Shown: one piece after another, positions 1 through 64,000 of the stretch
Numbering within the stretch: the first letter of the stretch is position 1
How the letters are laid out: the number at the start of each line of letters is the position of its first letter
Assembly: GCA_036337435.1 (NCBI GenBank)
Contig: JAYZEG010000062.1
Location: forward strand, 32,001-96,000
Length of the DNA stretch: 64,000 bases
Origin: Myxococcota bacterium
Lineage (GTDB): Bacteria > Myxococcota_A > Bradymonadia > UBA7976 > UBA1532
Direction of reading: 5' to 3'
Made by a program: the position numbers and the translations under genes
Notes under the pieces: generated by a model
The model's input: only the letters and a program-made list of their open reading frames with translations
Database searches by the model: none
Told to the model about the DNA's origin: nothing

Positions 1-1
1 A

Positions 2-256
2 ATTGAGCCGTCGACGAAGGCCGATTCGTACACCGTGCAACTGATCCCAAAGAAAAGCGAAGTGAACTACAAATCCGTCTTGCTTACCGTACGGAAAACG
101 GACTTTTCTGTCTTGGAGAGTGTCGTCGTCGACCCCGTCGGTAATGAAAACAGGTTGGTCTTCAAGAAAGTCGTTCAAAACACTGACATCCCCGACAGAG
201 CATTCGAATTTAAAGTGCCGAAAGGGGTGCGTGTAATCGACGGTGAAGCCAACTGA
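2..256 (+). CDS. lolA: Outer-membrane lipoprotein chaperone LolA, C-terminal part (5' end outside window)
   Basis: Frame is open from base 2. The C-terminus 'VVVDPVGNENRLVF...NTDIPDRAFEFKVPKGVRVID' matches the LolA C-terminal pattern (D..GN...F...N..i....F.F..P.G..vid). Confidence 0.8.
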   Translation: MEPSTKADSYTVQLIPKKSEVNYKSVLLTVRKTDFSVLESVVVDPVGNENRLVFKKVVQNTDIPDRAFEFKVPKGVRVIDGEAN

Positions 257-273
257 CCGAGAGCCGGTCGACT

Positions 274-1605
274 TCAGATGGGCTCAGCCACGAGGTCATA
301 ATCGGTTGATTGTGTGACAACTGCGCGTACGATTTGGCCGGGCTTTACTTGGTCGGACGAACCCAGATATGTGATGCCATCGATTTCAGGCGCTTGAAAT
401 TGAGTTCGGCCAATCCAAACAAGCTCAGATTCATCGCTGCGCTTTTCAACCAGGACGTCTACCTTACGACCGACCATACTCTGATTGTGCTCGCGTGCGA
501 TGGAGCGCTGTTCAAACATGAGACGGTCGAGTCGTGTTGCTTTTGTATTTTCGTCGAGTTGTTGGCTCAGTTCATATGAGGGGGTGCCCTCTTCACGGCT
601 GTATGCAAAGGCACCAAGACGCTCAAACTTGGATTCTTTGATAAACTCCAACAGTTCTTCAAAATCCTGGTCGGTCTCACCCGGATAGCCGACAAGCATT
701 GTGGTTCGCATACAGATGTTTGGAATGGCCTCTCTAAGCTCACTGACTCGCTTTCGGATCGCGTCACCCCGAGTACCTCGCTTCATGCCCTTCAAGACCG
801 AATCAGAGATATGCTGCAAGGGCATATCAAGGTACGGGACAATTTTTTCCTCGGTTGCCATTAACTCGACCAAGCCCTTTGGAAATGACCGCGGATACGC
901 GTACATCAAACGGATCCAGCGTATCCCATCGACTTTGACCAGTTCTCGCAGCAGGTGAGTCAGGTTTTGTCGCGGCTTCAGGTCATAACCCCACGCAGTA
1001 AGGTCTTGAGCGATGAGATTGAACTCGACGACGCCTTGTTCGGCTAATTGGGTTGCTTCTCGGACGACTGAGTCAATATGTCTGCTCCTCTGCGGGCCAC
1101 GCAACGTCGGAATGATACAGAATGCGCACGTATTAGAGCAGCCCTCTGCCACTTTAAGATAGGCGGTATGCCCACCCATCGAGTTGTATCGTGGCGCATC
1201 CCAATTGAAATCCCGGCGATCGGGATCGCCTACGGAGACTCGGCCCCCTGTTCGTCCGTCGAGTATTTCCGTGACGAGAGTCAGATCATTCGTTCCCACG
1301 AAGTGATCGACCTCAGGCATCTCTGACGCAAGTTCCTCCGGGTATCGCTGAGCGAGACAGCCAGTCACAACCAATTTTTCGATTTGGCCTTCGTCTTTTC
1401 GTTGCGCCATTTCCAGTATCGTTTCGATACTTTCCACTTTGGCATCTTCAACAAAAGCACAGGTGTTGACCACGACGATATCGGCATCATCGGCACTGGG
1501 CGTGAGTGAGCAGCCTTCATCGGACAGGCCGGCCAGCATAGTTTCTGTGTCGACCCGATTCTTGGGACACCCCAGGGAGACAAAATGCACTCGCTTACCA
1601 GTCAC
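274..1605 (-). CDS. rimO: Ribosomal protein S12 methylthiotransferase RimO (UPF0004 + radical SAM + TRAM)
   Basis: N-terminal SLGCPKNRVD, VNTCAF and VTGCLAQRY motifs; radical SAM CSNTCAFC; APEIDG in the TRAM domain; AGGAG RBS before the GTG start. Confidence 0.95.
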   Translation of the reverse strand: MTGKRVHFVSLGCPKNRVDTETMLAGLSDEGCSLTPSADDADIVVVNTCAFVEDAKVESIETILEMAQRKDEGQIEKLVVTGCLAQRYPEELASEMPEVDHFVGTNDLTLVTEILDGRTGGRVSVGDPDRRDFNWDAPRYNSMGGHTAYLKVAEGCSNTCAFCIIPTLRGPQRSRHIDSVVREATQLAEQGVVEFNLIAQDLTAWGYDLKPRQNLTHLLRELVKVDGIRWIRLMYAYPRSFPKGLVELMATEEKIVPYLDMPLQHISDSVLKGMKRGTRGDAIRKRVSELREAIPNICMRTTMLVGYPGETDQDFEELLEFIKESKFERLGAFAYSREEGTPSYELSQQLDENTKATRLDRLMFEQRSIAREHNQSMVGRKVDVLVEKRSDESELVWIGRTQFQAPEIDGITYLGSSDQVKPGQIVRAVVTQSTDYDLVAEPI

Positions 1606-1715
1606 GGTATCACTCCTAGATGCTTTTTTGGTTCTTCAGCACGGATCCAGCAGTACCCGATACAGGGAACGCCGCATATTGTTGGGAAGGTCTGAGCTTA
1701 CTAATTTGGCTAGGG

Positions 1716-1895
1716 TTAGCGAGTTGGTTGCTCGTGACCACACTTATCGCAAAGCCAAAAAATACCACTTGGCTGCGTTTGTCTCACGAATTTTACAGCG
1801 GTCATCGCCACGTTGTTACAACCAGCCTGAGGGCATATCTTCGTTTTACCAGCATCCCGGCCACGGCCGGCAATCTTCGCGGGTCTAGTCCCCAT
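1716..1895 (-). CDS. Small basic zinc-ribbon protein, 59 aa (absent from the ORF track because <60 aa): MGTRPAKIAGRGRDAGKTKICPQAGCNNVAMTAVKFVRQTQPSGIFWLCDKCGHEQPTR
   Basis: Translated by hand. AGGAGA RBS 5 nt before the ATG, C-x4-C...C-x2-C motif, its own sigma70-like promoter, and the same strand as both neighbours. Confidence 0.8.
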   Translation of the reverse strand: MGTRPAKIAGRGRDAGKTKICPQAGCNNVAMTAVKFVRQTQPSGIFWLCDKCGHEQPTR

Positions 1896-1957
1896 TGTCG
1901 TCTCCTGTTGTCAGTCTCCATCGGACGGTACGTCACGCATGCCGCCACGGGCGTGGC

Positions 1958-1986
1958 ACCCTATCCGACCAAAGTCTAATTGTCAA
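1958..1986 (-). promoter_or_regulatory. Sigma70-type promoter for the small Zn-ribbon gene (and possibly rimO)
   Basis: Minus strand reads TTGACA (1986-1981), 17 nt, TAGGGT (1963-1958). Confidence 0.65.
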
Positions 1987-2005
1987 CTCTCGTGAGCCAA
2001 GCTCA

Positions 2006-3841
2006 CTAACCTTCATAGTCTTCTAATTCGCCGATCATTGATGGATCATCGAATAGTGCATCCAGCATCGGTTCACATGGGGTGCCCATGAGCATCTCCC
2101 TCAATCGCCATTTAACCGCGTTTTCGATGCTCTCAGCGGTATTTAATTCTAAGATCTCATTGACCAAACTTTCGCATTCGGCCACCGACATGTTGCGGAC
2201 CATCGCCTTGATCAATGGAATACTTGTCGCGTTCATAGACAGATTTTTGAGTCCCAATCCAATGACTATGGGCAAACAAAGTGGGTCGCCAGCCATCTCT
2301 CCACACATAGACACGTCAATACAGGCACCGCGAGCTGCGCCAACGATGATGCTGATCAAACTCAGCATAGCCGGGTGCATGGGGGCGTAGAGCCTAGCAA
2401 CATGCGGATTCCCGCGGTCAACGGCCAAGGTATACTGAACAAGGTCATTGGTGCCAATCGAGAAAAAGTCAACCTCACGCGCGAGATGCTGTGCAATCAA
2501 GGCTGCTGATGGAACCTCGATCATGATTCCAAAAGGAATGTCGTTGGCAATCGGTACACCCTCGGCTTCGAGTTCTCGACGACATTGCCGAAAAATCGAT
2601 TTGATTGCGCGGACCTCGTCTAGCCGGGATATGAGTGGCACCATGACCCTCAATTCTCCATGGATACTCGCCCTGAGCAGTGCGCGGGCTTGGACTCTGA
2701 AGATATCGGGATGCATCAGGCAGAAACGAACTGCCCTCAGCCCCATTACCGGGTTGTCTTCTGATTCAACGCGGATGAAGTCGGCCAGTTTATCGCCACC
2801 AAGATCGAGCGTTCGTATCGTTGCATGACCGGGCAAAGCCTTTTCCACAACCTCCCGATAACATGCATACTGTTCATCCTCGCTCGGCAGACTGGATCGG
2901 TTCATGTACAAGAACTCGGTTCGGTAAAGCCCAACGCCTTCCGCTCCATGTTCAATGACGATGTTTGTCTCGGTTGGCAGTTCTATATTTCCATTGATTA
3001 GAATCCGATGGCCATCTTTGGTCTGCGCGAAGCCCTGTTTAACCGCGTTTAACTTTGCTTTTTCAACCTCATAAGTCGCTTGACGGTCTCGATAGCGTTT
3101 CAGTTCTTTCGGGGCCGGATTGATATGGACACGCCCATTGGAGCCATCGACGACCAACAGGTCGCCCGTGCCGACATGTTCTGTCAGCTCGTCGATTGCG
3201 ATGACTGCAGGGAGTTCTAGAGAACGGGCCATAATTGCCGTATGACTTGTACGTCCACCGACTTCGGTCACAAAACCAAGCACTGATGAATTAAGCATTT
3301 GAGCGGTATCTGCGGGTGACAAGTCGTGCGCGACAACAATGCTATCGGGTTTGATATTGGCCAAGGTTGGCTCATCTTTACCCAGAAGGTTTCGTAGAAG
3401 CCGGTCTGCAACAAATCCGATGTCAGCGCGCCTCTCTTTAAAATATTCGTCGTCAATATTATCGAACACCTTTTTGATGCCTCGAACAACTTTCTGCAAC
3501 GCCCATTCTGCGTTTAAAGATTGTTCTCGAATCAGCTGCTCAGTGCCCGTGACGAGCATATCATCTCGTAGCATCATTGTATGGGCTTCCAAGATGAGGT
3601 CGTGTTCTTGGCCCTGACTTTTGAATCGAGCTTTGAGAAATTTGAGCTGCTTCTCTGACAACGCGATCGCATCCTGGAATCGGTCAATTTCTGAATCGAT
3701 CTCAGCTTGTTCGACATGGCGGTGGGGCACTTTTATCTTCTTACGATCCACAAAGTGCGCACGTCCTATCGCATAGCCTGGAGAAACTCCAAGGCCGACC
3801 AATCGTGTTGGTCGCGGCTTAATGAGGTGACCATCTGTCAC
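2006..3841 (-). CDS. ptsI: PTS enzyme I (phosphoenolpyruvate-protein phosphotransferase)
   Basis: GGRTSHTAIMARS phospho-His motif, GVGLYRTEFL, TIRTLDLGGDK, FFSIGTNDLVQY, CGEMAGDP. No N-terminal GAF domain. Confidence 0.95.
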   Translation of the reverse strand: MTDGHLIKPRPTRLVGLGVSPGYAIGRAHFVDRKKIKVPHRHVEQAEIDSEIDRFQDAIALSEKQLKFLKARFKSQGQEHDLILEAHTMMLRDDMLVTGTEQLIREQSLNAEWALQKVVRGIKKVFDNIDDEYFKERRADIGFVADRLLRNLLGKDEPTLANIKPDSIVVAHDLSPADTAQMLNSSVLGFVTEVGGRTSHTAIMARSLELPAVIAIDELTEHVGTGDLLVVDGSNGRVHINPAPKELKRYRDRQATYEVEKAKLNAVKQGFAQTKDGHRILINGNIELPTETNIVIEHGAEGVGLYRTEFLYMNRSSLPSEDEQYACYREVVEKALPGHATIRTLDLGGDKLADFIRVESEDNPVMGLRAVRFCLMHPDIFRVQARALLRASIHGELRVMVPLISRLDEVRAIKSIFRQCRRELEAEGVPIANDIPFGIMIEVPSAALIAQHLAREVDFFSIGTNDLVQYTLAVDRGNPHVARLYAPMHPAMLSLISIIVGAARGACIDVSMCGEMAGDPLCLPIVIGLGLKNLSMNATSIPLIKAMVRNMSVAECESLVNEILELNTAESIENAVKWRLREMLMGTPCEPMLDALFDDPSMIGELEDYEG

Positions 3842-4113
3842 TCTTCTTCCCCAAAACGGCTGTCAATGCACTGCTCGATCGCGTCGGCAGCAGCGGTTGC
3901 ATCTTCTCCGCTGCATTTAACTCTCACCATTGAGCCCAGGCCCGCAGCGAGTGTCATCAGGCCCAGAATAGACTTCGCATCGACTGTAAAGTTACCCTTC
4001 TCCATCTTGATATCGCAGGCGAATTGACTCGTCACTCGGACCAGCGCCGCGGCCGCACGTGCATGAAGCCCCAACTTATTTACAATTCGTATCTCTCTGA
4101 TGACTTCTGTCAT
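3838..4113 (-). CDS. ptsH: Phosphocarrier protein HPr
   Basis: NKLGLHARAAA (His15 site) and DAKSILGLM (Ser46 site); 91 aa. Confidence 0.93.
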   Translation of the reverse strand: MTEVIREIRIVNKLGLHARAAAALVRVTSQFACDIKMEKGNFTVDAKSILGLMTLAAGLGSMVRVKCSGEDATAAADAIEQCIDSRFGEEE

Positions 4114-4126
4114 AGGTATACCACCT

Positions 4127-4924
4127 TCACATTATGGGGAATGCTGAATTGAGAAACATGACCAACGATGCTGTGCCAAAAGCAGCCAAGTAAAGGAGCG
4201 AAACCATGGATATGCTTCGTTTTAGACCCAGCAAAAAGATCAGCATCATTGAAAAGAGCAGGAATGGCTCAACGCCATCGGCCAGCCTGAATGGCGAATT
4301 CATTGCGCGATCTGCAAAGATCGCAGCGATCGCACCTAAAAATAGAGCCGCCAAGTAGTGCGTTCGATCTGCAAATTTGACCAGTGCAAGTTTATGAATT
4401 CGTTCGCAAATTTGTTCACCATCTCGATACCCATAAAAAAGGCCAAAGGTGCGCAATCCAAGGTGACAAAGGTTAAACAAAATCAAAAAACCAATGGGAG
4501 CCCAGAGGATGCCGCTGAGTACCCCCATAACGGCCCATGCCGCGGCGAAGGGCCGCAAACTTGCCCAAAAAAAACTATCCCCGATCGCAGCCATTGGACC
4601 CATCATATAGCGTTTAAAATTGGAGACATCGTCGGGTTGGCGAGTGCCATTGGCGATCTCTTCTTCAATGCGGATAGACGCGCCGATCAATGCGCCGGAC
4701 ATGTACGGATGTGTATTGAAAAATTGAAGGTGACGCTGCAAAGCTTGGTTGAGGTCCTCGCCAGAGTATAGTTTTCTCAGTGCAGGGGAGATGCAGAAAC
4801 AGAGTCCAACATTTTGCATCCGTTCGAAATTGGACGCTGCTTGGATGAAAAAACTTCGCCAAAGGACCCGTAAGAGAACCCATTTGCTGATGGCCCCCCG
4901 TGCGTTTTTGGAACTCGCTATCAT
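4127..4924 (-). CDS. PTS mannose/fructose/sorbose-family EIID subunit
   Basis: QAASNFERMQNVG, RHLQFFNTHP, MGPMAAIGDSFFW. Start placed at ATG 4924 (ATGA overlap with the EIIC stop) rather than 5077. Confidence 0.9.
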   Translation of the reverse strand: MIASSKNARGAISKWVLLRVLWRSFFIQAASNFERMQNVGLCFCISPALRKLYSGEDLNQALQRHLQFFNTHPYMSGALIGASIRIEEEIANGTRQPDDVSNFKRYMMGPMAAIGDSFFWASLRPFAAAWAVMGVLSGILWAPIGFLILFNLCHLGLRTFGLFYGYRDGEQICERIHKLALVKFADRTHYLAALFLGAIAAIFADRAMNSPFRLADGVEPFLLFSMMLIFLLGLKRSISMVSLLYLAAFGTASLVMFLNSAFPIM

Positions 4925-5631
4925 GCCGAGTACCCTTGGGTCAAAATGGTGGCTACGACCGCAAAGGTTACAGATGCGAGTACGATACCGCGCCGATGAC
5001 GAAGCATTGAAAGTGCCACAGCAACGCCGAGAGATGGGATTAAATAGAGGCCAATCACACCAAGCACGTCCGTCCAATTGGACGTCAGCACACTCTGTAA
5101 TCGTGTTAAAAGGTAGAGCATAGATGCAGTAAAGACTGCTGTGGCCGTCGAATTGGCAAAAAATGTTCGAATCAGAGCGAGAAAGATAAGGAAAGCGATT
5201 TGCCTAGTCTCTCCGCTTCGGACAGCATCATCCGCCTTTGTTGCGAGTCCCAGATTCAGATGGTCGAGTTTGATATCCAGCCACTGGCCGGCAATACAGA
5301 TGGGTGCCCCAAGTAAGATGGCTAAACACCAAACTGCTGGATCAATTTCGCCGACGTGACGTCCGTATAGAAAGACCGCGCCGGCGATGTTAACCGACGC
5401 AAGCGTATCGTTCCTGGGTACGTTTGACCCAAAGAGGACGCAAGACATCCACAAAAGCTGGAGGTATGCACCCAACATCACGCCCAGAGAAGATTCGTTA
5501 AACATCCAGCCGAGCAAAGAGACCGCGACGAGTGGCTGTGATGCCATAAATTGAAATGCAGCCCTTCGGTCCAGGCTCAAGAGTCCGCTAACGCCAGCGA
5601 CAAGGGCCAGGTCGAGCGAAAAGTCGATCAC
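4921..5631 (-). CDS. PTS mannose/fructose/sorbose-family EIIC subunit
   Basis: Polytopic hydrophobic protein with LDRRAAFQFMASQPLV and GAYLQLLW...GSNVP motifs; lies between EIIB and EIID. Confidence 0.85.
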   Translation of the reverse strand: MIDFSLDLALVAGVSGLLSLDRRAAFQFMASQPLVAVSLLGWMFNESSLGVMLGAYLQLLWMSCVLFGSNVPRNDTLASVNIAGAVFLYGRHVGEIDPAVWCLAILLGAPICIAGQWLDIKLDHLNLGLATKADDAVRSGETRQIAFLIFLALIRTFFANSTATAVFTASMLYLLTRLQSVLTSNWTDVLGVIGLYLIPSLGVAVALSMLRHRRGIVLASVTFAVVATILTQGYSA

Positions 5632-6114
5632 CTATTGGGCCTCAAGAACGCGTCTGAGGTCCGTCGGTGTTTCACTTGGAAGTGTTTGGATATTAATCCG
5701 TAATCCACGACTCAGGAGCGATTTCAACTCGGTCTGCTCATTCTCGTCTAAATAGACCGCATTGGTAATTTGAGCCTTACCTGCTGCATGGTGAATATTG
5801 CCAATATTGAGTTGCGGAAATGGATGGCCTGCTTCGAACAAGGCCTGTGCATCTGATACGGATTCCAGCAATACCAAGATTGATTCTGTTGAATTTCGGT
5901 TGTCATTGAGAAAGCGCGCAGCGTCTTTAATGGACAGTGCAGTAAACCCATGTTCAGCTGGGATAGCCATTCTGAACATGGTCATTTGCAAGGCGTTTTT
6001 TGGAACCGCGTCATTGGCAATCACAAAATGACGAACTCTCAAATGCGGCATCCAAGTCGAGATAATTTGACCGTGGACTAATCGATTATCTATCCGGTAA
6101 AAAATGCTCATCAA
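5632..6114 (-). CDS. PTS mannose/fructose/sorbose-family EIIB subunit
   Basis: RIDNRLVHGQ phospho-His motif; LNIGNIH. Confidence 0.92.
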   Translation of the reverse strand: MMSIFYRIDNRLVHGQIISTWMPHLRVRHFVIANDAVPKNALQMTMFRMAIPAEHGFTALSIKDAARFLNDNRNSTESILVLLESVSDAQALFEAGHPFPQLNIGNIHHAAGKAQITNAVYLDENEQTELKSLLSRGLRINIQTLPSETPTDLRRVLEAQ

Positions 6115-6515
6115 GTATTTCCGGATGCTCGCATCATCGCGCCTGCAACCAGGATGTTATCGCGCCCATGAGATTGAATTAATTTCGCCACATCGCTCAG
6201 CGGTTTGTCTCGACAGGTAAAGAGTTTGAGCAGCATTGGTAAGTTGACACCGGTCACAACCTCAATGTCTTGGCTGAGCAGTGACAAGCTGACGTTAGAT
6301 GGGGTGCCGCCAAACATGTCACATAGGACGATTGTGCCGGAACCGCGTTCCACGACCTTTATTGCCTCGGTGAGTTCATCGACAATTTTTTCGCCGCTGT
6401 CGCCGGTTTGAACAGTCACCGATGCGCTGTTCTCAAAAGTGCCGACAATCATTGTTGCCGCATCCAACAGAGCCGGTGCTAAATTCGAATGCGTACAAAT
6501 CACAACCCCAATCAT
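6111..6515 (-). CDS. PTS mannose-family EIIA subunit
   Basis: IGVVICTH, DMFGGTPSN, VTGVNLPML motifs. Confidence 0.92.
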   Translation of the reverse strand: MIGVVICTHSNLAPALLDAATMIVGTFENSASVTVQTGDSGEKIVDELTEAIKVVERGSGTIVLCDMFGGTPSNVSLSLLSQDIEVVTGVNLPMLLKLFTCRDKPLSDVAKLIQSHGRDNILVAGAMMRASGNT

Positions 6516-7399
6516 GATGACTCCTTTGACACGTCGCGATGCCGAATCTTCGGATCACGTCCACCAAATCGCAAATGTGCAGCAATCCGCTCGGTCAAAG
6601 CGACCGAGCGGTGCTTGCCACCCGTACATCCAATCGCGATGGTCAGATGGCTCTTTCCCTCGTTTTCGTAAGCAGGAAGCGTCATGTCAACTAATCCCAG
6701 AAAATGCTCTAAGAACTGTTCGGTCTCTGGTCGCTCATAAACATAATCCTGAACGGGCTTATCGAGCCCGGTCTGCGGTCGTAAGGTCTCTACAAAGTGG
6801 GGATTTGGCAAAAAGCGAACATCCCAAACAACATCGGCCTCGCTAGGAACGCCGTATCGAAACCCGAAGCTCATCAATGAAACAAAGAGATCTCTGGGCT
6901 GACCGCCTGTCGCAAATGACTGAATCAGTCTTTTGCATTCGTGTACGTTCAAATCCGACGAATCAAGAATCCTCGATGCCCGCTCCCTGATGGGGTGCAT
7001 AATGAGCCGCTCCGTTTGAATTGCTTCCGCAATTGGGAGTCCATAACGACCCAATGGATGAGGCCTTCTGGATACGCTGAAGCGCCGGAGTAGGACGTCA
7101 TCACTCGCCTCCAAATAAACGATCTCAATATTTACATCTTCTTTTCGAAGGTCGTTTAGTATTTGGAGAGACCCTTCGACATCTTCGACGTTTCGGGCAT
7201 CTAAGCCGATTGCAAGCCGGTCGAATTTGTCACTTCCACGCGCCAGGTCTATCAACTTCGGGAGGAGTGGCGGTGGTAGGTTATCGACACAGAAAAAGCC
7301 GAGGTCTTCGAGAGCGTGACTCGCAGTTGAAATACCCGACCCACTTAATCCTGTGATCACCATCAGCCGTAGATGGGCGGTTTTTGTTTCGTCACTCAT
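6512..7399 (-). CDS. rapZ: RNase adapter RapZ (YvcJ family P-loop protein)
   Basis: ITGLSGSG, CVDNLP, SFGFRYGVP, DVRFLPNPH, GCTGGKHRSV. Confidence 0.95.
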   Translation of the reverse strand: MSDETKTAHLRLMVITGLSGSGISTASHALEDLGFFCVDNLPPPLLPKLIDLARGSDKFDRLAIGLDARNVEDVEGSLQILNDLRKEDVNIEIVYLEASDDVLLRRFSVSRRPHPLGRYGLPIAEAIQTERLIMHPIRERASRILDSSDLNVHECKRLIQSFATGGQPRDLFVSLMSFGFRYGVPSEADVVWDVRFLPNPHFVETLRPQTGLDKPVQDYVYERPETEQFLEHFLGLVDMTLPAYENEGKSHLTIAIGCTGGKHRSVALTERIAAHLRFGGRDPKIRHRDVSKESS

Positions 7400-8384
7400 C
7401 GGGTTCCTCTGATGCCATAGACGGGGGATCGGTCCAATTTTCTTCAGCTTGCTCGATGTGCTCGCTCAGCTGGAGGGCGAATGCTTTCGCTGAATGGGTG
7501 CCCTGTTCCTGCAAAAGTCGGTTTCTGGCGGCAACCTCAATAATCAAACTGAGTGACCGTCCAGGCCTCACCGGAAGGCTGATGAACGGCACACCAACCT
7601 CCGAAAACTCAACCCGTTTCTGCTCTAATCCTAATCGATCGACTTCATTCAAATCGTCCCATTCAACGAGTTCGACGGCCAACTCAATACGTTTTCTAGC
7701 TCTCACCGCAGCCACGCCATATAGATCCTTGATATTGATGATACCAAGTCCTCTAATCTCCATGTGATGACGTGTGAGTTTGGGACTATGGCCCACAACA
7801 GTATTGCTGCCTGTTTTTTCGCAAATGACCACATCATCTGCAACCAGGCGATGGCCACGAGAAATTAACTCGAGAGCAATCTCGCTTTTTCCGATCCCGC
7901 TTTTTCCCAGTAAGAGAACACCGACGCCATGCACGTCAACCAAGGCAGCATGGCGAACTTCTCGCGGAGCATACCAAGATGACAAGACTTGATTGAGCTC
8001 ATCGGTCGCAACCGTAGACTCTTGGTCGGTTGCCAGCAAAGCGACACCAAATTCATCACAAACATTGATCATCTCTGGCGGGATGTCCTCACCAGCTGTA
8101 ATGACAATCGCTGGAATTTCTGTCTCACATAAAGTCCGAAATAACTTTGTCCGCTGCTCAGAGTCTTGCTTGGCCAGATAGCTCATTTCGGTGCGACCGA
8201 GCAGTTGAATTCGCGTCCTGACCAAGTTATCGATATGACCGATAAGGGAAATACCGACGCGTTGAACTTTCGGTGTCCCGATGGTTCTTGAAAATCCTCT
8301 CGGACCGCCCGCCATGACCCGAAAGTTTGGCAGCGTAGCTAGTTCACTGATGCTGATCTCGGTCGTTGCTCGTAATTGATTCAT
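7392..8384 (-). CDS. hprK: HPr(Ser) kinase/phosphorylase
   Basis: GKSGIGKSE Walker A, GHRLVADD, MEIRGLGII, PVRPGR. Confidence 0.95.
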   Translation of the reverse strand: MNQLRATTEISISELATLPNFRVMAGGPRGFSRTIGTPKVQRVGISLIGHIDNLVRTRIQLLGRTEMSYLAKQDSEQRTKLFRTLCETEIPAIVITAGEDIPPEMINVCDEFGVALLATDQESTVATDELNQVLSSWYAPREVRHAALVDVHGVGVLLLGKSGIGKSEIALELISRGHRLVADDVVICEKTGSNTVVGHSPKLTRHHMEIRGLGIINIKDLYGVAAVRARKRIELAVELVEWDDLNEVDRLGLEQKRVEFSEVGVPFISLPVRPGRSLSLIIEVAARNRLLQEQGTHSAKAFALQLSEHIEQAEENWTDPPSMASEEPDE

Positions 8385-8393
8385 CGAGAACTT

Positions 8394-8855
8394 TCAAAGT
8401 TTGGCATCTTCGGCCACAACGATCTGGTAAATGGCGTCGGCGTCAGGGGCGGCTAGAAGTTGCTCTCTAAAACCCGGACTTTTGAGCAGTCTCGATAGAC
8501 GCGCCAGAGCTTTCAGGTGGAGGCCTTCCGCTGCTTCTGGGATGAAAAGCGTAAAGAAAAGATGTGTTGGTTGACCGTCTAAACTATGAAAGTCGACACC
8601 CGCCTTGCTTCGCCCAATACAACCAATAATTTTGTCTACAATCTGTGTCCGGCCATGGGGCATGGCCACCCCATTACCGATTCCGGTACTCTGTAGTTTT
8701 TCACGCCGAGTCAGGGTTTCAACGAGCAGGTTTGGGTCTAGATCAGGGTTAATTTTCAGTGCCAGACCCACCAGCTCTCGAATTACGCCCGGCTTACTGG
8801 AGGCACTTAGGTCATCTTCGATGGCGCGGATGTCAAGAAAGTCGGTGATCTGCAT
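8394..8855 (-). CDS. ptsN: PTS EIIA(Ntr)-type nitrogen regulatory protein
   Basis: RE...STGIGNGVAMPH, DFHSLDGQP, HLKALARLSRLL; directly after rpoN. Confidence 0.9.
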   Translation of the reverse strand: MQITDFLDIRAIEDDLSASSKPGVIRELVGLALKINPDLDPNLLVETLTRREKLQSTGIGNGVAMPHGRTQIVDKIIGCIGRSKAGVDFHSLDGQPTHLFFTLFIPEAAEGLHLKALARLSRLLKSPGFREQLLAAPDADAIYQIVVAEDAKL

Positions 8856-8895
8856 GTTGCGATTGGTCCTTCACCATTCATCTGAATGCGGTTGG

Positions 8896-10383
8896 TTAAA
8901 ACAAGCGCTTTCGTTTAGAGCTAGGAAGAATATTCATTGCTTCTCGATATTTCGCAACGGTTCTCCTTGCAATCGTGACGCCTTCTTCTTTCAACAGATT
9001 AACGAGTTTTTGGTCAGATAAAGGTTTCTTAGGTGGTTCTGCGGCTACGAGTTGCCGAATTTTACTTTTAACGGCCTCGCTGGCCAGGTCGCCCTGCTCA
9101 CCCTGAATCGAGGAATTGAAGAAGTATTTGAGTTCGAACATCCCTTGTGGGGTGTGGACGTATTTGTTTGTCGTGACTCTGCTGACGGTGGATTCGTGCA
9201 TACCGATGTCGTCGGCGACATCCTTGAGGATCAGCGGCTTGAGACGCTCCACGCCCAAATCGAAGAAGTCCCGCTGAAACTTAATGATGCTCTCGGTCAC
9301 TTTAACAATGGTTTTCTGTCGCTGATCGATGCTGCGAATCAACCAGGCTGCCGAGTTCAGCTTTTCAGTGACATACTTCTTTGTCTCAGACGAATCTGCG
9401 CCGCGTAATGCATTTCGATAGAATTTGGAGATTCGGAGCCGGGGCATACCATCATCGTTAAGAACGGTTTTATAACCGCCGTTTTCTTCGTCTTTTCGGA
9501 TATAGATATCCGGTGTGATATATCGAGTTGTCTCCGTGGAAAATGGACGGCCTGGTCTTGGTTCAAGCTGGCAAATTAACTTGGCTGCTTCAATGACCTC
9601 ATCGAGCTCGATGCCCATCGTTCGGGCGATCACCTGGTAATTTTTCTTTTCCAGGTTGTCCATGTGGTCACTGATGACGTCTTCTACGATGGCACCAAGT
9701 TCCAGCAATCGCGCCTGAATCAGCAGACACTCGCCCAAGTCACGGGCACCGACACCGGGCGGATCGAAACCTTGGAGAAGCTCCAAGACTTCTTCCACAT
9801 ATTCGAAATCGTTTCCCGTCTCGTGGCAGACCATGGAAATGATAGCGTCGCTTGAAATTGCGTCGCCATCTTCGTCCCGACCTTTTAAATAACCCTCGTC
9901 ATTAATATTGCCGATGAGGATGATGGCCACACGTTCTTCTTGCTCGGTAAAATCGGATACCTGTAATTGCCACATTAAGTGGTCGAACAGAGTCTCGGTG
10001 CGCGTAAGCGTCGCTTCATAACCGGGCAGATCATCATCGCGTAAGCGCTGCTGCCCCGTGCTGGGCGTTGGTGATGAGTAATTTTCGAAATACGATTCCC
10101 AATCGATATCAGTTCGTTGCTCAGTAATGTTTTCTTCTACTTGGACATCGGCGGTTTGCTCGTTTTTCTCTCTCTTTTCAACATCCTGTGCCGATTCGAC
10201 CCGGGCTTCCGATGCTGTTATCTCGGAGTTTTCCTCCAGCATCGGGTTTTCCATCAACTCATCGCGAACGGCTTCGATGAGGTCCGTACGTGCTAGTTGC
10301 AATAGCTTGATCGCTTGCTGCAGCTGCGGTGTCATCACCAGTTGCTGCTGCATTTTTAGATCAAGTCTGAGGTCAAGTCCCAT
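8896..10383 (-). CDS. rpoN: RNA polymerase sigma-54 factor
   Basis: QQLVMTPQLQQAIKLLQL region I, HESTVSRVT HTH, ARRTVAKYRE RpoN box. Start taken at MGLDLRL (10383); the ORF track extends to 10401. Confidence 0.97.
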   Translation of the reverse strand: MGLDLRLDLKMQQQLVMTPQLQQAIKLLQLARTDLIEAVRDELMENPMLEENSEITASEARVESAQDVEKREKNEQTADVQVEENITEQRTDIDWESYFENYSSPTPSTGQQRLRDDDLPGYEATLTRTETLFDHLMWQLQVSDFTEQEERVAIILIGNINDEGYLKGRDEDGDAISSDAIISMVCHETGNDFEYVEEVLELLQGFDPPGVGARDLGECLLIQARLLELGAIVEDVISDHMDNLEKKNYQVIARTMGIELDEVIEAAKLICQLEPRPGRPFSTETTRYITPDIYIRKDEENGGYKTVLNDDGMPRLRISKFYRNALRGADSSETKKYVTEKLNSAAWLIRSIDQRQKTIVKVTESIIKFQRDFFDLGVERLKPLILKDVADDIGMHESTVSRVTTNKYVHTPQGMFELKYFFNSSIQGEQGDLASEAVKSKIRQLVAAEPPKKPLSDQKLVNLLKEEGVTIARRTVAKYREAMNILPSSKRKRLF

Positions 10384-10439
10384 TGAGCATCCATATTTCA
10401 ATACGTTCGACGAGCCTGACGGCTCAAGTGTACGCTACC

Positions 10440-11165
10440 TCATTTTTTCGCAGTGCCATAGTGTGTACCTAAATAGGTATCCCGAACTCGGATATTTTGT
10501 GCAACTTCGTCCGGGTCGCCACGACAGATGATGTTGCCTTCGTGGAGTATATAGATCTGGTCACAGAGGGCCAGCGATTGAGACACATCATGATCGGTTA
10601 AGAGAACAGCTGTTCCCCTCTTTGCGATCTGTCTCAAATGCATGGACACGTCCTGTACAGCGATTGGATCAAGGGCTGCAAAAGGTTCATCGGCCAAAAG
10701 TACAGTCGGTGTAACTCCGAATCCGCGCGCCAATTCAACCCGCCGTTTCTCCCCGCCGCTCAGATTCGATCCCTTCGCTTGAGCCAATTTTTCAAGACCG
10801 AATCTCTTCATGAGCTCATACCGGCGGTTTTTGCGCTCTGCCTTGGACAAACTCAACAAACCAAAATCAATATTTTCTTCCACGGTAAAGTCGAGTAGCA
10901 CCGACGGCTCTTGTGGTATGTAGGCGAGACCCAGCCGACAACGGCCCCAAAGCGGTCGCTTTTCGACTCGATGGCCCGATAAATTAATCGCTGTATTTCT
11001 CGCTGTTAATTGTCCAGTGAGTAACTTGAAAAGAGTCGTTTTACCGGCCCCATTGGGCCCTAAAACACCAACGATTTGACCTTTGTCCACATCAATGTCG
11101 ATGTGGTTGAGAACCAATCGCCGTCCATATGTGTAGTTTAGGTTTTTTGCTGAGAGTGCAGTCAT
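10440..11165 (-). CDS. lptB: LPS export ABC transporter ATPase LptB
   Basis: GPNGAGKTT, YIPQEPS, LSGGEKRRVELAR, DEPFAALDPIAV, LTDH; lptA-lptB-rpoN synteny. Confidence 0.9.
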   Translation of the reverse strand: MTALSAKNLNYTYGRRLVLNHIDIDVDKGQIVGVLGPNGAGKTTLFKLLTGQLTARNTAINLSGHRVEKRPLWGRCRLGLAYIPQEPSVLLDFTVEENIDFGLLSLSKAERKNRRYELMKRFGLEKLAQAKGSNLSGGEKRRVELARGFGVTPTVLLADEPFAALDPIAVQDVSMHLRQIAKRGTAVLLTDHDVSQSLALCDQIYILHEGNIICRGDPDEVAQNIRVRDTYLGTHYGTAKK

Positions 11166-11617
11166 CTGTTTTGCGGTTGGATTTGCTTTAATTGTTTCAA
11201 ATCAAACACACCCTTTGGTTTATCGACGACGATTCGTTCGCTGCTCAGCCAGATCGAAATACGCTGTCCGACCAGACGGCTTCCGTTCCTGGTCAAGCTT
11301 GGTTGTCCAGTAAGTACTAAGGTTTGTTGGTTTTGGTCGTAGGCCGCTCGTTTGGCTGTTGCCTTCATGTTGCCTTTGTCGACTTTGACATCGCCAATTG
11401 CATTGAGTTCGATCAATTCGCTGTCTTTGTACCGACCGGTCAGTCGTGTGCAAGATAATTTGAGAGACCCGCGGACAACCAATACATTGCCGCTGAATTC
11501 AACCTGTCCACTGCGATGTATGATTTCAACTCGATCGGCACTAATCTGAACTTTTTTCGCCGCATGAGTCGTTGGAGCCACGGGGGTAGACATAGCAATG
11601 ATCAAAAGAAGAAGCAT
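11162..11617 (-). CDS. lptA: LPS transport periplasmic protein LptA (OstA-like)
   Basis: Signal peptide; ISAD...FSGNV...A.GDV...LTGQP...G.RI beta-jellyroll pattern; overlaps the lptB start. Confidence 0.85.
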   Translation of the reverse strand: MLLLLIIAMSTPVAPTTHAAKKVQISADRVEIIHRSGQVEFSGNVLVVRGSLKLSCTRLTGRYKDSELIELNAIGDVKVDKGNMKATAKRAAYDQNQQTLVLTGQPSLTRNGSRLVGQRISIWLSSERIVVDKPKGVFDLKQLKQIQPQNR

Positions 11618-11646
11618 GGCTAGATTGTTATCGGTTTTTCAGTTGG

Positions 11647-14172
<2,526 letters not shown>

Positions 14173-14461
14173 TCGAGAAGTAGAATATCGTTGTCGTAGA
14201 GCAGCCACCCGTCAAGGGTCTTTGCTTACCGGTCAAGGTGTCGAGCTGACCACCGACTTTTTTTGTGACCCGCACGTTTTAGATAATCCCGTTCATCAAG
14301 GCGGCTCAAGGACTTCAAAAAGCCACCAAAGCAGAGGGCCCAGAGGCGTGATTCTGATCATGGAGTTGCCACATCCCCGTACCCTCGATTAGGATTGGGC
14401 CGAGCACGACAACCATGCTCAACATGGTGACAGGTTATCTGGTATTTTATCGGACCAGCAT

Positions 14462-15673
14462 TTGTGGGAGAACGCTGTGAAAAAGAGTTTCGTGAGTGGT
14501 CATGAATCATATCTGAGCGCGAGGGGATTCCAATTGACCCGTTGTTTGGTCGTCATGACATGGATGATAAGTTTGGTGGCGGCTGACATGGCTTTCGCTC
14601 AAGCGAGTGATTACGAAGATGCCAAGCGTCAGGCTGCAGAGGCCTTTAAAGGCGGAGATTTCGACAAAGCTGCTCGCCTTTTCCGACAAGCGTTCGATTT
14701 TAGCCCCCGGGGCAATCTGCTCTTCAATGTTGGTTTTTGCTACGAGAAGGCTGGTAATCGACTTGAGGCCATTAAGTATTATAAACGTTTTTTAGACGCC
14801 GTTCCCAACTCTCCTCGCCGGTCCGATGTACAAGATAAAATCACCGACCTGTCAAAGGGGCTTGATTCCCGTTACAGGCAGGTCATCGTGACAACCGAAC
14901 CCCCTGGCGCATACATTTACTTGAATGAGCGATCCAGCGGCGCGGTGGGAAAATCACCCGTGCAGATCCCCTTGTTGCCGGGTAAGCACAAGGTGATTGC
15001 GCACCACAAAGACTTCGAGCCCGAAGAACGGGATATTACTGTCGGCTCCGATGCAGAGACCAAAGTTGATATCGTATTGCTGCCGAGTGAAGAGTTTGCG
15101 GACGTGAAATTTATGGTTTCAGAACGGGGCGTCGATGTCATGGTCGATCGGCGTCGAGTCGGCAAGAGTCCTATCGTTGGTGTCAAACGAATCCGGCAAG
15201 GTAAACACCAAGTCATTGCGATGAAGCAAGGTTTCGAAAATTGGAATCGCACCATCACAGTGCAAGGCGGGAAGGGCCAAACAATCGATATCCAAATGCT
15301 GGCTGAGGGTGTTGTTGAATCCGGTGTCGATGACGAGTCCACCCCATCTAAGGTTTGGCCTTGGGTGACGATGGGGGTCGGTACAGCGATCTTGGCCGGT
15401 GGCACTGTGACCGGCTTGATGGCGAGCGGACTTTACAACAAACTGGATGAAAAAAAGCAGCTGTCCGAACCCATTGCTCAGTCTGATATAGACACGGGCA
15501 ACCGGCTTGTCTTGATGACCAACGTCATGTTTGGTTTGGGAACGGCTATCGTAGCCGGTGGATTGACATGGTATTTTATGGAACCGGCACCGGTCGATTC
15601 TGAGGGTGATATTACAACGGTCTTTGTTCCCATTGAACGCGGTGGAGCGATCCACATAGGAGGGCAGTTCTAA
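14462..15673 (+). CDS. TPR + PEGA domain protein with C-terminal hydrophobic hairpin (true start may be downstream)
   Basis: Signal-like segment ending AFA-Q; TPR (LLFNVGFCYEKAG...AIKYYKRFL); two PEGA repeats (TEPPGA.IY...G.SP...PGKH.V); two TM segments; C-terminal beta strand ending in F. Confidence 0.85.
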   Translation: MWENAVKKSFVSGHESYLSARGFQLTRCLVVMTWMISLVAADMAFAQASDYEDAKRQAAEAFKGGDFDKAARLFRQAFDFSPRGNLLFNVGFCYEKAGNRLEAIKYYKRFLDAVPNSPRRSDVQDKITDLSKGLDSRYRQVIVTTEPPGAYIYLNERSSGAVGKSPVQIPLLPGKHKVIAHHKDFEPEERDITVGSDAETKVDIVLLPSEEFADVKFMVSERGVDVMVDRRRVGKSPIVGVKRIRQGKHQVIAMKQGFENWNRTITVQGGKGQTIDIQMLAEGVVESGVDDESTPSKVWPWVTMGVGTAILAGGTVTGLMASGLYNKLDEKKQLSEPIAQSDIDTGNRLVLMTNVMFGLGTAIVAGGLTWYFMEPAPVDSEGDITTVFVPIERGGAIHIGGQF

Positions 15674-18600
15674 TGTTTAATCTCCTGTGCAAGTACATGG
15701 TGACCCTTTCTTTTGTCCTTTTGACTGCTGGTTGTTCTTTGGATTTTGAAGAATTTTCTGCACCAAGCGAGCCTGACTTAGGTATGGCCGACATCCCTGA
15801 TGGCACTGTGCTCGATTCGGGGGCTGATCAAGGGTCTATGGTCATGCCCGATATGACCCTTGATCTTGGTTTAGATGATGCCGATGGCGATGGTGTGCCA
15901 GATGGTGATGACAACTGTCCCAATGAGGCCAATCCGGACCAATTAGACCTCGATGAGGATGGCCTTGGTGACGCTTGTGATGATGATGCTGACGGTGATG
16001 ATGTCGTCGACGATAACGACAACTGTCCAATGGTTGCTAACCCGGATCAGCTTGATCTAAATGGCGACAGCGAGGGCGATGCCTGTGACGGAGATATCGA
16101 TGGAGATGACGTCAGCAATGAGGATGAGGAGACCAATGGCACGGATCCCTACAATCCCGACAGCGATTATGACGGGGTGGCCGATGGCCCATCCGGTGAT
16201 CCAGATTCAGTCGCAGACCTTTGTCCATTGGCCATCGACCCCTTGAATCTCGACCGGGATAACGACGGAATTGGTGACGTGTGTGACGATGATGATGATG
16301 GCGATGGCATTAAAGATTGGTGGGACGATTGCCATCTTGGAGACAATGTTGCGGGAGATGACCCCGCGGTCGGCGCAGCGCGTTGTCAAGAGGACTACGA
16401 TCACGATGGTGTCTTGGACGTCGATGATCCATGTCCCTATCGCCCCGGGCTGCCTCAGACACCGGAGGGTCAACCCTGCGAGACCAACGTGGATTCATTC
16501 ACTTACGCTCGCGAGACCCGTGACCTTTTTGTTCTGCGGGTAAATGGTCAAGTCAATCTATCGCGCTTGCTCGCAGCGACGGCCGGCGGTCTTGTCGTGG
16601 GTTCACAACCTCCGTCCGTGATTGGTTTAAATACGGGTCTCGATGATTACAGTGTCCGTACGCTGCATGCATCTCAAGATGATTGGTTTCTCCTCACGGA
16701 CAGTGGCCTATCCATCTACGACCCTAATACGGCGCGTGTTTTTAATGTCCATCGTCGCGAACTGCCATCGGGCATTGATTCACAATTAACCGCTGTTGCA
16801 GGTGGTCCAGACACCATCTGGGTTGCGTCAGACCGTGGCTTGAACGTGTTGAAAGATGGGGCTTGGACGCTGCTTGGCGAAGAGACTTTACCCGCCACTG
16901 AAGTCACTGATTTACATTGGGATGCTCTCGACCGAGTTTGGGCGATTACGCCCGCAGGTCTCGTTCGTTTTGTCGGCGGTGAAATAGATTTTACGCTCGA
17001 TGCCTTGCCTATGGAGGTTGGCGCACTCGTTTCGGTCTCTGAGTCTCCCGACGCTGAAATGTGGGTCTTTGGTGAACAGGCTGCATTCATCATCGGGGCT
17101 GACGACACAATTACAAACGTATTACCCGATGTCGTGGGTACTGGTGCGGCTCATAATGGCTCTGAGACCTATGTTGCTCATGAGTCCGGGCTGATTAGAG
17201 TAGATGAGTCCATGAGGTCTTATCCAGTGTCACGAGCTCCAATTCCGGAGAGTCAGGTCACGTCTGTTGCCCCTGATCCCGGTCTTAACATAACGGCGGA
17301 TCGTTTTTGGGCCGGCACATCCAAAGGCATATTTAATTTTGGCGGAGCATTTGCCACCTATGGTGCCAATCAAACGCCCAGCTGCGTTCGTTTTACCGAC
17401 CGAATTAGGGGAGTTGAGGGCCTTTGGATAGGGACAGATTCGGGTCTTTTAAGACAGTCGACAAGCGGGTCCATCGAAGCATTAGATGGCTCACTTCTGC
17501 CGGGATATGATCCCAATACAGGGACGTCTCCAAGGGTTAATTTTGCAGTCCGAGTTGATGGGCAAATTTGGGTCGGGACATCTCATGGGGTTGGTCGATA
17601 CGAGCTCAATGGTGAGCCCGCTGGCGCGCTACAAGGCGTTTTCGATGAGCCCGTCGACGTCTTAAGTTTTGAACAATACGGGCAAGACATTTGGCTGGGC
17701 ACAGCAAATCATGGACTCAGGCGCCGCAATGATGCTGGTCAATGGGAACCGCCGTACACGACGGCCAGCACATCTGACTTCCTCGTTAGCAATCAGATCA
17801 CAGGCTTAGCAATTCGGGGGGATATTTTGTGGATCTCCACCCCGTCAGGGATTTCAAAATTCGCTCTGATAAGCAGTGAGTTCTTAGACCCCGTGACGTT
17901 GCGCGGCGGTCGATTACTGACCAACAATATCACGGGTGTTTCGGCCAACGACGGATTTCTATTTTTCGAATCATCTGAGGGGGTGTCCGTTCAGTCTGGA
18001 CTAGATGACTGGACTCATCTGCGTCGAGACAACAATTCGATTCCTGATGAGGCGGGGACCAATACCGTTTTAGCAACAACCTTTGATGGCGAATATCTGT
18101 GGGTTCTCTTGGGGAACTCAGCGAGACAGCCGAACGGGTCATTATTACGGCGCTCGCCAGACCCAAATGTCAATGCGCCGGAGACGATGACACTCTTTCC
18201 GCTGGGAGAGATCGGCTTGCCAGCAGTTGGTGATGCGACAACAGCGACCATGTCGGCAAAGACCACGGACGGTGGCGAGATCAGAATTGGATTTTGCGGT
18301 GATGACAACACTCCAGGGGGTGCGTCTATCCTGGGTGCCCGCGAGCTGCTGCTCGGCAGCTTGGCCGACAGGTTTAACCAGCAAACGCGGTACGCTCTGA
18401 AGGGTCGGGGGGTCGACTCAGCACTGGTTACAGGGCCGACAGGACTGCCGATGTTGGTTGGGCGTGAAGATCAACAAGCCATTGCAACTGAATTGGTACC
18501 CTTTGATGAACAGGCACCGGCGAATCCGTGGCCGACAGAAATCTCGCTGCCCAATTCTTTTAACCAGCCGCCAACCGATTGTGATTTAACTCCAGACGGG

Positions 18601-19320
18601 GAGAGACTGTGGTGTCTATTCGGAACTGAGGGGTTTGCGAGGCGAGAAAATGACGGACAGGCTGCTGTTCAATGGCAACCGACCGATGCCGATACCATCG
18701 GACTACTCTCCAATGCCGAGTTGCGCAAGATCGCTGTTCTAGGGCCAAGCAGCTGGTGGATGGCCACAAATAAAGGGATTTTTCGTTATCAAGGGGGTGG
18801 TTTCCTTGATTATAATGTGGTTCGAACCGGCGGTGAATTGCCGAGCGACGACGTGCGAACAATCTTTGTGCATGATGACAAGGTCTATGCAGGGACTGCC
18901 CTCGGAGTTGGCATTCTGGACTTGGGTGAAAACAGCTGGACAACACTCGGTCGAGCTGAATTGGGCCGGCACTCTTCGGTAAGAAGTCTTGCCTTGGCAG
19001 ATGACCAGACTTTATGGATCGGATCAGATCAGGGGCTGGTCAAGTACCCATTAGCTGATGGTGAGCAAGAACTGCAAATCTTCACGACAGAAGATAATTT
19101 ACCTGCCCTTCGCATAAATGACATTGTGATCTCTGAATCCGGCCGAGTGATTGTCGCGACCCCGGGTGGCCTCGCACACAGGGCTGGCATGGGCCGTTTT
19201 GAACGCGTCGGCTTTGCACAAGGCTTGCCGGGTCGAGCTGCCAAACAGCTGTTTATGGATGCCACTCGATATGTTTGGGTCCTCAGCGATTTTGGCGTTG
19301 GACGTCTGAACTTGGAGTGA
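15673..19320 (+). CDS. Large lipoprotein: thrombospondin type-3 Ca-binding repeats followed by multiple Reg_prop-like beta-propeller blades
   Basis: Lipobox LTAGC; repeated D.DGDG..D..DNCP...NPDQ.D.D.DG.GDACD; many W(V/I)GT..G(L/V) blades and LPS..V..I motifs; TAATG overlap with the upstream gene. Confidence 0.85.
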   Translation: MFNLLCKYMVTLSFVLLTAGCSLDFEEFSAPSEPDLGMADIPDGTVLDSGADQGSMVMPDMTLDLGLDDADGDGVPDGDDNCPNEANPDQLDLDEDGLGDACDDDADGDDVVDDNDNCPMVANPDQLDLNGDSEGDACDGDIDGDDVSNEDEETNGTDPYNPDSDYDGVADGPSGDPDSVADLCPLAIDPLNLDRDNDGIGDVCDDDDDGDGIKDWWDDCHLGDNVAGDDPAVGAARCQEDYDHDGVLDVDDPCPYRPGLPQTPEGQPCETNVDSFTYARETRDLFVLRVNGQVNLSRLLAATAGGLVVGSQPPSVIGLNTGLDDYSVRTLHASQDDWFLLTDSGLSIYDPNTARVFNVHRRELPSGIDSQLTAVAGGPDTIWVASDRGLNVLKDGAWTLLGEETLPATEVTDLHWDALDRVWAITPAGLVRFVGGEIDFTLDALPMEVGALVSVSESPDAEMWVFGEQAAFIIGADDTITNVLPDVVGTGAAHNGSETYVAHESGLIRVDESMRSYPVSRAPIPESQVTSVAPDPGLNITADRFWAGTSKGIFNFGGAFATYGANQTPSCVRFTDRIRGVEGLWIGTDSGLLRQSTSGSIEALDGSLLPGYDPNTGTSPRVNFAVRVDGQIWVGTSHGVGRYELNGEPAGALQGVFDEPVDVLSFEQYGQDIWLGTANHGLRRRNDAGQWEPPYTTASTSDFLVSNQITGLAIRGDILWISTPSGISKFALISSEFLDPVTLRGGRLLTNNITGVSANDGFLFFESSEGVSVQSGLDDWTHLRRDNNSIPDEAGTNTVLATTFDGEYLWVLLGNSARQPNGSLLRRSPDPNVNAPETMTLFPLGEIGLPAVGDATTATMSAKTTDGGEIRIGFCGDDNTPGGASILGARELLLGSLADRFNQQTRYALKGRGVDSALVTGPTGLPMLVGREDQQAIATELVPFDEQAPANPWPTEISLPNSFNQPPTDCDLTPDGERLWCLFGTEGFARRENDGQAAVQWQPTDADTIGLLSNAELRKIAVLGPSSWWMATNKGIFRYQGGGFLDYNVVRTGGELPSDDVRTIFVHDDKVYAGTALGVGILDLGENSWTTLGRAELGRHSSVRSLALADDQTLWIGSDQGLVKYPLADGEQELQIFTTEDNLPALRINDIVISESGRVIVATPGGLAHRAGMGRFERVGFAQGLPGRAAKQLFMDATRYVWVLSDFGVGRLNLE

Positions 19321-19506
19321 GACACTGAGCTGTATGTCGTCGGATCCGAATGTCTGTGATTAGAGCGAGCGCGGCAATAGGGCGAAATAGACGGACGGCT
19401 CCTAATCCATACATCGGTCTTCAGTCCCTCGACTTGAAAAAAAAATGCACTTAACTGAAAAAAAGTTTCGACGTCTAAATCCCCAAAATAAAAGGATTGT
19501 CGTAGA

Positions 19507-19675
19507 CTGGCATGGATAAGTTTAAAGCAGCTTGAGCTCAATCTTTTAGAAACCGCTTTATGTGGACGATGTCTTGTTTGGCTTCGGAACTCGTAAAGAC
19601 TCGAGTTTTGGACGCTCCGCGAATCGAGACCCATCGACAAGTGGATTTTAAGCTCGGCAAATACCCCGGCCGGGC
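19507..19675 (+). ncRNA. Candidate structured ncRNA, about 170-nt irregular rod (6S RNA-like)
   Basis: Nested complementary segments found by hand: 19583-93/19602-12, 19571-80/19620-30, 19567-70/19633-36, 19553-58/19639-44, 19529-36/19647-54, 19507-11/19669-73. A strong terminator follows immediately. Family not confirmed. Confidence 0.45.
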
Positions 19676-19681
19676 CTGACT

Positions 19682-19719
19682 TGAGCCCGACTGCCCCCAG
19701 TCGGGCTCATCCTTTTTTT
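19682..19719 (+). terminator. Rho-independent terminator
   Basis: Perfect 12-bp stem TGAGCCCGACTG / CAGTCGGGCTCA with a CCCC loop, then TCC and T7. Confidence 0.88.
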
Positions 19720-19913
19720 GGCCCATTTAATTATTGACGGTTCTCTGCATTGCTTCGTTTTAAACGAGGTCCGAATTGGGGACATGAATACTAAATTCAT
19801 TGAGATAAAGACTTCACTTGGGAGTATTTGCTATGCTCCTGTTCAGGGACGCTTAAGGTGCTTTCCTCGAGGTCATCGACAATCACCATCGTTTTAAATG
19901 TCCGTAGGATACC

Positions 19914-22900
19914 ATGCGCTTTTTCATTTTGGCTTTGTGTATTTCTTTTTCCGGTCCGGTTTACGGTCAGCAACAGATCACGGGCCCAAATGGCCAGACC
20001 TATAGAGTCGACGGGCGCGGGCACGGTGGGCTTGTTGGCCCCAGTCCCTATGAAGGTTGGCCTCAGCTCTGTGTACGCGTTTGCAATAACGACTGTAATT
20101 TGGCCTGTGATGTGGATTCAATTTATTCGGCAGCAGGCGTCGCCCCGACTCAAACGGATGGTCTCCAAGGCTTACAAATGGCGACCGTGCAATTGGCTGG
20201 ATTACAGGTTTCACGGCACATCTGGATTCCGGCGGCAGGCCCGCAGAATGCAGACGGTTTTGTCGTTTACTTCGATGAGCTTTTCAATCCAACCAATGCG
20301 CCGATCACAGTCAATATTCGGTTGGGTACGGTGGCTTCCGGTCGGGGCCAAATCAACGACGCCAATGCTCGCGTTTGGCGGACTCAATCAGACGATTCGA
20401 TTCTCGAGATCCGTGACCGTTGGTTCTTGGTCGACGATGATCAGGCATTTGGCGGACGGCCATCTTTGGCGGTGCTCACCCATGGAGCAGGGGCTCGTCA
20501 GGCGTTAGGCAGCATTCAACAAGCTGCCTTCGACAATGACCAAGCTGGTCAATTGAATTGGACATTTGACCAACACACAATTCCAGCAGGTTCCCGATCG
20601 GCCTTCATTTCAGTCCTTTCGCTAAACGCGACCCGGACCGATGCCCTCGATGAAATTGAAAGCCTGATTCGGATGCGTGATGTCGATGTTTTGTTCGCGA
20701 CATCAGCAGAGCGTCGACGAGCCGTCCAGAACTTTGACATCGACCCAGACAATGCATCCCCCGTCGCCAATGCGGGTGGACCCTATACCACCGACGAAGG
20801 TCTTCCCATCGATTTGTCGGGCGTTTTTTCCTACGATGCTGAAAACGTACAGCTCCAATATTCTTGGGATCTAACAGACGACGGTGTGGATAATTTTGGC
20901 GATGCATTGACGGCCAATGCGCGTGCTCAGTTTTCTGATGATGGAATCTACACTGTCCGACTCAGAGTTGACGACGGGACGGGTAAGTTCGATATAGACA
21001 ACGCGCGCATCCAGGTGCGCAATGTCAACCCTCGAATCGATGCCATTTCGACATCCAGCCCTGTCCAAGAGGGCGAGTTAATCGATTTTGAAATCGATGC
21101 CAGCGATCCGGGCGCTGACCGGTTAACCTATGAGTTTGATTGGGACGGCGATGGTCAATTTGACACGGACCCGAGTCCGGACAATCGAGCTCAATACCGA
21201 CACCAGGGTGATGGCGAGTTGAACGGCATTGTACGTGTTCGAGATGATGATGGCGGTTTTGTCGATGGCCCTTTTTCTGTGTCCATACTCAACGCGCCGC
21301 CGCGAATCAATCAGATCGTGGCTCCGCCCGGTATTGCTGAAGGTGCCACCTTTGAGATCCGCGTGATTGCGGAAGATGGCGGCAATGATCCACTCATTTT
21401 CTCTTATGACATTGATGAAGATGGGCGAAATGATTTTTCCGGACTCGACCTAGACCGTATTGAGGTCGCTTACCAGGACGATGGATTGTATGTGGTTCGG
21501 GTTCAAGTTTGCGACGATCAGAATGCATGCTCCACAGGTGAGGTGCCCGTCAACGTCGGCAATATCCGCCCGCGTATTCTCGATGTGACCGCGACCACAC
21601 CCATTGTTGAGGGTCAGAGTTCACGGATCGTTGTCAACGCCGTGGATGTCGTCGGCGACCCGCTCTTGTATGCCTTCGATATCGACAATGATGGAGACTA
21701 TTCAGACGACGTGGAGAACCAGCTCCAATCGGCACTCACCATTCCATTTGCAGACGATGGCATTTATTTCGTCGGTGTCCGAGTTGATGATGGCGATGGG
21801 GGGATCGTCACGGACGTTGTTAGAATTGAAGTAACGAACGCGCCTCCCACTGCCGAGATTCGCGGTCCCGTATCGACCAGACAAGGCCTTCAAGAGCAGT
21901 TTACATGCCAGGGCTCAGATGTGGGCGATGACCGATTACGTTACGATTGGGATCTCGACGGAGATGACTTGTACGAAGTCAGTCGAGGACAAGCCCAAAT
22001 CACCCATAGCTTTAGAGCGGTCGGATCCTTAACAATCCGCTGTCGGGTGAGTGATGGAGATGGTGGGTTTGCTTTTGCAGAGCATCAAGTCTTCGTCTCC
22101 AATGAGCGCCCGCAGCTCGATATCGAAGTTGCGTCACCTCAAAATGAGGGGACCGAGGTGATTATACGGGCCTTCGGCTCCGATGCTGGCGGTGACACCC
22201 TTGCCTACTCCTACGATATTGATGGAGATGGTGAAATTGACTACGGCCCAACCGATGAGGCCATCATTCGTCATACCTACCCAAATCAGGGCTTCTTTAC
22301 TGTTCGAGCGTGGGCGGATGATGGAATCGACCAAATCGATGCGAGTGCACAGATTCGAATCTCGAATGTTGACCCCACAGTCCGTTTATCAATTCAGTCC
22401 CCGGTTAATGAAGGCGATGAAGTCGCAGTGACAGCGGAGGTATCGGACCCGGGTGCTGATTTAATTACGCTCCGATGGGACTTGGATGGCGATGGAGAGC
22501 CTGAGCCAGACCGCAGCGATACAGTAGAAGATGGACTTGTTGAACAGCGGTTTTTGACCAGCGATGATGGTCGCTACGACGTGACCGTCTGGGCCGATGA
22601 TGGCGATGGTGGGGAAATCAGTGTGGCGCAAGCACTGATCATCGAAAATGTGGCACCTCAATTTCCTGATGGGTACCAACCGCCCGCGGCGGTCGAAGGG
22701 CGACCCTATAATCGCGCGATTCCAGCCAATGATGTCGCTGGTCAAAATGACCCAATTCGATATTCGCTACTCGACCCACCAGAAGGGGTTGAAATCGAGG
22801 AGAATACAGGCTTGCTCCTATGGACTCCCACCTATGCCGATTTTCTGAATCGACCCGTTGTTCTGCGGGTTCGCATCGATGACGGAGATGGTGGAACCAC

Positions 22901-24482
22901 TCAACGTGCGATTCCCTTTGATGTCCTACCCACTGACGAAGATGATGATGGCATTCCTGATAGCTATGAAATCAACGCATGCTCTGCTGACGGCGTCTGC
23001 CTTGACCCAACCAACCCCGACGATGCAGATGCTGATCCCGATATGGATGGTCGATCGAATCGGCAAGAATGGACTGATGAAACAGACCCGTATGCCTATG
23101 AAGGTCCTGAGCCAACCGAGTTGTTGTTTCCCGAAGACGAAGACCGTGTCAATACGCTGAGTCCTCAGTTGGTGGCGAGGCGCGTACAAGATAACCAAGG
23201 CAATGCCATCTTTATTGAATTTGAGCTCTTCGATACTGACCAACCGACGATGCCAATCGTATCGAGTGGTCGTGTCCTCCAGCCAGTTGATGGGGATACA
23301 CGATGGATGATTCCGGAGGGTCTACTCGATGAAGATGTTTGGTATTGGTGGCGGGCGAGAGCTGTCACAGCTCGGCTCAATACACCATGGACATCTCTGT
23401 TTGTCTTTAGAACCAATTCGGAAAACTCTGCGCCAACCACGCCACAACTTCTTGGTCCACCGGATGGGTCCAGTCTTGGTGATCTCAGACCGACTCTCAG
23501 AGCAACAGTCGCTACGGATGCCGACGAGGACTATTTGCGATACGTGTTTCGCATCTATGGTCCAAATGGGGAAATCTTTACCACCGGAGCCGGAGAGCCT
23601 ATTGACGGTGAAATCCATTTCAGAACACCCGCTTTGATCGAAAACACCACAATGACATGGGATGTTGTGGCCATCGATGAGGCCAGTGCAGAATCCGCCC
23701 CATCGGAATCGTGGTCCATTTATGTTGATACAGAAAACAGTGCGCCCAGCACACCTCGATTCCTGCGACCCATAGACGCTGAGGTGATTGGCACCGTCAG
23801 TCCTGAATTCGCTGTGACGCCCAGTGAGGATGAAGATGGAGACACGGTCACGTACTTGTTTACGATTCATTCCCAAGACGGCGAACTGGTCCTAGCGAGT
23901 GAAGCAATTGCTGACTCTGGCGACGAAGAAATCATCTGGCAGCCTGACTTTGAATTGGATGAAGATCATGAATACACCGCCTCTATTTATGCACAAGATG
24001 AGCGTGGTGCTGTTTCGTCCGAAGACTCAGTGACATTCTTTGTCTCCACCGAGAATGACCCACCATCCATCCCCATGCCACTGTCTCCTCGGAATGCATC
24101 CGAAGTCTTTGGAGACGATGCGATTCTAATTTGGACAGATGCAATCGACCCAGAAGGCGCAGTGGTCAATTATGTTGTTGAACTGTGTGCCGGCGAGATG
24201 TGTGTACGGAGCGAACCACAGACTGAGGTATCGATTTCCATGGCCAATATTGTTCAAGATGGAGAGACGTATTCTTGGCGTGTAGAAGCCATCGATGCCG
24301 ATGGGCTTTCGTCTGGATTGAGCGAACCCTGGCAATTTACGATTTCCGGAACCTCGACCTCGTCAGATGCCGGCGACTCGGGCTGTAGTTGCCATGTTGG
24401 AGATGCGCCAAAACCGCCGAATATTTTGACTCTACTTCTTGTCTTGATTGGGTTGGTTGGTCTCCGCTTCCGTAAGGTTTGA
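19914..24482 (+). CDS. Large surface protein: 7 PKD-like domains, cadherin/Ig-like domain, Ca-binding linker, 4 FN3/Ig-like repeats and a MYXO-CTERM sorting signal
   Basis: Signal peptide; seven Y.(W/F/Y)D.D.D(G/D)-type PKD motifs; P..P.L..P repeats; C-terminal GCSC...LLLVLIGLVGLRFRKV. Confidence 0.88.
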   Translation: MRFFILALCISFSGPVYGQQQITGPNGQTYRVDGRGHGGLVGPSPYEGWPQLCVRVCNNDCNLACDVDSIYSAAGVAPTQTDGLQGLQMATVQLAGLQVSRHIWIPAAGPQNADGFVVYFDELFNPTNAPITVNIRLGTVASGRGQINDANARVWRTQSDDSILEIRDRWFLVDDDQAFGGRPSLAVLTHGAGARQALGSIQQAAFDNDQAGQLNWTFDQHTIPAGSRSAFISVLSLNATRTDALDEIESLIRMRDVDVLFATSAERRRAVQNFDIDPDNASPVANAGGPYTTDEGLPIDLSGVFSYDAENVQLQYSWDLTDDGVDNFGDALTANARAQFSDDGIYTVRLRVDDGTGKFDIDNARIQVRNVNPRIDAISTSSPVQEGELIDFEIDASDPGADRLTYEFDWDGDGQFDTDPSPDNRAQYRHQGDGELNGIVRVRDDDGGFVDGPFSVSILNAPPRINQIVAPPGIAEGATFEIRVIAEDGGNDPLIFSYDIDEDGRNDFSGLDLDRIEVAYQDDGLYVVRVQVCDDQNACSTGEVPVNVGNIRPRILDVTATTPIVEGQSSRIVVNAVDVVGDPLLYAFDIDNDGDYSDDVENQLQSALTIPFADDGIYFVGVRVDDGDGGIVTDVVRIEVTNAPPTAEIRGPVSTRQGLQEQFTCQGSDVGDDRLRYDWDLDGDDLYEVSRGQAQITHSFRAVGSLTIRCRVSDGDGGFAFAEHQVFVSNERPQLDIEVASPQNEGTEVIIRAFGSDAGGDTLAYSYDIDGDGEIDYGPTDEAIIRHTYPNQGFFTVRAWADDGIDQIDASAQIRISNVDPTVRLSIQSPVNEGDEVAVTAEVSDPGADLITLRWDLDGDGEPEPDRSDTVEDGLVEQRFLTSDDGRYDVTVWADDGDGGEISVAQALIIENVAPQFPDGYQPPAAVEGRPYNRAIPANDVAGQNDPIRYSLLDPPEGVEIEENTGLLLWTPTYADFLNRPVVLRVRIDDGDGGTTQRAIPFDVLPTDEDDDGIPDSYEINACSADGVCLDPTNPDDADADPDMDGRSNRQEWTDETDPYAYEGPEPTELLFPEDEDRVNTLSPQLVARRVQDNQGNAIFIEFELFDTDQPTMPIVSSGRVLQPVDGDTRWMIPEGLLDEDVWYWWRARAVTARLNTPWTSLFVFRTNSENSAPTTPQLLGPPDGSSLGDLRPTLRATVATDADEDYLRYVFRIYGPNGEIFTTGAGEPIDGEIHFRTPALIENTTMTWDVVAIDEASAESAPSESWSIYVDTENSAPSTPRFLRPIDAEVIGTVSPEFAVTPSEDEDGDTVTYLFTIHSQDGELVLASEAIADSGDEEIIWQPDFELDEDHEYTASIYAQDERGAVSSEDSVTFFVSTENDPPSIPMPLSPRNASEVFGDDAILIWTDAIDPEGAVVNYVVELCAGEMCVRSEPQTEVSISMANIVQDGETYSWRVEAIDADGLSSGLSEPWQFTISGTSTSSDAGDSGCSCHVGDAPKPPNILTLLLVLIGLVGLRFRKV

Positions 24483-24546
24483 CGCCTGAACAGCCTACAA
24501 GTAACGTATCGACCAAAGAATGACCGATAGTCTTTAGGAGTTCGCT

Positions 24547-25809
24547 TTGGCAAACAATAAGATCCTGCTCTTAGACGACGTTGAAGATGATCTGAATCGA
24601 CTCGCAGAGATCGTGGAGTCCATTGGGATATCCATCGAGAAAGCCGACTCACAACAGGCAGCATTGGTCCAATGCGAACGAGGTGTTTCCTGCGTTTTCC
24701 TCGACCCAACCGGCGAGTCCATCAATGCGACCGAACTCTATGCACAGTTAGACAAGCTTGGATTGCCATTCGTTTGTGTGAGTAAAGAAAGCAGTCGTGA
24801 AGATGTCATTAGTGCACTTCGGTCTGGTTGTTTGGACTGGTTGGACAAACCCATCGAGGCAGAGGCGGTTAGATCGGCTTTTCGCCGCATTGAAAAGCGG
24901 GCAAAAATTTCATTGGTCGAGGACAAACAGAAAAGTTCATCGACGACAGGACGAGGTTTAATTGCAGAGATTGCAAAGCGAATTCGGGATGGGAACGTCG
25001 ACTTACCTGAAGTCCCAGACATCGTAAAAGAATTGAATCACCTTTTGGTCAATTTGGACGTTGAAGCAGACGCTGTACAAGCCGTTGTTGAGCGTGACCC
25101 ATCCCTTGCGGCTCGGCTGGTTGCGACCGTGAATACTGCGACCTATGGTGGTGCCTACTGGAAAGGTCAGATTACCGACATCAAAGCTTGCGTCACGAGA
25201 CTGGGCAATCAGGCCATTCGTAATCTGGTTCAAACCGATGCCATCAAAGGCATGTTTCAGTTCCGATCACCCGCCTTTAAAGCCGTCTTTGATAAGATGT
25301 GGCGTTGCCACTTCATGAGCGCGTGTCTGGCGCGAGATGTCGCAGAAGCTGCCGAGCTTGGGGACATTGAAGAAGTGTACTTGGTTGGGTTAATCCATAA
25401 CATCGGCGAGCTTTTTCTTCTCCGGGTTTTCGGTGAGCTTTTTCAAAGGCAGAACAACCAGGTTTTGTCCATGGACGAAGTGCTCGATATGGTGCGTGAT
25501 TATCATTGCGTCTTTGGCGAAGCTTTGGTGAAAAAGTGGGACCTCGGTGACCAGTTTGCTTTTGTGACCCGCCATCATCACGATTTAAAAATGTACCAAG
25601 ATACGGAAGGTGAGAATAGTCATGTCAAACTCATGCACTGCGTGAATTTGGCCGACCAACTCGTGAATTACACAGGCGCAACCTACTACGCCAAAGCACT
25701 TCCAGCACCCAGCTTGCAAGAGAGTTATCAGGTCATCGAAGTGGATGCGGATGCCAAAGAAAAACTACGCCATCGAGCCGAGAAAATGTACGGTGAGTTG
25801 TTTGGCTAA
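24547..25809 (+). CDS. Response regulator receiver + HDOD domain protein
   Basis: KILLLDD, FLD (phospho-Asp position), WLDKP; HDOD motifs DLPEVP, ERDPSLAARLV..VN, RLG, GLIHNIG, HH. AGGAG RBS before the TTG start. Confidence 0.88.
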   Translation: MANNKILLLDDVEDDLNRLAEIVESIGISIEKADSQQAALVQCERGVSCVFLDPTGESINATELYAQLDKLGLPFVCVSKESSREDVISALRSGCLDWLDKPIEAEAVRSAFRRIEKRAKISLVEDKQKSSSTTGRGLIAEIAKRIRDGNVDLPEVPDIVKELNHLLVNLDVEADAVQAVVERDPSLAARLVATVNTATYGGAYWKGQITDIKACVTRLGNQAIRNLVQTDAIKGMFQFRSPAFKAVFDKMWRCHFMSACLARDVAEAAELGDIEEVYLVGLIHNIGELFLLRVFGELFQRQNNQVLSMDEVLDMVRDYHCVFGEALVKKWDLGDQFAFVTRHHHDLKMYQDTEGENSHVKLMHCVNLADQLVNYTGATYYAKALPAPSLQESYQVIEVDADAKEKLRHRAEKMYGELFG

Positions 25810-25817
25810 AGCCCGGT

Positions 25818-26282
25818 TTATTTGAGTGCTCGATCAGAGTTAAGGACGGGCCATTTACCGTATTTGGCGGCTGCTTCCGGTCCAGAGAAAACTTGGATTG
25901 CAACCAAGGGGTCTGGCCCGTTTACAAACGAGACCTCGGCCCCAGCAGGCATATAAATGGTCATGCCGGCCGAAACCTGAATCGTTTGACCATCGATGGT
26001 CATTTCACCCGCTCCGCTGACGATGACTAAATATTCCTCAGTTGGATCTTTATGCAAGGGCACGCGCGCACTCGGCGCGAGCCACAATCGCCCGATGAAA
26101 GCATTTTTACCTTGGGCGAGCCTTTGAATCTTGGCTTTTCCATTGGTGAGACCTCGAGTCTCCAGATTGTCTGAGCTTGTAATTGTGTATTTGGCCCCAT
26201 TGGCCTTTGGCGATGCCCACACACTCGTACAAAAGGTCATCATTAACAAAACTCGAATAAGGTCCATTGCTAGCCCTTTCAT
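25818..26282 (-). CDS. Exported cupin-domain protein (start may be 26267)
   Basis: Signal peptide ending VWA-S; cupin motifs PLHKDPTEEYLVIVSGAG and AGMTIYMPAG. Confidence 0.8.
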   Translation of the reverse strand: MKGLAMDLIRVLLMMTFCTSVWASPKANGAKYTITSSDNLETRGLTNGKAKIQRLAQGKNAFIGRLWLAPSARVPLHKDPTEEYLVIVSGAGEMTIDGQTIQVSAGMTIYMPAGAEVSFVNGPDPLVAIQVFSGPEAAAKYGKWPVLNSDRALK

Positions 26283-26292
26283 TTACCTTCAT

Positions 26293-28155
26293 CTACCGCC
26301 GCTCGACCCGGTATACATAGTCATTCTGACCTTGTCCGAATAGAATGACTCGCACCTTGTAGACACCCGCATTGAATCGATTTGGCAGCTCAACACTGTG
26401 GTTGTTCGCTCCGTTGAGGTCGAATCCAACCAGATTGAGGTCGCCATCGTACACGAGAAGATCGATATCGCCTCGGGCTCCATCAAATTCGATGCTAAAG
26501 GTGATAGATTCGGACTCAGCTTTTGGCAGACTGAACCAATCTTCACTTTGCCCGCATACGACACGCTCTTGACCCACCAAGTTGCCTTGCGCTGGTAATT
26601 CGAAAGCGTCGTCTGGGCTGTCATCCGGTTCAAACTGGTCGTCGTTGCAAGTCGTGCCCGTGGCTGGACGCGTAGCGATCCAATACTGGCCACCATCCCG
26701 GGCTACTCCAGGTAAATTGAGCTCGACAAAGAGATTGTCATCGATGTCCGGATAATCGAAGGAAACCCATGGTGTGCCGGTATCTCGCCCAAAGGCGATT
26801 CGGTCAATCAGGCCGTTATTTGCCCGACTTACGTCGGCTTCGATGCTCGGCAATGCTGTTTTCAGGAGGAGACTGCCCTCACGGTCTCTCCGTCTTTGCC
26901 TTATCTCATACCAATCACCATTGCCCGGGCAGAGTCGAGCTGCGATGCGTGCTCCAGATGCCCCGATCGTCGTGGCTGAATCAGGCCCATTATCTGGTTC
27001 TAAGACATCCTCCTCACAGATGATGGTTCGGTCTTTGACATCGAACCTGTATGCGACACTCTCGGCGGTCGTCCCGAGAAAGAAGCTTGGGCTGCTGAGG
27101 ACCAGCTCTGCACCTGGTTGAAGAGTAATTGTACGGATTGTTTGACCTTGTCCTGCATCCAACTCAGTGAGTTCTATTGGGCCACTGGCGTCGTTCAGAG
27201 ACAAAACAGGCTCATCGATGTCATCGCTGATGGAAAAATAATCAAGATCAGTTGGACATAGAGTACCTTCGACAGGTCCAAGGGCATCAATCTGCGTCAA
27301 CTCGGACAGTCCATTATTCGGTTCATAATCGTCCAAGCCGCACAATGGCAGCCGACACTCACTGTCTATACACGACTCGTTTGGCAGGCAGTCCTCATCG
27401 GTGACACAGTCTACGCACTGATTTGTCCCTGTCTCGCACACGAGTCCATCTTCGCAATCTCGGTCTAATAGACAGTCGACACATTCACCTGTGTCGAGTC
27501 GACATTGCAGGTCAGCGTCGCACGGCCCGCAAAGATCATCAGGAATGCACTGAGCATTGACGCAACGTTCAGCGGATGCGCAGACGGGATCGCACAGGTC
27601 AATCTGGACGCATTGACCATCCCGGCATTGGAGGTCAGGCCCGCAGTCATCGGCTGAGTCGCAGGACTCGCTTGCTTGACACAGATTATCGACGCAGATG
27701 AATCCCGAGTCGCAGACAGGATTACAGCCAGCGGCGAAGGAACCGATGACAAATCGGTGATAGCCAGTGCTTGGAAACGTATCGCGTCCTCCGGGGCCTT
27801 CAACCACGATCCGCAGCAAGATGGCCTTGTCGAGGACACTGCCAGGGAGCCGTCCTTCCCATGAATCAGAGCGGACTTTGAACATCTTTATTTCTGTCAG
27901 TGAAGCGGGCTCTGCTGCTTCATCCCGCCACTCTGCATAGGCCCGGTTGATGGACCCCCAAGTTTGAGCACTGACCAGGTACGGTCCTGTTCGATCAGAC
28001 GTGTCCGATGGGACATTGACTTCAAGGATATCGGGCGGAGCAAGACCACAGCCGACAGCCCAAATCCACTGAGCCGATAAAACGGCAAAAATTAAGGTCG
28101 AGGTGCGCAAATACTGGCCGCATCTTCGAGTACATTTTCGTTTTCGCTTCTCCAT
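26293..28155 (-). CDS. Cys-rich lipoprotein with three PPC-like (pre-peptidase C-terminal) domains
   Basis: Lipobox WAVGC; C...C..D.DC....C repeats; DDYEPNN, EDVLEPDN and DDQFEPDD each followed by ..C...D(Y/W)(F/Y); GDIDLLVYD. Confidence 0.8.
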   Translation of the reverse strand: MEKRKRKCTRRCGQYLRTSTLIFAVLSAQWIWAVGCGLAPPDILEVNVPSDTSDRTGPYLVSAQTWGSINRAYAEWRDEAAEPASLTEIKMFKVRSDSWEGRLPGSVLDKAILLRIVVEGPGGRDTFPSTGYHRFVIGSFAAGCNPVCDSGFICVDNLCQASESCDSADDCGPDLQCRDGQCVQIDLCDPVCASAERCVNAQCIPDDLCGPCDADLQCRLDTGECVDCLLDRDCEDGLVCETGTNQCVDCVTDEDCLPNESCIDSECRLPLCGLDDYEPNNGLSELTQIDALGPVEGTLCPTDLDYFSISDDIDEPVLSLNDASGPIELTELDAGQGQTIRTITLQPGAELVLSSPSFFLGTTAESVAYRFDVKDRTIICEEDVLEPDNGPDSATTIGASGARIAARLCPGNGDWYEIRQRRRDREGSLLLKTALPSIEADVSRANNGLIDRIAFGRDTGTPWVSFDYPDIDDNLFVELNLPGVARDGGQYWIATRPATGTTCNDDQFEPDDSPDDAFELPAQGNLVGQERVVCGQSEDWFSLPKAESESITFSIEFDGARGDIDLLVYDGDLNLVGFDLNGANNHSVELPNRFNAGVYKVRVILFGQGQNDYVYRVERR

Positions 28156-29687
28156 AGGGGTAAGAGTACGATCTGACAGACAGTCCCCTCAAGACAGTTT
28201 TCGTCAGGATTCATCAAATCGCAGGGTTCTACGCAAAAACCCTCCGCCGAACACCACCTAGAACGGCATTCGATATCGTGTTGACAACCCGCCCCAGCCC
28301 CACGGTCGCCGATGGCTCTCTGGCAGCGCGTTGTCCAACCCGCACGCTGTGAATCGGGCTTTAAGACGCACACCTCGTCGTCGATACATGACCGACTCTC
28401 GCAGTCGCTATCGCTCCCAAAATTGGGGAGGCATCCGGAAAAACCGAGATACGGACCATTGGCGTCATTTGCCTGTGCAACGAGATAATGGACGTTCTCA
28501 TAACAGACGTGCCCAATGCCACAGTGGCCTTCTGTATCGGGAACGCATGGACCCCAGCAGGTGGCATCTAAGCAGACCTGGCTCTGGCAATCGCTGTGGT
28601 TTTGGCAGCGGCTTCCGGGATTACGGCCAGGTGGTGTCGGTTGACAGGTGAGGCGTGTCCTCTGATCTGCGACGCTTGGCAGACACGTACGACCAACAGC
28701 ACACTCGATATCGTTTTGGCAGCTCAGATCCTGAGCGATACACGTGCGCAGACTGTAGGTGGCTTGGCCAACGGACCACGCGTCAAGCGCGCACAAACCG
28801 CTTGGGCAATCTGAACCGCTTGAACAAGGCCAAAAGCAAAATCCGGATTCGAGGCATGCCCCAGACGGACAGCTTTGATCGTCCGTACAGAGTTGAAAAG
28901 TCCGAGGGCGTTCACCTGTTGTACATCGCCGCTTTGGCTGCTCCTGCTCCAGTATCACCTCGCAATATCCGTCAACACAGTCAGGATGCCGTAAACACCT
29001 GTTGGTCAGACATTCACGAGTGTCTGGGTCACACTGCCCGGGTTGGCAGGTCGGCGAATTCAATCGGCAACCTGGCTCGCATCTGCCATCGTCACAATCC
29101 TCGACGACTTGGCAATCTTGGTCTGAATCGCAGTCTCGCTCAATGCATCGTTGAGTCTCCTGGTCACACATCTCCGTCACTGGGCAATCGGCCGATTCTC
29201 TGCAAGCTGAATTGCAGGCTGTTCCATCGCAAGACTCATCTAGCGCACGACTTGGATTGTCACAGGGAGTTGCGTCACAGGACCTCGGCAGCAGACACTG
29301 GCCTCGAGTTTGATCACATTCACCGAATAGACAGTCACTATCCGTCTGGCAAACACCTGGGACAGCCGATTGGCACCAACCGAGAATGCATAACCGGTCG
29401 TCGCCACAGGTCGAGTCATTTTCACATTGACGTGGTGAGCAAATCGAATTGAGACAGACGTCTGTTGGGCCACAGTCACTATTCCGTTGGCATTGTTGTG
29501 GTGCCTGACATCGCATAAACCGACAGATCTCGCCTGACCTACAGTCGTCTTCTGTTCGACATGAAAGATGAGACGCTGGGTCCGAACAGTTCAGTAACGC
29601 CAACAAGAACAAGGGCCAGCATGCGCTCCGAATCTGTGCTGAGCCCTCGGCTTTGAACTTAAGGAGACGTCTTTTTCTCTCGCCCAT
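28092..29687 (-). CDS. Cys-rich repeat lipoprotein (C-x2-(D/N)-x-(D/E)-C repeats)
   Basis: Lipobox LALLNC; more than a dozen C..D.DC...C modules. Start placed at ATG 29687, not 29819. Confidence 0.8.
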   Translation of the reverse strand: MGERKRRLLKFKAEGSAQIRSACWPLFLLALLNCSDPASHLSCRTEDDCRSGEICRFMRCQAPQQCQRNSDCGPTDVCLNSICSPRQCENDSTCGDDRLCILGWCQSAVPGVCQTDSDCLFGECDQTRGQCLLPRSCDATPCDNPSRALDESCDGTACNSACRESADCPVTEMCDQETQRCIERDCDSDQDCQVVEDCDDGRCEPGCRLNSPTCQPGQCDPDTRECLTNRCLRHPDCVDGYCEVILEQEQPKRRCTTGERPRTFQLCTDDQSCPSGACLESGFCFWPCSSGSDCPSGLCALDAWSVGQATYSLRTCIAQDLSCQNDIECAVGRTCLPSVADQRTRLTCQPTPPGRNPGSRCQNHSDCQSQVCLDATCWGPCVPDTEGHCGIGHVCYENVHYLVAQANDANGPYLGFSGCLPNFGSDSDCESRSCIDDEVCVLKPDSQRAGWTTRCQRAIGDRGAGAGCQHDIECRSRWCSAEGFCVEPCDLMNPDENCLEGTVCQIVLLPLWRSENENVLEDAASICAPRP

Positions 29688-31812
29688 CGACGAATTCAGC
29701 TTTCCGCCAGACTCGTCCGTTGCGTCTCCACCAAGTCCAAAGTCCGGCGCGTTTGCCTTGCTCAAATTGGCCCTCACCTTTCTTTTGACCATCCAGGTAG
29801 AAGCGTACCCAACGTCCATCTGCTTCGCCCGCTCGATAGACTCCCGTCTCGATCAGGGTACCATCGTCGGCCCACCAAACCCAATCACCCGTTCTTTTGC
29901 CGGCGTCGTATTGGCCCATAGACGATTTTTTCCCATTGGGGTGAAATGTGGTCCACTCACCCACCTCTTCTCCTGACTGATATTGCCCACGATAGCGTAC
30001 TTCGCCTGTGGAAAAGTAACCCACCCACGCGTCTGTTGGCATTCCATTCTCATAGCGTCCCGCCTGCATGGGTTTCCCATTGTCGAAAAACTCGACCCAA
30101 CGTCCCTCTTTTTGCCCAATCTCGTACGTGCCGCGTCGTTCCACGCGTCCATTTGGGTGCCACCAAGTCCATTCGCCGACCTCAAGAAGCTTCTGGTCGC
30201 CTTTTTCTTTAGGTCGACAAATCAGACATCCCACGCGCCTCTGGTCTGAGTCTACGGTCCATTCTCCCTGACGTTGATCGCATTCACCTCGAGCGGGTGA
30301 GCGCTCCACGCCGTCCACATATTCGATCGATCGCCATAATTCTCCTGATGCCCACCATTCGGTCCAAACACCGGTTTTCAGTCCATTCAGAAAGGCTCCT
30401 TCGCCCATTTTCTTGCCGTTTTCATGCCAGAGGGTCCAATCGCCATCCCGCTTGTTTTTTAAAAAATGGCCGGATGCTTCGGGATGACCCTCCCAGTGAT
30501 TGCGCTTCCAAAGACCATGGCGCCCGGTGTCGTTGTATTGGCCTTCCCACGCAATCCGCCCGTTTCGATAATACGCGGTCCAATACCCACTTCGTCGACC
30601 ATTGATATACCCACCATCAGCCTTGACTTCGCCGGTGTCGTAGTGGCTTTTCGCGGGCCCTGTCTTGATTCCTTCGACCCAAGTCTCTTGGGTATCCATT
30701 AGGCTTGTTTTGAAATAGCGAGTCCACGTGCCTGTTTTACGAGCACCGCTATATTGGCCCTCCTCTTTCTTCACTCCGCTGGGGTACCAGCTCGACCATA
30801 CGCCCTGGCCATCGATGACCGTTGACTCTCCAATGGGTTGCCCACTGGTGTCCAAGAAAACGTGTGTTCCCTCCGGTACATGATTAAAGTAGGCTCCCCG
30901 TCGCAACAGCTCGCCTGTCGGATGATATTCCACGAAAGGCCCATGTAGGAGACCTGCCCGGTAGGTTGCAGTCCACTGCTTAGACCCGTCTCCGTAAACA
31001 GCCGTCCACAGGCCAACTCGGGAGGCATCGACCAAGCACCCTTGGCTTCGGTCGGCATAGTCTAAATGCCAACCACCGCCCTGATCTCGGCACTGTTCAT
31101 AGAGAGCACCCTGTCGGACGCCTTTGTCATACTTGACACGATTCCACTCGATGCCATTGAGCAGGTATTCAATCCACTCGCCTTGTTCTAAATCAGACGA
31201 AAAGGGTCCTTCTTTTAGTTTCGGACCTTCCCGATGAAATTCCGACCAATGCCCGTCTCTTTTGCCGTCAGCGTATGTGCCTTTCCATTCAACATTCCCA
31301 TTGGAGTACCATTTGGTCCACGGACCCGACCGCTCGCCGTTGACGAATTGCCCTGTCAGTGATGGCTGACAATTCTGATACCATTCTTTGACAGGTCCAT
31401 CGCGTTTACCTTTCTTCCAAGTCAGTTCAAAACCCAATTGGCCGCCGTCGTAGAAACCACTAAAGACCCCGTGTTCGACACCATCTTGCATTTGGCCTCT
31501 GATCCGAATGCGGCCCGAAGGGTAATATTCTCTGTGTGCCCCATGATGCTTGTCGCCAACCAAGTCAGCGACGATTTTCAGATACCGCACCCCGTCGTCG
31601 GTCGTCTCATAGAAGCGCCAAGTGCCCTCCGCCTTGCCACTGATTCGACACCCTTCCATTCGCCGATCTTGGTGCCACGCCCCTTTGCTTTGGTGGCACT
31701 CGATGGGCCCGTCGACCGTCTTGGTCGCCTTGTTCTTTGCAGGTTTAGCGAGACCGACAGGAATTAAACTCAGACAGATGAGACAGGTTAAGATGTGCTG
31801 TTTGATTTTCAC
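29659..31812 (-). CDS. Exported MORN-variant repeat (YwqK-like) protein
   Basis: Signal peptide; many G.W..(Y/W)..(N/S)G....G.(Y/F)..G repeats along the whole length. Confidence 0.88.
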   Translation of the reverse strand: MKIKQHILTCLICLSLIPVGLAKPAKNKATKTVDGPIECHQSKGAWHQDRRMEGCRISGKAEGTWRFYETTDDGVRYLKIVADLVGDKHHGAHREYYPSGRIRIRGQMQDGVEHGVFSGFYDGGQLGFELTWKKGKRDGPVKEWYQNCQPSLTGQFVNGERSGPWTKWYSNGNVEWKGTYADGKRDGHWSEFHREGPKLKEGPFSSDLEQGEWIEYLLNGIEWNRVKYDKGVRQGALYEQCRDQGGGWHLDYADRSQGCLVDASRVGLWTAVYGDGSKQWTATYRAGLLHGPFVEYHPTGELLRRGAYFNHVPEGTHVFLDTSGQPIGESTVIDGQGVWSSWYPSGVKKEEGQYSGARKTGTWTRYFKTSLMDTQETWVEGIKTGPAKSHYDTGEVKADGGYINGRRSGYWTAYYRNGRIAWEGQYNDTGRHGLWKRNHWEGHPEASGHFLKNKRDGDWTLWHENGKKMGEGAFLNGLKTGVWTEWWASGELWRSIEYVDGVERSPARGECDQRQGEWTVDSDQRRVGCLICRPKEKGDQKLLEVGEWTWWHPNGRVERRGTYEIGQKEGRWVEFFDNGKPMQAGRYENGMPTDAWVGYFSTGEVRYRGQYQSGEEVGEWTTFHPNGKKSSMGQYDAGKRTGDWVWWADDGTLIETGVYRAGEADGRWVRFYLDGQKKGEGQFEQGKRAGLWTWWRRNGRVWRKAEFVDGREKKTSP

Positions 31813-33752
31813 GGCTTATCCTTCACTCGTCGGGCTCGTCTGGGCCGTCCAATTAGGCTGTCGATCGCTTGTTTTGCGTCGGAGCGAATGGCGCGTCCAT
31901 CGAGGCTGCTAATATCGCTCTGGGTCATCTCTATTTTTGGAGAGAACCCATCGTTATGAAAGGCATCTATGGCGGCACTTACGGGTTCATCTTCCGGTTC
32001 GAGAGTGTCGAGGGCCAACGTGCCACACCCGTACTTTTTCGTCCCTTCAACACAAATTTCGATGGTTTTTCCACGGTCTTCTACCCGGACACGGAAGGAC
32101 GCGTTGTCGTCGATGCGGAGACGTGGTGAATCCTGTAGACGATCAGCAATTTCTTCTCCCCTCGACCCAGAAAAACTTAATGTAGCGGGTAGACGAACCC
32201 TCAGGTGACGTAGGGCTGTCGGGTATGTTTCGAGGATTCGGTGGAAATGGTCATTGGCGGCACTCGTTTGGCCCGTTTGGACGAGGGCATCGGCCAACCA
32301 AGTACGAATTCGTAGTCTCAGCAACTTTGTCGTTTTTGGAATTCTTTTGAGCAAGCTTTGCCCCGACTTGATGGCATCGATGTATCGGCCATCCCGCCAA
32401 GCCATCTCACCGATATAGGCATCAAGAAATGCACTTGCAGTGTCTTTGAAGTCGGTCTCTTTCACTCGGGCCTCTTCGATGATCCGGTCCATCACCCCAT
32501 GGCCCAACACCTGAACAATATCGGCCCCGAACCAAGGCATTAAATCCGTCATGTAGGGCCGAATCACTTTCTCTAAGTTACCGGGTATCGACGCCAGGCG
32601 AATCGCTTGTCTAGCCACGGACCGCTTTGTTCGGACCAATTTGAATTGTTCTTTTCGTTCTGACAAAGCGTCAAAGAAAGGGCGCGCTGATGCGCGTTCT
32701 CTGAACTGTTCTTGCCTGGCATTAAGGACAGACCAGGCGAGGATTTGATTGGTCAGCTCAATGGTCTCGGCCGCCGTACTCACCATGCCAGCACGGTCTG
32801 GTTCATCGATGATTTCTTGGGCTCGGACGGCCGCTTGCTCGAAAGCACCCAAGGCATGCAAAAGCTCGACAAATCGAGCTCGAATGACCATTTCGTTCTG
32901 CACCTTCATATCGGGCGTTCGGGGTGCCATTCGAAGTGCTTTAAGGGCACTCAGCGATTGCTGGAATTCGCCGAATACCAGATACATGGCGGCCAATTGT
33001 GCGTTGGGCGAGGTTGGACAGCTCTTGTCTTTGGCTCGCAATGCGGTTTGGTCATGTTCGATGGTTTTGGCAAATCGAAAAGTCCGTCGCGCACCCAGTG
33101 CCAGATTGGTCGCAATGATACACGACTGACTGCGCGTATCTTCAAGGCCGCGCAGTCCCCAGGTATAGCTCGCCTCCCTGTTCCCTGCCTCCTCTTCGAT
33201 GGCCATGAGGCCATTGAATGCGCGTTCACGGATATAGGCTTTGTCGCTGGTTCGGTTTGCATGGGCGATGCGCCTCGCTTCCTCAAAACGGCCCAATTTG
33301 AGCAACGGCCAAATACGATAGTAGGACTTCTCACCTTTGTACTCGTCGTCGTATTCCGTCAGAATATCGAGTTGTTCTTCACGACGGTCCAGCTGAGCGA
33401 GGACAAACTGCTCTCGCATCAGAATTCGCCGATGCCACCGTCGTACGACGTCTTGGACCGGTGATCGGCTAAATTTGTCGATCAATTGTGCCTTCGCCCG
33501 TCGAACCAAAAAGAGCCCTCTGGCCAGATTGCCTTCACCTTCGCTATGGCATACGCCGAGTACATAATTCGCCCAGATGCTTTGATTCGATGTCCGCTGT
33601 AATTCTTTCTCTGCAATGCGTCGTGCGCTGGAATACTCACCCATGTCGAGATGACGCATCGCAGCACTTTCGCCCGCTTTTGGTTCGGGTGTCTGCCCGT
33701 GTGCGACGCCGAACCAAAATGCAAAGACTGCAAGACAGCAGAGAAACTTCAT
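31809..33752 (-). CDS. Exported TPR-like alpha-helical protein
   Basis: Signal peptide ending AHG-Q; TPR-like helices (ANYVLGVC, LLKLGRFEEA, LAAMYLVFGEF, LADALVQTG); GTGA overlap with the MORN gene. Confidence 0.75.
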   Translation of the reverse strand: MKFLCCLAVFAFWFGVAHGQTPEPKAGESAAMRHLDMGEYSSARRIAEKELQRTSNQSIWANYVLGVCHSEGEGNLARGLFLVRRAKAQLIDKFSRSPVQDVVRRWHRRILMREQFVLAQLDRREEQLDILTEYDDEYKGEKSYYRIWPLLKLGRFEEARRIAHANRTSDKAYIRERAFNGLMAIEEEAGNREASYTWGLRGLEDTRSQSCIIATNLALGARRTFRFAKTIEHDQTALRAKDKSCPTSPNAQLAAMYLVFGEFQQSLSALKALRMAPRTPDMKVQNEMVIRARFVELLHALGAFEQAAVRAQEIIDEPDRAGMVSTAAETIELTNQILAWSVLNARQEQFRERASARPFFDALSERKEQFKLVRTKRSVARQAIRLASIPGNLEKVIRPYMTDLMPWFGADIVQVLGHGVMDRIIEEARVKETDFKDTASAFLDAYIGEMAWRDGRYIDAIKSGQSLLKRIPKTTKLLRLRIRTWLADALVQTGQTSAANDHFHRILETYPTALRHLRVRLPATLSFSGSRGEEIADRLQDSPRLRIDDNASFRVRVEDRGKTIEICVEGTKKYGCGTLALDTLEPEDEPVSAAIDAFHNDGFSPKIEMTQSDISSLDGRAIRSDAKQAIDSLIGRPRRARRVKDKP

Positions 33753-33769
33753 CGAATTAGACCTTCATT

Positions 33770-34786
33770 CTAAATCGTTGACCGGTTGAGTGCGTCTATC
33801 GGCGATTTTATCGCGTCTGCGAGGATGTCATCCACTTGACCGGCACCGGGCACCACACTGATTCGATGATGAAACAGGTGAGGTGACAATCGTTCGATGT
33901 CGCTCGGTGCAATGTAGTCGCGGCCTCGGATGACAGCGAGCGTTTGAAGCGCCGGAATCGCCTGCACCAGTGATCGCGTCGATACGCCTTGAGCGGTTCT
34001 TGTATCTTCGCGGATGGTTCTCGCTAGGTCGACCAGACATTCTTTGATTTCCTTGGCCACATGGACCGAATTGTGAATTGCCTGCCGTGCGCTGAGAATG
34101 GCGTGTTTTGAAACGGGGTTGAGGGGAGCTCTCTGGGTTGGTGTACCCCAGGTGTTCAAAACGTCTAACTCGGCATCCCGAGACACATGTTTCATACTGA
34201 TTTTAAAAAGGAACCGGTCCAGCTGAGCCACTGGAAGGGGGTATGTACCCACAGAATCAAGCGGATTCTGAGTTGCGATGACAAAGAAGAGGTCGTCGAG
34301 TTTGTAGCTGACATTGTCGATGGTGACTTGGCCTTCTCCCATGGACTCCAACAGAGCCGATTGGACTTTAGGCGAGGTCCGATTGATCTCATCGACCAAG
34401 ACGATTTGAGCAAAGATAGGCCCGCGTCTGAAATGAAAATCGTTGGTTTGTGGATCGAAGACCATGACCCCAGTGACGTCGGAGGGCAAGAGGTCGGGTG
34501 TGAACTGAATTCGACGGAAAGCCGCCAGTTCGGTGTCCAGCTGGTCGGGTTCAAGGGCTGAGCCTAAGGCCTTGGCCAACGTTGTTTTACCCGACCCTGG
34601 ATAATCCTCGAGGAGGACGTGACCTCCACCAAAGAGTGCCACCAAAATCAGTTCAATCACGTCATCTCGACCCATAACGTCGCGGGTCATGAACCCACGA
34701 ACTCGGTCGACAATGTCGCCCACTTGCGCCAAAGCCATTGTCTGTCTTCCATCTTTTGGCTGCTCGCCAAGATTTAGGTCACTCAT
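33770..34786 (-). CDS. moxR: MoxR-family AAA+ ATPase
   Basis: GHVLLEDYPGSGKTTLA, RIQFTPDLLPSD, VLVDEINRTSPKVQSALLE, IATQNP, YPLPVAQLDRF. Start 34786 (ATGA overlap with the upstream gene). Confidence 0.93.
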   Translation of the reverse strand: MSDLNLGEQPKDGRQTMALAQVGDIVDRVRGFMTRDVMGRDDVIELILVALFGGGHVLLEDYPGSGKTTLAKALGSALEPDQLDTELAAFRRIQFTPDLLPSDVTGVMVFDPQTNDFHFRRGPIFAQIVLVDEINRTSPKVQSALLESMGEGQVTIDNVSYKLDDLFFVIATQNPLDSVGTYPLPVAQLDRFLFKISMKHVSRDAELDVLNTWGTPTQRAPLNPVSKHAILSARQAIHNSVHVAKEIKECLVDLARTIREDTRTAQGVSTRSLVQAIPALQTLAVIRGRDYIAPSDIERLSPHLFHHRISVVPGAGQVDDILADAIKSPIDALNRSTI

Positions 34787-36861
34787 CGCGTAAAATACCA
34801 TCCGATCGGGTTAATTGTTCCCAAAGCACGTTTCCAACGAGGTAGATTCATTTTCAGTTCTGTGCCGACTTGTTTGCATTGTTCCATCATGCCTTCGCTT
34901 GTTCCAGACTCGCTGAGGCTTAAACTCAAATGCTGGTGTGTAAGCTTCTCGAAGCTGGGTGCCAGTGCCTTGACTCGCTTTGCATGGTTTTCTCTTGTTT
35001 CGCCAAAATCACGTCCAAGTCCAAGATCGGAGAGTTGATCCAAGACCGCAGAGAAAGCCCACCTCTGGCGGAACCGACCAGCCATTGATGGCCTCACCCG
35101 ACGCGCGACTTTGATCAAGTAACTGGCGGTAAATAGACTCACAAAAAGCATAAACAGGCCATATCTGATGCTATCCCACGGGATTTGAAAAGGCGTGTTT
35201 TGCGCTTCCAAGGCCCGTCCACCTGATTTATCGTTTCGCGCCAGTTCACCGAGCAAGCTTTCCAAATCTTGTGAAACCAGTTGTGGTGGAGGTTGGTCCG
35301 ATTGCTCTGGGTAGATGTCGAAGGCAATCCAACCCACGCCGTCGATGTGGATTTCAGGCCATGCGTGGGCCCGGTCACCCATGATCAAAACAGCGGAGCC
35401 GCTGCCTCGCATTCGGTTGTCAACAGCATAGCCGACCGCGACGCGCGATGCGATGCCAACCGTTCGAAACAAGAGTGCGGCAGCATGGGCGAAATGAACA
35501 CAATAGCCCCTTAAGTTTCCGAACAGGAATGACGCGGCTGGGTCCGGTTGATTGTCGTGTCGCTCTTCTCGAGTGTAGAAGCCATTTTTCTCAAGGTATC
35601 GTTTGACCGCCAGGGCTTTCACCAAGGTGTCGTTGCTGTATCTCGGATCGACTTCTCTGACAATTTCATTGGCCAGCGAGTCATATCTGGGATCATCGGG
35701 TCCGGTCAAATAATGGTCTTTTTGCGCCTGGCTCCAGTCGGCTGGGACCGAACGCCGACCCAGATAGCGCATATCGTGAATTTTCGTCGTGGGAGCGAGA
35801 GAGACCACATCATAGGCAGCGACGAACTTGGCCGGTGATGGGTTGGGTCTTGGACTGATTTCGATGGACGCGGTCAAGCCCAAGGGTTGCGGATGGTCGA
35901 CCATCAAGAACATCGATGTCGGAACCCGTTTGTGAAATGCTGCCTTTTGGGTCTCGTCGGTGATACGGATGGGATCAGTGCCTGGAAATTGTGTGATGAC
36001 ATCAGCTGCAAATTCACCGGTGGGTGAGGATACCAGGCGTTTTCCATTGAAGTGGCCTTGGACCTGCTGTCGGAAATAGAGCAGGTCGGCTTCTGGTTCA
36101 TAATCGGTGTGCAAAAGGGCAACGGCAACCGGGTATGGTTTGTCTTGATTACTTTGCCCCTGACCCGCGACCGATTGCTCTTTCAGAAAGTCCTCGATGG
36201 GCGGCTCGAGTTTCATCGACGACTGTTGCTGGTACGCAACCAGACCCAGTACCAAAAGCAAGACCATACTCATCACTAATTTTTGTCGGGATTGTTTCCA
36301 AAGCATCATGACGATAGCCACGAGTGCCGCAACGACGCCGATGCCCTGCAGCAGCACTTGTGGATCGAGACCATTGACCAGTGCCCAATCCGCCAAAAAC
36401 CGGGGTCTATGATAGGCTAAATGTTGATGCCGGGAGAAGAGCAGCACCACCGATGCAATGACGATAAACGTCTCTACGATAGACCAGATTCGTCGGCGTG
36501 TTGACATGAACCGAACTGAAAATGAGACACCGAAGGCAGCCAAACTGAATCCCATGATGTCAGAGACGACCAAGAGTTTTTCGGCCTTTAAGCCCAGCGG
36601 GTTCAAACCAGAGTCTCTAAACCAATCTGCGCCGAACCAACTCAAGGCGAGGGTGCTGATGCCCAATGCCAGTGCCACGGATGTCTTCAGGTGGCGCTTC
36701 GACATGGACCGACCCAATTGGCTGCCAAGAATCGCAAAGGCGACAGCAAAGAGCGTGGCTGTAAAGTTGGTTTGCGACCACAACGTGACCAATGTGGCGA
36801 TAGCGAAGAGACCGCTTTTCAGCCATCCGACAGCTCTTGATTCGAATCGAACGGAACTCAT
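34783..36861 (-). CDS. Polytopic membrane protein with a transglutaminase-like (TgpA-type) domain
   Basis: About 7-8 N-terminal TM helices; catalytic triad motifs GYCVHFA, HAWPE, GWIAFD; C-terminal TM helix and a GET-containing tail. Confidence 0.9.
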   Translation of the reverse strand: MSSVRFESRAVGWLKSGLFAIATLVTLWSQTNFTATLFAVAFAILGSQLGRSMSKRHLKTSVALALGISTLALSWFGADWFRDSGLNPLGLKAEKLLVVSDIMGFSLAAFGVSFSVRFMSTRRRIWSIVETFIVIASVVLLFSRHQHLAYHRPRFLADWALVNGLDPQVLLQGIGVVAALVAIVMMLWKQSRQKLVMSMVLLLVLGLVAYQQQSSMKLEPPIEDFLKEQSVAGQGQSNQDKPYPVAVALLHTDYEPEADLLYFRQQVQGHFNGKRLVSSPTGEFAADVITQFPGTDPIRITDETQKAAFHKRVPTSMFLMVDHPQPLGLTASIEISPRPNPSPAKFVAAYDVVSLAPTTKIHDMRYLGRRSVPADWSQAQKDHYLTGPDDPRYDSLANEIVREVDPRYSNDTLVKALAVKRYLEKNGFYTREERHDNQPDPAASFLFGNLRGYCVHFAHAAALLFRTVGIASRVAVGYAVDNRMRGSGSAVLIMGDRAHAWPEIHIDGVGWIAFDIYPEQSDQPPPQLVSQDLESLLGELARNDKSGGRALEAQNTPFQIPWDSIRYGLFMLFVSLFTASYLIKVARRVRPSMAGRFRQRWAFSAVLDQLSDLGLGRDFGETRENHAKRVKALAPSFEKLTHQHLSLSLSESGTSEGMMEQCKQVGTELKMNLPRWKRALGTINPIGWYFTR

Positions 36862-38120
36862 ATCGACCTCATTGCAGCCAAATCGGTTCCGGTCATAATG
36901 CGTTGCTCGCTTTTGTGGATGATTTGCACCCGAGATCCAGTGTTGGCCATGTGATCGTAGAGAGACGGCAGTCGACGAAGCCGCTCTGTGGCCACCCCGT
37001 CGTCGAAGAAACGTGTTCGCTTCGACGATTGCGCCTGAACGGTTGGGCCATCAACGGCGATGAGGACCAATGGCGGTCTTGGTAGCTGAATGATGGCTGC
37101 CAGCACACGGTCTCGCCACTGACCATCTTGTGAGGGCAGGAAGAGCACGCAATGATTTCGTCGGGCCGGGTCGATGGTGGCTAGAAATTGGGCCAAATCA
37201 CGGCCATTTCTGTGTCGATGGTGTGCCGATTCGACGATGGCATCGAGTGCCTTTGCCCGTTGCCTGACGGGACCGACTGTACCCGTTGCACCAAAGATTA
37301 AGTCTTCGCCTAAAAGGCCTTGCTCGAGCACTGTTCTGGCCAGAGATGCTGTCTCTTCGTCGTTGGGCCCACTGACAAAGAATGCAGCGGCATTGGGTCT
37401 TGGAGCGATGGCTCTTTCCGGTGTTCTCACCAAGAGCTTCCGAGACCGAGCAAAGGCTTTCCATAAGATAAACCGTTGTGGGTCGCCCGGCGCGTAGCGC
37501 CTCATTTCGATATAATCGCCAACCGGCTCACCCAGAGGGTGACTCGACCCATCGCCCTCGGCGTGTCGCAATTCCGGCACCAGAGACAAAACCGCTTTGG
37601 ATGGGGAGATGACAATGGATGCGACCTGTCGATGTTTTAATGTCATGGCCGAGAAACCAAAGATGTCCTTAATGGTGATCCGACGAACGATTTGGGTCAT
37701 TCGACCACGTCCGACCGTTTGAGCATGTTCTTGCCAATATCGCCCATCTTTGACCAGTCTCGGTTGCGCTTGGCTTAAATCGGACCATGAGACATCGATT
37801 TGGATTAAGGGCCAGTAGGGTAGCCGTCTGGCGCGAAACCCTGTTTTATGGCTCTGGTTTGTCTCCCATTGGCCCGCAAGCGTTTGGGTCTCGAATCGAA
37901 CTGACTGACGGATGAATAGGGTCCCGATGATCGTGGTGAGTATGCAGACACACATGACTGTGACGATCGCGATGATGGACGCACGGACGACAAAATCATG
38001 GCTTCCATCAACCCATACAAGCCAACCACATACACTAAATGCAGTTAAAATAAGCCCGATTCCCGTCAACGGAAACAGGTCTGCTAAGGGTCGCCAATAT
38101 TGCTTTAAACGGCTCGTCAC
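36858..38120 (-). CDS. DUF58 family membrane protein (MoxR partner)
   Basis: Two N-terminal TM helices; RGR...DIFG; MRRYAPGDPQRFILWKAFARSRKLLVR DUF58 core. Confidence 0.88.
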   Translation of the reverse strand: MTSRLKQYWRPLADLFPLTGIGLILTAFSVCGWLVWVDGSHDFVVRASIIAIVTVMCVCILTTIIGTLFIRQSVRFETQTLAGQWETNQSHKTGFRARRLPYWPLIQIDVSWSDLSQAQPRLVKDGRYWQEHAQTVGRGRMTQIVRRITIKDIFGFSAMTLKHRQVASIVISPSKAVLSLVPELRHAEGDGSSHPLGEPVGDYIEMRRYAPGDPQRFILWKAFARSRKLLVRTPERAIAPRPNAAAFFVSGPNDEETASLARTVLEQGLLGEDLIFGATGTVGPVRQRAKALDAIVESAHHRHRNGRDLAQFLATIDPARRNHCVLFLPSQDGQWRDRVLAAIIQLPRPPLVLIAVDGPTVQAQSSKRTRFFDDGVATERLRRLPSLYDHMANTGSRVQIIHKSEQRIMTGTDLAAMRSI

Positions 38121-38291
38121 AGGCTCTTCTCGGTTCTGTACCCCAACGCTTTTTGAACCGCTCTTGCCCCAAGGTCAGTCCGGCGTTGCCACCACCTATA
38201 ACCTTGATGCTCCCCGAAGACTTCCGGAGGCGCAATATTTTAAATTAATCGCGAATCCCCCCAGAACCATGGAGAGATAACAAACCAAAGT

Positions 38292-41200
38292 TCAGTGTTC
38301 GTATTTAAGGCCCACGCTGAAGCTACGTCCCACAATCCCACGCGCTTGAATGAGGTCGCCAGCACGCCGCTCCATGGCTTGATTGATTAAATTCTTGGCT
38401 TTTAATTTCAGGGCTAGGCCACCACCGAGACGCATGCCGAACACGAAGTCCAGCAGGTTCTGGGGTTGTTCGTAGATATCGGGAAGACTGCTTGTGCCGA
38501 CCTCCACAATCCGCCGTCCGGAGACATTGTAGAGGAGGTTCCATTGCCAAAGACTGCGCGGGGCCTCATAGCCCAGTTGCAGATTAATGACATAAGCAGA
38601 CTGTCCTTCCAGGGGTCTCTTGCTCGATGTCTCACACCCATCGCTCTGTCCCAGATCGACATTTGAGTCGATGACAGCCACATTGCCCGAGAAAAATGTC
38701 CTGTCCAGTCCGATAAAATCAAAGGCTTTTCGCCACGCGAGTTCGGCGCCGAGGTTGGTGGCCGATGGCGAATTTCGGAATGTCAGGGTTTTGTCTGCAC
38801 CGCAGCTGATTTTAGTTTCAATGGGGTCGGTGAAATACTTAAAGAAACCGGCGAGAGAAATGCTGTCTCGCGCGTTGAAATAATATTCCCAACGCAGGTC
38901 ATAATGGTCGATCAAGGCTCGGTTTAAATCAGGATTACCGACCACAGATTGTCGATTGGTTACATCATCGAATCGTGCCGGCGAGAGCTCGCGAAATTCT
39001 GGACGACTGACCGTTCGGCCATATCCAGCGCGCAGTTGCATTGCGTCGGTCATCACCCAGGTGGTGCTGGCCGACGGCAAGAGGTCTAGGTTTTTCAGGT
39101 TTGCGTTGACAGGCTCATCGCCTGAGAACGGCGAAAAGGTAGATACATTTTGTTCGGCACTCTCCAGCCGCAGGCCGCCCATCAGTCTTAAGCGATTCAA
39201 CAAGCCGACTTCAGAGGCCAAATAACCTGCATAGACTTTTTGTTTCGCCTTATAGTCATCGGTGGTCTGAGTGGTATTGAGGAGTCGATACTGACCTTGC
39301 TCATTGCCGATATTCTCTCGAGCAAAGAGAACATCAAGGCTTTCAACTTGACGCGTAGGCCCTTGGAATTTGTATCTGCGAGTCTCGACAAGTCGCTCTC
39401 GATTCAGTGTGGCACCACCGACCTCGACATAGGACTTGGCACGACCTGCTTTGGCTTCGCTCAGCAGATAACGTGCCGACGCCCTGACCTCGTGAGCTGT
39501 ATCGTCTAGATCGCTGAAAAAACGACGATTGCCTTCAGGCTTTGCAGACAGACCGAACGGGTCGTCTGTACCGATACTGCGGTCGTACTGGGAAATCCGT
39601 CGATTGGGCTCCAAACGGTCGGCGAGAGACAGTCCGTAGTTCCATTTCAATTCCAGATTAGGCAGGTCATGTTCGCCTCGAACTTGTTGAGTAAAAAGCT
39701 CTCGTTCTACCCACCGAAGCCGTTGGACGATGACATCTGAGCGCTCGTCGACGTTTGTGCCAACGAATTGACTGGCTTCGTCATCGGTGTTCCTCAGCAG
39801 AAGACTTGTGGTTGCGATTTTGTGGTTACGGCCAATATCCAGACCCAGTTCAAGGATGCCGCTCGCTTGGATTGTGCGAGTGAGGCTGTCGATTCGACCG
39901 CCATCGCTGACCTCCAATTGTCCAGCGCTGATTCTAAATGTGTTTCGGGTCATTTGCTGCCGGTTCCAGCCCTGGTCGTATTGGATACTCGCGACACCAC
40001 CGAATTTGATGCGGCCTTGGTCGTTGAGATAGCCACCGGAAACCGACCCACCAAAGTCCAAAGGCACCTGAGTACGATGGCTGTTGTAGGTGTCAGGAAA
40101 CGCACGACCTAACTCGGTTAACTCATCTGGCGAAAGGCAGTTCTCTCTGGTGGTGATACTGCACAGCTTGAGCGCTGTTCGGTCGGTCTCGGCTGCGACA
40201 TTGGCTGGGAGGGCTCGAGCACCCGAATCAATGCCTAAGTAATCATAGTCGCCGCCTTCATAGGTCAATCCATCAGTAAACGTGCTTCCTGTGCGACCCC
40301 CCATTGAGATGGATGCCTCTAGGAATGATGACTCTGGGAGGCGTTTTGTCCTCAGTTGGACAACCCCACCTCCAAACTCACCTGATTGGTCCGAAGAAAA
40401 GGTTTTTTGGACGACGACGCTGCTGAGGATCCCTGTTGGAAACATATCGAGGGGGACAACGCGCCGCTCCGGTTCTGGACTTGGCAAGAACATGCCGTTC
40501 AAGGTCGTACTCGAATAGCGTTCTCCCATTCCTCTGACGTAGATGTACTTACCGCCCACAATGGTCAGACCGGTCACCCGCTTGAGTGCACTGGCCGCAC
40601 TGCTGTCTCCCGTTTGTGCCATTTGCTCTGCACCGATGACATCGACCACATTACTGGTCTCGCGTCGCTCTGAGACCAAGGCGGCGACGCCCCCTTCGAT
40701 ATACGGGGCGGTGACGACAAATTCTTCCAACTCGGGGTTGGCGATTTCCATGACGATGTCATCGAGTTTTTGGGACTGGTCTTTTAAAACGTCTATTTCA
40801 TCAGCCCGAGCGTTTCGATACCCAGCTCGAATAAAGGACAGTGCGGTCTTTCCAACGCCGACGCGCAGTTTGTATTCGCCCTGACGGTTGGTTGTTGCAG
40901 TCGCATTCTGGCCCAGTACAAAGACCTGAACACCACGCAGGGGCTTGCCTGATTTTGTCACACAGCGACCCTCGATAGTGCCGAATGCGCTGATGGCCTC
41001 CTGCGCTTTGGTTTGTTGGGTGACCTTCCTCTGTTCGATGCTAACGAGCGCGTCTAGGTCGATATGTAATGTGACGATGACTTCTGTGACCTCGCCTTCC
41101 ATTGTCACCACGTTTGAAATCGATACCGAACGAGCCGGCGTGAACAACCTCAGGTTGAAATTTCCTGGTTTTTGCTCAAGAAAAATTCGGCCATCTTGGT

Positions 41201-41354
41201 TTGTTTGTCCCTTTTTTTGACCATCGATCTCGAGGGTCACACCGGGCAAGGGTGCATGGCCGCCGTCTCCATCGAATACGTAGATTCGTAGGCCTGCAGC
41301 GTGTCCTAGATTACTGAGAAGTAAAGCAGCAGTAATGAACCAAACTAATCGCAT
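38292..41354 (-). CDS. TonB-dependent outer-membrane receptor with two N-terminal carboxypeptidase-regulatory-like domains
   Basis: Signal peptide; TonB-box-like LEEFVVTA; plug ALKRVTGLT...VRGMGERY; VPLDMFP; RPEFREL; GNPDL; C-terminal GRSFSVGLKYEH. Confidence 0.93.
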   Translation of the reverse strand: MRLVWFITAALLLSNLGHAAGLRIYVFDGDGGHAPLPGVTLEIDGQKKGQTNQDGRIFLEQKPGNFNLRLFTPARSVSISNVVTMEGEVTEVIVTLHIDLDALVSIEQRKVTQQTKAQEAISAFGTIEGRCVTKSGKPLRGVQVFVLGQNATATTNRQGEYKLRVGVGKTALSFIRAGYRNARADEIDVLKDQSQKLDDIVMEIANPELEEFVVTAPYIEGGVAALVSERRETSNVVDVIGAEQMAQTGDSSAASALKRVTGLTIVGGKYIYVRGMGERYSSTTLNGMFLPSPEPERRVVPLDMFPTGILSSVVVQKTFSSDQSGEFGGGVVQLRTKRLPESSFLEASISMGGRTGSTFTDGLTYEGGDYDYLGIDSGARALPANVAAETDRTALKLCSITTRENCLSPDELTELGRAFPDTYNSHRTQVPLDFGGSVSGGYLNDQGRIKFGGVASIQYDQGWNRQQMTRNTFRISAGQLEVSDGGRIDSLTRTIQASGILELGLDIGRNHKIATTSLLLRNTDDEASQFVGTNVDERSDVIVQRLRWVERELFTQQVRGEHDLPNLELKWNYGLSLADRLEPNRRISQYDRSIGTDDPFGLSAKPEGNRRFFSDLDDTAHEVRASARYLLSEAKAGRAKSYVEVGGATLNRERLVETRRYKFQGPTRQVESLDVLFARENIGNEQGQYRLLNTTQTTDDYKAKQKVYAGYLASEVGLLNRLRLMGGLRLESAEQNVSTFSPFSGDEPVNANLKNLDLLPSASTTWVMTDAMQLRAGYGRTVSRPEFRELSPARFDDVTNRQSVVGNPDLNRALIDHYDLRWEYYFNARDSISLAGFFKYFTDPIETKISCGADKTLTFRNSPSATNLGAELAWRKAFDFIGLDRTFFSGNVAVIDSNVDLGQSDGCETSSKRPLEGQSAYVINLQLGYEAPRSLWQWNLLYNVSGRRIVEVGTSSLPDIYEQPQNLLDFVFGMRLGGGLALKLKAKNLINQAMERRAGDLIQARGIVGRSFSVGLKYEH

Positions 41355-42484
41355 AGTGTCTTGTCTCGACGGCAATCGGCCATGGCCTTGCGAAGCTTTG
41401 CCGCGCGATTGAAGAGACTCGGGTTGGTCAAGCGCTTGAGGTGACGTTCCGTCTTTTTAAAATCCCGCGTCCTGAAATAGGCGTAGGCCAGCGCATAGCG
41501 CAGCTCCTCGTCTTGCCCCAATATGTCCAAGCGAGATAGACGAGGGGCGAGCGCTGTGACCGCTTCGAAGCGTTCTAAATCAAGGAGGATTGCAAGCCTT
41601 TGTTTCAACTTCGTTGTCTGTTCCAGGATGCGACCATTCGCCGCCAATGCTTTGTGACCTGACCCAAGTTCTCGATAAATCTCGGCGGCATCCCGCGCGT
41701 ATTTCTCTTCTTTCTCAGACGCGTTTAGAAACTGTCTCGCTGCAGTTACTGGGTAACCGGCAGACAGCCATGCATGGGCTGCTTGAGCTTTGATTCGATT
41801 GTCATCTGGATAGGTGAGCATCGCTTTTTCGAGGACTCGGATGGCAGATTTAGATTCTTTGGCTTTGAGTAGTGCCTCCGCTAGAAACAAGACATCATCC
41901 GCCGTTGAATCTGCTGCTTTTACAAAATTCAATCCAACATCAGCCGCTGATTGATAAAGACCAAGTTCGATCAAGCGTTGGATATTTTTACGACCAAAAT
42001 CTCGCTGTTCCGGAAACAGCGTTTGCGCGCGTGACAGAACATGGAGAGCGCGATCGTAGTCTTTCAACGTCCATGCGCACTCACTCCGGATAATTAGGAA
42101 ATCAGGGTCAGTCCATGCTTTATCGCCAGCCGCATCCAAAGCCGCTTCGACTGTCTCACATTGGTTTAGCGCATAGGCGCATCGGGCGCGTGACAAGTGA
42201 ATATCGTCACTCGCTTTACCTAACTCGATAATCTTGTCGAAATTTTTAAGTGCCAGTTCAAAACGCTTAAGCCGCATATTTAAAACAGCAGATACGGTGT
42301 AGTAGCGGACCTGATCTAAAGTCTCATCGGTTTTATCGACCTGTTCTAGTGCAGCTGCAGCCCGTTTGAGGTACCCGTCTTGGAGCATGACTGTCGCCAA
42401 TGCCAAATGGTCGATCTCGGCCTGGTCATTGGCATGGGCAGGCAGACAGCAGAGGAGGCTGCATATGAGCAGGACAAGACGCAT
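41345..42484 (-). CDS. Exported TPR protein (occupies the TtpD position of a TonB2-type operon)
   Basis: Signal peptide ending AHA; TPR repeats; lies directly after tonB. Confidence 0.8.
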   Translation of the reverse strand: MRLVLLICSLLCCLPAHANDQAEIDHLALATVMLQDGYLKRAAAALEQVDKTDETLDQVRYYTVSAVLNMRLKRFELALKNFDKIIELGKASDDIHLSRARCAYALNQCETVEAALDAAGDKAWTDPDFLIIRSECAWTLKDYDRALHVLSRAQTLFPEQRDFGRKNIQRLIELGLYQSAADVGLNFVKAADSTADDVLFLAEALLKAKESKSAIRVLEKAMLTYPDDNRIKAQAAHAWLSAGYPVTAARQFLNASEKEEKYARDAAEIYRELGSGHKALAANGRILEQTTKLKQRLAILLDLERFEAVTALAPRLSRLDILGQDEELRYALAYAYFRTRDFKKTERHLKRLTNPSLFNRAAKLRKAMADCRRDKTLCD

Positions 42485-42486
42485 CC

Positions 42487-43134
42487 TTAGGCTCCGCGGC
42501 TCAATTTAAAGCGGATGGTTTGCTCGACCATGACGGTCTGGGCTTTACCTTTGTACATCCCGGGTCGGAACGTCCAACGCTCGATGGCTTGCCGCGCGGC
42601 TTCTTCAAAGACGCCCGCTGGTTTTGAGCGGATGACTTTAGCACTTTGAATCTCGCCATGTGAGCCGATGATCAGAGAGAATGAAACAAACCCTGTTACA
42701 CCGTCTTTCCTTGCCTGCATTGGATACTTTGGACTCACCTTTCGGGTGGCCTTAGGTGGCTCATCGACGGTCGCACTGGTCATCAATAGGTTTTTGCCAC
42801 CCGTCTTTTGTAGAAGCGAATCTCCATTGTCATCACTGGTTCGACCGAATCGAGTCTCATTGCCTAAATCAACGCCCGACAAAGCACTTGAGAGTTTCGG
42901 CTGTGGGGCCATACGTCTTACTGTACGCGGCTTCGCCCGTCGAGGCTTTGGTCTAGCCGCCTTCTTTTTCGGCTTTGGCTTTATTTTCTTAATCTCGACA
43001 TTGGCGGTCACCCGTCTCTCTTCTTTCTTGGGTGGTTGCGTGTATCGATTCATCACGATCATTAAGGTGAGGACCAAACCAACACCGAAGACCATGATGA
43101 CCAAAGAGCCAAGAATTTGCGTCAGACGATTCAT
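42487..43134 (-). CDS. tonB: Energy transducer TonB
   Basis: N-terminal TM helix, Lys/Pro-rich linker, PKYPMQAR..GV.G.V, FEEAA..A...W.FRP. Confidence 0.92.
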   Translation of the reverse strand: MNRLTQILGSLVIMVFGVGLVLTLMIVMNRYTQPPKKEERRVTANVEIKKIKPKPKKKAARPKPRRAKPRTVRRMAPQPKLSSALSGVDLGNETRFGRTSDDNGDSLLQKTGGKNLLMTSATVDEPPKATRKVSPKYPMQARKDGVTGFVSFSLIIGSHGEIQSAKVIRSKPAGVFEEAARQAIERWTFRPGMYKGKAQTVMVEQTIRFKLSRGA

Positions 43135-43541
43135 CAGGTCGCCTCACGTTCCGTGGCGACAGCGACATCTTTGGCTCCAGCCAGTCTGCATTGGTCGATG
43201 ACGGTCAGCAGCTGCTGTGCTTTGACACCCGCATCGGTAATCACCAGAACGGGTCGATCTTTGGCACCACGGAGCAACTCTCTGACGGTGCCTTGCAAGA
43301 GCCAAGGGCGTACTGCTCGACCTGAGACATAGGTGTCTCCTCGTCGGTCGATGGTCACCCGAATCGCCTTTGTGGATGCAGGTTTTGCGCTGGACGCAGA
43401 GGGTCGGTCCAGCTCCACTTGAGCATCCTTGACGAAGGTGGTGGTAACCATAAAGAAAATGAGAAGGATGAAGACCATATCGATGAGTGGCGATATGTCA
43501 ACGCCGGCTTCCTCAGCCTGTCTTCGTCGTCGATTCATCAT
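43134..43541 (-). CDS. exbD: Biopolymer transport protein ExbD
   Basis: DISPLIDMVFILLIFFMVTTTF. Confidence 0.93.
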   Translation of the reverse strand: MMNRRRRQAEEAGVDISPLIDMVFILLIFFMVTTTFVKDAQVELDRPSASSAKPASTKAIRVTIDRRGDTYVSGRAVRPWLLQGTVRELLRGAKDRPVLVITDAGVKAQQLLTVIDQCRLAGAKDVAVATEREAT

Positions 43542-43542
43542 G

Positions 43543-44139
43543 TCAATGTCCTCCTCTATTAAGACATGCCACAGACACCAGTTGGTCTAGGTCGTTTTCA
43601 AGTTGAAATTGCTTCCGGTCCAACAAGCGACCGACAATGACGCCTGGAATAGCCACAACCAAGCCCATCTGCGTTGTCAAAAGAGCTTGTGAAATGCCGC
43701 CCGCAACACCACCCGACGCGGCGAATAGGGCTTGATTACCGAGGGAGTCGAAGGTCTCAATCATCCCCGAAACGGTCCCTAATAGACCCGCTAATGGGGC
43801 GATGATGACAATGCTTTTGACCAGCACTCGATTGCGGTTAAGAGAACGTTTGAGCGGATAAAGGGCCTCGTAGAAGGCAGCCGATTGATCCGCTTCATCT
43901 AAGGTCTTGTCCTCGACCTTTTTCACCGATGCCCAAGCTTGGCCCAGTACACCCCTTTTGGGGACTGAACCCTGGCTGATTCTGAGTCCGAAGTCGCCTC
44001 GGAATCCACGGCGCAGGAAGAGCGCTCGGTCGCCTAAGCCGTACCAAAGAACAAAGGTACAGATAATGAGGGGCGGCATGACGAAGCCGCCTTCAGCCAT
44101 ATACGCGCTCAGTTCGATTAAGAGTAAGTCCACAGACAT
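43543..44139 (-). CDS. exbB: MotA/TolQ/ExbB proton channel ExbB
   Basis: APLAGLLGTVSGMIETF; GGISQALLTTQMGLVVAIP. Confidence 0.9.
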   Translation of the reverse strand: MSVDLLLIELSAYMAEGGFVMPPLIICTFVLWYGLGDRALFLRRGFRGDFGLRISQGSVPKRGVLGQAWASVKKVEDKTLDEADQSAAFYEALYPLKRSLNRNRVLVKSIVIIAPLAGLLGTVSGMIETFDSLGNQALFAASGGVAGGISQALLTTQMGLVVAIPGVIVGRLLDRKQFQLENDLDQLVSVACLNRGGH

Positions 44140-44142
44140 GAC

Positions 44143-45564
44143 TTATGCAGGCTTTCCTGTCGCTGTCAGCGCACCGTCCCAATTGGCGTTTGTCTCAGCC
44201 GACTGAGATGCGCGCTTTCGGCAGCGAACCGCATTGATTAAGCGCAGTGCACCAAATTCCAGGTTCCCCTTCATCTTGGTTGCCCAGCCGTTGAGAATGT
44301 TGCCGAAAAGAAGTGTCGGAATCGCGACACACAACCCAAGTTCAGTGGTCACAAGTGCTTCGGAAATACCGCCACTTAAAAGCTTTGGGTTACCCGTGCC
44401 GAATTCAGTGATGACATCGAAGGTCGAGATCATGCCTGTCACCGTTCCGAGAAGACCCAGCAGTGGAGCGACGGCAGCGATTACGAGAATGATTGAGCCA
44501 AAGCGGTCAAGGTAGCCTTCCTCGACGACCATTCGCTCACTAAACACGCGCTCCAAGTCGTCCCTGTCTTCTTTTAGAACAGGCGTCAATGCGGCTAAAA
44601 TTCGCGCGCCCGCGCCTCGCTTGGTCTCGCAAAACTTGGAGGCTTCCATCAGGTCACCTCGGTAGACAACATCCTCAATTCGATCCCAGAGACGCTCTGT
44701 GTTTGTCCCCGCGAAGACCAGCAGAAGCGCACGAATGACGAGCAGTAACATGGCCAAAATACCCAGGCCGACGATCACCCAGGCGATCACACCACCGCTG
44801 TTAATGATTTCGAGTACTGTCTTTTCCTTTGGGGGCTCAAAGTTCTTTGTCGTGTTCTCAAATAAGAACAACTTGATTTGGGCTTCTTGTCGACCTTCGA
44901 TGAGCGCCCTGGCTGTATCAGCGCCTTGGGGCGGGTCGAGTTTGAAATGGCCATTACCTGCTGGCGTCAGCGCACCCGCCTGGCCACCGGCAACGCCGTA
45001 GACGGCCACTTTTCCGACTTTCAACAGTGTGCCGTTGACTTGCTTGCCATCGGATAGGAAAAACTCGCCGGGCTCGCGTCTGACTTGGCCGCCTTGTTCG
45101 AGAGACTTAAACGATAAGTCAAAACCGGTGAGGATCTGACCGGCCTCTCGCTTGAGTCTATCTTCGGCACTCTCCCCGTCGACCGCCCCCATCTTGGGCT
45201 TCCAGACAACGCCTTCAGACTCAAGTCCGCGACTGATTTGGTCTCCTAAACCAGTCAGGGCTTCTTCACTTTCACCCAGTGCATCCACTTGTCTTTCTAA
45301 ATCCACCATGGCATCGGCCATGGCGTCGGACTCGGTGGTTTGCTGAACGATTTGGCGCTGAAGTCCGGCTAAAACAACCTTGCTTCGGCCGGCTTCTTGT
45401 CTCAGAGCACGCTTTGCTTTTTGAAGCCTTTTCTCCAAGACGGCCTGTTCGGATTCAAGAAATGCAAACTCTTTTTTAAATGCGTCACGAAGTGTCCCAC
45501 TCTCTGGCTTTGCCATGAGGAGAGTCGGCGTCATTAGACACGCCAATAAGATTGATAAACGCAT
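44143..45564 (-). CDS. Large ExbB-family protein with a periplasmic coiled-coil N-terminus (TtpC-like)
   Basis: Signal peptide, coiled coil, then SGG..AW.I and APLLGLLGTVTGMISTF...GGISEALVTTELGL. Confidence 0.88.
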   Translation of the reverse strand: MRLSILLACLMTPTLLMAKPESGTLRDAFKKEFAFLESEQAVLEKRLQKAKRALRQEAGRSKVVLAGLQRQIVQQTTESDAMADAMVDLERQVDALGESEEALTGLGDQISRGLESEGVVWKPKMGAVDGESAEDRLKREAGQILTGFDLSFKSLEQGGQVRREPGEFFLSDGKQVNGTLLKVGKVAVYGVAGGQAGALTPAGNGHFKLDPPQGADTARALIEGRQEAQIKLFLFENTTKNFEPPKEKTVLEIINSGGVIAWVIVGLGILAMLLLVIRALLLVFAGTNTERLWDRIEDVVYRGDLMEASKFCETKRGAGARILAALTPVLKEDRDDLERVFSERMVVEEGYLDRFGSIILVIAAVAPLLGLLGTVTGMISTFDVITEFGTGNPKLLSGGISEALVTTELGLCVAIPTLLFGNILNGWATKMKGNLEFGALRLINAVRCRKRASQSAETNANWDGALTATGKPA

Positions 45565-46356
45565 TTAACGTCCCTCCGGCATGGGCAGCATATTGGGGAG
45601 GTCGAATAGACCCACTCGAATTTGTTTTTTAAAGGAGTCGAAGAGGTGGTTGATTTGAAGACGACCGCGCTCTTCATCGACAAAGGTTGTCGTCCAGCCT
45701 GAATCGGACCGTGTTACCAAACCCACTCGGCCTGTACCTGTTCGAAAGTAAAGACCGATGGTTCCGATTCGCACCACATCGACCATGAGCTTTTGGCCAT
45801 CTACGGTGACGGTGTCTCTGTACAACCCCGTCTCTTTAGCCATTTGACGTTCATCTTCTATCAATGACCAAAGCCGAGTGAGTGCCGATCTTGGGCTGAG
45901 AAGTCCACCACTGAGTTTCTGGGTAATCAAGTCGACTTCGGCCAATCGTTCGCCTTGTCTAAATGGAAGGCTTGTCTCGACATATCTTTTGAGTGCAGCA
46001 GCATTTTTCTCAAATATGGGCAAAAGGGCCGCATCGCGTTCTTTAGACGCTTCGATGAGTACTTTCTTTCTCTGCATGGCCTCTGTGAGCTGTGCGTGAC
46101 GCACGGATTCACGTTGTAATTCGGCGTCTAATTGCGCTTTTTGGTTCTCAAATGCGCGTTGTTTGGCACGTCGTTCACGCTTCTTGTTTTCTAACTCTTC
46201 TGTGAGTTCTTCGACCTTTGAGCGCTTCTCGACCAAGGACTTGATGAGGGCGTCCGCATCTTTAACAGTGGCCTTAGAATAGGCGGCCATTGGGCTCATA
46301 CACAGCAGGGCTGCGCTTATGAAAATTTGTGTATGACTCGTCATCATAGTCTCCAT
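45565..46356 (-). CDS. DUF3450 family periplasmic protein (TtpB-like)
   Basis: Signal peptide, coiled coil, SLPFRQGER, VRIGTIGLYFRT, FDLP; lies before the TtpC-like gene. Confidence 0.85.
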   Translation of the reverse strand: METMMTSHTQIFISAALLCMSPMAAYSKATVKDADALIKSLVEKRSKVEELTEELENKKRERRAKQRAFENQKAQLDAELQRESVRHAQLTEAMQRKKVLIEASKERDAALLPIFEKNAAALKRYVETSLPFRQGERLAEVDLITQKLSGGLLSPRSALTRLWSLIEDERQMAKETGLYRDTVTVDGQKLMVDVVRIGTIGLYFRTGTGRVGLVTRSDSGWTTTFVDEERGRLQINHLFDSFKKQIRVGLFDLPNMLPMPEGR

Positions 46357-46377
46357 CGATTCGCTCTAAACTTTCCT

Positions 46378-46447
46378 GTTTTCAGATCGTTTTTTTGACC
46401 GATCTGAAAACAAGAAAGCCCTCGCGAAAAATCAACGTCGCGAGGGT
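46378..46447 (-). terminator. Double hairpin: terminator after the lipoprotein gene plus a second stem-loop
   Basis: Stem 46418-27/46438-47 (GCCCTCGCGA / TCGCGAGGGT) followed on the minus strand by TTTCTTGTTTT. Second 12-bp stem at 46378-89/46400-11. Confidence 0.75.
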
Positions 46448-46490
46448 CATTCTTTAACCGACTTTGTCGCCGGCTTATGGGGTCTAAGAC

Positions 46491-47849
46491 TTACTCGAGA
46501 CCGATGGTCCAGCCAGCAGTCCAATCCTCGTCACCGACGGCACCGATGAATGCTGTGTTGTCGAACCAAGCAGCGAGCTCGATGGCGTCTGCAGGGCTCA
46601 GCAGCATTGAGTCGCTTGCAGGCATATAGTTCTCGAGGACAGTCTCGTCGGTTGTCACGTTGCTACCAGCGCGGCTGAAGATGCTCTCAGCTGTGCATGC
46701 GGCTGTGAATTCTGCAGGATCAGGCTCTTCAATCTGAGTCTCACAATTGAGGACTAAGTTGCTCAATGTGATGAGACTTGCGTCTGCATCACAGCTGTTG
46801 GCAAATGTGGCCTCATTGTCGAGAACGAGGCATGCATCGCCGAATCCGCTGACGACCGAGTTAGCGATTGTGACGCCTGTGCCTTCGCGGATGAGCATAC
46901 CGATGTCGGTGTTCTCGTTTCCGATAAAAGTCAGGTTAGCCAGTGTTGGGTTCGAACGAGGCAAGAAATCATTGTTCGCCTTGTTGTTGTCAGCTTCAAT
47001 GCCATTGTCGCCGTCATCCTCGTACTGTTTAACGATGGCGTATTGGATATTGCCGACCCAACCGTCCGTCCAATCGATGCTGTCATCACCAGCACCTGTT
47101 ATAACGACATGCTTGGCTGAGACAGTGCCACCGAAGAATTCGATGCCGTCATCCTTGTTCATGTGGACTTGGATGTAATCAACGACAGTCCCGCTACCAA
47201 CACCTTGGAATGCGATGCCATTGAGTTCGTTGTCTTCGCTGAACAACGTACCGGCATACTCGACGCGGACGTACTTGAGGGTGCCGCTGTTGTCTTCTGG
47301 ATTATCGCCGCCGTACGTGCCGGTGCTGCCTTCACCCTCTGCAGAGCAAGGGGCTGCGTCACAGCCGTTGATGGGTGCATACCCATTGATGATAAGGCCG
47401 CCCCAATCTCCGCGGTCTTTCTGGCCTTCCAATTGGTCAGATGTAAATACGATGGGTGCGTCTGCTGTCCCAACAGCTTCGATTTTTGAGCCGCGGTCGA
47501 TGATTAATGTACCAGGGGACCCAGGGTCTTTGATGCCGTAGATGGTTGTGCCAGGCTCGATTGTGAGAACAGTCTCGGCTGTGCCATCACCAATGAAAAC
47601 AGGGCCGCTGAGAATGTATTGATTGTTTGCTGTCAATGTCAGGTCTGTTGTAATGCGTCCTTCTAGAGCGCAGAACTCGGCGACCTCGGCAGTCCCCGCT
47701 GGGCATCCAGCGGTGGGCTCGGTTGGCTCAGTTGGAGCCATGTTTCCTGAATTGGCGTCGCTTGTACTCTCCTCTGCACCACCGCAAGCAACCATGCTGG
47801 CCACAGCGATTAAACAAAGAAGCAGTCTCGCGTTTAATTGATTTTTCAT
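46491..47849 (-). CDS. Acidic surface lipoprotein with a beta-helix-type core (resembles ElpS-type phosphate-starvation lipoproteins)
   Basis: AAGGAG RBS; lipobox SMVAC; PTEPTEPT linker; LTIEPGT, GTADAPIVFTS, GDWGGL, DNSGTLKYVRVEYAG, DDGIEFFGG, DWTAGWT. Confidence 0.8.
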   Translation of the reverse strand: MKNQLNARLLLCLIAVASMVACGGAEESTSDANSGNMAPTEPTEPTAGCPAGTAEVAEFCALEGRITTDLTLTANNQYILSGPVFIGDGTAETVLTIEPGTTIYGIKDPGSPGTLIIDRGSKIEAVGTADAPIVFTSDQLEGQKDRGDWGGLIINGYAPINGCDAAPCSAEGEGSTGTYGGDNPEDNSGTLKYVRVEYAGTLFSEDNELNGIAFQGVGSGTVVDYIQVHMNKDDGIEFFGGTVSAKHVVITGAGDDSIDWTDGWVGNIQYAIVKQYEDDGDNGIEADNNKANNDFLPRSNPTLANLTFIGNENTDIGMLIREGTGVTIANSVVSGFGDACLVLDNEATFANSCDADASLITLSNLVLNCETQIEEPDPAEFTAACTAESIFSRAGSNVTTDETVLENYMPASDSMLLSPADAIELAAWFDNTAFIGAVGDEDWTAGWTIGLE

Positions 47850-47952
47850 GATTCGAATCTCCTTTTCTTCAGAATTGATTTTGTTCCGAGTGTATCCACT
47901 CAAGCTCAGACCCGTCGGAACCCGAGCGACAGGGAGCGTTTCCGATCTGATT

Positions 47953-47981
47953 GTGACAAATTGATGGCACTTTGGTGCCCT
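47953..47981 (-). promoter_or_regulatory. Pho-box-like 11-bp tandem repeats upstream of the lipoprotein/TonB operon
   Basis: Minus strand reads AGGGCAC-CAAA-GTGCCAT-CAAT-TTGTCAC, compared with the PhoB consensus CTGTCAT-N4. Confidence 0.5.
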
Positions 47982-47999
47982 GATGGAAAAAACAGCAAC

Positions 48000-48017
48000 G
48001 TGTCACTCAACTGACAC
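48000..48017. promoter_or_regulatory. Candidate regulator site GTGTCA-N6-TGACAC (palindrome, also an 11-bp direct repeat)
   Basis: GTGTCACTCAACTGACAC is present at this position. Confidence 0.4.
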
Positions 48018-48122
48018 AGAATGGATGCATTGGTGTTTCTAGACGGCGATCTTCAGAGCTGCACTGCTCTGGGTCATAGGGGGTTTTGACCGAGTGTTTT
48101 TATCTGACTTGGACCCAGTCGC

Positions 48123-48968
48123 CTAATGACCGAAGGGATCACCTTGGGTCAGTCTTGGCTGTGCGCAGCGACAAATCTGATCGAGTTCGCGGGTGTGGCA
48201 GGTCTGTCGTTCCTGATGTTCGCATGTATCTCGCGCATCATCCCATGCGCCTAGACACCAGGAGCCGTTGGCCGCACAAATTTCGTCGCAGGTCCGGAAG
48301 TTAGGTGTTTCAACTCTGAATTCACAAAATGGGACCGTATTATCGCCATGCTCGTCACTCTCACCACAAAATGGGGTTGCCGGAAACATGCCACAATTGA
48401 GGCTTGGCTCTAGACTGGGTGTATTGAAGACGGGTTCGTTCGAAATGCATTGACCGGATATACATTGTCCGGTGTCACAGGGTGTGCCATCGGATGCGTA
48501 TTCAATACTTGGCGTCAGGCCGTCTGTGCAGCCCACAATGGTGCTGCACGGTCCCACGGTCTTCAGCACGACGTCTCTTGACGTGATTGGGCAAAAGTCC
48601 ACGCTTGCATGGTCGGCGCATCGGCCATTGGTGTGACACGCGGTCAGTTGAGTCTCGTAATTTAAGTTCAAACAGCTTTGTTCCTGTCCATCCTCTATCA
48701 GGATGAACTGGTCGAGTGCCGAACAATTGACCTGTGGACAACTCCGATCCAATAGGGGGATGCGAAACTGTCCCTTTTCATCGCAGACCGAACACGTCCC
48801 AAGCTTTTCCCCGGGGGTACACAGGGCATCGAAAGGCTGGTCTTGGACTGGATATAATTCCCCATGAGTCGCTATTTTAGGGTGCTGGTTTTCGGTGGGT
48901 GTGCTCAGGTTGTCGCTGCACCCCGACACCGCGAAGACGATGACGAGATGTGAAATAGACAACTTCAT
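48123..48968 (-). CDS. Cys-rich lipoprotein of unknown function
   Basis: Lipobox AVSGC; more than 20 Cys, including DGTPC..G.C..G.C and TCDEIC...CLGAW...ICRC. Confidence 0.75.
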   Translation of the reverse strand: MKLSISHLVIVFAVSGCSDNLSTPTENQHPKIATHGELYPVQDQPFDALCTPGEKLGTCSVCDEKGQFRIPLLDRSCPQVNCSALDQFILIEDGQEQSCLNLNYETQLTACHTNGRCADHASVDFCPITSRDVVLKTVGPCSTIVGCTDGLTPSIEYASDGTPCDTGQCISGQCISNEPVFNTPSLEPSLNCGMFPATPFCGESDEHGDNTVPFCEFRVETPNFRTCDEICAANGSWCLGAWDDARDTCEHQERQTCHTRELDQICRCAQPRLTQGDPFGH

Positions 48969-48997
48969 ACTCAAGAGAGTACCTCAGCGACTTCAAT

Positions 48998-49070
48998 CTG
49001 TCATACTTTTGTTTCAATTCTGTCACAATTGAAAAGATCGCCGACTGGTTCGTTGGCGATCCACTGTCAT
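48998..49070 (+). promoter_or_regulatory. Pho-box (PhoB/OmpR-type) 11-bp repeat array
   Basis: CTGTCAT-ACTT-TTGTTTC-AATT-CTGTCAC (48998-49026), plus another CTGTCAT at 49064, which is 44 nt (4 x 11) after the third unit. Confidence 0.7.
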
Positions 49071-49190
49071 GGTCGGGTGCTATTGGAGCTGTGACTCATA
49101 CGCCCCTGGAATCCTCATCCAGCCATGGCGGCGTGACTCATCCGTCGCTGTTCTTACCCTGTAATTTTGATTTCTTAGAGCCTTCGGACC

Positions 49191-50453
49191 TTGACCCGCT
49201 GGTCCGACCAGTGCAGGTTGCATAGGGTGAATGCAGACAGAAACCATTCGAACGAAAGTACCCAATGGGCCCATGCGGTGATCGTCAGTGGGTCTTTTAA
49301 ATCAGGGTATTCCTACCAGGAGAATGTCTGGGCTGAGTCTCTGTCACGGATGGGCTGGACAGTGACAGTTCTTTGCCCAAAAGGGCGGTCTCAATCTAGT
49401 GATCAGTCGGCAATTGAATTCATTGAGGTGGCGAGTTACGGACTCGAACGTCGGCAACTGCTTTTAGAGACGGATGTCGCGCGGCATATTGTCTCTCTTA
49501 GACCAGATTGTATTCTCTGGTTTGGGCCACCCCAGTTATTCGGTTTGTCGATGGCACGAGAGTTGGCTGTCAAGGCCATCCCCACAGCCATCTTCATGGG
49601 CCAAAACAGTCGTATGCAGACATTTGACTGGCGAACAAAAGGACTTGGGCTTAAAGGTTGGCTCAAGGCGAGTGCCTACAGATATATTCGTGGCCCGGCC
49701 ATTCGAAAGGCCATCGACATTGCAGACTTAGTTGTCGCCAATACAGCCGAGACACCTCGCATCCTTGGTCTCTATGACGCGCCCACAAATTTCAGTCATA
49801 AATTAATGATGAAACCCCTCGGATTTGACCCTGATACATTCAAATACAACCCGCGCATCCGAACCAGGTCCCGGACAGACATGGGCCTCGCCGAGGATAG
49901 CCTGACCTTCTTACTCTCATCTCGATTTGCGGCGGAAAAAGAACTGTCGATTCAGCTGATATGGCACGCCTTTGAACGATTGGCTCAGACAAATGAACAC
50001 GTGCAGTTGATCGTTACGGGTCTCGACGACAAAGCCATCTCCAAGCGGTTTATCGCCCAGGTGGAGACAAGCTCAGTGTGCAATCAGGTCCATCTGCATT
50101 CATTCTTAGACCGCTCTGCGCTGGCGGGTGTCTATCATGCGGCCGATGTTGCTGTATTTGCAAGGCCTAGCATCTCCTGCCAAGAGACGCTTGGTGCCGG
50201 TGCTTTTGGTCTGTTTTCCGATGATGGGTCCATGGATTGGTTGCTCACCGATGATGAATGCGGTCAGACTTTCCCGCAGGCAGACGCAGACGCACTGCTG
50301 GGTCAGATGCTGGACCTTCAGGCCAACGCGGCTCGACTCTTGGACGAACGCCAGCGTATCAAACGTGCGGCCAAAGCATCTTTCTTAAGTTACGACCGAA
50401 TCATCGACGATGTTTTGACACGTCTGCAGCAGCAGTCATCGACGGATCATTAA
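49191..50453 (+). CDS. GT-B fold glycosyltransferase, GT4-like (start likely at GTG 49227 or later)
   Basis: GYSYQEN, G..VTV, ADLVVAN, PLGFDPDTF, SSRF..EK, YHAADVAVF...S.QE motifs. Confidence 0.8.
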   Translation: MTRWSDQCRLHRVNADRNHSNESTQWAHAVIVSGSFKSGYSYQENVWAESLSRMGWTVTVLCPKGRSQSSDQSAIEFIEVASYGLERRQLLLETDVARHIVSLRPDCILWFGPPQLFGLSMARELAVKAIPTAIFMGQNSRMQTFDWRTKGLGLKGWLKASAYRYIRGPAIRKAIDIADLVVANTAETPRILGLYDAPTNFSHKLMMKPLGFDPDTFKYNPRIRTRSRTDMGLAEDSLTFLLSSRFAAEKELSIQLIWHAFERLAQTNEHVQLIVTGLDDKAISKRFIAQVETSSVCNQVHLHSFLDRSALAGVYHAADVAVFARPSISCQETLGAGAFGLFSDDGSMDWLLTDDECGQTFPQADADALLGQMLDLQANAARLLDERQRIKRAAKASFLSYDRIIDDVLTRLQQQSSTDH

Positions 50454-51952
50454 CCGTCTTGCTCGTTGCTGTGTTGTAGAGCCTCATATTGTTTTTTCCA
50501 ACGCGTCTGCTCTTTGCCGGACATGGGTTTGATGACGTTGATGGCATTGCGAAGCCTTGCTCTTGTTAAATCACGACCTAAAATGGCGAGCGTGTTGAAC
50601 AGTGGTGTCGAGTTCTTTTTGCCAGAAATAGCGATGAAGAGCGGGCCTAGAAAGACACGGAGCTTCAAGTCCATTAAGTCAGCCGTCTTTCTGAGTGCGC
50701 CGTTAATTGCCTCGCCCGTCCAGTCTGTCAGGCCATCGAGCGCCCACAAGCTGTAGCATAGGACTCGGCGCACGTCGTCTTGTTCGAGACCCTTGCTCTC
50801 TAATGAGTCTGCTGTGACATCCACAAGGCCTTCTAAGAACAGGGACGCATGGCCAGGGAGGTCTGACCATTTATTGATCCGTGGGCGCACCAAAGGAATG
50901 ACGGCCTTTAGATAATCCCGATTAACAGCCCATTTGACCACTCGGTCCATAAATTCATCGTCTGATAATTCATCGCGAATCCATGTGCCGTTGAGCCAAT
51001 CCAGTTTTGTGACATCGAAGATAGGCCCGCCCAAAGAAATCCGCTCCAAAGTGAAATGTTCGATCATCGTCGACAGATCGAACTGCTCACTTTCATCGGG
51101 CATGGACCACGCCATACGACCCAAATAATTGAGTAGGGCCTCGGGCAAATAGCCCATCCGCTGGTAGTATAGAATGCTGGTCGGGTTCTTTCGCTTGCTT
51201 AGCTTTGAGCGGTCCGGATTACGGAGTAATGGCAGGTGGCAGAGTGTCGGTGCCTCCCAGCCGAAGTACTTATAGAGCAACAAGTGCTTTGGTGCTGACG
51301 ATATCCACTCTTCGCCCCGTAAGACGTGAGTAATGCCCATGTGATGGTCGTCCACCACGTTTGCCAAATGATAGGTCGGCATACCATCAGACTTGAGCAG
51401 CACTTGCATGTCGACTTGGTCCCAGGCGATTTCAATGTCGCCGCGAAGCAAGTCATGGACGGTGCAGATGCCATCGGTCGGGACTCGCATTCTCACGACA
51501 AAAGGCTTACCCGATGAAGCCAGGGCATCGGATTCAGCCCGAGTGATTTCGGAGTAGGGATTCGGCATGGCCGTCTGGGCACCCGAGGCCTGGTGTTGTG
51601 CACGGACCTCAGCCAGTTCGGCCGGTGTCATAAAACATCGGAAAGCGTGGTCATCATCTAGAAGCTGCTGTGCGTACTTTTGATACAGCTCGCTGCGCTC
51701 ACTTTGTCGGTACGGACCACAAGGGCCACCAACGTCAGGGCCCTCGTCCCAGTTTAAGCCGACCCAGCGGAGGGCATCCATAATCATTTGTTCCGATGCC
51801 CGAGTGCTCCGGACTTGGTCTGTATCCTCGATGCGCAGGATAAATTCGCCGCCGTTGGCTTTTGCAAAACAATAGTTAAACAAGGCCACGTAGGCCGTGC
51901 CCACATGGGGATCACCTGTCGGCGATGGTGCAACTCGTGTTCTCACCGTCAT
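50450..51952 (-). CDS. gltX: Glutamate--tRNA ligase
   Basis: RVAPSPTGDPHVGT (HIGH), LRIEDTD, PYRQSER, PTYHLANVVDDH, KLSKR. Confidence 0.96.
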   Translation of the reverse strand: MTVRTRVAPSPTGDPHVGTAYVALFNYCFAKANGGEFILRIEDTDQVRSTRASEQMIMDALRWVGLNWDEGPDVGGPCGPYRQSERSELYQKYAQQLLDDDHAFRCFMTPAELAEVRAQHQASGAQTAMPNPYSEITRAESDALASSGKPFVVRMRVPTDGICTVHDLLRGDIEIAWDQVDMQVLLKSDGMPTYHLANVVDDHHMGITHVLRGEEWISSAPKHLLLYKYFGWEAPTLCHLPLLRNPDRSKLSKRKNPTSILYYQRMGYLPEALLNYLGRMAWSMPDESEQFDLSTMIEHFTLERISLGGPIFDVTKLDWLNGTWIRDELSDDEFMDRVVKWAVNRDYLKAVIPLVRPRINKWSDLPGHASLFLEGLVDVTADSLESKGLEQDDVRRVLCYSLWALDGLTDWTGEAINGALRKTADLMDLKLRVFLGPLFIAISGKKNSTPLFNTLAILGRDLTRARLRNAINVIKPMSGKEQTRWKKQYEALQHSNEQDG

Positions 51953-52126
51953 TTCAACACGCTCCATTGTCTAGAATCGCGGGCGATATTGCCTATCTCG
52001 GCGTCCAGGTGCAACTACAGAGTCGGGTCAGGCATTAAACTATTGGTCATTTTTGCCGATGAGCTATGTATAAAGCCTCGGACCAGCAATTTAGCGGTTG
52101 GGCAAGTAATATGGCAGTATGTAAGC

Positions 52127-52675
52127 ATGAACCGCTTAATCCACATCACATTGATTCTGCAGACGGTTGGTATCTGTGGCTTCCTCATCTGGATGGTCAT
52201 GCGTCCAACCGGGGCCGACCCGTCCCAGCCATTTGTTGAACTGCAAGCGTTCACAGACCGCTTTGGCCCAGACAAAGCAGTCAATGCGCTTGGCCCCAGC
52301 ATTTTTCAAAAAGCGGCGGCACTCTGCCGCAGAGAAGCATGCATTCAAGCGCGTTATGGTGGGAATCGCGGTCGTTGGTTGACGGTCACTGCGGCCAAAC
52401 AGCGAGACCCGTGTACAAGTTTTTCCCATGCACCGTGCGGTCGCACTGCCATTACACGGGAACTAAAGAAAGTCGTCGGTCGCATCAATCGTTGCGCTGT
52501 TGTCGGCAGCTTGAAGCGCAGTTCCGATGTACGGCTCCGGGTTGAATGCGATGGCGTTCAAGATTTTGTAACCGTCGAGAGGCGTGGACCGAACGGCTGG
52601 GCGATTGTCGGGGATGAACGTTATCCCGGTTTTCTACCACGCATTCATTCAGCGACTTTCAATCGGCCAAATTAG
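52127..52675 (+). CDS. Hypothetical protein with an N-terminal membrane anchor and several Cys
   Basis: ATG 52127 followed by a hydrophobic helix (LIHITLILQTVGICGFLIWMV). The longer ORF from 51788 overlaps gltX and was trimmed. Confidence 0.65.
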   Translation: MNRLIHITLILQTVGICGFLIWMVMRPTGADPSQPFVELQAFTDRFGPDKAVNALGPSIFQKAAALCRREACIQARYGGNRGRWLTVTAAKQRDPCTSFSHAPCGRTAITRELKKVVGRINRCAVVGSLKRSSDVRLRVECDGVQDFVTVERRGPNGWAIVGDERYPGFLPRIHSATFNRPN

Positions 52676-53014
52676 CTGCTGTATCTGCCCGAAGATGGTC
52701 TCCGCTCTTGGCATTTTGAAATCAGTCGTTTGGCAAGCACTTTGGCGGCTTCTAAACATCTAAAAGCTCACAAAAAACACAATCTTCACGTGCTTTGATG
52801 GGCAGATTTTTGTCTAAATAGCCCCATCTTGAGGACCCCAATACAAATCACACTTGCAATTTGAAGACCAAGTTCTATGGCTCTTTCTAACTGTATGTTT
52901 TTAATACCAATAGCTCATTCGATTCAGAATGTTTCCCAGCTTTTTCGACGAACAACAGTCATATTAAATAATAGAACTACATGTAAAAAAATATATTCTA
53001 ATGAAAGTTTGTTC

Positions 53015-53043
53015 TTTACATGCACCTACACAATATCTACTGT
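53015..53043 (+). promoter_or_regulatory. Sigma70-type promoter of nrdJ
   Basis: TTTACA, 17 nt, TACTGT, in an AT-rich region; overlaps NrdR box 1. Confidence 0.6.
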
Positions 53044-53075
53044 ATTCACATGAGGTTGGATACCACATATTGGGG
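53028..53075. promoter_or_regulatory. Tandem NrdR boxes
   Basis: ACACAATATCTACTGT (53028-43) and ATACCACATATTGGGG (53060-75) match acaCwAtATaTwGtgt, are 32 bp apart, and lie upstream of a ribonucleotide reductase gene. Confidence 0.85.
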
Positions 53076-53298
53076 CAGACGTAGGAAGAACAGAAAAATT
53101 GAGTATTCTCAAACACTTCTGATTTTTTTTGTAAAAGCCCTTGTATGGCCGGTTCCAAGCGGTTAAACACGACAAATGTCAGACTTTTGGCACCACCGTT
53201 TTTCGTTGGTTCTGGAAGCCCTGAACTACCATTCATTGTCGGTTTGTAACTAAAGAGACGTCCCGGGGCGAACGGGATAGGTGTATATAGGTGTGTCC

Positions 53299-56200
53299 AT
53301 GAGACTCAAAAGGCGATTTACGAAGGAATTATCTTCTCCTTACGAGAACTTAGAGTTCGAAGTACGAAAGAGCGAAATCAGAAATCCTGATGGTTCTATC
53401 GTATTCTTAAACGAACGAGTCGAAGTTCCATCGAGTTGGAGCCAAGTCGCGACGGATATTATCGCCCAGAAGTACTTTCGTAAGGCCGGCGTCCCGGCGT
53501 ACACGCGACCCGTTGTAGAGGACGGTGTACCTGAGTGGTTGTGGCGACACGAGCCAGATCAAAGCAAACTCAACGACCTGCCCGTCGAAGAGCGCTTTGG
53601 TGGCGAACATGATTCCCGGCAAGTTTTTGACCGACTGGCTGGTTGCTGGACCTATTGGGGATGGCAACATGGCTATTTTTCCGACGAAGAAAGTGCGCAG
53701 GTTTACTACGATGAAATGCGCTCAATGCTGGCCACACAAATGGCGGCACCCAATAGCCCTCAATGGTTTAACACAGGCTTACACTGGGCCTATGGAATCG
53801 CAGGGCCTGCGCAAGGTCACGCTTATTGTGATCACGAAACCGGTGAGACGCGGATGAGCGAAAACGCGTATGAGCGACCTCAGCCTCACGCATGCTTCAT
53901 TCAGTCCGTCGGCGATGACCTGGTCAATGAGGGGGGCATCATGGACCTGTGGGTTCGTGAAGCTCGCTTATTTAAGTTCGGGAGCGGCACGGGTACAAAC
54001 TTCAGCTCCTTGCGCGGCGAAAATGAACCCCTGACCGGTGGCGGTAAATCCAGTGGTCTGATGAGTTTCCTTCGAATTGGTGATCGTGCCGCTGGGGCCA
54101 TCAAGAGCGGTGGGACAACCAGGCGAGCTGCTAAGATGGTGACCCTTGACGTCGATCATCCTGACATCGAGCAATATATCGATTGGAAGCAGCGTGAAGA
54201 GCACAAGGTTGCAGCACTTGTCGCGGGCTCCAAAGCAACGCGGTATCACCTGACTCGCATCTTGGAAGCGACGCGGGTGGAGGTTGATGGTGATAGCCTA
54301 AACCCGAAGGACAACCTGGCCCTCCGAAAAGCCATTGGTGAAGCGAAGAAAGCCAACATCGTGCCAGCCTACATTCAACGAATTCTTCAGTTGGCCAAAC
54401 AAGGCATCACGGATATTGAATTCGATGAGTACGATGTCGATTGGCAATCAGAAGCCTACAGCACGGTCGGTGGTCAAAACAGCAATAACTCAGTGCGCTT
54501 GAGCGACGATTTCATGAACGCAGTCTGTGAGGATGAAGATTGGAATCTGATTCGCAGAACCGACGGCGAAATTGCAAAGACCGTCTCTGCCACGGGGCTC
54601 TGGGACCAGATCGCAAACGCGGCATGGTCGTGTGCTGACCCAGGTCTTCAATTCGATACGACCATCAATGATTGGCACACGTGTCCAAGTGCTGGGCGAA
54701 TCAACGCAAGTAATCCATGTTCCGAATACATGTTCTTGGACAACACGGCCTGTAATCTTGCATCAAGCAATTTGATGAAGTTCATGACCGATAACTACAC
54801 AAAGTTTGATGTAGACGCTTTCAAGCATGCGTGTCGTTTATGGACAATCACCCTTGAAATTTCCGTGGCCATGGCCCAGTTCCCGAGCGAGGAAATTGCT
54901 AAGTTAAGCTGGACATACCGTACGCTCGGTCTCGGTTATGCGAATCTCGGAACCATTCTCATGGTTATGGGGATTCCTTATGACTCGGTTAAGGCAACCA
55001 ACATTGCGGGTGCTATCACTGCAATTATGACCGCAACGAGCTATGAGACCAGTGCTGAATTGGCGGCGCATTTGGGGCCCTTTGCTGGCTATGAAGACAA
55101 TAAGAATGACATGCTCCGCGTCATTCGAAATCATCGTCGAGCGGCCTATGATGTTCCATCGACGGACTACGAGGGGCTCAACACAATACCCGTGGGCATT
55201 GACCCAGAGCATTGCCCAGAATACCTACTCAATGCCGCACGTAAGACTTGGGACCTCGCTTTGGAGAAAGGTGAGCGTTACGGCTTTAGGAACGCGCAGG
55301 TCTCTGTCATCGCACCGACCGGCACCATCGGGTTGGTTATGGATTGTGACACAACAGGTGTCGAACCCGACTTTGCACTGGTCAAATTTAAGAAACTTGC
55401 CGGTGGCGGATACTTCAAGATCATAAATCAATCAGTGCCTTTGGCTTTGAGTCGACTCGGGTATTCCGACGACCAGATTACGGCGATTGTCAATTACTGC
55501 AAAGGGGCTGGTACGCTGGATGGCTGTCCACATATAAACCCCGAAAAGCTCAAAGAGCACGGATTCGACGCTGACATGCTTCAGCGGATTGAAGGGTTGG
55601 CTGGCAGCGCATTCGACCTCAATATGGTCTTCAATCGGTTCACCTTCGGAGATCAGTACATTATCGACCGTCTCGGGATTCCAGAGCCGACAATCAATCG
55701 GCCCGATTTTGACTTGTTGTCATCCCTCGGGCTCACCAAGAAGCAAATCGCCGAAGCAAATGATTATGTTTGCGGTACGATGACTGTTGAAGGCGCGCCA
55801 GCCCTTAAAGAGAAAGATTTGGCGGTCTTTGACTGTGCCAACAAGTGTGGAAAGAACGGTAAGCGATTTATTCGTGCTGAGGCCCATATTGAAATGATGG
55901 CGTCAACCCAGCCGTTTATTAGTGGTGCGATCAGTAAGACCATTAATATGCCAAATGAGGCCAGCATTGAGGATGTTCAATCCGCATACATGTTGAGCTG
56001 GACCCGCGGCCTCAAGGCCAATGCCATTTATCGTGATGGCAGTAAATTAAGTCAGCCTTTGTCCGCCACAGTCTTCGATTTTGATGATCAAGACGACGCA
56101 TTGGAGAACGGAACTCAGTTGGAGTTGCCCGTTGCAGTCGACCAGCCTGCTGTCGCAGCTGCTCAAATTGCAGAAAAGGTGATCGTACGTTATCTCGCCC

Positions 56201-56994
56201 GACGCCGGAAGCTCCCTGGTCGCCGAAGTGGATACACACAGAAAGCATCTGTTGGTGGGCATAAAGTCTACTTGCGCACGGGTGAATATGAAGATGGAAC
56301 ATTGGGTGAAGTCTTTATCGACATGCACAAAGAGGGCGCGGCTTTCCGAAGCCTAATGAACTCTTTTGCAATCGCAGTTTCTCTGGGTCTTCAATACGGC
56401 GTACCCTTGGAAGAGTTTGTCGATGCTTTCATCTTCACGCGATTCGAGCCCAACGGCATGGTCATGGGTAACGATCGAATCAAGATGTCTACATCGGTCA
56501 TCGACTATATCTTCAGAGATTTGGCGGTGAATTACTTGGGTCGTAACGAGCTGGCCCAGGTCAGTGAAGAAGACTTGAGAGCCGATGCGGTCAATCAGCC
56601 GGAGCCAGAGCCTGAGTACACTGAAGAGGTGGTCGTACAAGAGCGTCGAGTTGCCAATAGTTCCCACGTCTATGACTTCGCGAACGGTCCTAATGGTGCC
56701 GATGAATCGATGGGCAATGAACCACAGGCATCCTCAGCCTTGATTGAGGCACCCTCTGGTTATGCGCCCAATCCGCCTCGGACAGAAAACATCACATTGG
56801 TTGAGTCGCTCAGTTCTGGTTCGGTGAACATCATGACAAGTGTCAACGGCAGCACGAGCGCGAAAGCCATACAAGTCGCAAAGCAGCAAGGCTTCGAAGG
56901 TGACCCATGTATGTCATGTGGAGCGATGATGCTGGTTCGCAACGGCACATGTTTGAAGTGTATGAATTGCGGAAGCACATCCGGTTGTAGCTGA
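53299..56994 (+). CDS. nrdJ: Class II (B12-dependent) ribonucleotide reductase with TSCPD domain and C-terminal Zn ribbon
   Basis: [54 protein letters not shown]-terminal CMSC...[11 protein letters not shown]. Confidence 0.96.
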
Positions 56995-57004
56995 AAACTG
57001 ATCT

Positions 57005-57050
57005 AGGTCTCGCTCGATGAAAAGACGGGTGAGACCTGCCTCTTCTTTTC
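57005..57050 (+). terminator. Terminator of nrdJ
   Basis: 12-bp stem AGGTCTCGCTCG / CGGGTGAGACCT (with G-U pairs) followed by TCTTCTTTTC. Confidence 0.6.
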
Positions 57051-57056
57051 CGCCGT

Positions 57057-57599
57057 CTACTCTAAGAAATGGATGTGTTCTCCGATGGACGGGCGTTCAA
57101 TCGTCGGAACGTTCTTAGGCTCACCAAACCAAATGAAGCCGACAACCTTTTCTGCATCTGAGTCAATCTTGAGCAGCTCACAGATATCAGCGTGCTGGGT
57201 GAGGCTCCCTGTCGACCATTTGGAACCAAGCCCCTCGCCTTTAGCAGCCAACAGCATATTTTGAATCGCACAGCAGGTCGCTGCATAATCTTCTTGTTCT
57301 TGAAACGCGTTGTCTGAGCGTGTCTGAGTCACAACAACAAGCGCGGCTGGATTGATCAGTTTTGCCCGGACACGCTTTTTCATATTTTCCTCGGTCACGT
57401 TCTTCAATTTATAGGCAATCGGCAGCAGTGCCTGGCGCGTCTCAGGGCCGACGACAGTAAACCGCCAGGGCCAGGTGAATCTGTGATTTGGCGCCATATG
57501 CCCCGCGGCCAAAATTCGATTGAGGACTTCGGGATTGATTGTCGACGGATTGTAATTATGAACCGTTCGCCGTTGATTAATCGCATCGTAGATATTCAT
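57057..57599 (-). CDS. Nitroreductase family protein (YdjA-like)
   Basis: AI..RRTVH.Y, APNHRFTWPWRF, AIQNMLLAA..EGLGSKWST; AGGAG RBS. Confidence 0.9.
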   Translation of the reverse strand: MNIYDAINQRRTVHNYNPSTINPEVLNRILAAGHMAPNHRFTWPWRFTVVGPETRQALLPIAYKLKNVTEENMKKRVRAKLINPAALVVVTQTRSDNAFQEQEDYAATCCAIQNMLLAAKGEGLGSKWSTGSLTQHADICELLKIDSDAEKVVGFIWFGEPKNVPTIERPSIGEHIHFLE

Positions 57600-57815
57600 C
57601 ACGTTCTCCTTAACTGCTTAGAGGCGTAGAATGGCGTTTTCGATTCATATCTTCAAGTTGGCCATACGATGAAAAAAACGTGACCACCATCCACAGCCCT
57701 AAATCGGAAATAACCTTGGTTCAAGCCGTCTTGACCGCGCCGCCAAGGACGAACTAATCGAATTGAGCGATTAAATTCTATAGGGAATAGTACGGGTACA
57801 CCCCGGCGGTGTTGA

Positions 57816-57858
57816 GGAAAAGTGAAACTGGGATTTGATTGGTTACTCAAATCCCAGT
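57816..57858 (-). terminator. Terminator downstream of the Hsp20 gene
   Basis: Perfect 12-bp stem ACTGGGATTTGA / TCAAATCCCAGT followed on the minus strand by TTCACTTTTCC. Confidence 0.7.
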
Positions 57859-57933
57859 CCAGCCCGGTTTGTCATCGCCCTAAAAACAGTCGGCTACATC
57901 CATGGGCAAAATTATTTGGATGGCGTCTCGCGG

Positions 57934-58365
57934 TTACTGGTTAATGGGAATTTTCCTGACCTTATCCTCGGCTCGTTTCGGCAAGGTCACCGAGAGCAAG
58001 CCATGCTCGAGGGACGCGTTGATTTTATCTAAATCGACGGATTCAGGGACTCTGAGCACACGTCTGAAGGTCATGTTCCGGCGACTCACTACATGCGGCG
58101 TCTCTGGGCTTTCTTTTTCTGTCTCTCGGTCGGCCGTTATCCTTAAATTCTTGCCGTCTAAAGTGACGTCGACATGGCTCGAATGGAAGCCAGGCAGGTC
58201 CGCATGGAGGACGTAATGGTCATCGTTCTCATAAACATCGATGCCCTTATTCCCCGGGTTGCCAAAATATTTTTGTCCCGAGTCGCCAGTGAGATAGTCC
58301 AGGTGATTTTGGACAGCGCGACTGATGTGAAGTGATGGTGTAAGCGTTGTAAATCGAGTAAACAT
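57934..58365 (-). CDS. Small heat-shock protein (Hsp20/alpha-crystallin)
   Basis: DVYE....Y...ADLPG, L.I...R, F.R...VP..VD...I.A....GLL.VTLPK, C-terminal IPI motif; AGGAG RBS. Confidence 0.92.
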   Translation of the reverse strand: MFTRFTTLTPSLHISRAVQNHLDYLTGDSGQKYFGNPGNKGIDVYENDDHYVLHADLPGFHSSHVDVTLDGKNLRITADRETEKESPETPHVVSRRNMTFRRVLRVPESVDLDKINASLEHGLLSVTLPKRAEDKVRKIPINQ

Positions 58366-58699
58366 ACACGTCTCCTATTCGGTTATCGAAATCCGATAAA
58401 CGTTCTTTATCATTATGGTTTTTTGGTTTTTGTCGGCGCGTCCGCTGACATTTTAACGGATGTACACGGTCCGACTCACTGTCAAGTGATCAAACCAATA
58501 ATTTCTTCAATTATGGCTGTCTAGCCTCACAAAAACCAATGATGGAATACGTCATTGCTACAAAAAAACAGCAGTCTTTAAATAATCGTAAGAATCAAAC
58601 CCTATCCTTTTCTGTAGGGGATTGGGTGGACCTGCGTACTCAGTGACATCCTATATTTTAGGCTCGTGATTTCTCGCACCTTGGTGAGTTGGGGGTTTT

Positions 58700-59182
58700 T
58701 TGCGTTTGGTACACATCATTTTGCTCGCTGTTTTGGCGTCCAGTTTCGGCTGTTCCTCAGAATTAGATGACAGCAATATACCGGACTATCGAGACCCTAA
58801 ATCCGAGTTTGGACCCCCGGTGATGATGACTCAGGATGCGCCCAAAGGAGACGCACCGAATACCCCTCCTAAGATTGTAAGAGTCCGGTGGCAGTCGGCT
58901 GAAGATTGCAGCACCGACACCATCTCCCCGGTTCAGTTCGCCATCGAGGTCGACGGGGCCAGTGACCAAGCGACCGAGTTGATTTTTGACGGTGCGGTCA
59001 GTGGGTGTGATTCAGAGGCCAACCGCTTTGGCTCTATGATTAATGGACCTCGGGTTCGACTCAGCTGCCATCACGTTTCAGTCCATCGAGCCTTCTTGAC
59101 GGTTGTTGACCAGCAGGGTCGGGGCGATAGTCTGGCATTCCAATTTGGCCCCTGCAGTCGCGGCGTTATCGACACGCACTAG
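58700..59182 (+). CDS. Hypothetical lipoprotein
   Basis: Lipobox SSFGC, Pro-rich linker, NTPP.I Ig-like start. Confidence 0.65.
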   Translation: MRLVHIILLAVLASSFGCSSELDDSNIPDYRDPKSEFGPPVMMTQDAPKGDAPNTPPKIVRVRWQSAEDCSTDTISPVQFAIEVDGASDQATELIFDGAVSGCDSEANRFGSMINGPRVRLSCHHVSVHRAFLTVVDQQGRGDSLAFQFGPCSRGVIDTH

Positions 59183-59194
59183 ACGCCGGGCTTC

Positions 59195-59665
59195 CTACAT
59201 CCACGGACACCTTGCGTCATTTTCAATGGTAATGCGCGTCGGCAGCAGGGGAAGTACGCAAGAACCAACCTGATTGATTCGCCCTGATTTACTGCCACCG
59301 AACCTCATTTTTCGAGTGGTAATTGACACATCGATTTCCACATTGTTTCCCAGACTTTTTAGGCATTCACGAATTTTAATGAGTGCTTTTGGTGCTTTAT
59401 CATCCAGGTCGGCCTTGCCCACATGGATAGACTCGATGGTGCCTGGGCATTCACTGTATTTTAAAGCAACGTATTTTTCGCCTGGGTCGTCCTTAACCGG
59501 TGAGTCAACAATGGTTGCTTTCTTGTTCAGGTCATTGAATTCATAAATTAACGAACTGCCCGATAGCCAGCTCAAAAAATAGGTCGTCACCGTGATCAAG
59601 ACGGTCACTGAGAGAAGAAATTTAAAGACCGGGAATGGTCTCGCAGCTGGTTGGCTGTCGGTCAT
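59195..59665 (-). CDS. Hypothetical membrane-anchored protein
   Basis: N-terminal TM helix (FLLSVTVLITVTTYFLSWL) and four Cys in the soluble part. Confidence 0.65.
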   Translation of the reverse strand: MTDSQPAARPFPVFKFLLSVTVLITVTTYFLSWLSGSSLIYEFNDLNKKATIVDSPVKDDPGEKYVALKYSECPGTIESIHVGKADLDDKAPKALIKIRECLKSLGNNVEIDVSITTRKMRFGGSKSGRINQVGSCVLPLLPTRITIENDARCPWM

Positions 59666-59910
59666 CGAAACACCTGTTGGTTATTTGGATTGGGGTCATG
59701 TACCTCAGTCCAAGCAGTGTGACTTAAATTGGTCGAGAAGTCACCTCACAATCACGTCGGCCAACATGAGCATCAGACGCAGAGCGCAAGGAGTGTCCAT
59801 CGACATTCGCCCTAAATGGCCGGCCTCTCAATCTGAATTAGAAAGCCGTTAATTTTTTTCATTCGTGCCCCAAGCATGTCATTCTATCCATCCAAAAGGT
59901 AGGGTCAGCC

Positions 59911-61731
59911 ATGCGTCCAATCGAGGGTCAGTCATATACTGAAGACACAAAATATGCGCTCAGTACCAGTGCATTATTTCACGGACTCTCCGACGAGCAA
60001 TTAGCAGATGTCGCCAAGCACGGCTCACTTTTCCGATATACGGTCGGTCAACATCTGGCCAGGCAGGGCGAACCGTCAGACGCATTTGATATTTTCGTCA
60101 AAGGCGCAGCTGTCGTTCAGCTCGACGATTCGAAGAGTGGGAGCACCGTTGAATTGGCCCGACTCTCACCACCCGATTCCGTAGGCGAGATGGGTGTTTT
60201 GCTTGAAACACCTCGATCGGCCAGTGTCTTGGCTATCGACGATGAGGTGATCGTCATTCGGTTCACAAAAACCCAGTTTTCGAGAATGATTCAGTCGCTC
60301 CCATTCTTCGGTTTGGTGTTGTCTCGAACTTTGGCCGCGCGGCTCCATGCTGTCAATCGCCAAGTCTCATTACCGGAGCACCTCTTCGAGTCTGACCAAC
60401 TTGATGAAGACCTATTTCGCCTTCTGCCAGCCGACTTCATTAGCCGTCATCGGGTTCTGCCTGTGTCCCTTGATCACCATCATGTGACCATTGGGTTCGT
60501 CGATCAGCCAACGGATACGTTATTGCAAAGAATCCAACGTTTGTTGACGGGCATGGTTGTTCGACCGGTTAGCCTCACAGCAGAGCAATTTGATGAGACA
60601 GCACCTAAATTTGGCGTTCGTCCGCAAAGCACGATTATGGCGTCGCAGTCCATGAACACGCAGACTGTTTTCCCCCTCGATTCAATCCTGCGGCAAGTGG
60701 TCGCTGAGGGGGCGTCAGACCTGCACATCTCTGCCAACCAGGTTCCTCGATGGCGCATCGATGGCGCGCTCATTCCCATCCCTGGACACACCGGTCTCAC
60801 ATCCAGTGCGATCGCATCGGCAATGAACGACATTATGCCTTTATCTCGGCAAAAAGAATTCGCTCAGACCAATGATACAGATTTCGCATATCAGCTCGGC
60901 GAACAAGCCCGATTTCGAGTCAATGTATTTCGAGATATTCATGGGGTGAGTGCGGTACTGAGACATATTCCGAGCCTCATCAGAACGCCCGCGCAGCTTG
61001 GGCTCCCAGAGATTATTTCGAGTTTTTGCAAAATGCCCCATGGCTTAATTCTGGTCACGGGTCCAACAGGCAGTGGCAAATCCACGACGTTGGCTGCGAT
61101 GATCGACTCCATAAATCGCGAGCGTGCAGAGCACATCATTACCCTCGAAGACCCGGTTGAGTTTGTCCACAAGTCAAGTCAATCCATGGTCAATCAGCGT
61201 GAAGTTGGGTCTCATACAGACTCCTTCGCTCGCGCACTTCGGGCCGCGCTTCGTGAAGACCCAGATGTCGTTCTTGTTGGAGAGTTGAGAGATTTAGAAA
61301 CCATTTCTCTGGCCATTGAGACAGCTCAGACAGGTCATCTCGTTTTTGCCACCTTGCATACGTCGACCGCCATTGGGACCATAGACCGAATCGTTGGTAT
61401 GTTTCCGCCCGACCAACAAGGTCAGACTCGCTTAAGTTTGGCTGAGGTCTTGAAGGGTGTGGTTGCACAGACTTTGCTGCCCAGACGAACGGGCGGGCGT
61501 GTTGCGGCCTTTGAAATCCTGGTCAGCAGCCCTGCGGTGGCCAATCTGATACGAGAAGCAAAATCTGCCCAATTGGTCAGCACGATGGAAGTGGGCCGCA
61601 AAGCGGGCAACTCACTGCTCAATGATGAATTGGTTCGATTGGTGAACTCGGGCCTTGTCGAGATGGACGTCGCTCATCGACACGCCATTCATAAAGACGA
61701 CTTTTTGAAACGCTTGAAGCGTGTGAAGTAG
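59911..61731 (+). CDS. pilT: Type IV pilus retraction ATPase PilT fused to N-terminal cyclic-nucleotide-binding and T2SSE_N-like domains
   Basis: cNMP: LF.GL, QGE, VGEMGVL...PRSASV. T2SSE_N-like: LLPADF..RHRVLPV...VTIGFVD. PilT: ASDLHI, RFRVN, GPTGSGKST, TLEDPVE, LREDPDVVLVGELRD, GHLVFATLHT, AVANLIRE. Confidence 0.9.
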   Translation: MRPIEGQSYTEDTKYALSTSALFHGLSDEQLADVAKHGSLFRYTVGQHLARQGEPSDAFDIFVKGAAVVQLDDSKSGSTVELARLSPPDSVGEMGVLLETPRSASVLAIDDEVIVIRFTKTQFSRMIQSLPFFGLVLSRTLAARLHAVNRQVSLPEHLFESDQLDEDLFRLLPADFISRHRVLPVSLDHHHVTIGFVDQPTDTLLQRIQRLLTGMVVRPVSLTAEQFDETAPKFGVRPQSTIMASQSMNTQTVFPLDSILRQVVAEGASDLHISANQVPRWRIDGALIPIPGHTGLTSSAIASAMNDIMPLSRQKEFAQTNDTDFAYQLGEQARFRVNVFRDIHGVSAVLRHIPSLIRTPAQLGLPEIISSFCKMPHGLILVTGPTGSGKSTTLAAMIDSINRERAEHIITLEDPVEFVHKSSQSMVNQREVGSHTDSFARALRAALREDPDVVLVGELRDLETISLAIETAQTGHLVFATLHTSTAIGTIDRIVGMFPPDQQGQTRLSLAEVLKGVVAQTLLPRRTGGRVAAFEILVSSPAVANLIREAKSAQLVSTMEVGRKAGNSLLNDELVRLVNSGLVEMDVAHRHAIHKDDFLKRLKRVK

Positions 61732-61760
61732 ATGCGTCAGGGAACGGTCTTACCTGAGCG

Positions 61761-63329
61761 TCAGTCATCCCTCAGGAGCTTTTCGATTTCGGCGACCGCG
61801 TCATCGATTGGAATTCTCCTCTGATCCATCGTGTCTCGGTCCCGGATTGTAATGGTTCCATCGTCTAGGGTTTCCCCATCGATGGTTAGGCACCATGGCG
61901 TTCCGATTTCGTCATGGCGTCGATATCGCTTACCAATGGCATTTTGTGCGTCATAAGACGCGTTTATACCGCGGCGGAAAAGGGTATCGACCAAAGCACG
62001 CGCTTTCTCAGGCATGCCATTTTTCTTGACCAGCGGCATGACCGCCACCTTGACTGGTGCCAATTGTGGGTGGAGCTTGAGCACGACTCGGGTGTCCGTC
62101 CCCTTTGGCCCTTCCACTTCCTCCTCATGGTACGCATCACAGAGATAGGTCAGTACGCCGCGAGTTGCTCCAGCGGCCGGTTCGATTACGTAAGGCGTGT
62201 ATCGCTTACGCTCAACCGGATCAAAATATTCGATCTTGGAACCACTGTGCTCTGCGTGTTTTTTGAGGTCATAGTCGGTTCGATTGGCAATCCCTTCCAA
62301 TTCGTCCCAACCCCAAGGAAATCGATATTCAACGTCGTAGCACCCTTTGGCGTAATGAGCTAACTCACTGGCCTCATGAGCTCTCACTCTGAAGTTCTCC
62401 GGGTTGTTGGCAAATTTTCTCCACCATCCCATCCGTGTTTCTTTCCAATATTCGAACCACTCATCTTCAGTGCCCGGTTCACAGAAAAACTCCATTTCCA
62501 TTTGCTCAAATTCACAGGACCGAAAGATGAAGTGCTCGACGGTGATTTCATTTCGAAATGATTTCCCGGCTTGAGCGATTCCAAATGGAATTTTCAGAGA
62601 CATCGATTGCTGAATATTTGCATATTGAACAAACATGGCTTGCGCCGTTTCTGGCCTCAGATAGACGGTGCTATCCTTCGTAAAGCCATCCAGCTTACTT
62701 CTCAAATCGGATCCGCTCAGCCCATCAAATTCGCCCGATTCGATGGCTGAGGCAAGAGCACCCATGGGGTCCACTGGTCCGTAGAAACTTCTAAACATGA
62801 GGTTGAAGTTGCGTTCTTCGCTCATGAAAGGCGACCCACAATTTGGACAGACGTAGGGTCTATTGCCTGCCTTTGCACCAATAAGTTGTCGCCCCGAGCG
62901 CTCCAATGTGACGCCAAATTGCTCTTGAATATAGCCGAGAGCCGTCTTTGCGCGGCCTTTATCCGCGAGTTCGATGGTCACGTCTTGGCCCGGTTCGACC
63001 ACGGGTGCTTTATCGGCGCGAAACCGTTCTTTACAGACTTTGCAGTCGACCAAGGGGTCGCTGAACCCTGACAGATGACCTGAAGCCTGCCAGACTTTGG
63101 GATGCATAATGATAGATGCATCTAAGCCGACTACATCCTCACGGCTATGCACCGTATCGCGCCACCAAGCGTTCATCAGATTCCGCTTCATCTCGACGCC
63201 AAGCGGACCATAGTCGTACGCGCTTTTCAGACCCCCGTAAATTTCAGAAGACTGAAATACGAACCCGCGTCGTTTGCAAAGCGAAATGATTTTCTGCATT
63301 CGGTCGTCGGTCACCAGATGATCCTCCAA
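61761..63329 (-). CDS. glyQS: Glycine--tRNA ligase (alpha2, GlyQS type)
   Basis: KRRGFVFQSSEIYGG, YLRPETAQ, GKSFRNEIT, EFEQMEMEFF, ELEGIANR.DYDL, PYVIEP, IGKRYRRHDEIGTP. Confidence 0.95.
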   Translation of the reverse strand: MEDHLVTDDRMQKIISLCKRRGFVFQSSEIYGGLKSAYDYGPLGVEMKRNLMNAWWRDTVHSREDVVGLDASIIMHPKVWQASGHLSGFSDPLVDCKVCKERFRADKAPVVEPGQDVTIELADKGRAKTALGYIQEQFGVTLERSGRQLIGAKAGNRPYVCPNCGSPFMSEERNFNLMFRSFYGPVDPMGALASAIESGEFDGLSGSDLRSKLDGFTKDSTVYLRPETAQAMFVQYANIQQSMSLKIPFGIAQAGKSFRNEITVEHFIFRSCEFEQMEMEFFCEPGTEDEWFEYWKETRMGWWRKFANNPENFRVRAHEASELAHYAKGCYDVEYRFPWGWDELEGIANRTDYDLKKHAEHSGSKIEYFDPVERKRYTPYVIEPAAGATRGVLTYLCDAYHEEEVEGPKGTDTRVVLKLHPQLAPVKVAVMPLVKKNGMPEKARALVDTLFRRGINASYDAQNAIGKRYRRHDEIGTPWCLTIDGETLDDGTITIRDRDTMDQRRIPIDDAVAEIEKLLRDD

Positions 63330-63389
63330 TGAGAGATTTGGGGGGCATCCTACAGACCAAGATCACGTACGGCAAGCAGACCAGAAATT

Positions 63390-63998
63390 TTATGGCTGTG
63401 AGGGATCATTTGTTTCGTTCAGCCAGTCGATTGCCCGCCTCACAATTTGGAATTCATGAAGTGCTTGGCCACCTCGGGTTGGGCGCGCATCATCGGCGTA
63501 AATGGCCCATTGTATGCTGGCCCCATTGATCACTTGAGCGAGATTATTCTTATGCAAGCAGACCCAAACACTCAGGCCGTAGACCTCTTGGCTCGGAAAG
63601 AGCGGTGTCGGGTGATATCTGGAATAGGTCAAAGACCCAGAGTTCTGGGTATAATGGGTCTCGCCAAGGACTTTCATTCGGCGGCGAACATCCGAGCCAG
63701 CAAATGGTCTCGGAATGATGAGGTCCAATCCAACATGCCTGGCCAAAGTGCGACCCCGATTGGACACAAAGAGACGGAATTGGATAAAGGCGCGTGGTCC
63801 CCTTGGGTCAGATGTGTCCGTTTGTAGCTTTCCATAGGGGCCAAATCGGGCCAGTTCGATCTTTGGATGAAACGTGCGTCGTAAGACATCTTGGACATGC
63901 ACATGGCCCATTGGCCGACTCTTGCCTGCGATTCTCAAATAGTATCGGTGGTCTTTCGCTTGATGTGGTGCATCTGGACTGGCTGATATTTCAATTAC
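63390..63998 (-). CDS. Schlafen/AlbA_2-domain protein, 3' part (start outside window), with a beta-rich C-terminal domain
   Basis: Frame is open to the window edge: VIEISASPDAPHQAKDHRYYLRIAGKSRPMGHVHVQDVLRR resembles the AlbA_2 C-terminal PH....YY.R.G...PM pattern. Confidence 0.7.
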   Translation of the reverse strand, partial: VIEISASPDAPHQAKDHRYYLRIAGKSRPMGHVHVQDVLRRTFHPKIELARFGPYGKLQTDTSDPRGPRAFIQFRLFVSNRGRTLARHVGLDLIIPRPFAGSDVRRRMKVLGETHYTQNSGSLTYSRYHPTPLFPSQEVYGLSVWVCLHKNNLAQVINGASIQWAIYADDARPTRGGQALHEFQIVRRAIDWLNETNDPSQP

Positions 63999-64000
63999 AT

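Follow-up and report, generated by a model that had tools for sequence, protein, structure and literature searches.

A PilT-type motor ATPase of a Myxococcota bacterium fused to a cyclic-nucleotide-binding domain and an MshEN-type domain

In regard to the control of pilus motors by second messengers, the known inputs act on the extension ATPase, either as c-di-GMP via the MshEN domain or via FimX-PilZ-PilB, and for cAMP an effect on pili via transcription is known, through Vfr and SYCRP1. The switching of PilT between its active and inactive states is poorly understood. A further point of reference is the N1-type domain of GspE, which links this secretion ATPase with an actin-like protein of the platform. 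The gene described here joins a cyclic-nucleotide-binding (CNB) domain and an MshEN-type domain to an ATPase of the PilT type. A search of the main texts of openly accessible articles yielded no description of a PilT fused to a cNMP domain, and a cNMP domain on PilT is not mentioned in the available portions of the papers on PilT paralogs of M. xanthus (PMC13584747) and G. sulfurreducens (PMC5065972). The fusion has apparently never been studied.

The gene lies in the window, i.e., the whole 64,000-nt stretch of DNA that was analysed, as one uninterrupted, ATG-started frame of 606 amino acids plus stop in the ORF listing, and comprises the following features:

59911..61731, + strand: the whole ORF, a CNB - MshEN_C - PilT-type ATPase fusion (ORF, Pfam, NCBIfam, homologs)
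59896..59904, + strand: purine-rich, ribosome-binding-like stretch AAGGTAGGG, read directly, 6 nt upstream of the ATG
59953..60369, + strand: cyclic-nucleotide-binding domain of CRP/PKA-R type, residues about 15-153 (Pfam, PKA RI-alpha match, 4ev0_D fold)
60184..60222, + strand: phosphate-binding cassette GEMGVLLETPRSA (residues 92-104; counterpart in the alignment with PKA RI-alpha: GEIALLMNRPRAA)
60388..60615, + strand: MshEN_C / GspE-N1-like alpha/beta domain, residues 160-235 (Pfam PF05157, alignment to the genome's own PilB, predicted structure)
60616..60675, + strand: low-confidence linker, residues 236-255 (low pLDDT, poor conservation)
60676..61728, + strand: PilT-type ATPase core, N-terminal PAS-like and C-terminal RecA-like domain, residues 256-606 (TIGR01420, 6ojx_A)
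61060..61086, + strand: Walker A GPTGSGKST, residues 384-392, each position conserved in 120/120 homologs
61534..61557, + strand: AVANLIRE, a PilT-type AIRNLIRE-like motif, residues 542-549 (family conservation)

The three parts read originally from the sequence, a cNMP-binding domain, an MshEN/T2SSE_N-type domain and PilT, were all recovered by the Pfam and NCBIfam profile scans. The structure was predicted with a pLDDT of 87 for the whole protein and 91.7 for the N-terminal 255 residues, and the linker reached 41-72 in the former model and 57-62 in the latter. At the gene, a promoter and terminator scan gave nothing above shuffle expectation. Metatranscriptome libraries from three studies contain short contigs of 151-242 nt, with at most 2 mismatches, that fall within the ORF. 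They are a weak hint that the fusion gene is expressed, and could also be carried-over DNA; the rest of the ORF was without coverage in these libraries, which proves nothing.

It is conceivable that a CRP-like gene and a pilT gene were joined by an error of assembly or gene calling, as the original prediction itself had allowed for, and we regard this as next to impossible. The frame is single and uninterrupted, the order cNMP_binding - MshEN - PilT is common to all of the best 120 homologs, the N-terminal module and a PilT-type core share one ORF in every one of the 22 further genomes examined, and near-identical DNA occurs in runs of 13 studies, all of which refute an artefact; no point in its favour was found.

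At the N-terminal end, Pfam recognises cNMP_binding (PF00027) at residues 42-128 (E 2.1e-13, 50.5 bits, cut-off 27.5), and the predicted structure of residues 19-153 matches the T. thermophilus CAP (4ev0_D) with Z 19.4 and an rmsd of 1.5 over 133 residues, with the long C-helix predicted at residues 131-150. The matches of the 255-residue N-terminal model in the fold search were filled by cNMP domains, and those of the best structural agreement include HcpR and DNR, CRP/FNR members with other ligands. The closest matches in sequence are the cNMP sites of PKA and PKG, with the CNB-B domain of PKA RI-alpha at E 1.7e-13. The phosphate-binding cassette GE...PRSA, which had been described as intact, is indeed so: the G-E...R-[ST/A]-A pattern is complete in the copy under study and aligns to the PKA RI-alpha cassette. 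Among the best 120 homologs, G92 is kept in 120, E93 in 115, R102 in 94, S or T at 103 in 93, and A104 in 118. The cassette arginine is replaced by Tyr in 21 of the 120 relatives and by another residue in 5, so ligand binding is probably not universal in the family. At position 103 the relatives carry S (48), T (45), G (15) or A (8), and a preference for cAMP or cGMP is not readable from the sequence.

The replacement of R102 by Tyr in those relatives, together with the presence of HcpR and DNR among the best structural matches, would fit a domain that is no longer a cAMP/cGMP sensor and serves for dimerisation through the C-helix or as a scaffold, or one with a different small molecule as its ligand, which is the case for many CRP/FNR-type domains. 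We consider such a loss of sensing rather unlikely for this protein, given the G-E...R-[ST]-A cassette that is complete here and in 94 of 120 relatives, the closeness to the PKA/PKG cNMP sites, and the presence of 7 class III cyclase domains in the same genome, which also encodes 15 cNMP-binding domains.

Behind the CNB domain, residues 160-229 match MshEN (PF05157; E 1.4e-10, 41.4 bits, cut-off 23.1) over profile positions 9-78 of 90. The part initially likened to T2SSE_N is therefore a real MshEN match, but it corresponds only to the C-terminal alpha/beta subdomain, without the c-di-GMP motif. It aligns to residues 68-138 of the PilB encoded in the same genome, after the N-terminal bundle of that protein, and residues 155-235 are predicted as helix-strand-strand-helix-strand-helix preceded by the cNMP barrel, with the N-terminal four-helix bundle (MshEN_N) absent from the predicted structure of this segment. 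The cNMP domain occupies the position which the c-di-GMP-binding four-helix bundle holds in PilB/MshE. The Pfam name of the match might suggest a c-di-GMP receptor like MshE or PilB; such a function is, however, highly improbable, as the match begins past the bundle and the 24-residue c-di-GMP motif, both strict and relaxed, as defined in PMC5013675, was found in 0 of 120 family members.

What the family does preserve in the MshEN-type domain is a conserved LLPxxFxxRHRVLP...G, with P173, P184 and G195 each in 120/120 members and the RHR residues in 113 (R179), 112 (H180) and 115 (R181) of 120. The MshEN_C motif exceeds the sensor in conservation, which argues for a constrained interaction surface on this domain. 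The predicted complex of residues 150-240 with the PilM of the genome (L120:1477-2526) scored 0.00 in two runs, which counts neither way.

The remaining C-terminal part is matched by T2SSE in Pfam (residues 256-524, E 3.3e-51) and by TIGR01420 pilT_fam in NCBIfam (residues 256-596, model positions 2-342 of 343), the latter with 434.2 bits against a cut-off of 319.1. Scores for the equivalog models of related ATPases are far under their cut-offs, namely 177-179 vs 617-630 bits for GspE, 166.9 vs 675.65 for PilB and 142.1 vs 850 for TfpB. Besides Walker A, the Asp box (411-418), Walker B (452-461) and the His box (474-484) are all present, and the key residues of these four boxes are invariant in 120/120 family members. 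AVANLIRE, which we take to be the AIRNLIRE-type motif of PilT by name and role, is conserved at A542 (108), N545 (90), L546 (116), I547 (106), R548 (120) and E549 (110 of 120). The best fit of the predicted core structure to G. metallireducens PilT4 (6ojx_A) has a TMt of 0.96, an rmsd of 1.5 over 353 columns and 46% identity. The claim of a complete PilT with Walker A and B, Asp box, His box and AVANLIRE is borne out by these results, and, judged from its motifs, the core in the C-terminal 350 residues is catalytically complete.

In the tree of ATPase cores, the fused cores fall on the PilT side, split from PilB/GspE with an SH-aLRT of 100. The expected grouping with PilT/PilU and not PilB/GspE thus holds, but the fused cores are not nested among canonical PilT: in this tree, built from a quick search and hand-picked rows, all 32 lie outside a clade with an SH-aLRT of 97 that consists of 25 canonical PilT proteins, 17 tandem PilU-like proteins and the 490-aa paralog of the genome itself. 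With PilB/GspE as the root, the fused cores diverge basally to PilT and PilU. Because of this position, retraction activity of the fusion is an extrapolation.

Of the 401 genomes of the phylum, 73 carry the N-terminal module (54 of 339 when good-quality genomes are considered), and it is also found on PilB/GspE-type cores, where a CNB-MshEN_C module was present in 15 of 150 representatives. In the tree of N-modules, those on PilT-type cores (38 rows) and those on PilB-type cores (20 rows) are separated by one branch with an SH-aLRT of 99, which would point to one origin for the modules on PilT-type cores. The fusion is widespread in uncultured bacteria and appears to constitute an old subfamily among the hexameric, PilT-like ATPases that drive pili. 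A search for related loci with ATPase-core patterns returned mostly canonical PilT, with fusions at 2 of 80 loci (L008 in Riflebacteria and L009 in Myxococcales). Long N-terminal ORF extensions on the PilT matches at L011, L012, L013, L015, L040, L050 and L086 held no Pfam domain and were treated as over-long calls in GC-rich DNA.

With respect to its surroundings, the fusion gene is an orphan. The 40 other ORFs of the window that were scanned against Pfam contained no pilus families, and genome-wide PilT, PilM and T2SSF searches added nothing further inside the window, in agreement with the statement that it holds no other pil genes. The four flanking ORFs are RNR, nitroreductase, Hsp20 and GlyRS according to the Pfam matches of their orthologs, and the neighbours (Hsp20, nitroreductase, GlyRS) are conserved within the genus only. 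Among the neighbours of 20 loci (88 of 133 candidate ORFs scanned, the 45 omitted being the outermost, the longest, and antisense ORFs overlapping the fusion gene), pilus genes were found at one locus, a cyclase at one and a GGDEF-EAL protein at one. The locus with pilus genes, G282, encodes a CNB-MshEN-PilB-type ATPase (667 aa) beside a CNB-MshEN-PilT-type ATPase (639 aa), along with one pilin-like protein (N_methyl) and a further pair of cNMP-binding proteins.

Elsewhere, the genome under study encodes a canonical pilB-pilT-pilC on C37 as well as pilMNO, and the fusion consequently looks accessory here. The proposed role of an accessory motor suits this genome but does not extend to all others, as in 5/5 genomes of another family, f16 (completeness 94-100%), nothing but the fusion passes the TIGR01420 cut-off, and each of them encodes a full PilM. 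In some other Myxococcota families the fusion appears to be the main PilT.

Alternatively, the PilT label could reflect ancestry only, with the motor performing a task other than retraction, either as the dedicated ATPase of a distinct type IV filament or secretion system under cNMP control, or as a PilT-like protein supporting extension. The position of the core outside the canonical PilT and PilU clade, the retained N-domain of extension-ATPase type, the gathering at G282 of both fused ATPases with a pilin-like protein and additional cNMP-binding proteins, and the occurrence of the same module on PilB/GspE-type cores would all be compatible with such a task, as would the statement in the title of PMC9815625 that PilT promotes extension as well as retraction of the MSHA pilus. 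Nevertheless, we judge it an improbable reading: the core passes the TIGR01420 cut-off, keeps the AIRNLIRE-type motif and closely resembles PilT4 in sequence and structure, the PilT family is represented by the fusion alone in all five f16 genomes, where a full PilM is also present, and genes for a private filament are missing at most loci.

We see about an even chance that the protein belongs to a subfamily of PilT-like motors in which cAMP or cGMP, acting via the CNB domain, switches pilus retraction directly. Gating by these nucleotides and docking through the MshEN-type domain are what we infer from the domain order. Cyclic AMP or cGMP produced by the class III cyclases of the genome would bind the cassette and, by analogy with CRP, PKA-R and Epac, shift the C-helix (131-150), and this shift would reposition the adjacent MshEN_C-type domain. 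As a consequence, the motor could engage the T4aP base, the PilM/PilC platform, for which it would compete with PilB; alternatively, an autoinhibited hexamer could be released. A cyclic mononucleotide would in this manner switch retraction directly, bypassing transcription, and in the present genome the fusion would work beside canonical PilT.

A broader and more doubtful proposal is that the fusions represent a third ancient branch of pilus motors beside PilT and PilU, one that would have kept the platform-docking domain of PilB type, with a sensor of cAMP/cGMP taking the place of the bundle for c-di-GMP. As the only PilT in some Myxococcota families, it would there place retraction under post-translational switching by a cyclic mononucleotide, and it could even preserve an intermediate between extension and retraction motors.

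If the direct switching by cAMP or cGMP is true, the cNMP sensor built into this PilT-type motor would give retraction an input that is direct and fast. The large family, apparently the sole PilT in some lineages, would then be a natural system for studying the control of a PilT hexamer by an N-terminal sensor, and for asking if motors of the PilT and PilB types are rivals for a single docking site. Should the sensor prove inert, the finding shrinks to a variant of domain architecture.

Compared with the known systems, the fusion shares its core fold with the PilT retraction ATPases of G. metallireducens (PilT4, 6ojx/6ojy), P. aeruginosa (3jvv) and A. aeolicus (2ewv), at TMt 0.90-0.96 and 44-47% identity, and resembles them in passing TIGR01420, in the four ATPase boxes and in the AIRNLIRE-type motif. 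It differs from canonical PilT by 255 extra N-terminal residues folded into two domains and by a core outside the clade of canonical PilT and PilU-like proteins. With MshE/PilB it has in common the order of a second-messenger sensor, an MshEN_C-type alpha/beta domain and a motor, the MshEN_C part being homologous, whereas its sensor is a cNMP beta-barrel instead of a c-di-GMP four-helix bundle and its motor is of PilT type and not of PilB type. The MshEN_C domain is presumably a small alpha/beta N-domain of the kind represented by the N1 domain of GspE in its complex with cytoplasmic GspL (4pht), although the protein stays far under the GspE equivalog cut-offs. The beta-barrel, the phosphate-binding cassette and the C-helix are shared with CRP/CAP and the PKA/PKG regulatory subunits, yet the output here is a pilus motor ATPase, while theirs is a DNA-binding or kinase-inhibiting module. 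Finally, the PilB-type ATPases with a CNB-MshEN_C module likewise have the sensor built into a pilus motor; they differ in the class of the motor, and the N-modules of the two are split at an SH-aLRT of 99.

The fusion, in which a cyclic-nucleotide (cNMP)-binding domain and an MshEN_C-type domain (together the N-module, residues 1-255) precede a PilT-type ATPase core (residues 256-606), is encoded by a single uninterrupted ORF of 606 aa (59911..61731, plus strand), with an ATG start and a purine-rich stretch 6 nt before it. The three-part ORF of the original prediction was confirmed in Pfam and NCBIfam searches, with all the motifs it named present, and the following Pfam domains scored over their gathering thresholds:

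Fusion residues 42-128, cNMP_binding, E 2.1e-13
Fusion residues 160-229, MshEN, E 1.4e-10
Fusion residues 256-524, T2SSE, E 3.3e-51

The core is a catalytically complete PilT-type ATPase. TIGR01420, the NCBIfam model of the PilT/PilU subfamily, matches it end to end (residues 256-596, 434.2 bits, cut-off 319.1), and the GspE, PilB and TfpB equivalogs give just 142-179 bits against cut-offs of 617-850. Its best Foldseek match is PilT4 of Geobacter metallireducens (6ojx_A, TMt 0.96, 46% identity); further PilT structures rank next, ahead of PilU, which in turn precedes DotB, GspE and PilB. The whole-fusion AlphaFold2 model has a mean pLDDT of 87 (63-row alignment), residues 240-250 being its sole poorly predicted stretch, and the linker between the N-terminal domains and the motor is flexible.

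All 120 best matches in a collection of 5.8 billion proteins have the same three Pfam domains (45-90% identity, 582-717 aa), N-module and PilT-type core lie within one ORF in all 22 other genomes inspected, and near-identical DNA was found in metagenome runs (marine or seawater) belonging to 13 studies. An assembly chimera is thereby excluded, and the chance that the fusion is an artefact is practically negligible; the architecture almost certainly represents a genuine, widespread PilT-like subfamily. Named sources among the best 120 homologs are Myxococcales, Bradymonadia, Myxococcota, Archangium, Desulfobacterales and Kiritimatiellae, and the fusion is also found on one named Riflebacteria contig. 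These proteins are already public in databases under generic PilT names, the product names of the 120 being solely 'PilT/PilU family type 4a pilus ATPase' or 'twitching motility protein PilT'. An extra PDZ domain is present in 31 of them (P0075 and P0045, for example), and in two that were checked it follows the PilT core at the C-terminus, at residues about 602-680.

When the 255-aa N-module was used as a query against 1.84 billion 50%-identity clusters, 34 representatives passed E<=1e-30 and 823 passed E<=1e-10, with plain cNMP domains among the weaker ones. Within the phylum of the window, the N-module was found (E<=1e-15) in 73 of 401 sampled genomes, a maximum for the PilT-type fusion since PilB-type fusions and bare cNMP proteins account for part of these matches; the N-module is present in 54/339 good-quality genomes and 51/254 genera. 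Among 150 listed representatives of the N-module search, both N-domains are followed by a PilT-type core in 44 and by a PilB/GspE-type core in 15, some of the latter 894-909 aa long with a doubled module. Another 19, mostly short, have the N-module with no recognised core and are probably for the most part fragments, and the remaining ones are one N-truncated PilT-type protein and 71 other cNMP proteins. Doubled-module PilB/GspE-type ATPases include P0219, P0220, P0228 and P0252, with the CNB-MshEN_C tandem at the N-terminus (Pfam check of two), and in P0132 (568 aa) the CNB-MshEN_C module is not followed by any recognisable T2SSE-type ATPase core. In one genome (G282, locus L117, C8:68000-87999, about 4378-11763), a PilB-type fusion of 667 aa adjoins a PilT-type fusion of 639 aa, beside a pilin-like protein (N_methyl motif) and two further proteins of 435 and 214 aa that have cNMP-binding domains. 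This cluster may be a filament system whose two motors both carry cNMP sensors.

In regard to the origin of the core, a quick IQ-TREE phylogeny (LG+C20+F+G4, SH-aLRT) was built from 82 hand-picked cores: 32 fusions, 25 canonical PilT (about 345-370 aa, named contigs), 17 PilU-like second genes of pilT tandems, a 490-aa paralog from the window's own genome and seven PilB/GspE-type proteins; ORFs whose long N-terminal extensions looked doubtful were excluded. PilB/GspE split from all others with a support of 100, and one clade (97) united the 490-aa paralog with canonical PilT and the PilU-like proteins, leaving all 32 fusions outside, as far as a quick tree of hand-picked cores can tell. The core is therefore on the PilT side, as predicted, yet it belongs to a separate lineage and is not a decorated canonical PilT. 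A role of this motor other than retraction is possible but unlikely. When PilB/GspE are taken as the root, the fusions branch off as a basal grade, and no starred branch rules out one origin for them. Three fusions from the window's family (L091, L092 and L097, in G096, G146 and G141) have fast-evolving cores, with core scores of 231-263, where most others reach 370-450, and with end branches of 1.2-1.45. In a tree of 58 N-modules, a single branch (99) separates the 38 on PilT-type cores from the 20 on PilB-type cores, which indicates one ancient fusion or transfer rather than repeated shuffling.

The fusion gene is solitary, with a divergent 156-aa hypothetical 245 bp upstream and a convergent glycyl-tRNA synthetase downstream, and the absence of other pil genes was borne out, as a Pfam scan of 40 other ORFs in the window gave no pilus-related family. 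Features of the window are:

4130-12492, minus strand, rpoN neighbourhood: PTS mannose-type IID/IIB/IIA, RapZ, HPr kinase, EIIA-Ntr-type protein, sigma-54, LptB-like ABC ATPase, LptA, lipid A acyltransferase
24547-25806, plus strand, response-regulator receiver fused with an HDOD domain; upstream, two very large secreted-type proteins (TSP3 repeats, 1215 aa; PKD repeats, 1522 aa)
38295-46356, minus strand, one run: TonB-dependent receptor, TPR protein, TonB, ExbD, two ExbB/MotA-type proteins, DUF3450
58700-59179, plus strand, lipoprotein-like 160-aa protein, no Pfam family, just upstream of the fusion, kept solely in two same-genus genomes
59198-59665, minus strand, the 156-aa protein, N-terminal hydrophobic stretch, no Pfam family, kept solely in two same-genus genomes
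59938-60088, 60295-60445, 60459-60735 and 60798-61039, metatranscriptome contigs in the fusion ORF

These contigs, 151-242 nt long with 0-2 mismatches and derived from libraries of three studies, are only a weak hint of expression, since they may stem from carried-over DNA. Conserved synteny (Hsp20, nitroreductase, two small hypotheticals, GlyRS) is restricted to two same-genus genomes. Elsewhere the neighbours vary (88 ORFs at 20 loci scanned), with a dCache-HAMP-cyclase nearby at one locus, an adjoining PAS-GGDEF-EAL protein at another and the G282 cluster at a third.

Of the 401 genomes sampled from the phylum, 368 have PilT-family proteins (E<=1e-80). The window's genome has a canonical pilB-pilT-pilC block with pilMNO (contig C37), a T2SS (C20) and, as a third PilT paralog, the 490-aa protein (C48, L003:1096-2568), which at 406 bits is over the TIGR01420 cut-off; the latter has a very long tree branch and an N-terminal extension of about 135 residues without a Pfam domain. 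Given the canonical block and this paralog, the fusion is an extra PilT-type motor in this genome, in agreement with the suggested accessory role, which does not extend to every family. In another family of the phylum (f16), where 25 of 29 genomes have the N-module, the fusion ORF was the sole match over the TIGR01420 cut-off (446-458 bits) in all five genomes examined (94-100% complete), with next-best matches at 200-259 bits or, in one genome, none. All five encode a full-length PilM, and the fusion looks like the main PilT there.

Residues 1-255 modelled separately reached a pLDDT of 91.7, and residues 19-153 of the model superimpose on Thermus thermophilus CAP (Z 19.4, rmsd 1.5, 133 residues), with CRP, PKA, PKG, HCN and related cNMP domains ranked lower. 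By sequence, the closest solved relatives of the sensor are PKA RI-alpha CNB-B sites, GEMGVLLETPRSA of the fusion aligning with GEIALLMNRPRAA of PKA RI-alpha. The cassette of the window's copy is intact, and in the 120-member alignment G92 (120/120), E93 (115/120) and A104 (118/120) are conserved; position 103 is S in 48, T in 45, G in 15 and A in 8. R102 is retained in 94/120 and replaced by Tyr in 21/120, so that a minority of relatives lacks the arginine. That the sensor is ligand-blind, or binds a different ligand, is improbable; the genome encodes seven class III cyclase domains and 15 cNMP-binding domains, and the sequence does not distinguish between cAMP and cGMP as the preferred nucleotide.

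The adjoining domain had been predicted as T2SSE_N of the PilB/GspE type. Residues 163-235 match residues 68-138 of the genome's own PilB (BLASTP, E 4e-5), the portion C-terminal to its N-terminal bundle, with a predicted order in residues 155-235 of helix-strand-strand-helix-strand-helix. According to the paper in which MshEN was defined (PMC5013675), c-di-GMP binding by MshEN involves two 24-residue motifs forming a 53-residue four-helix bundle, MshEN_N; the strict and the authors' relaxed pattern, as given there, were found in 0 of the 120 closest family members, the window's fusion included. Only the MshEN_C / GspE-N1-like half of the domain is therefore present, and sensing of c-di-GMP by the fusion is very improbable. 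This domain is the best-conserved portion of the N-terminus (P173, P184 and G195 each 120/120; R179-H180-R181 in 112-115 of 120), which points to strong constraint.

By analogy with CRP, PKA-R and Epac, cyclic-nucleotide binding at the cassette would shift the C-helix (131-150) and thereby reposition the MshEN_C-type domain, after which the motor could dock at the pilus base, possibly at PilB's site, or an autoinhibited hexamer could be released. We give this cNMP-gated motor as a whole about an even chance of being correct. Such a combination would offer a testable, direct second-messenger input to the retraction side of the pilus machine. A full-text literature search found no paper describing a cNMP-binding domain on a PilT-type ATPase, and the consulted parts of recent PilT-paralog studies in M. 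xanthus (PMC13584747) and G. sulfurreducens (PMC5065972) mention no such domain. The component parts are familiar; at the position where PilB and MshE have the c-di-GMP bundle, the fusion carries a cNMP barrel.
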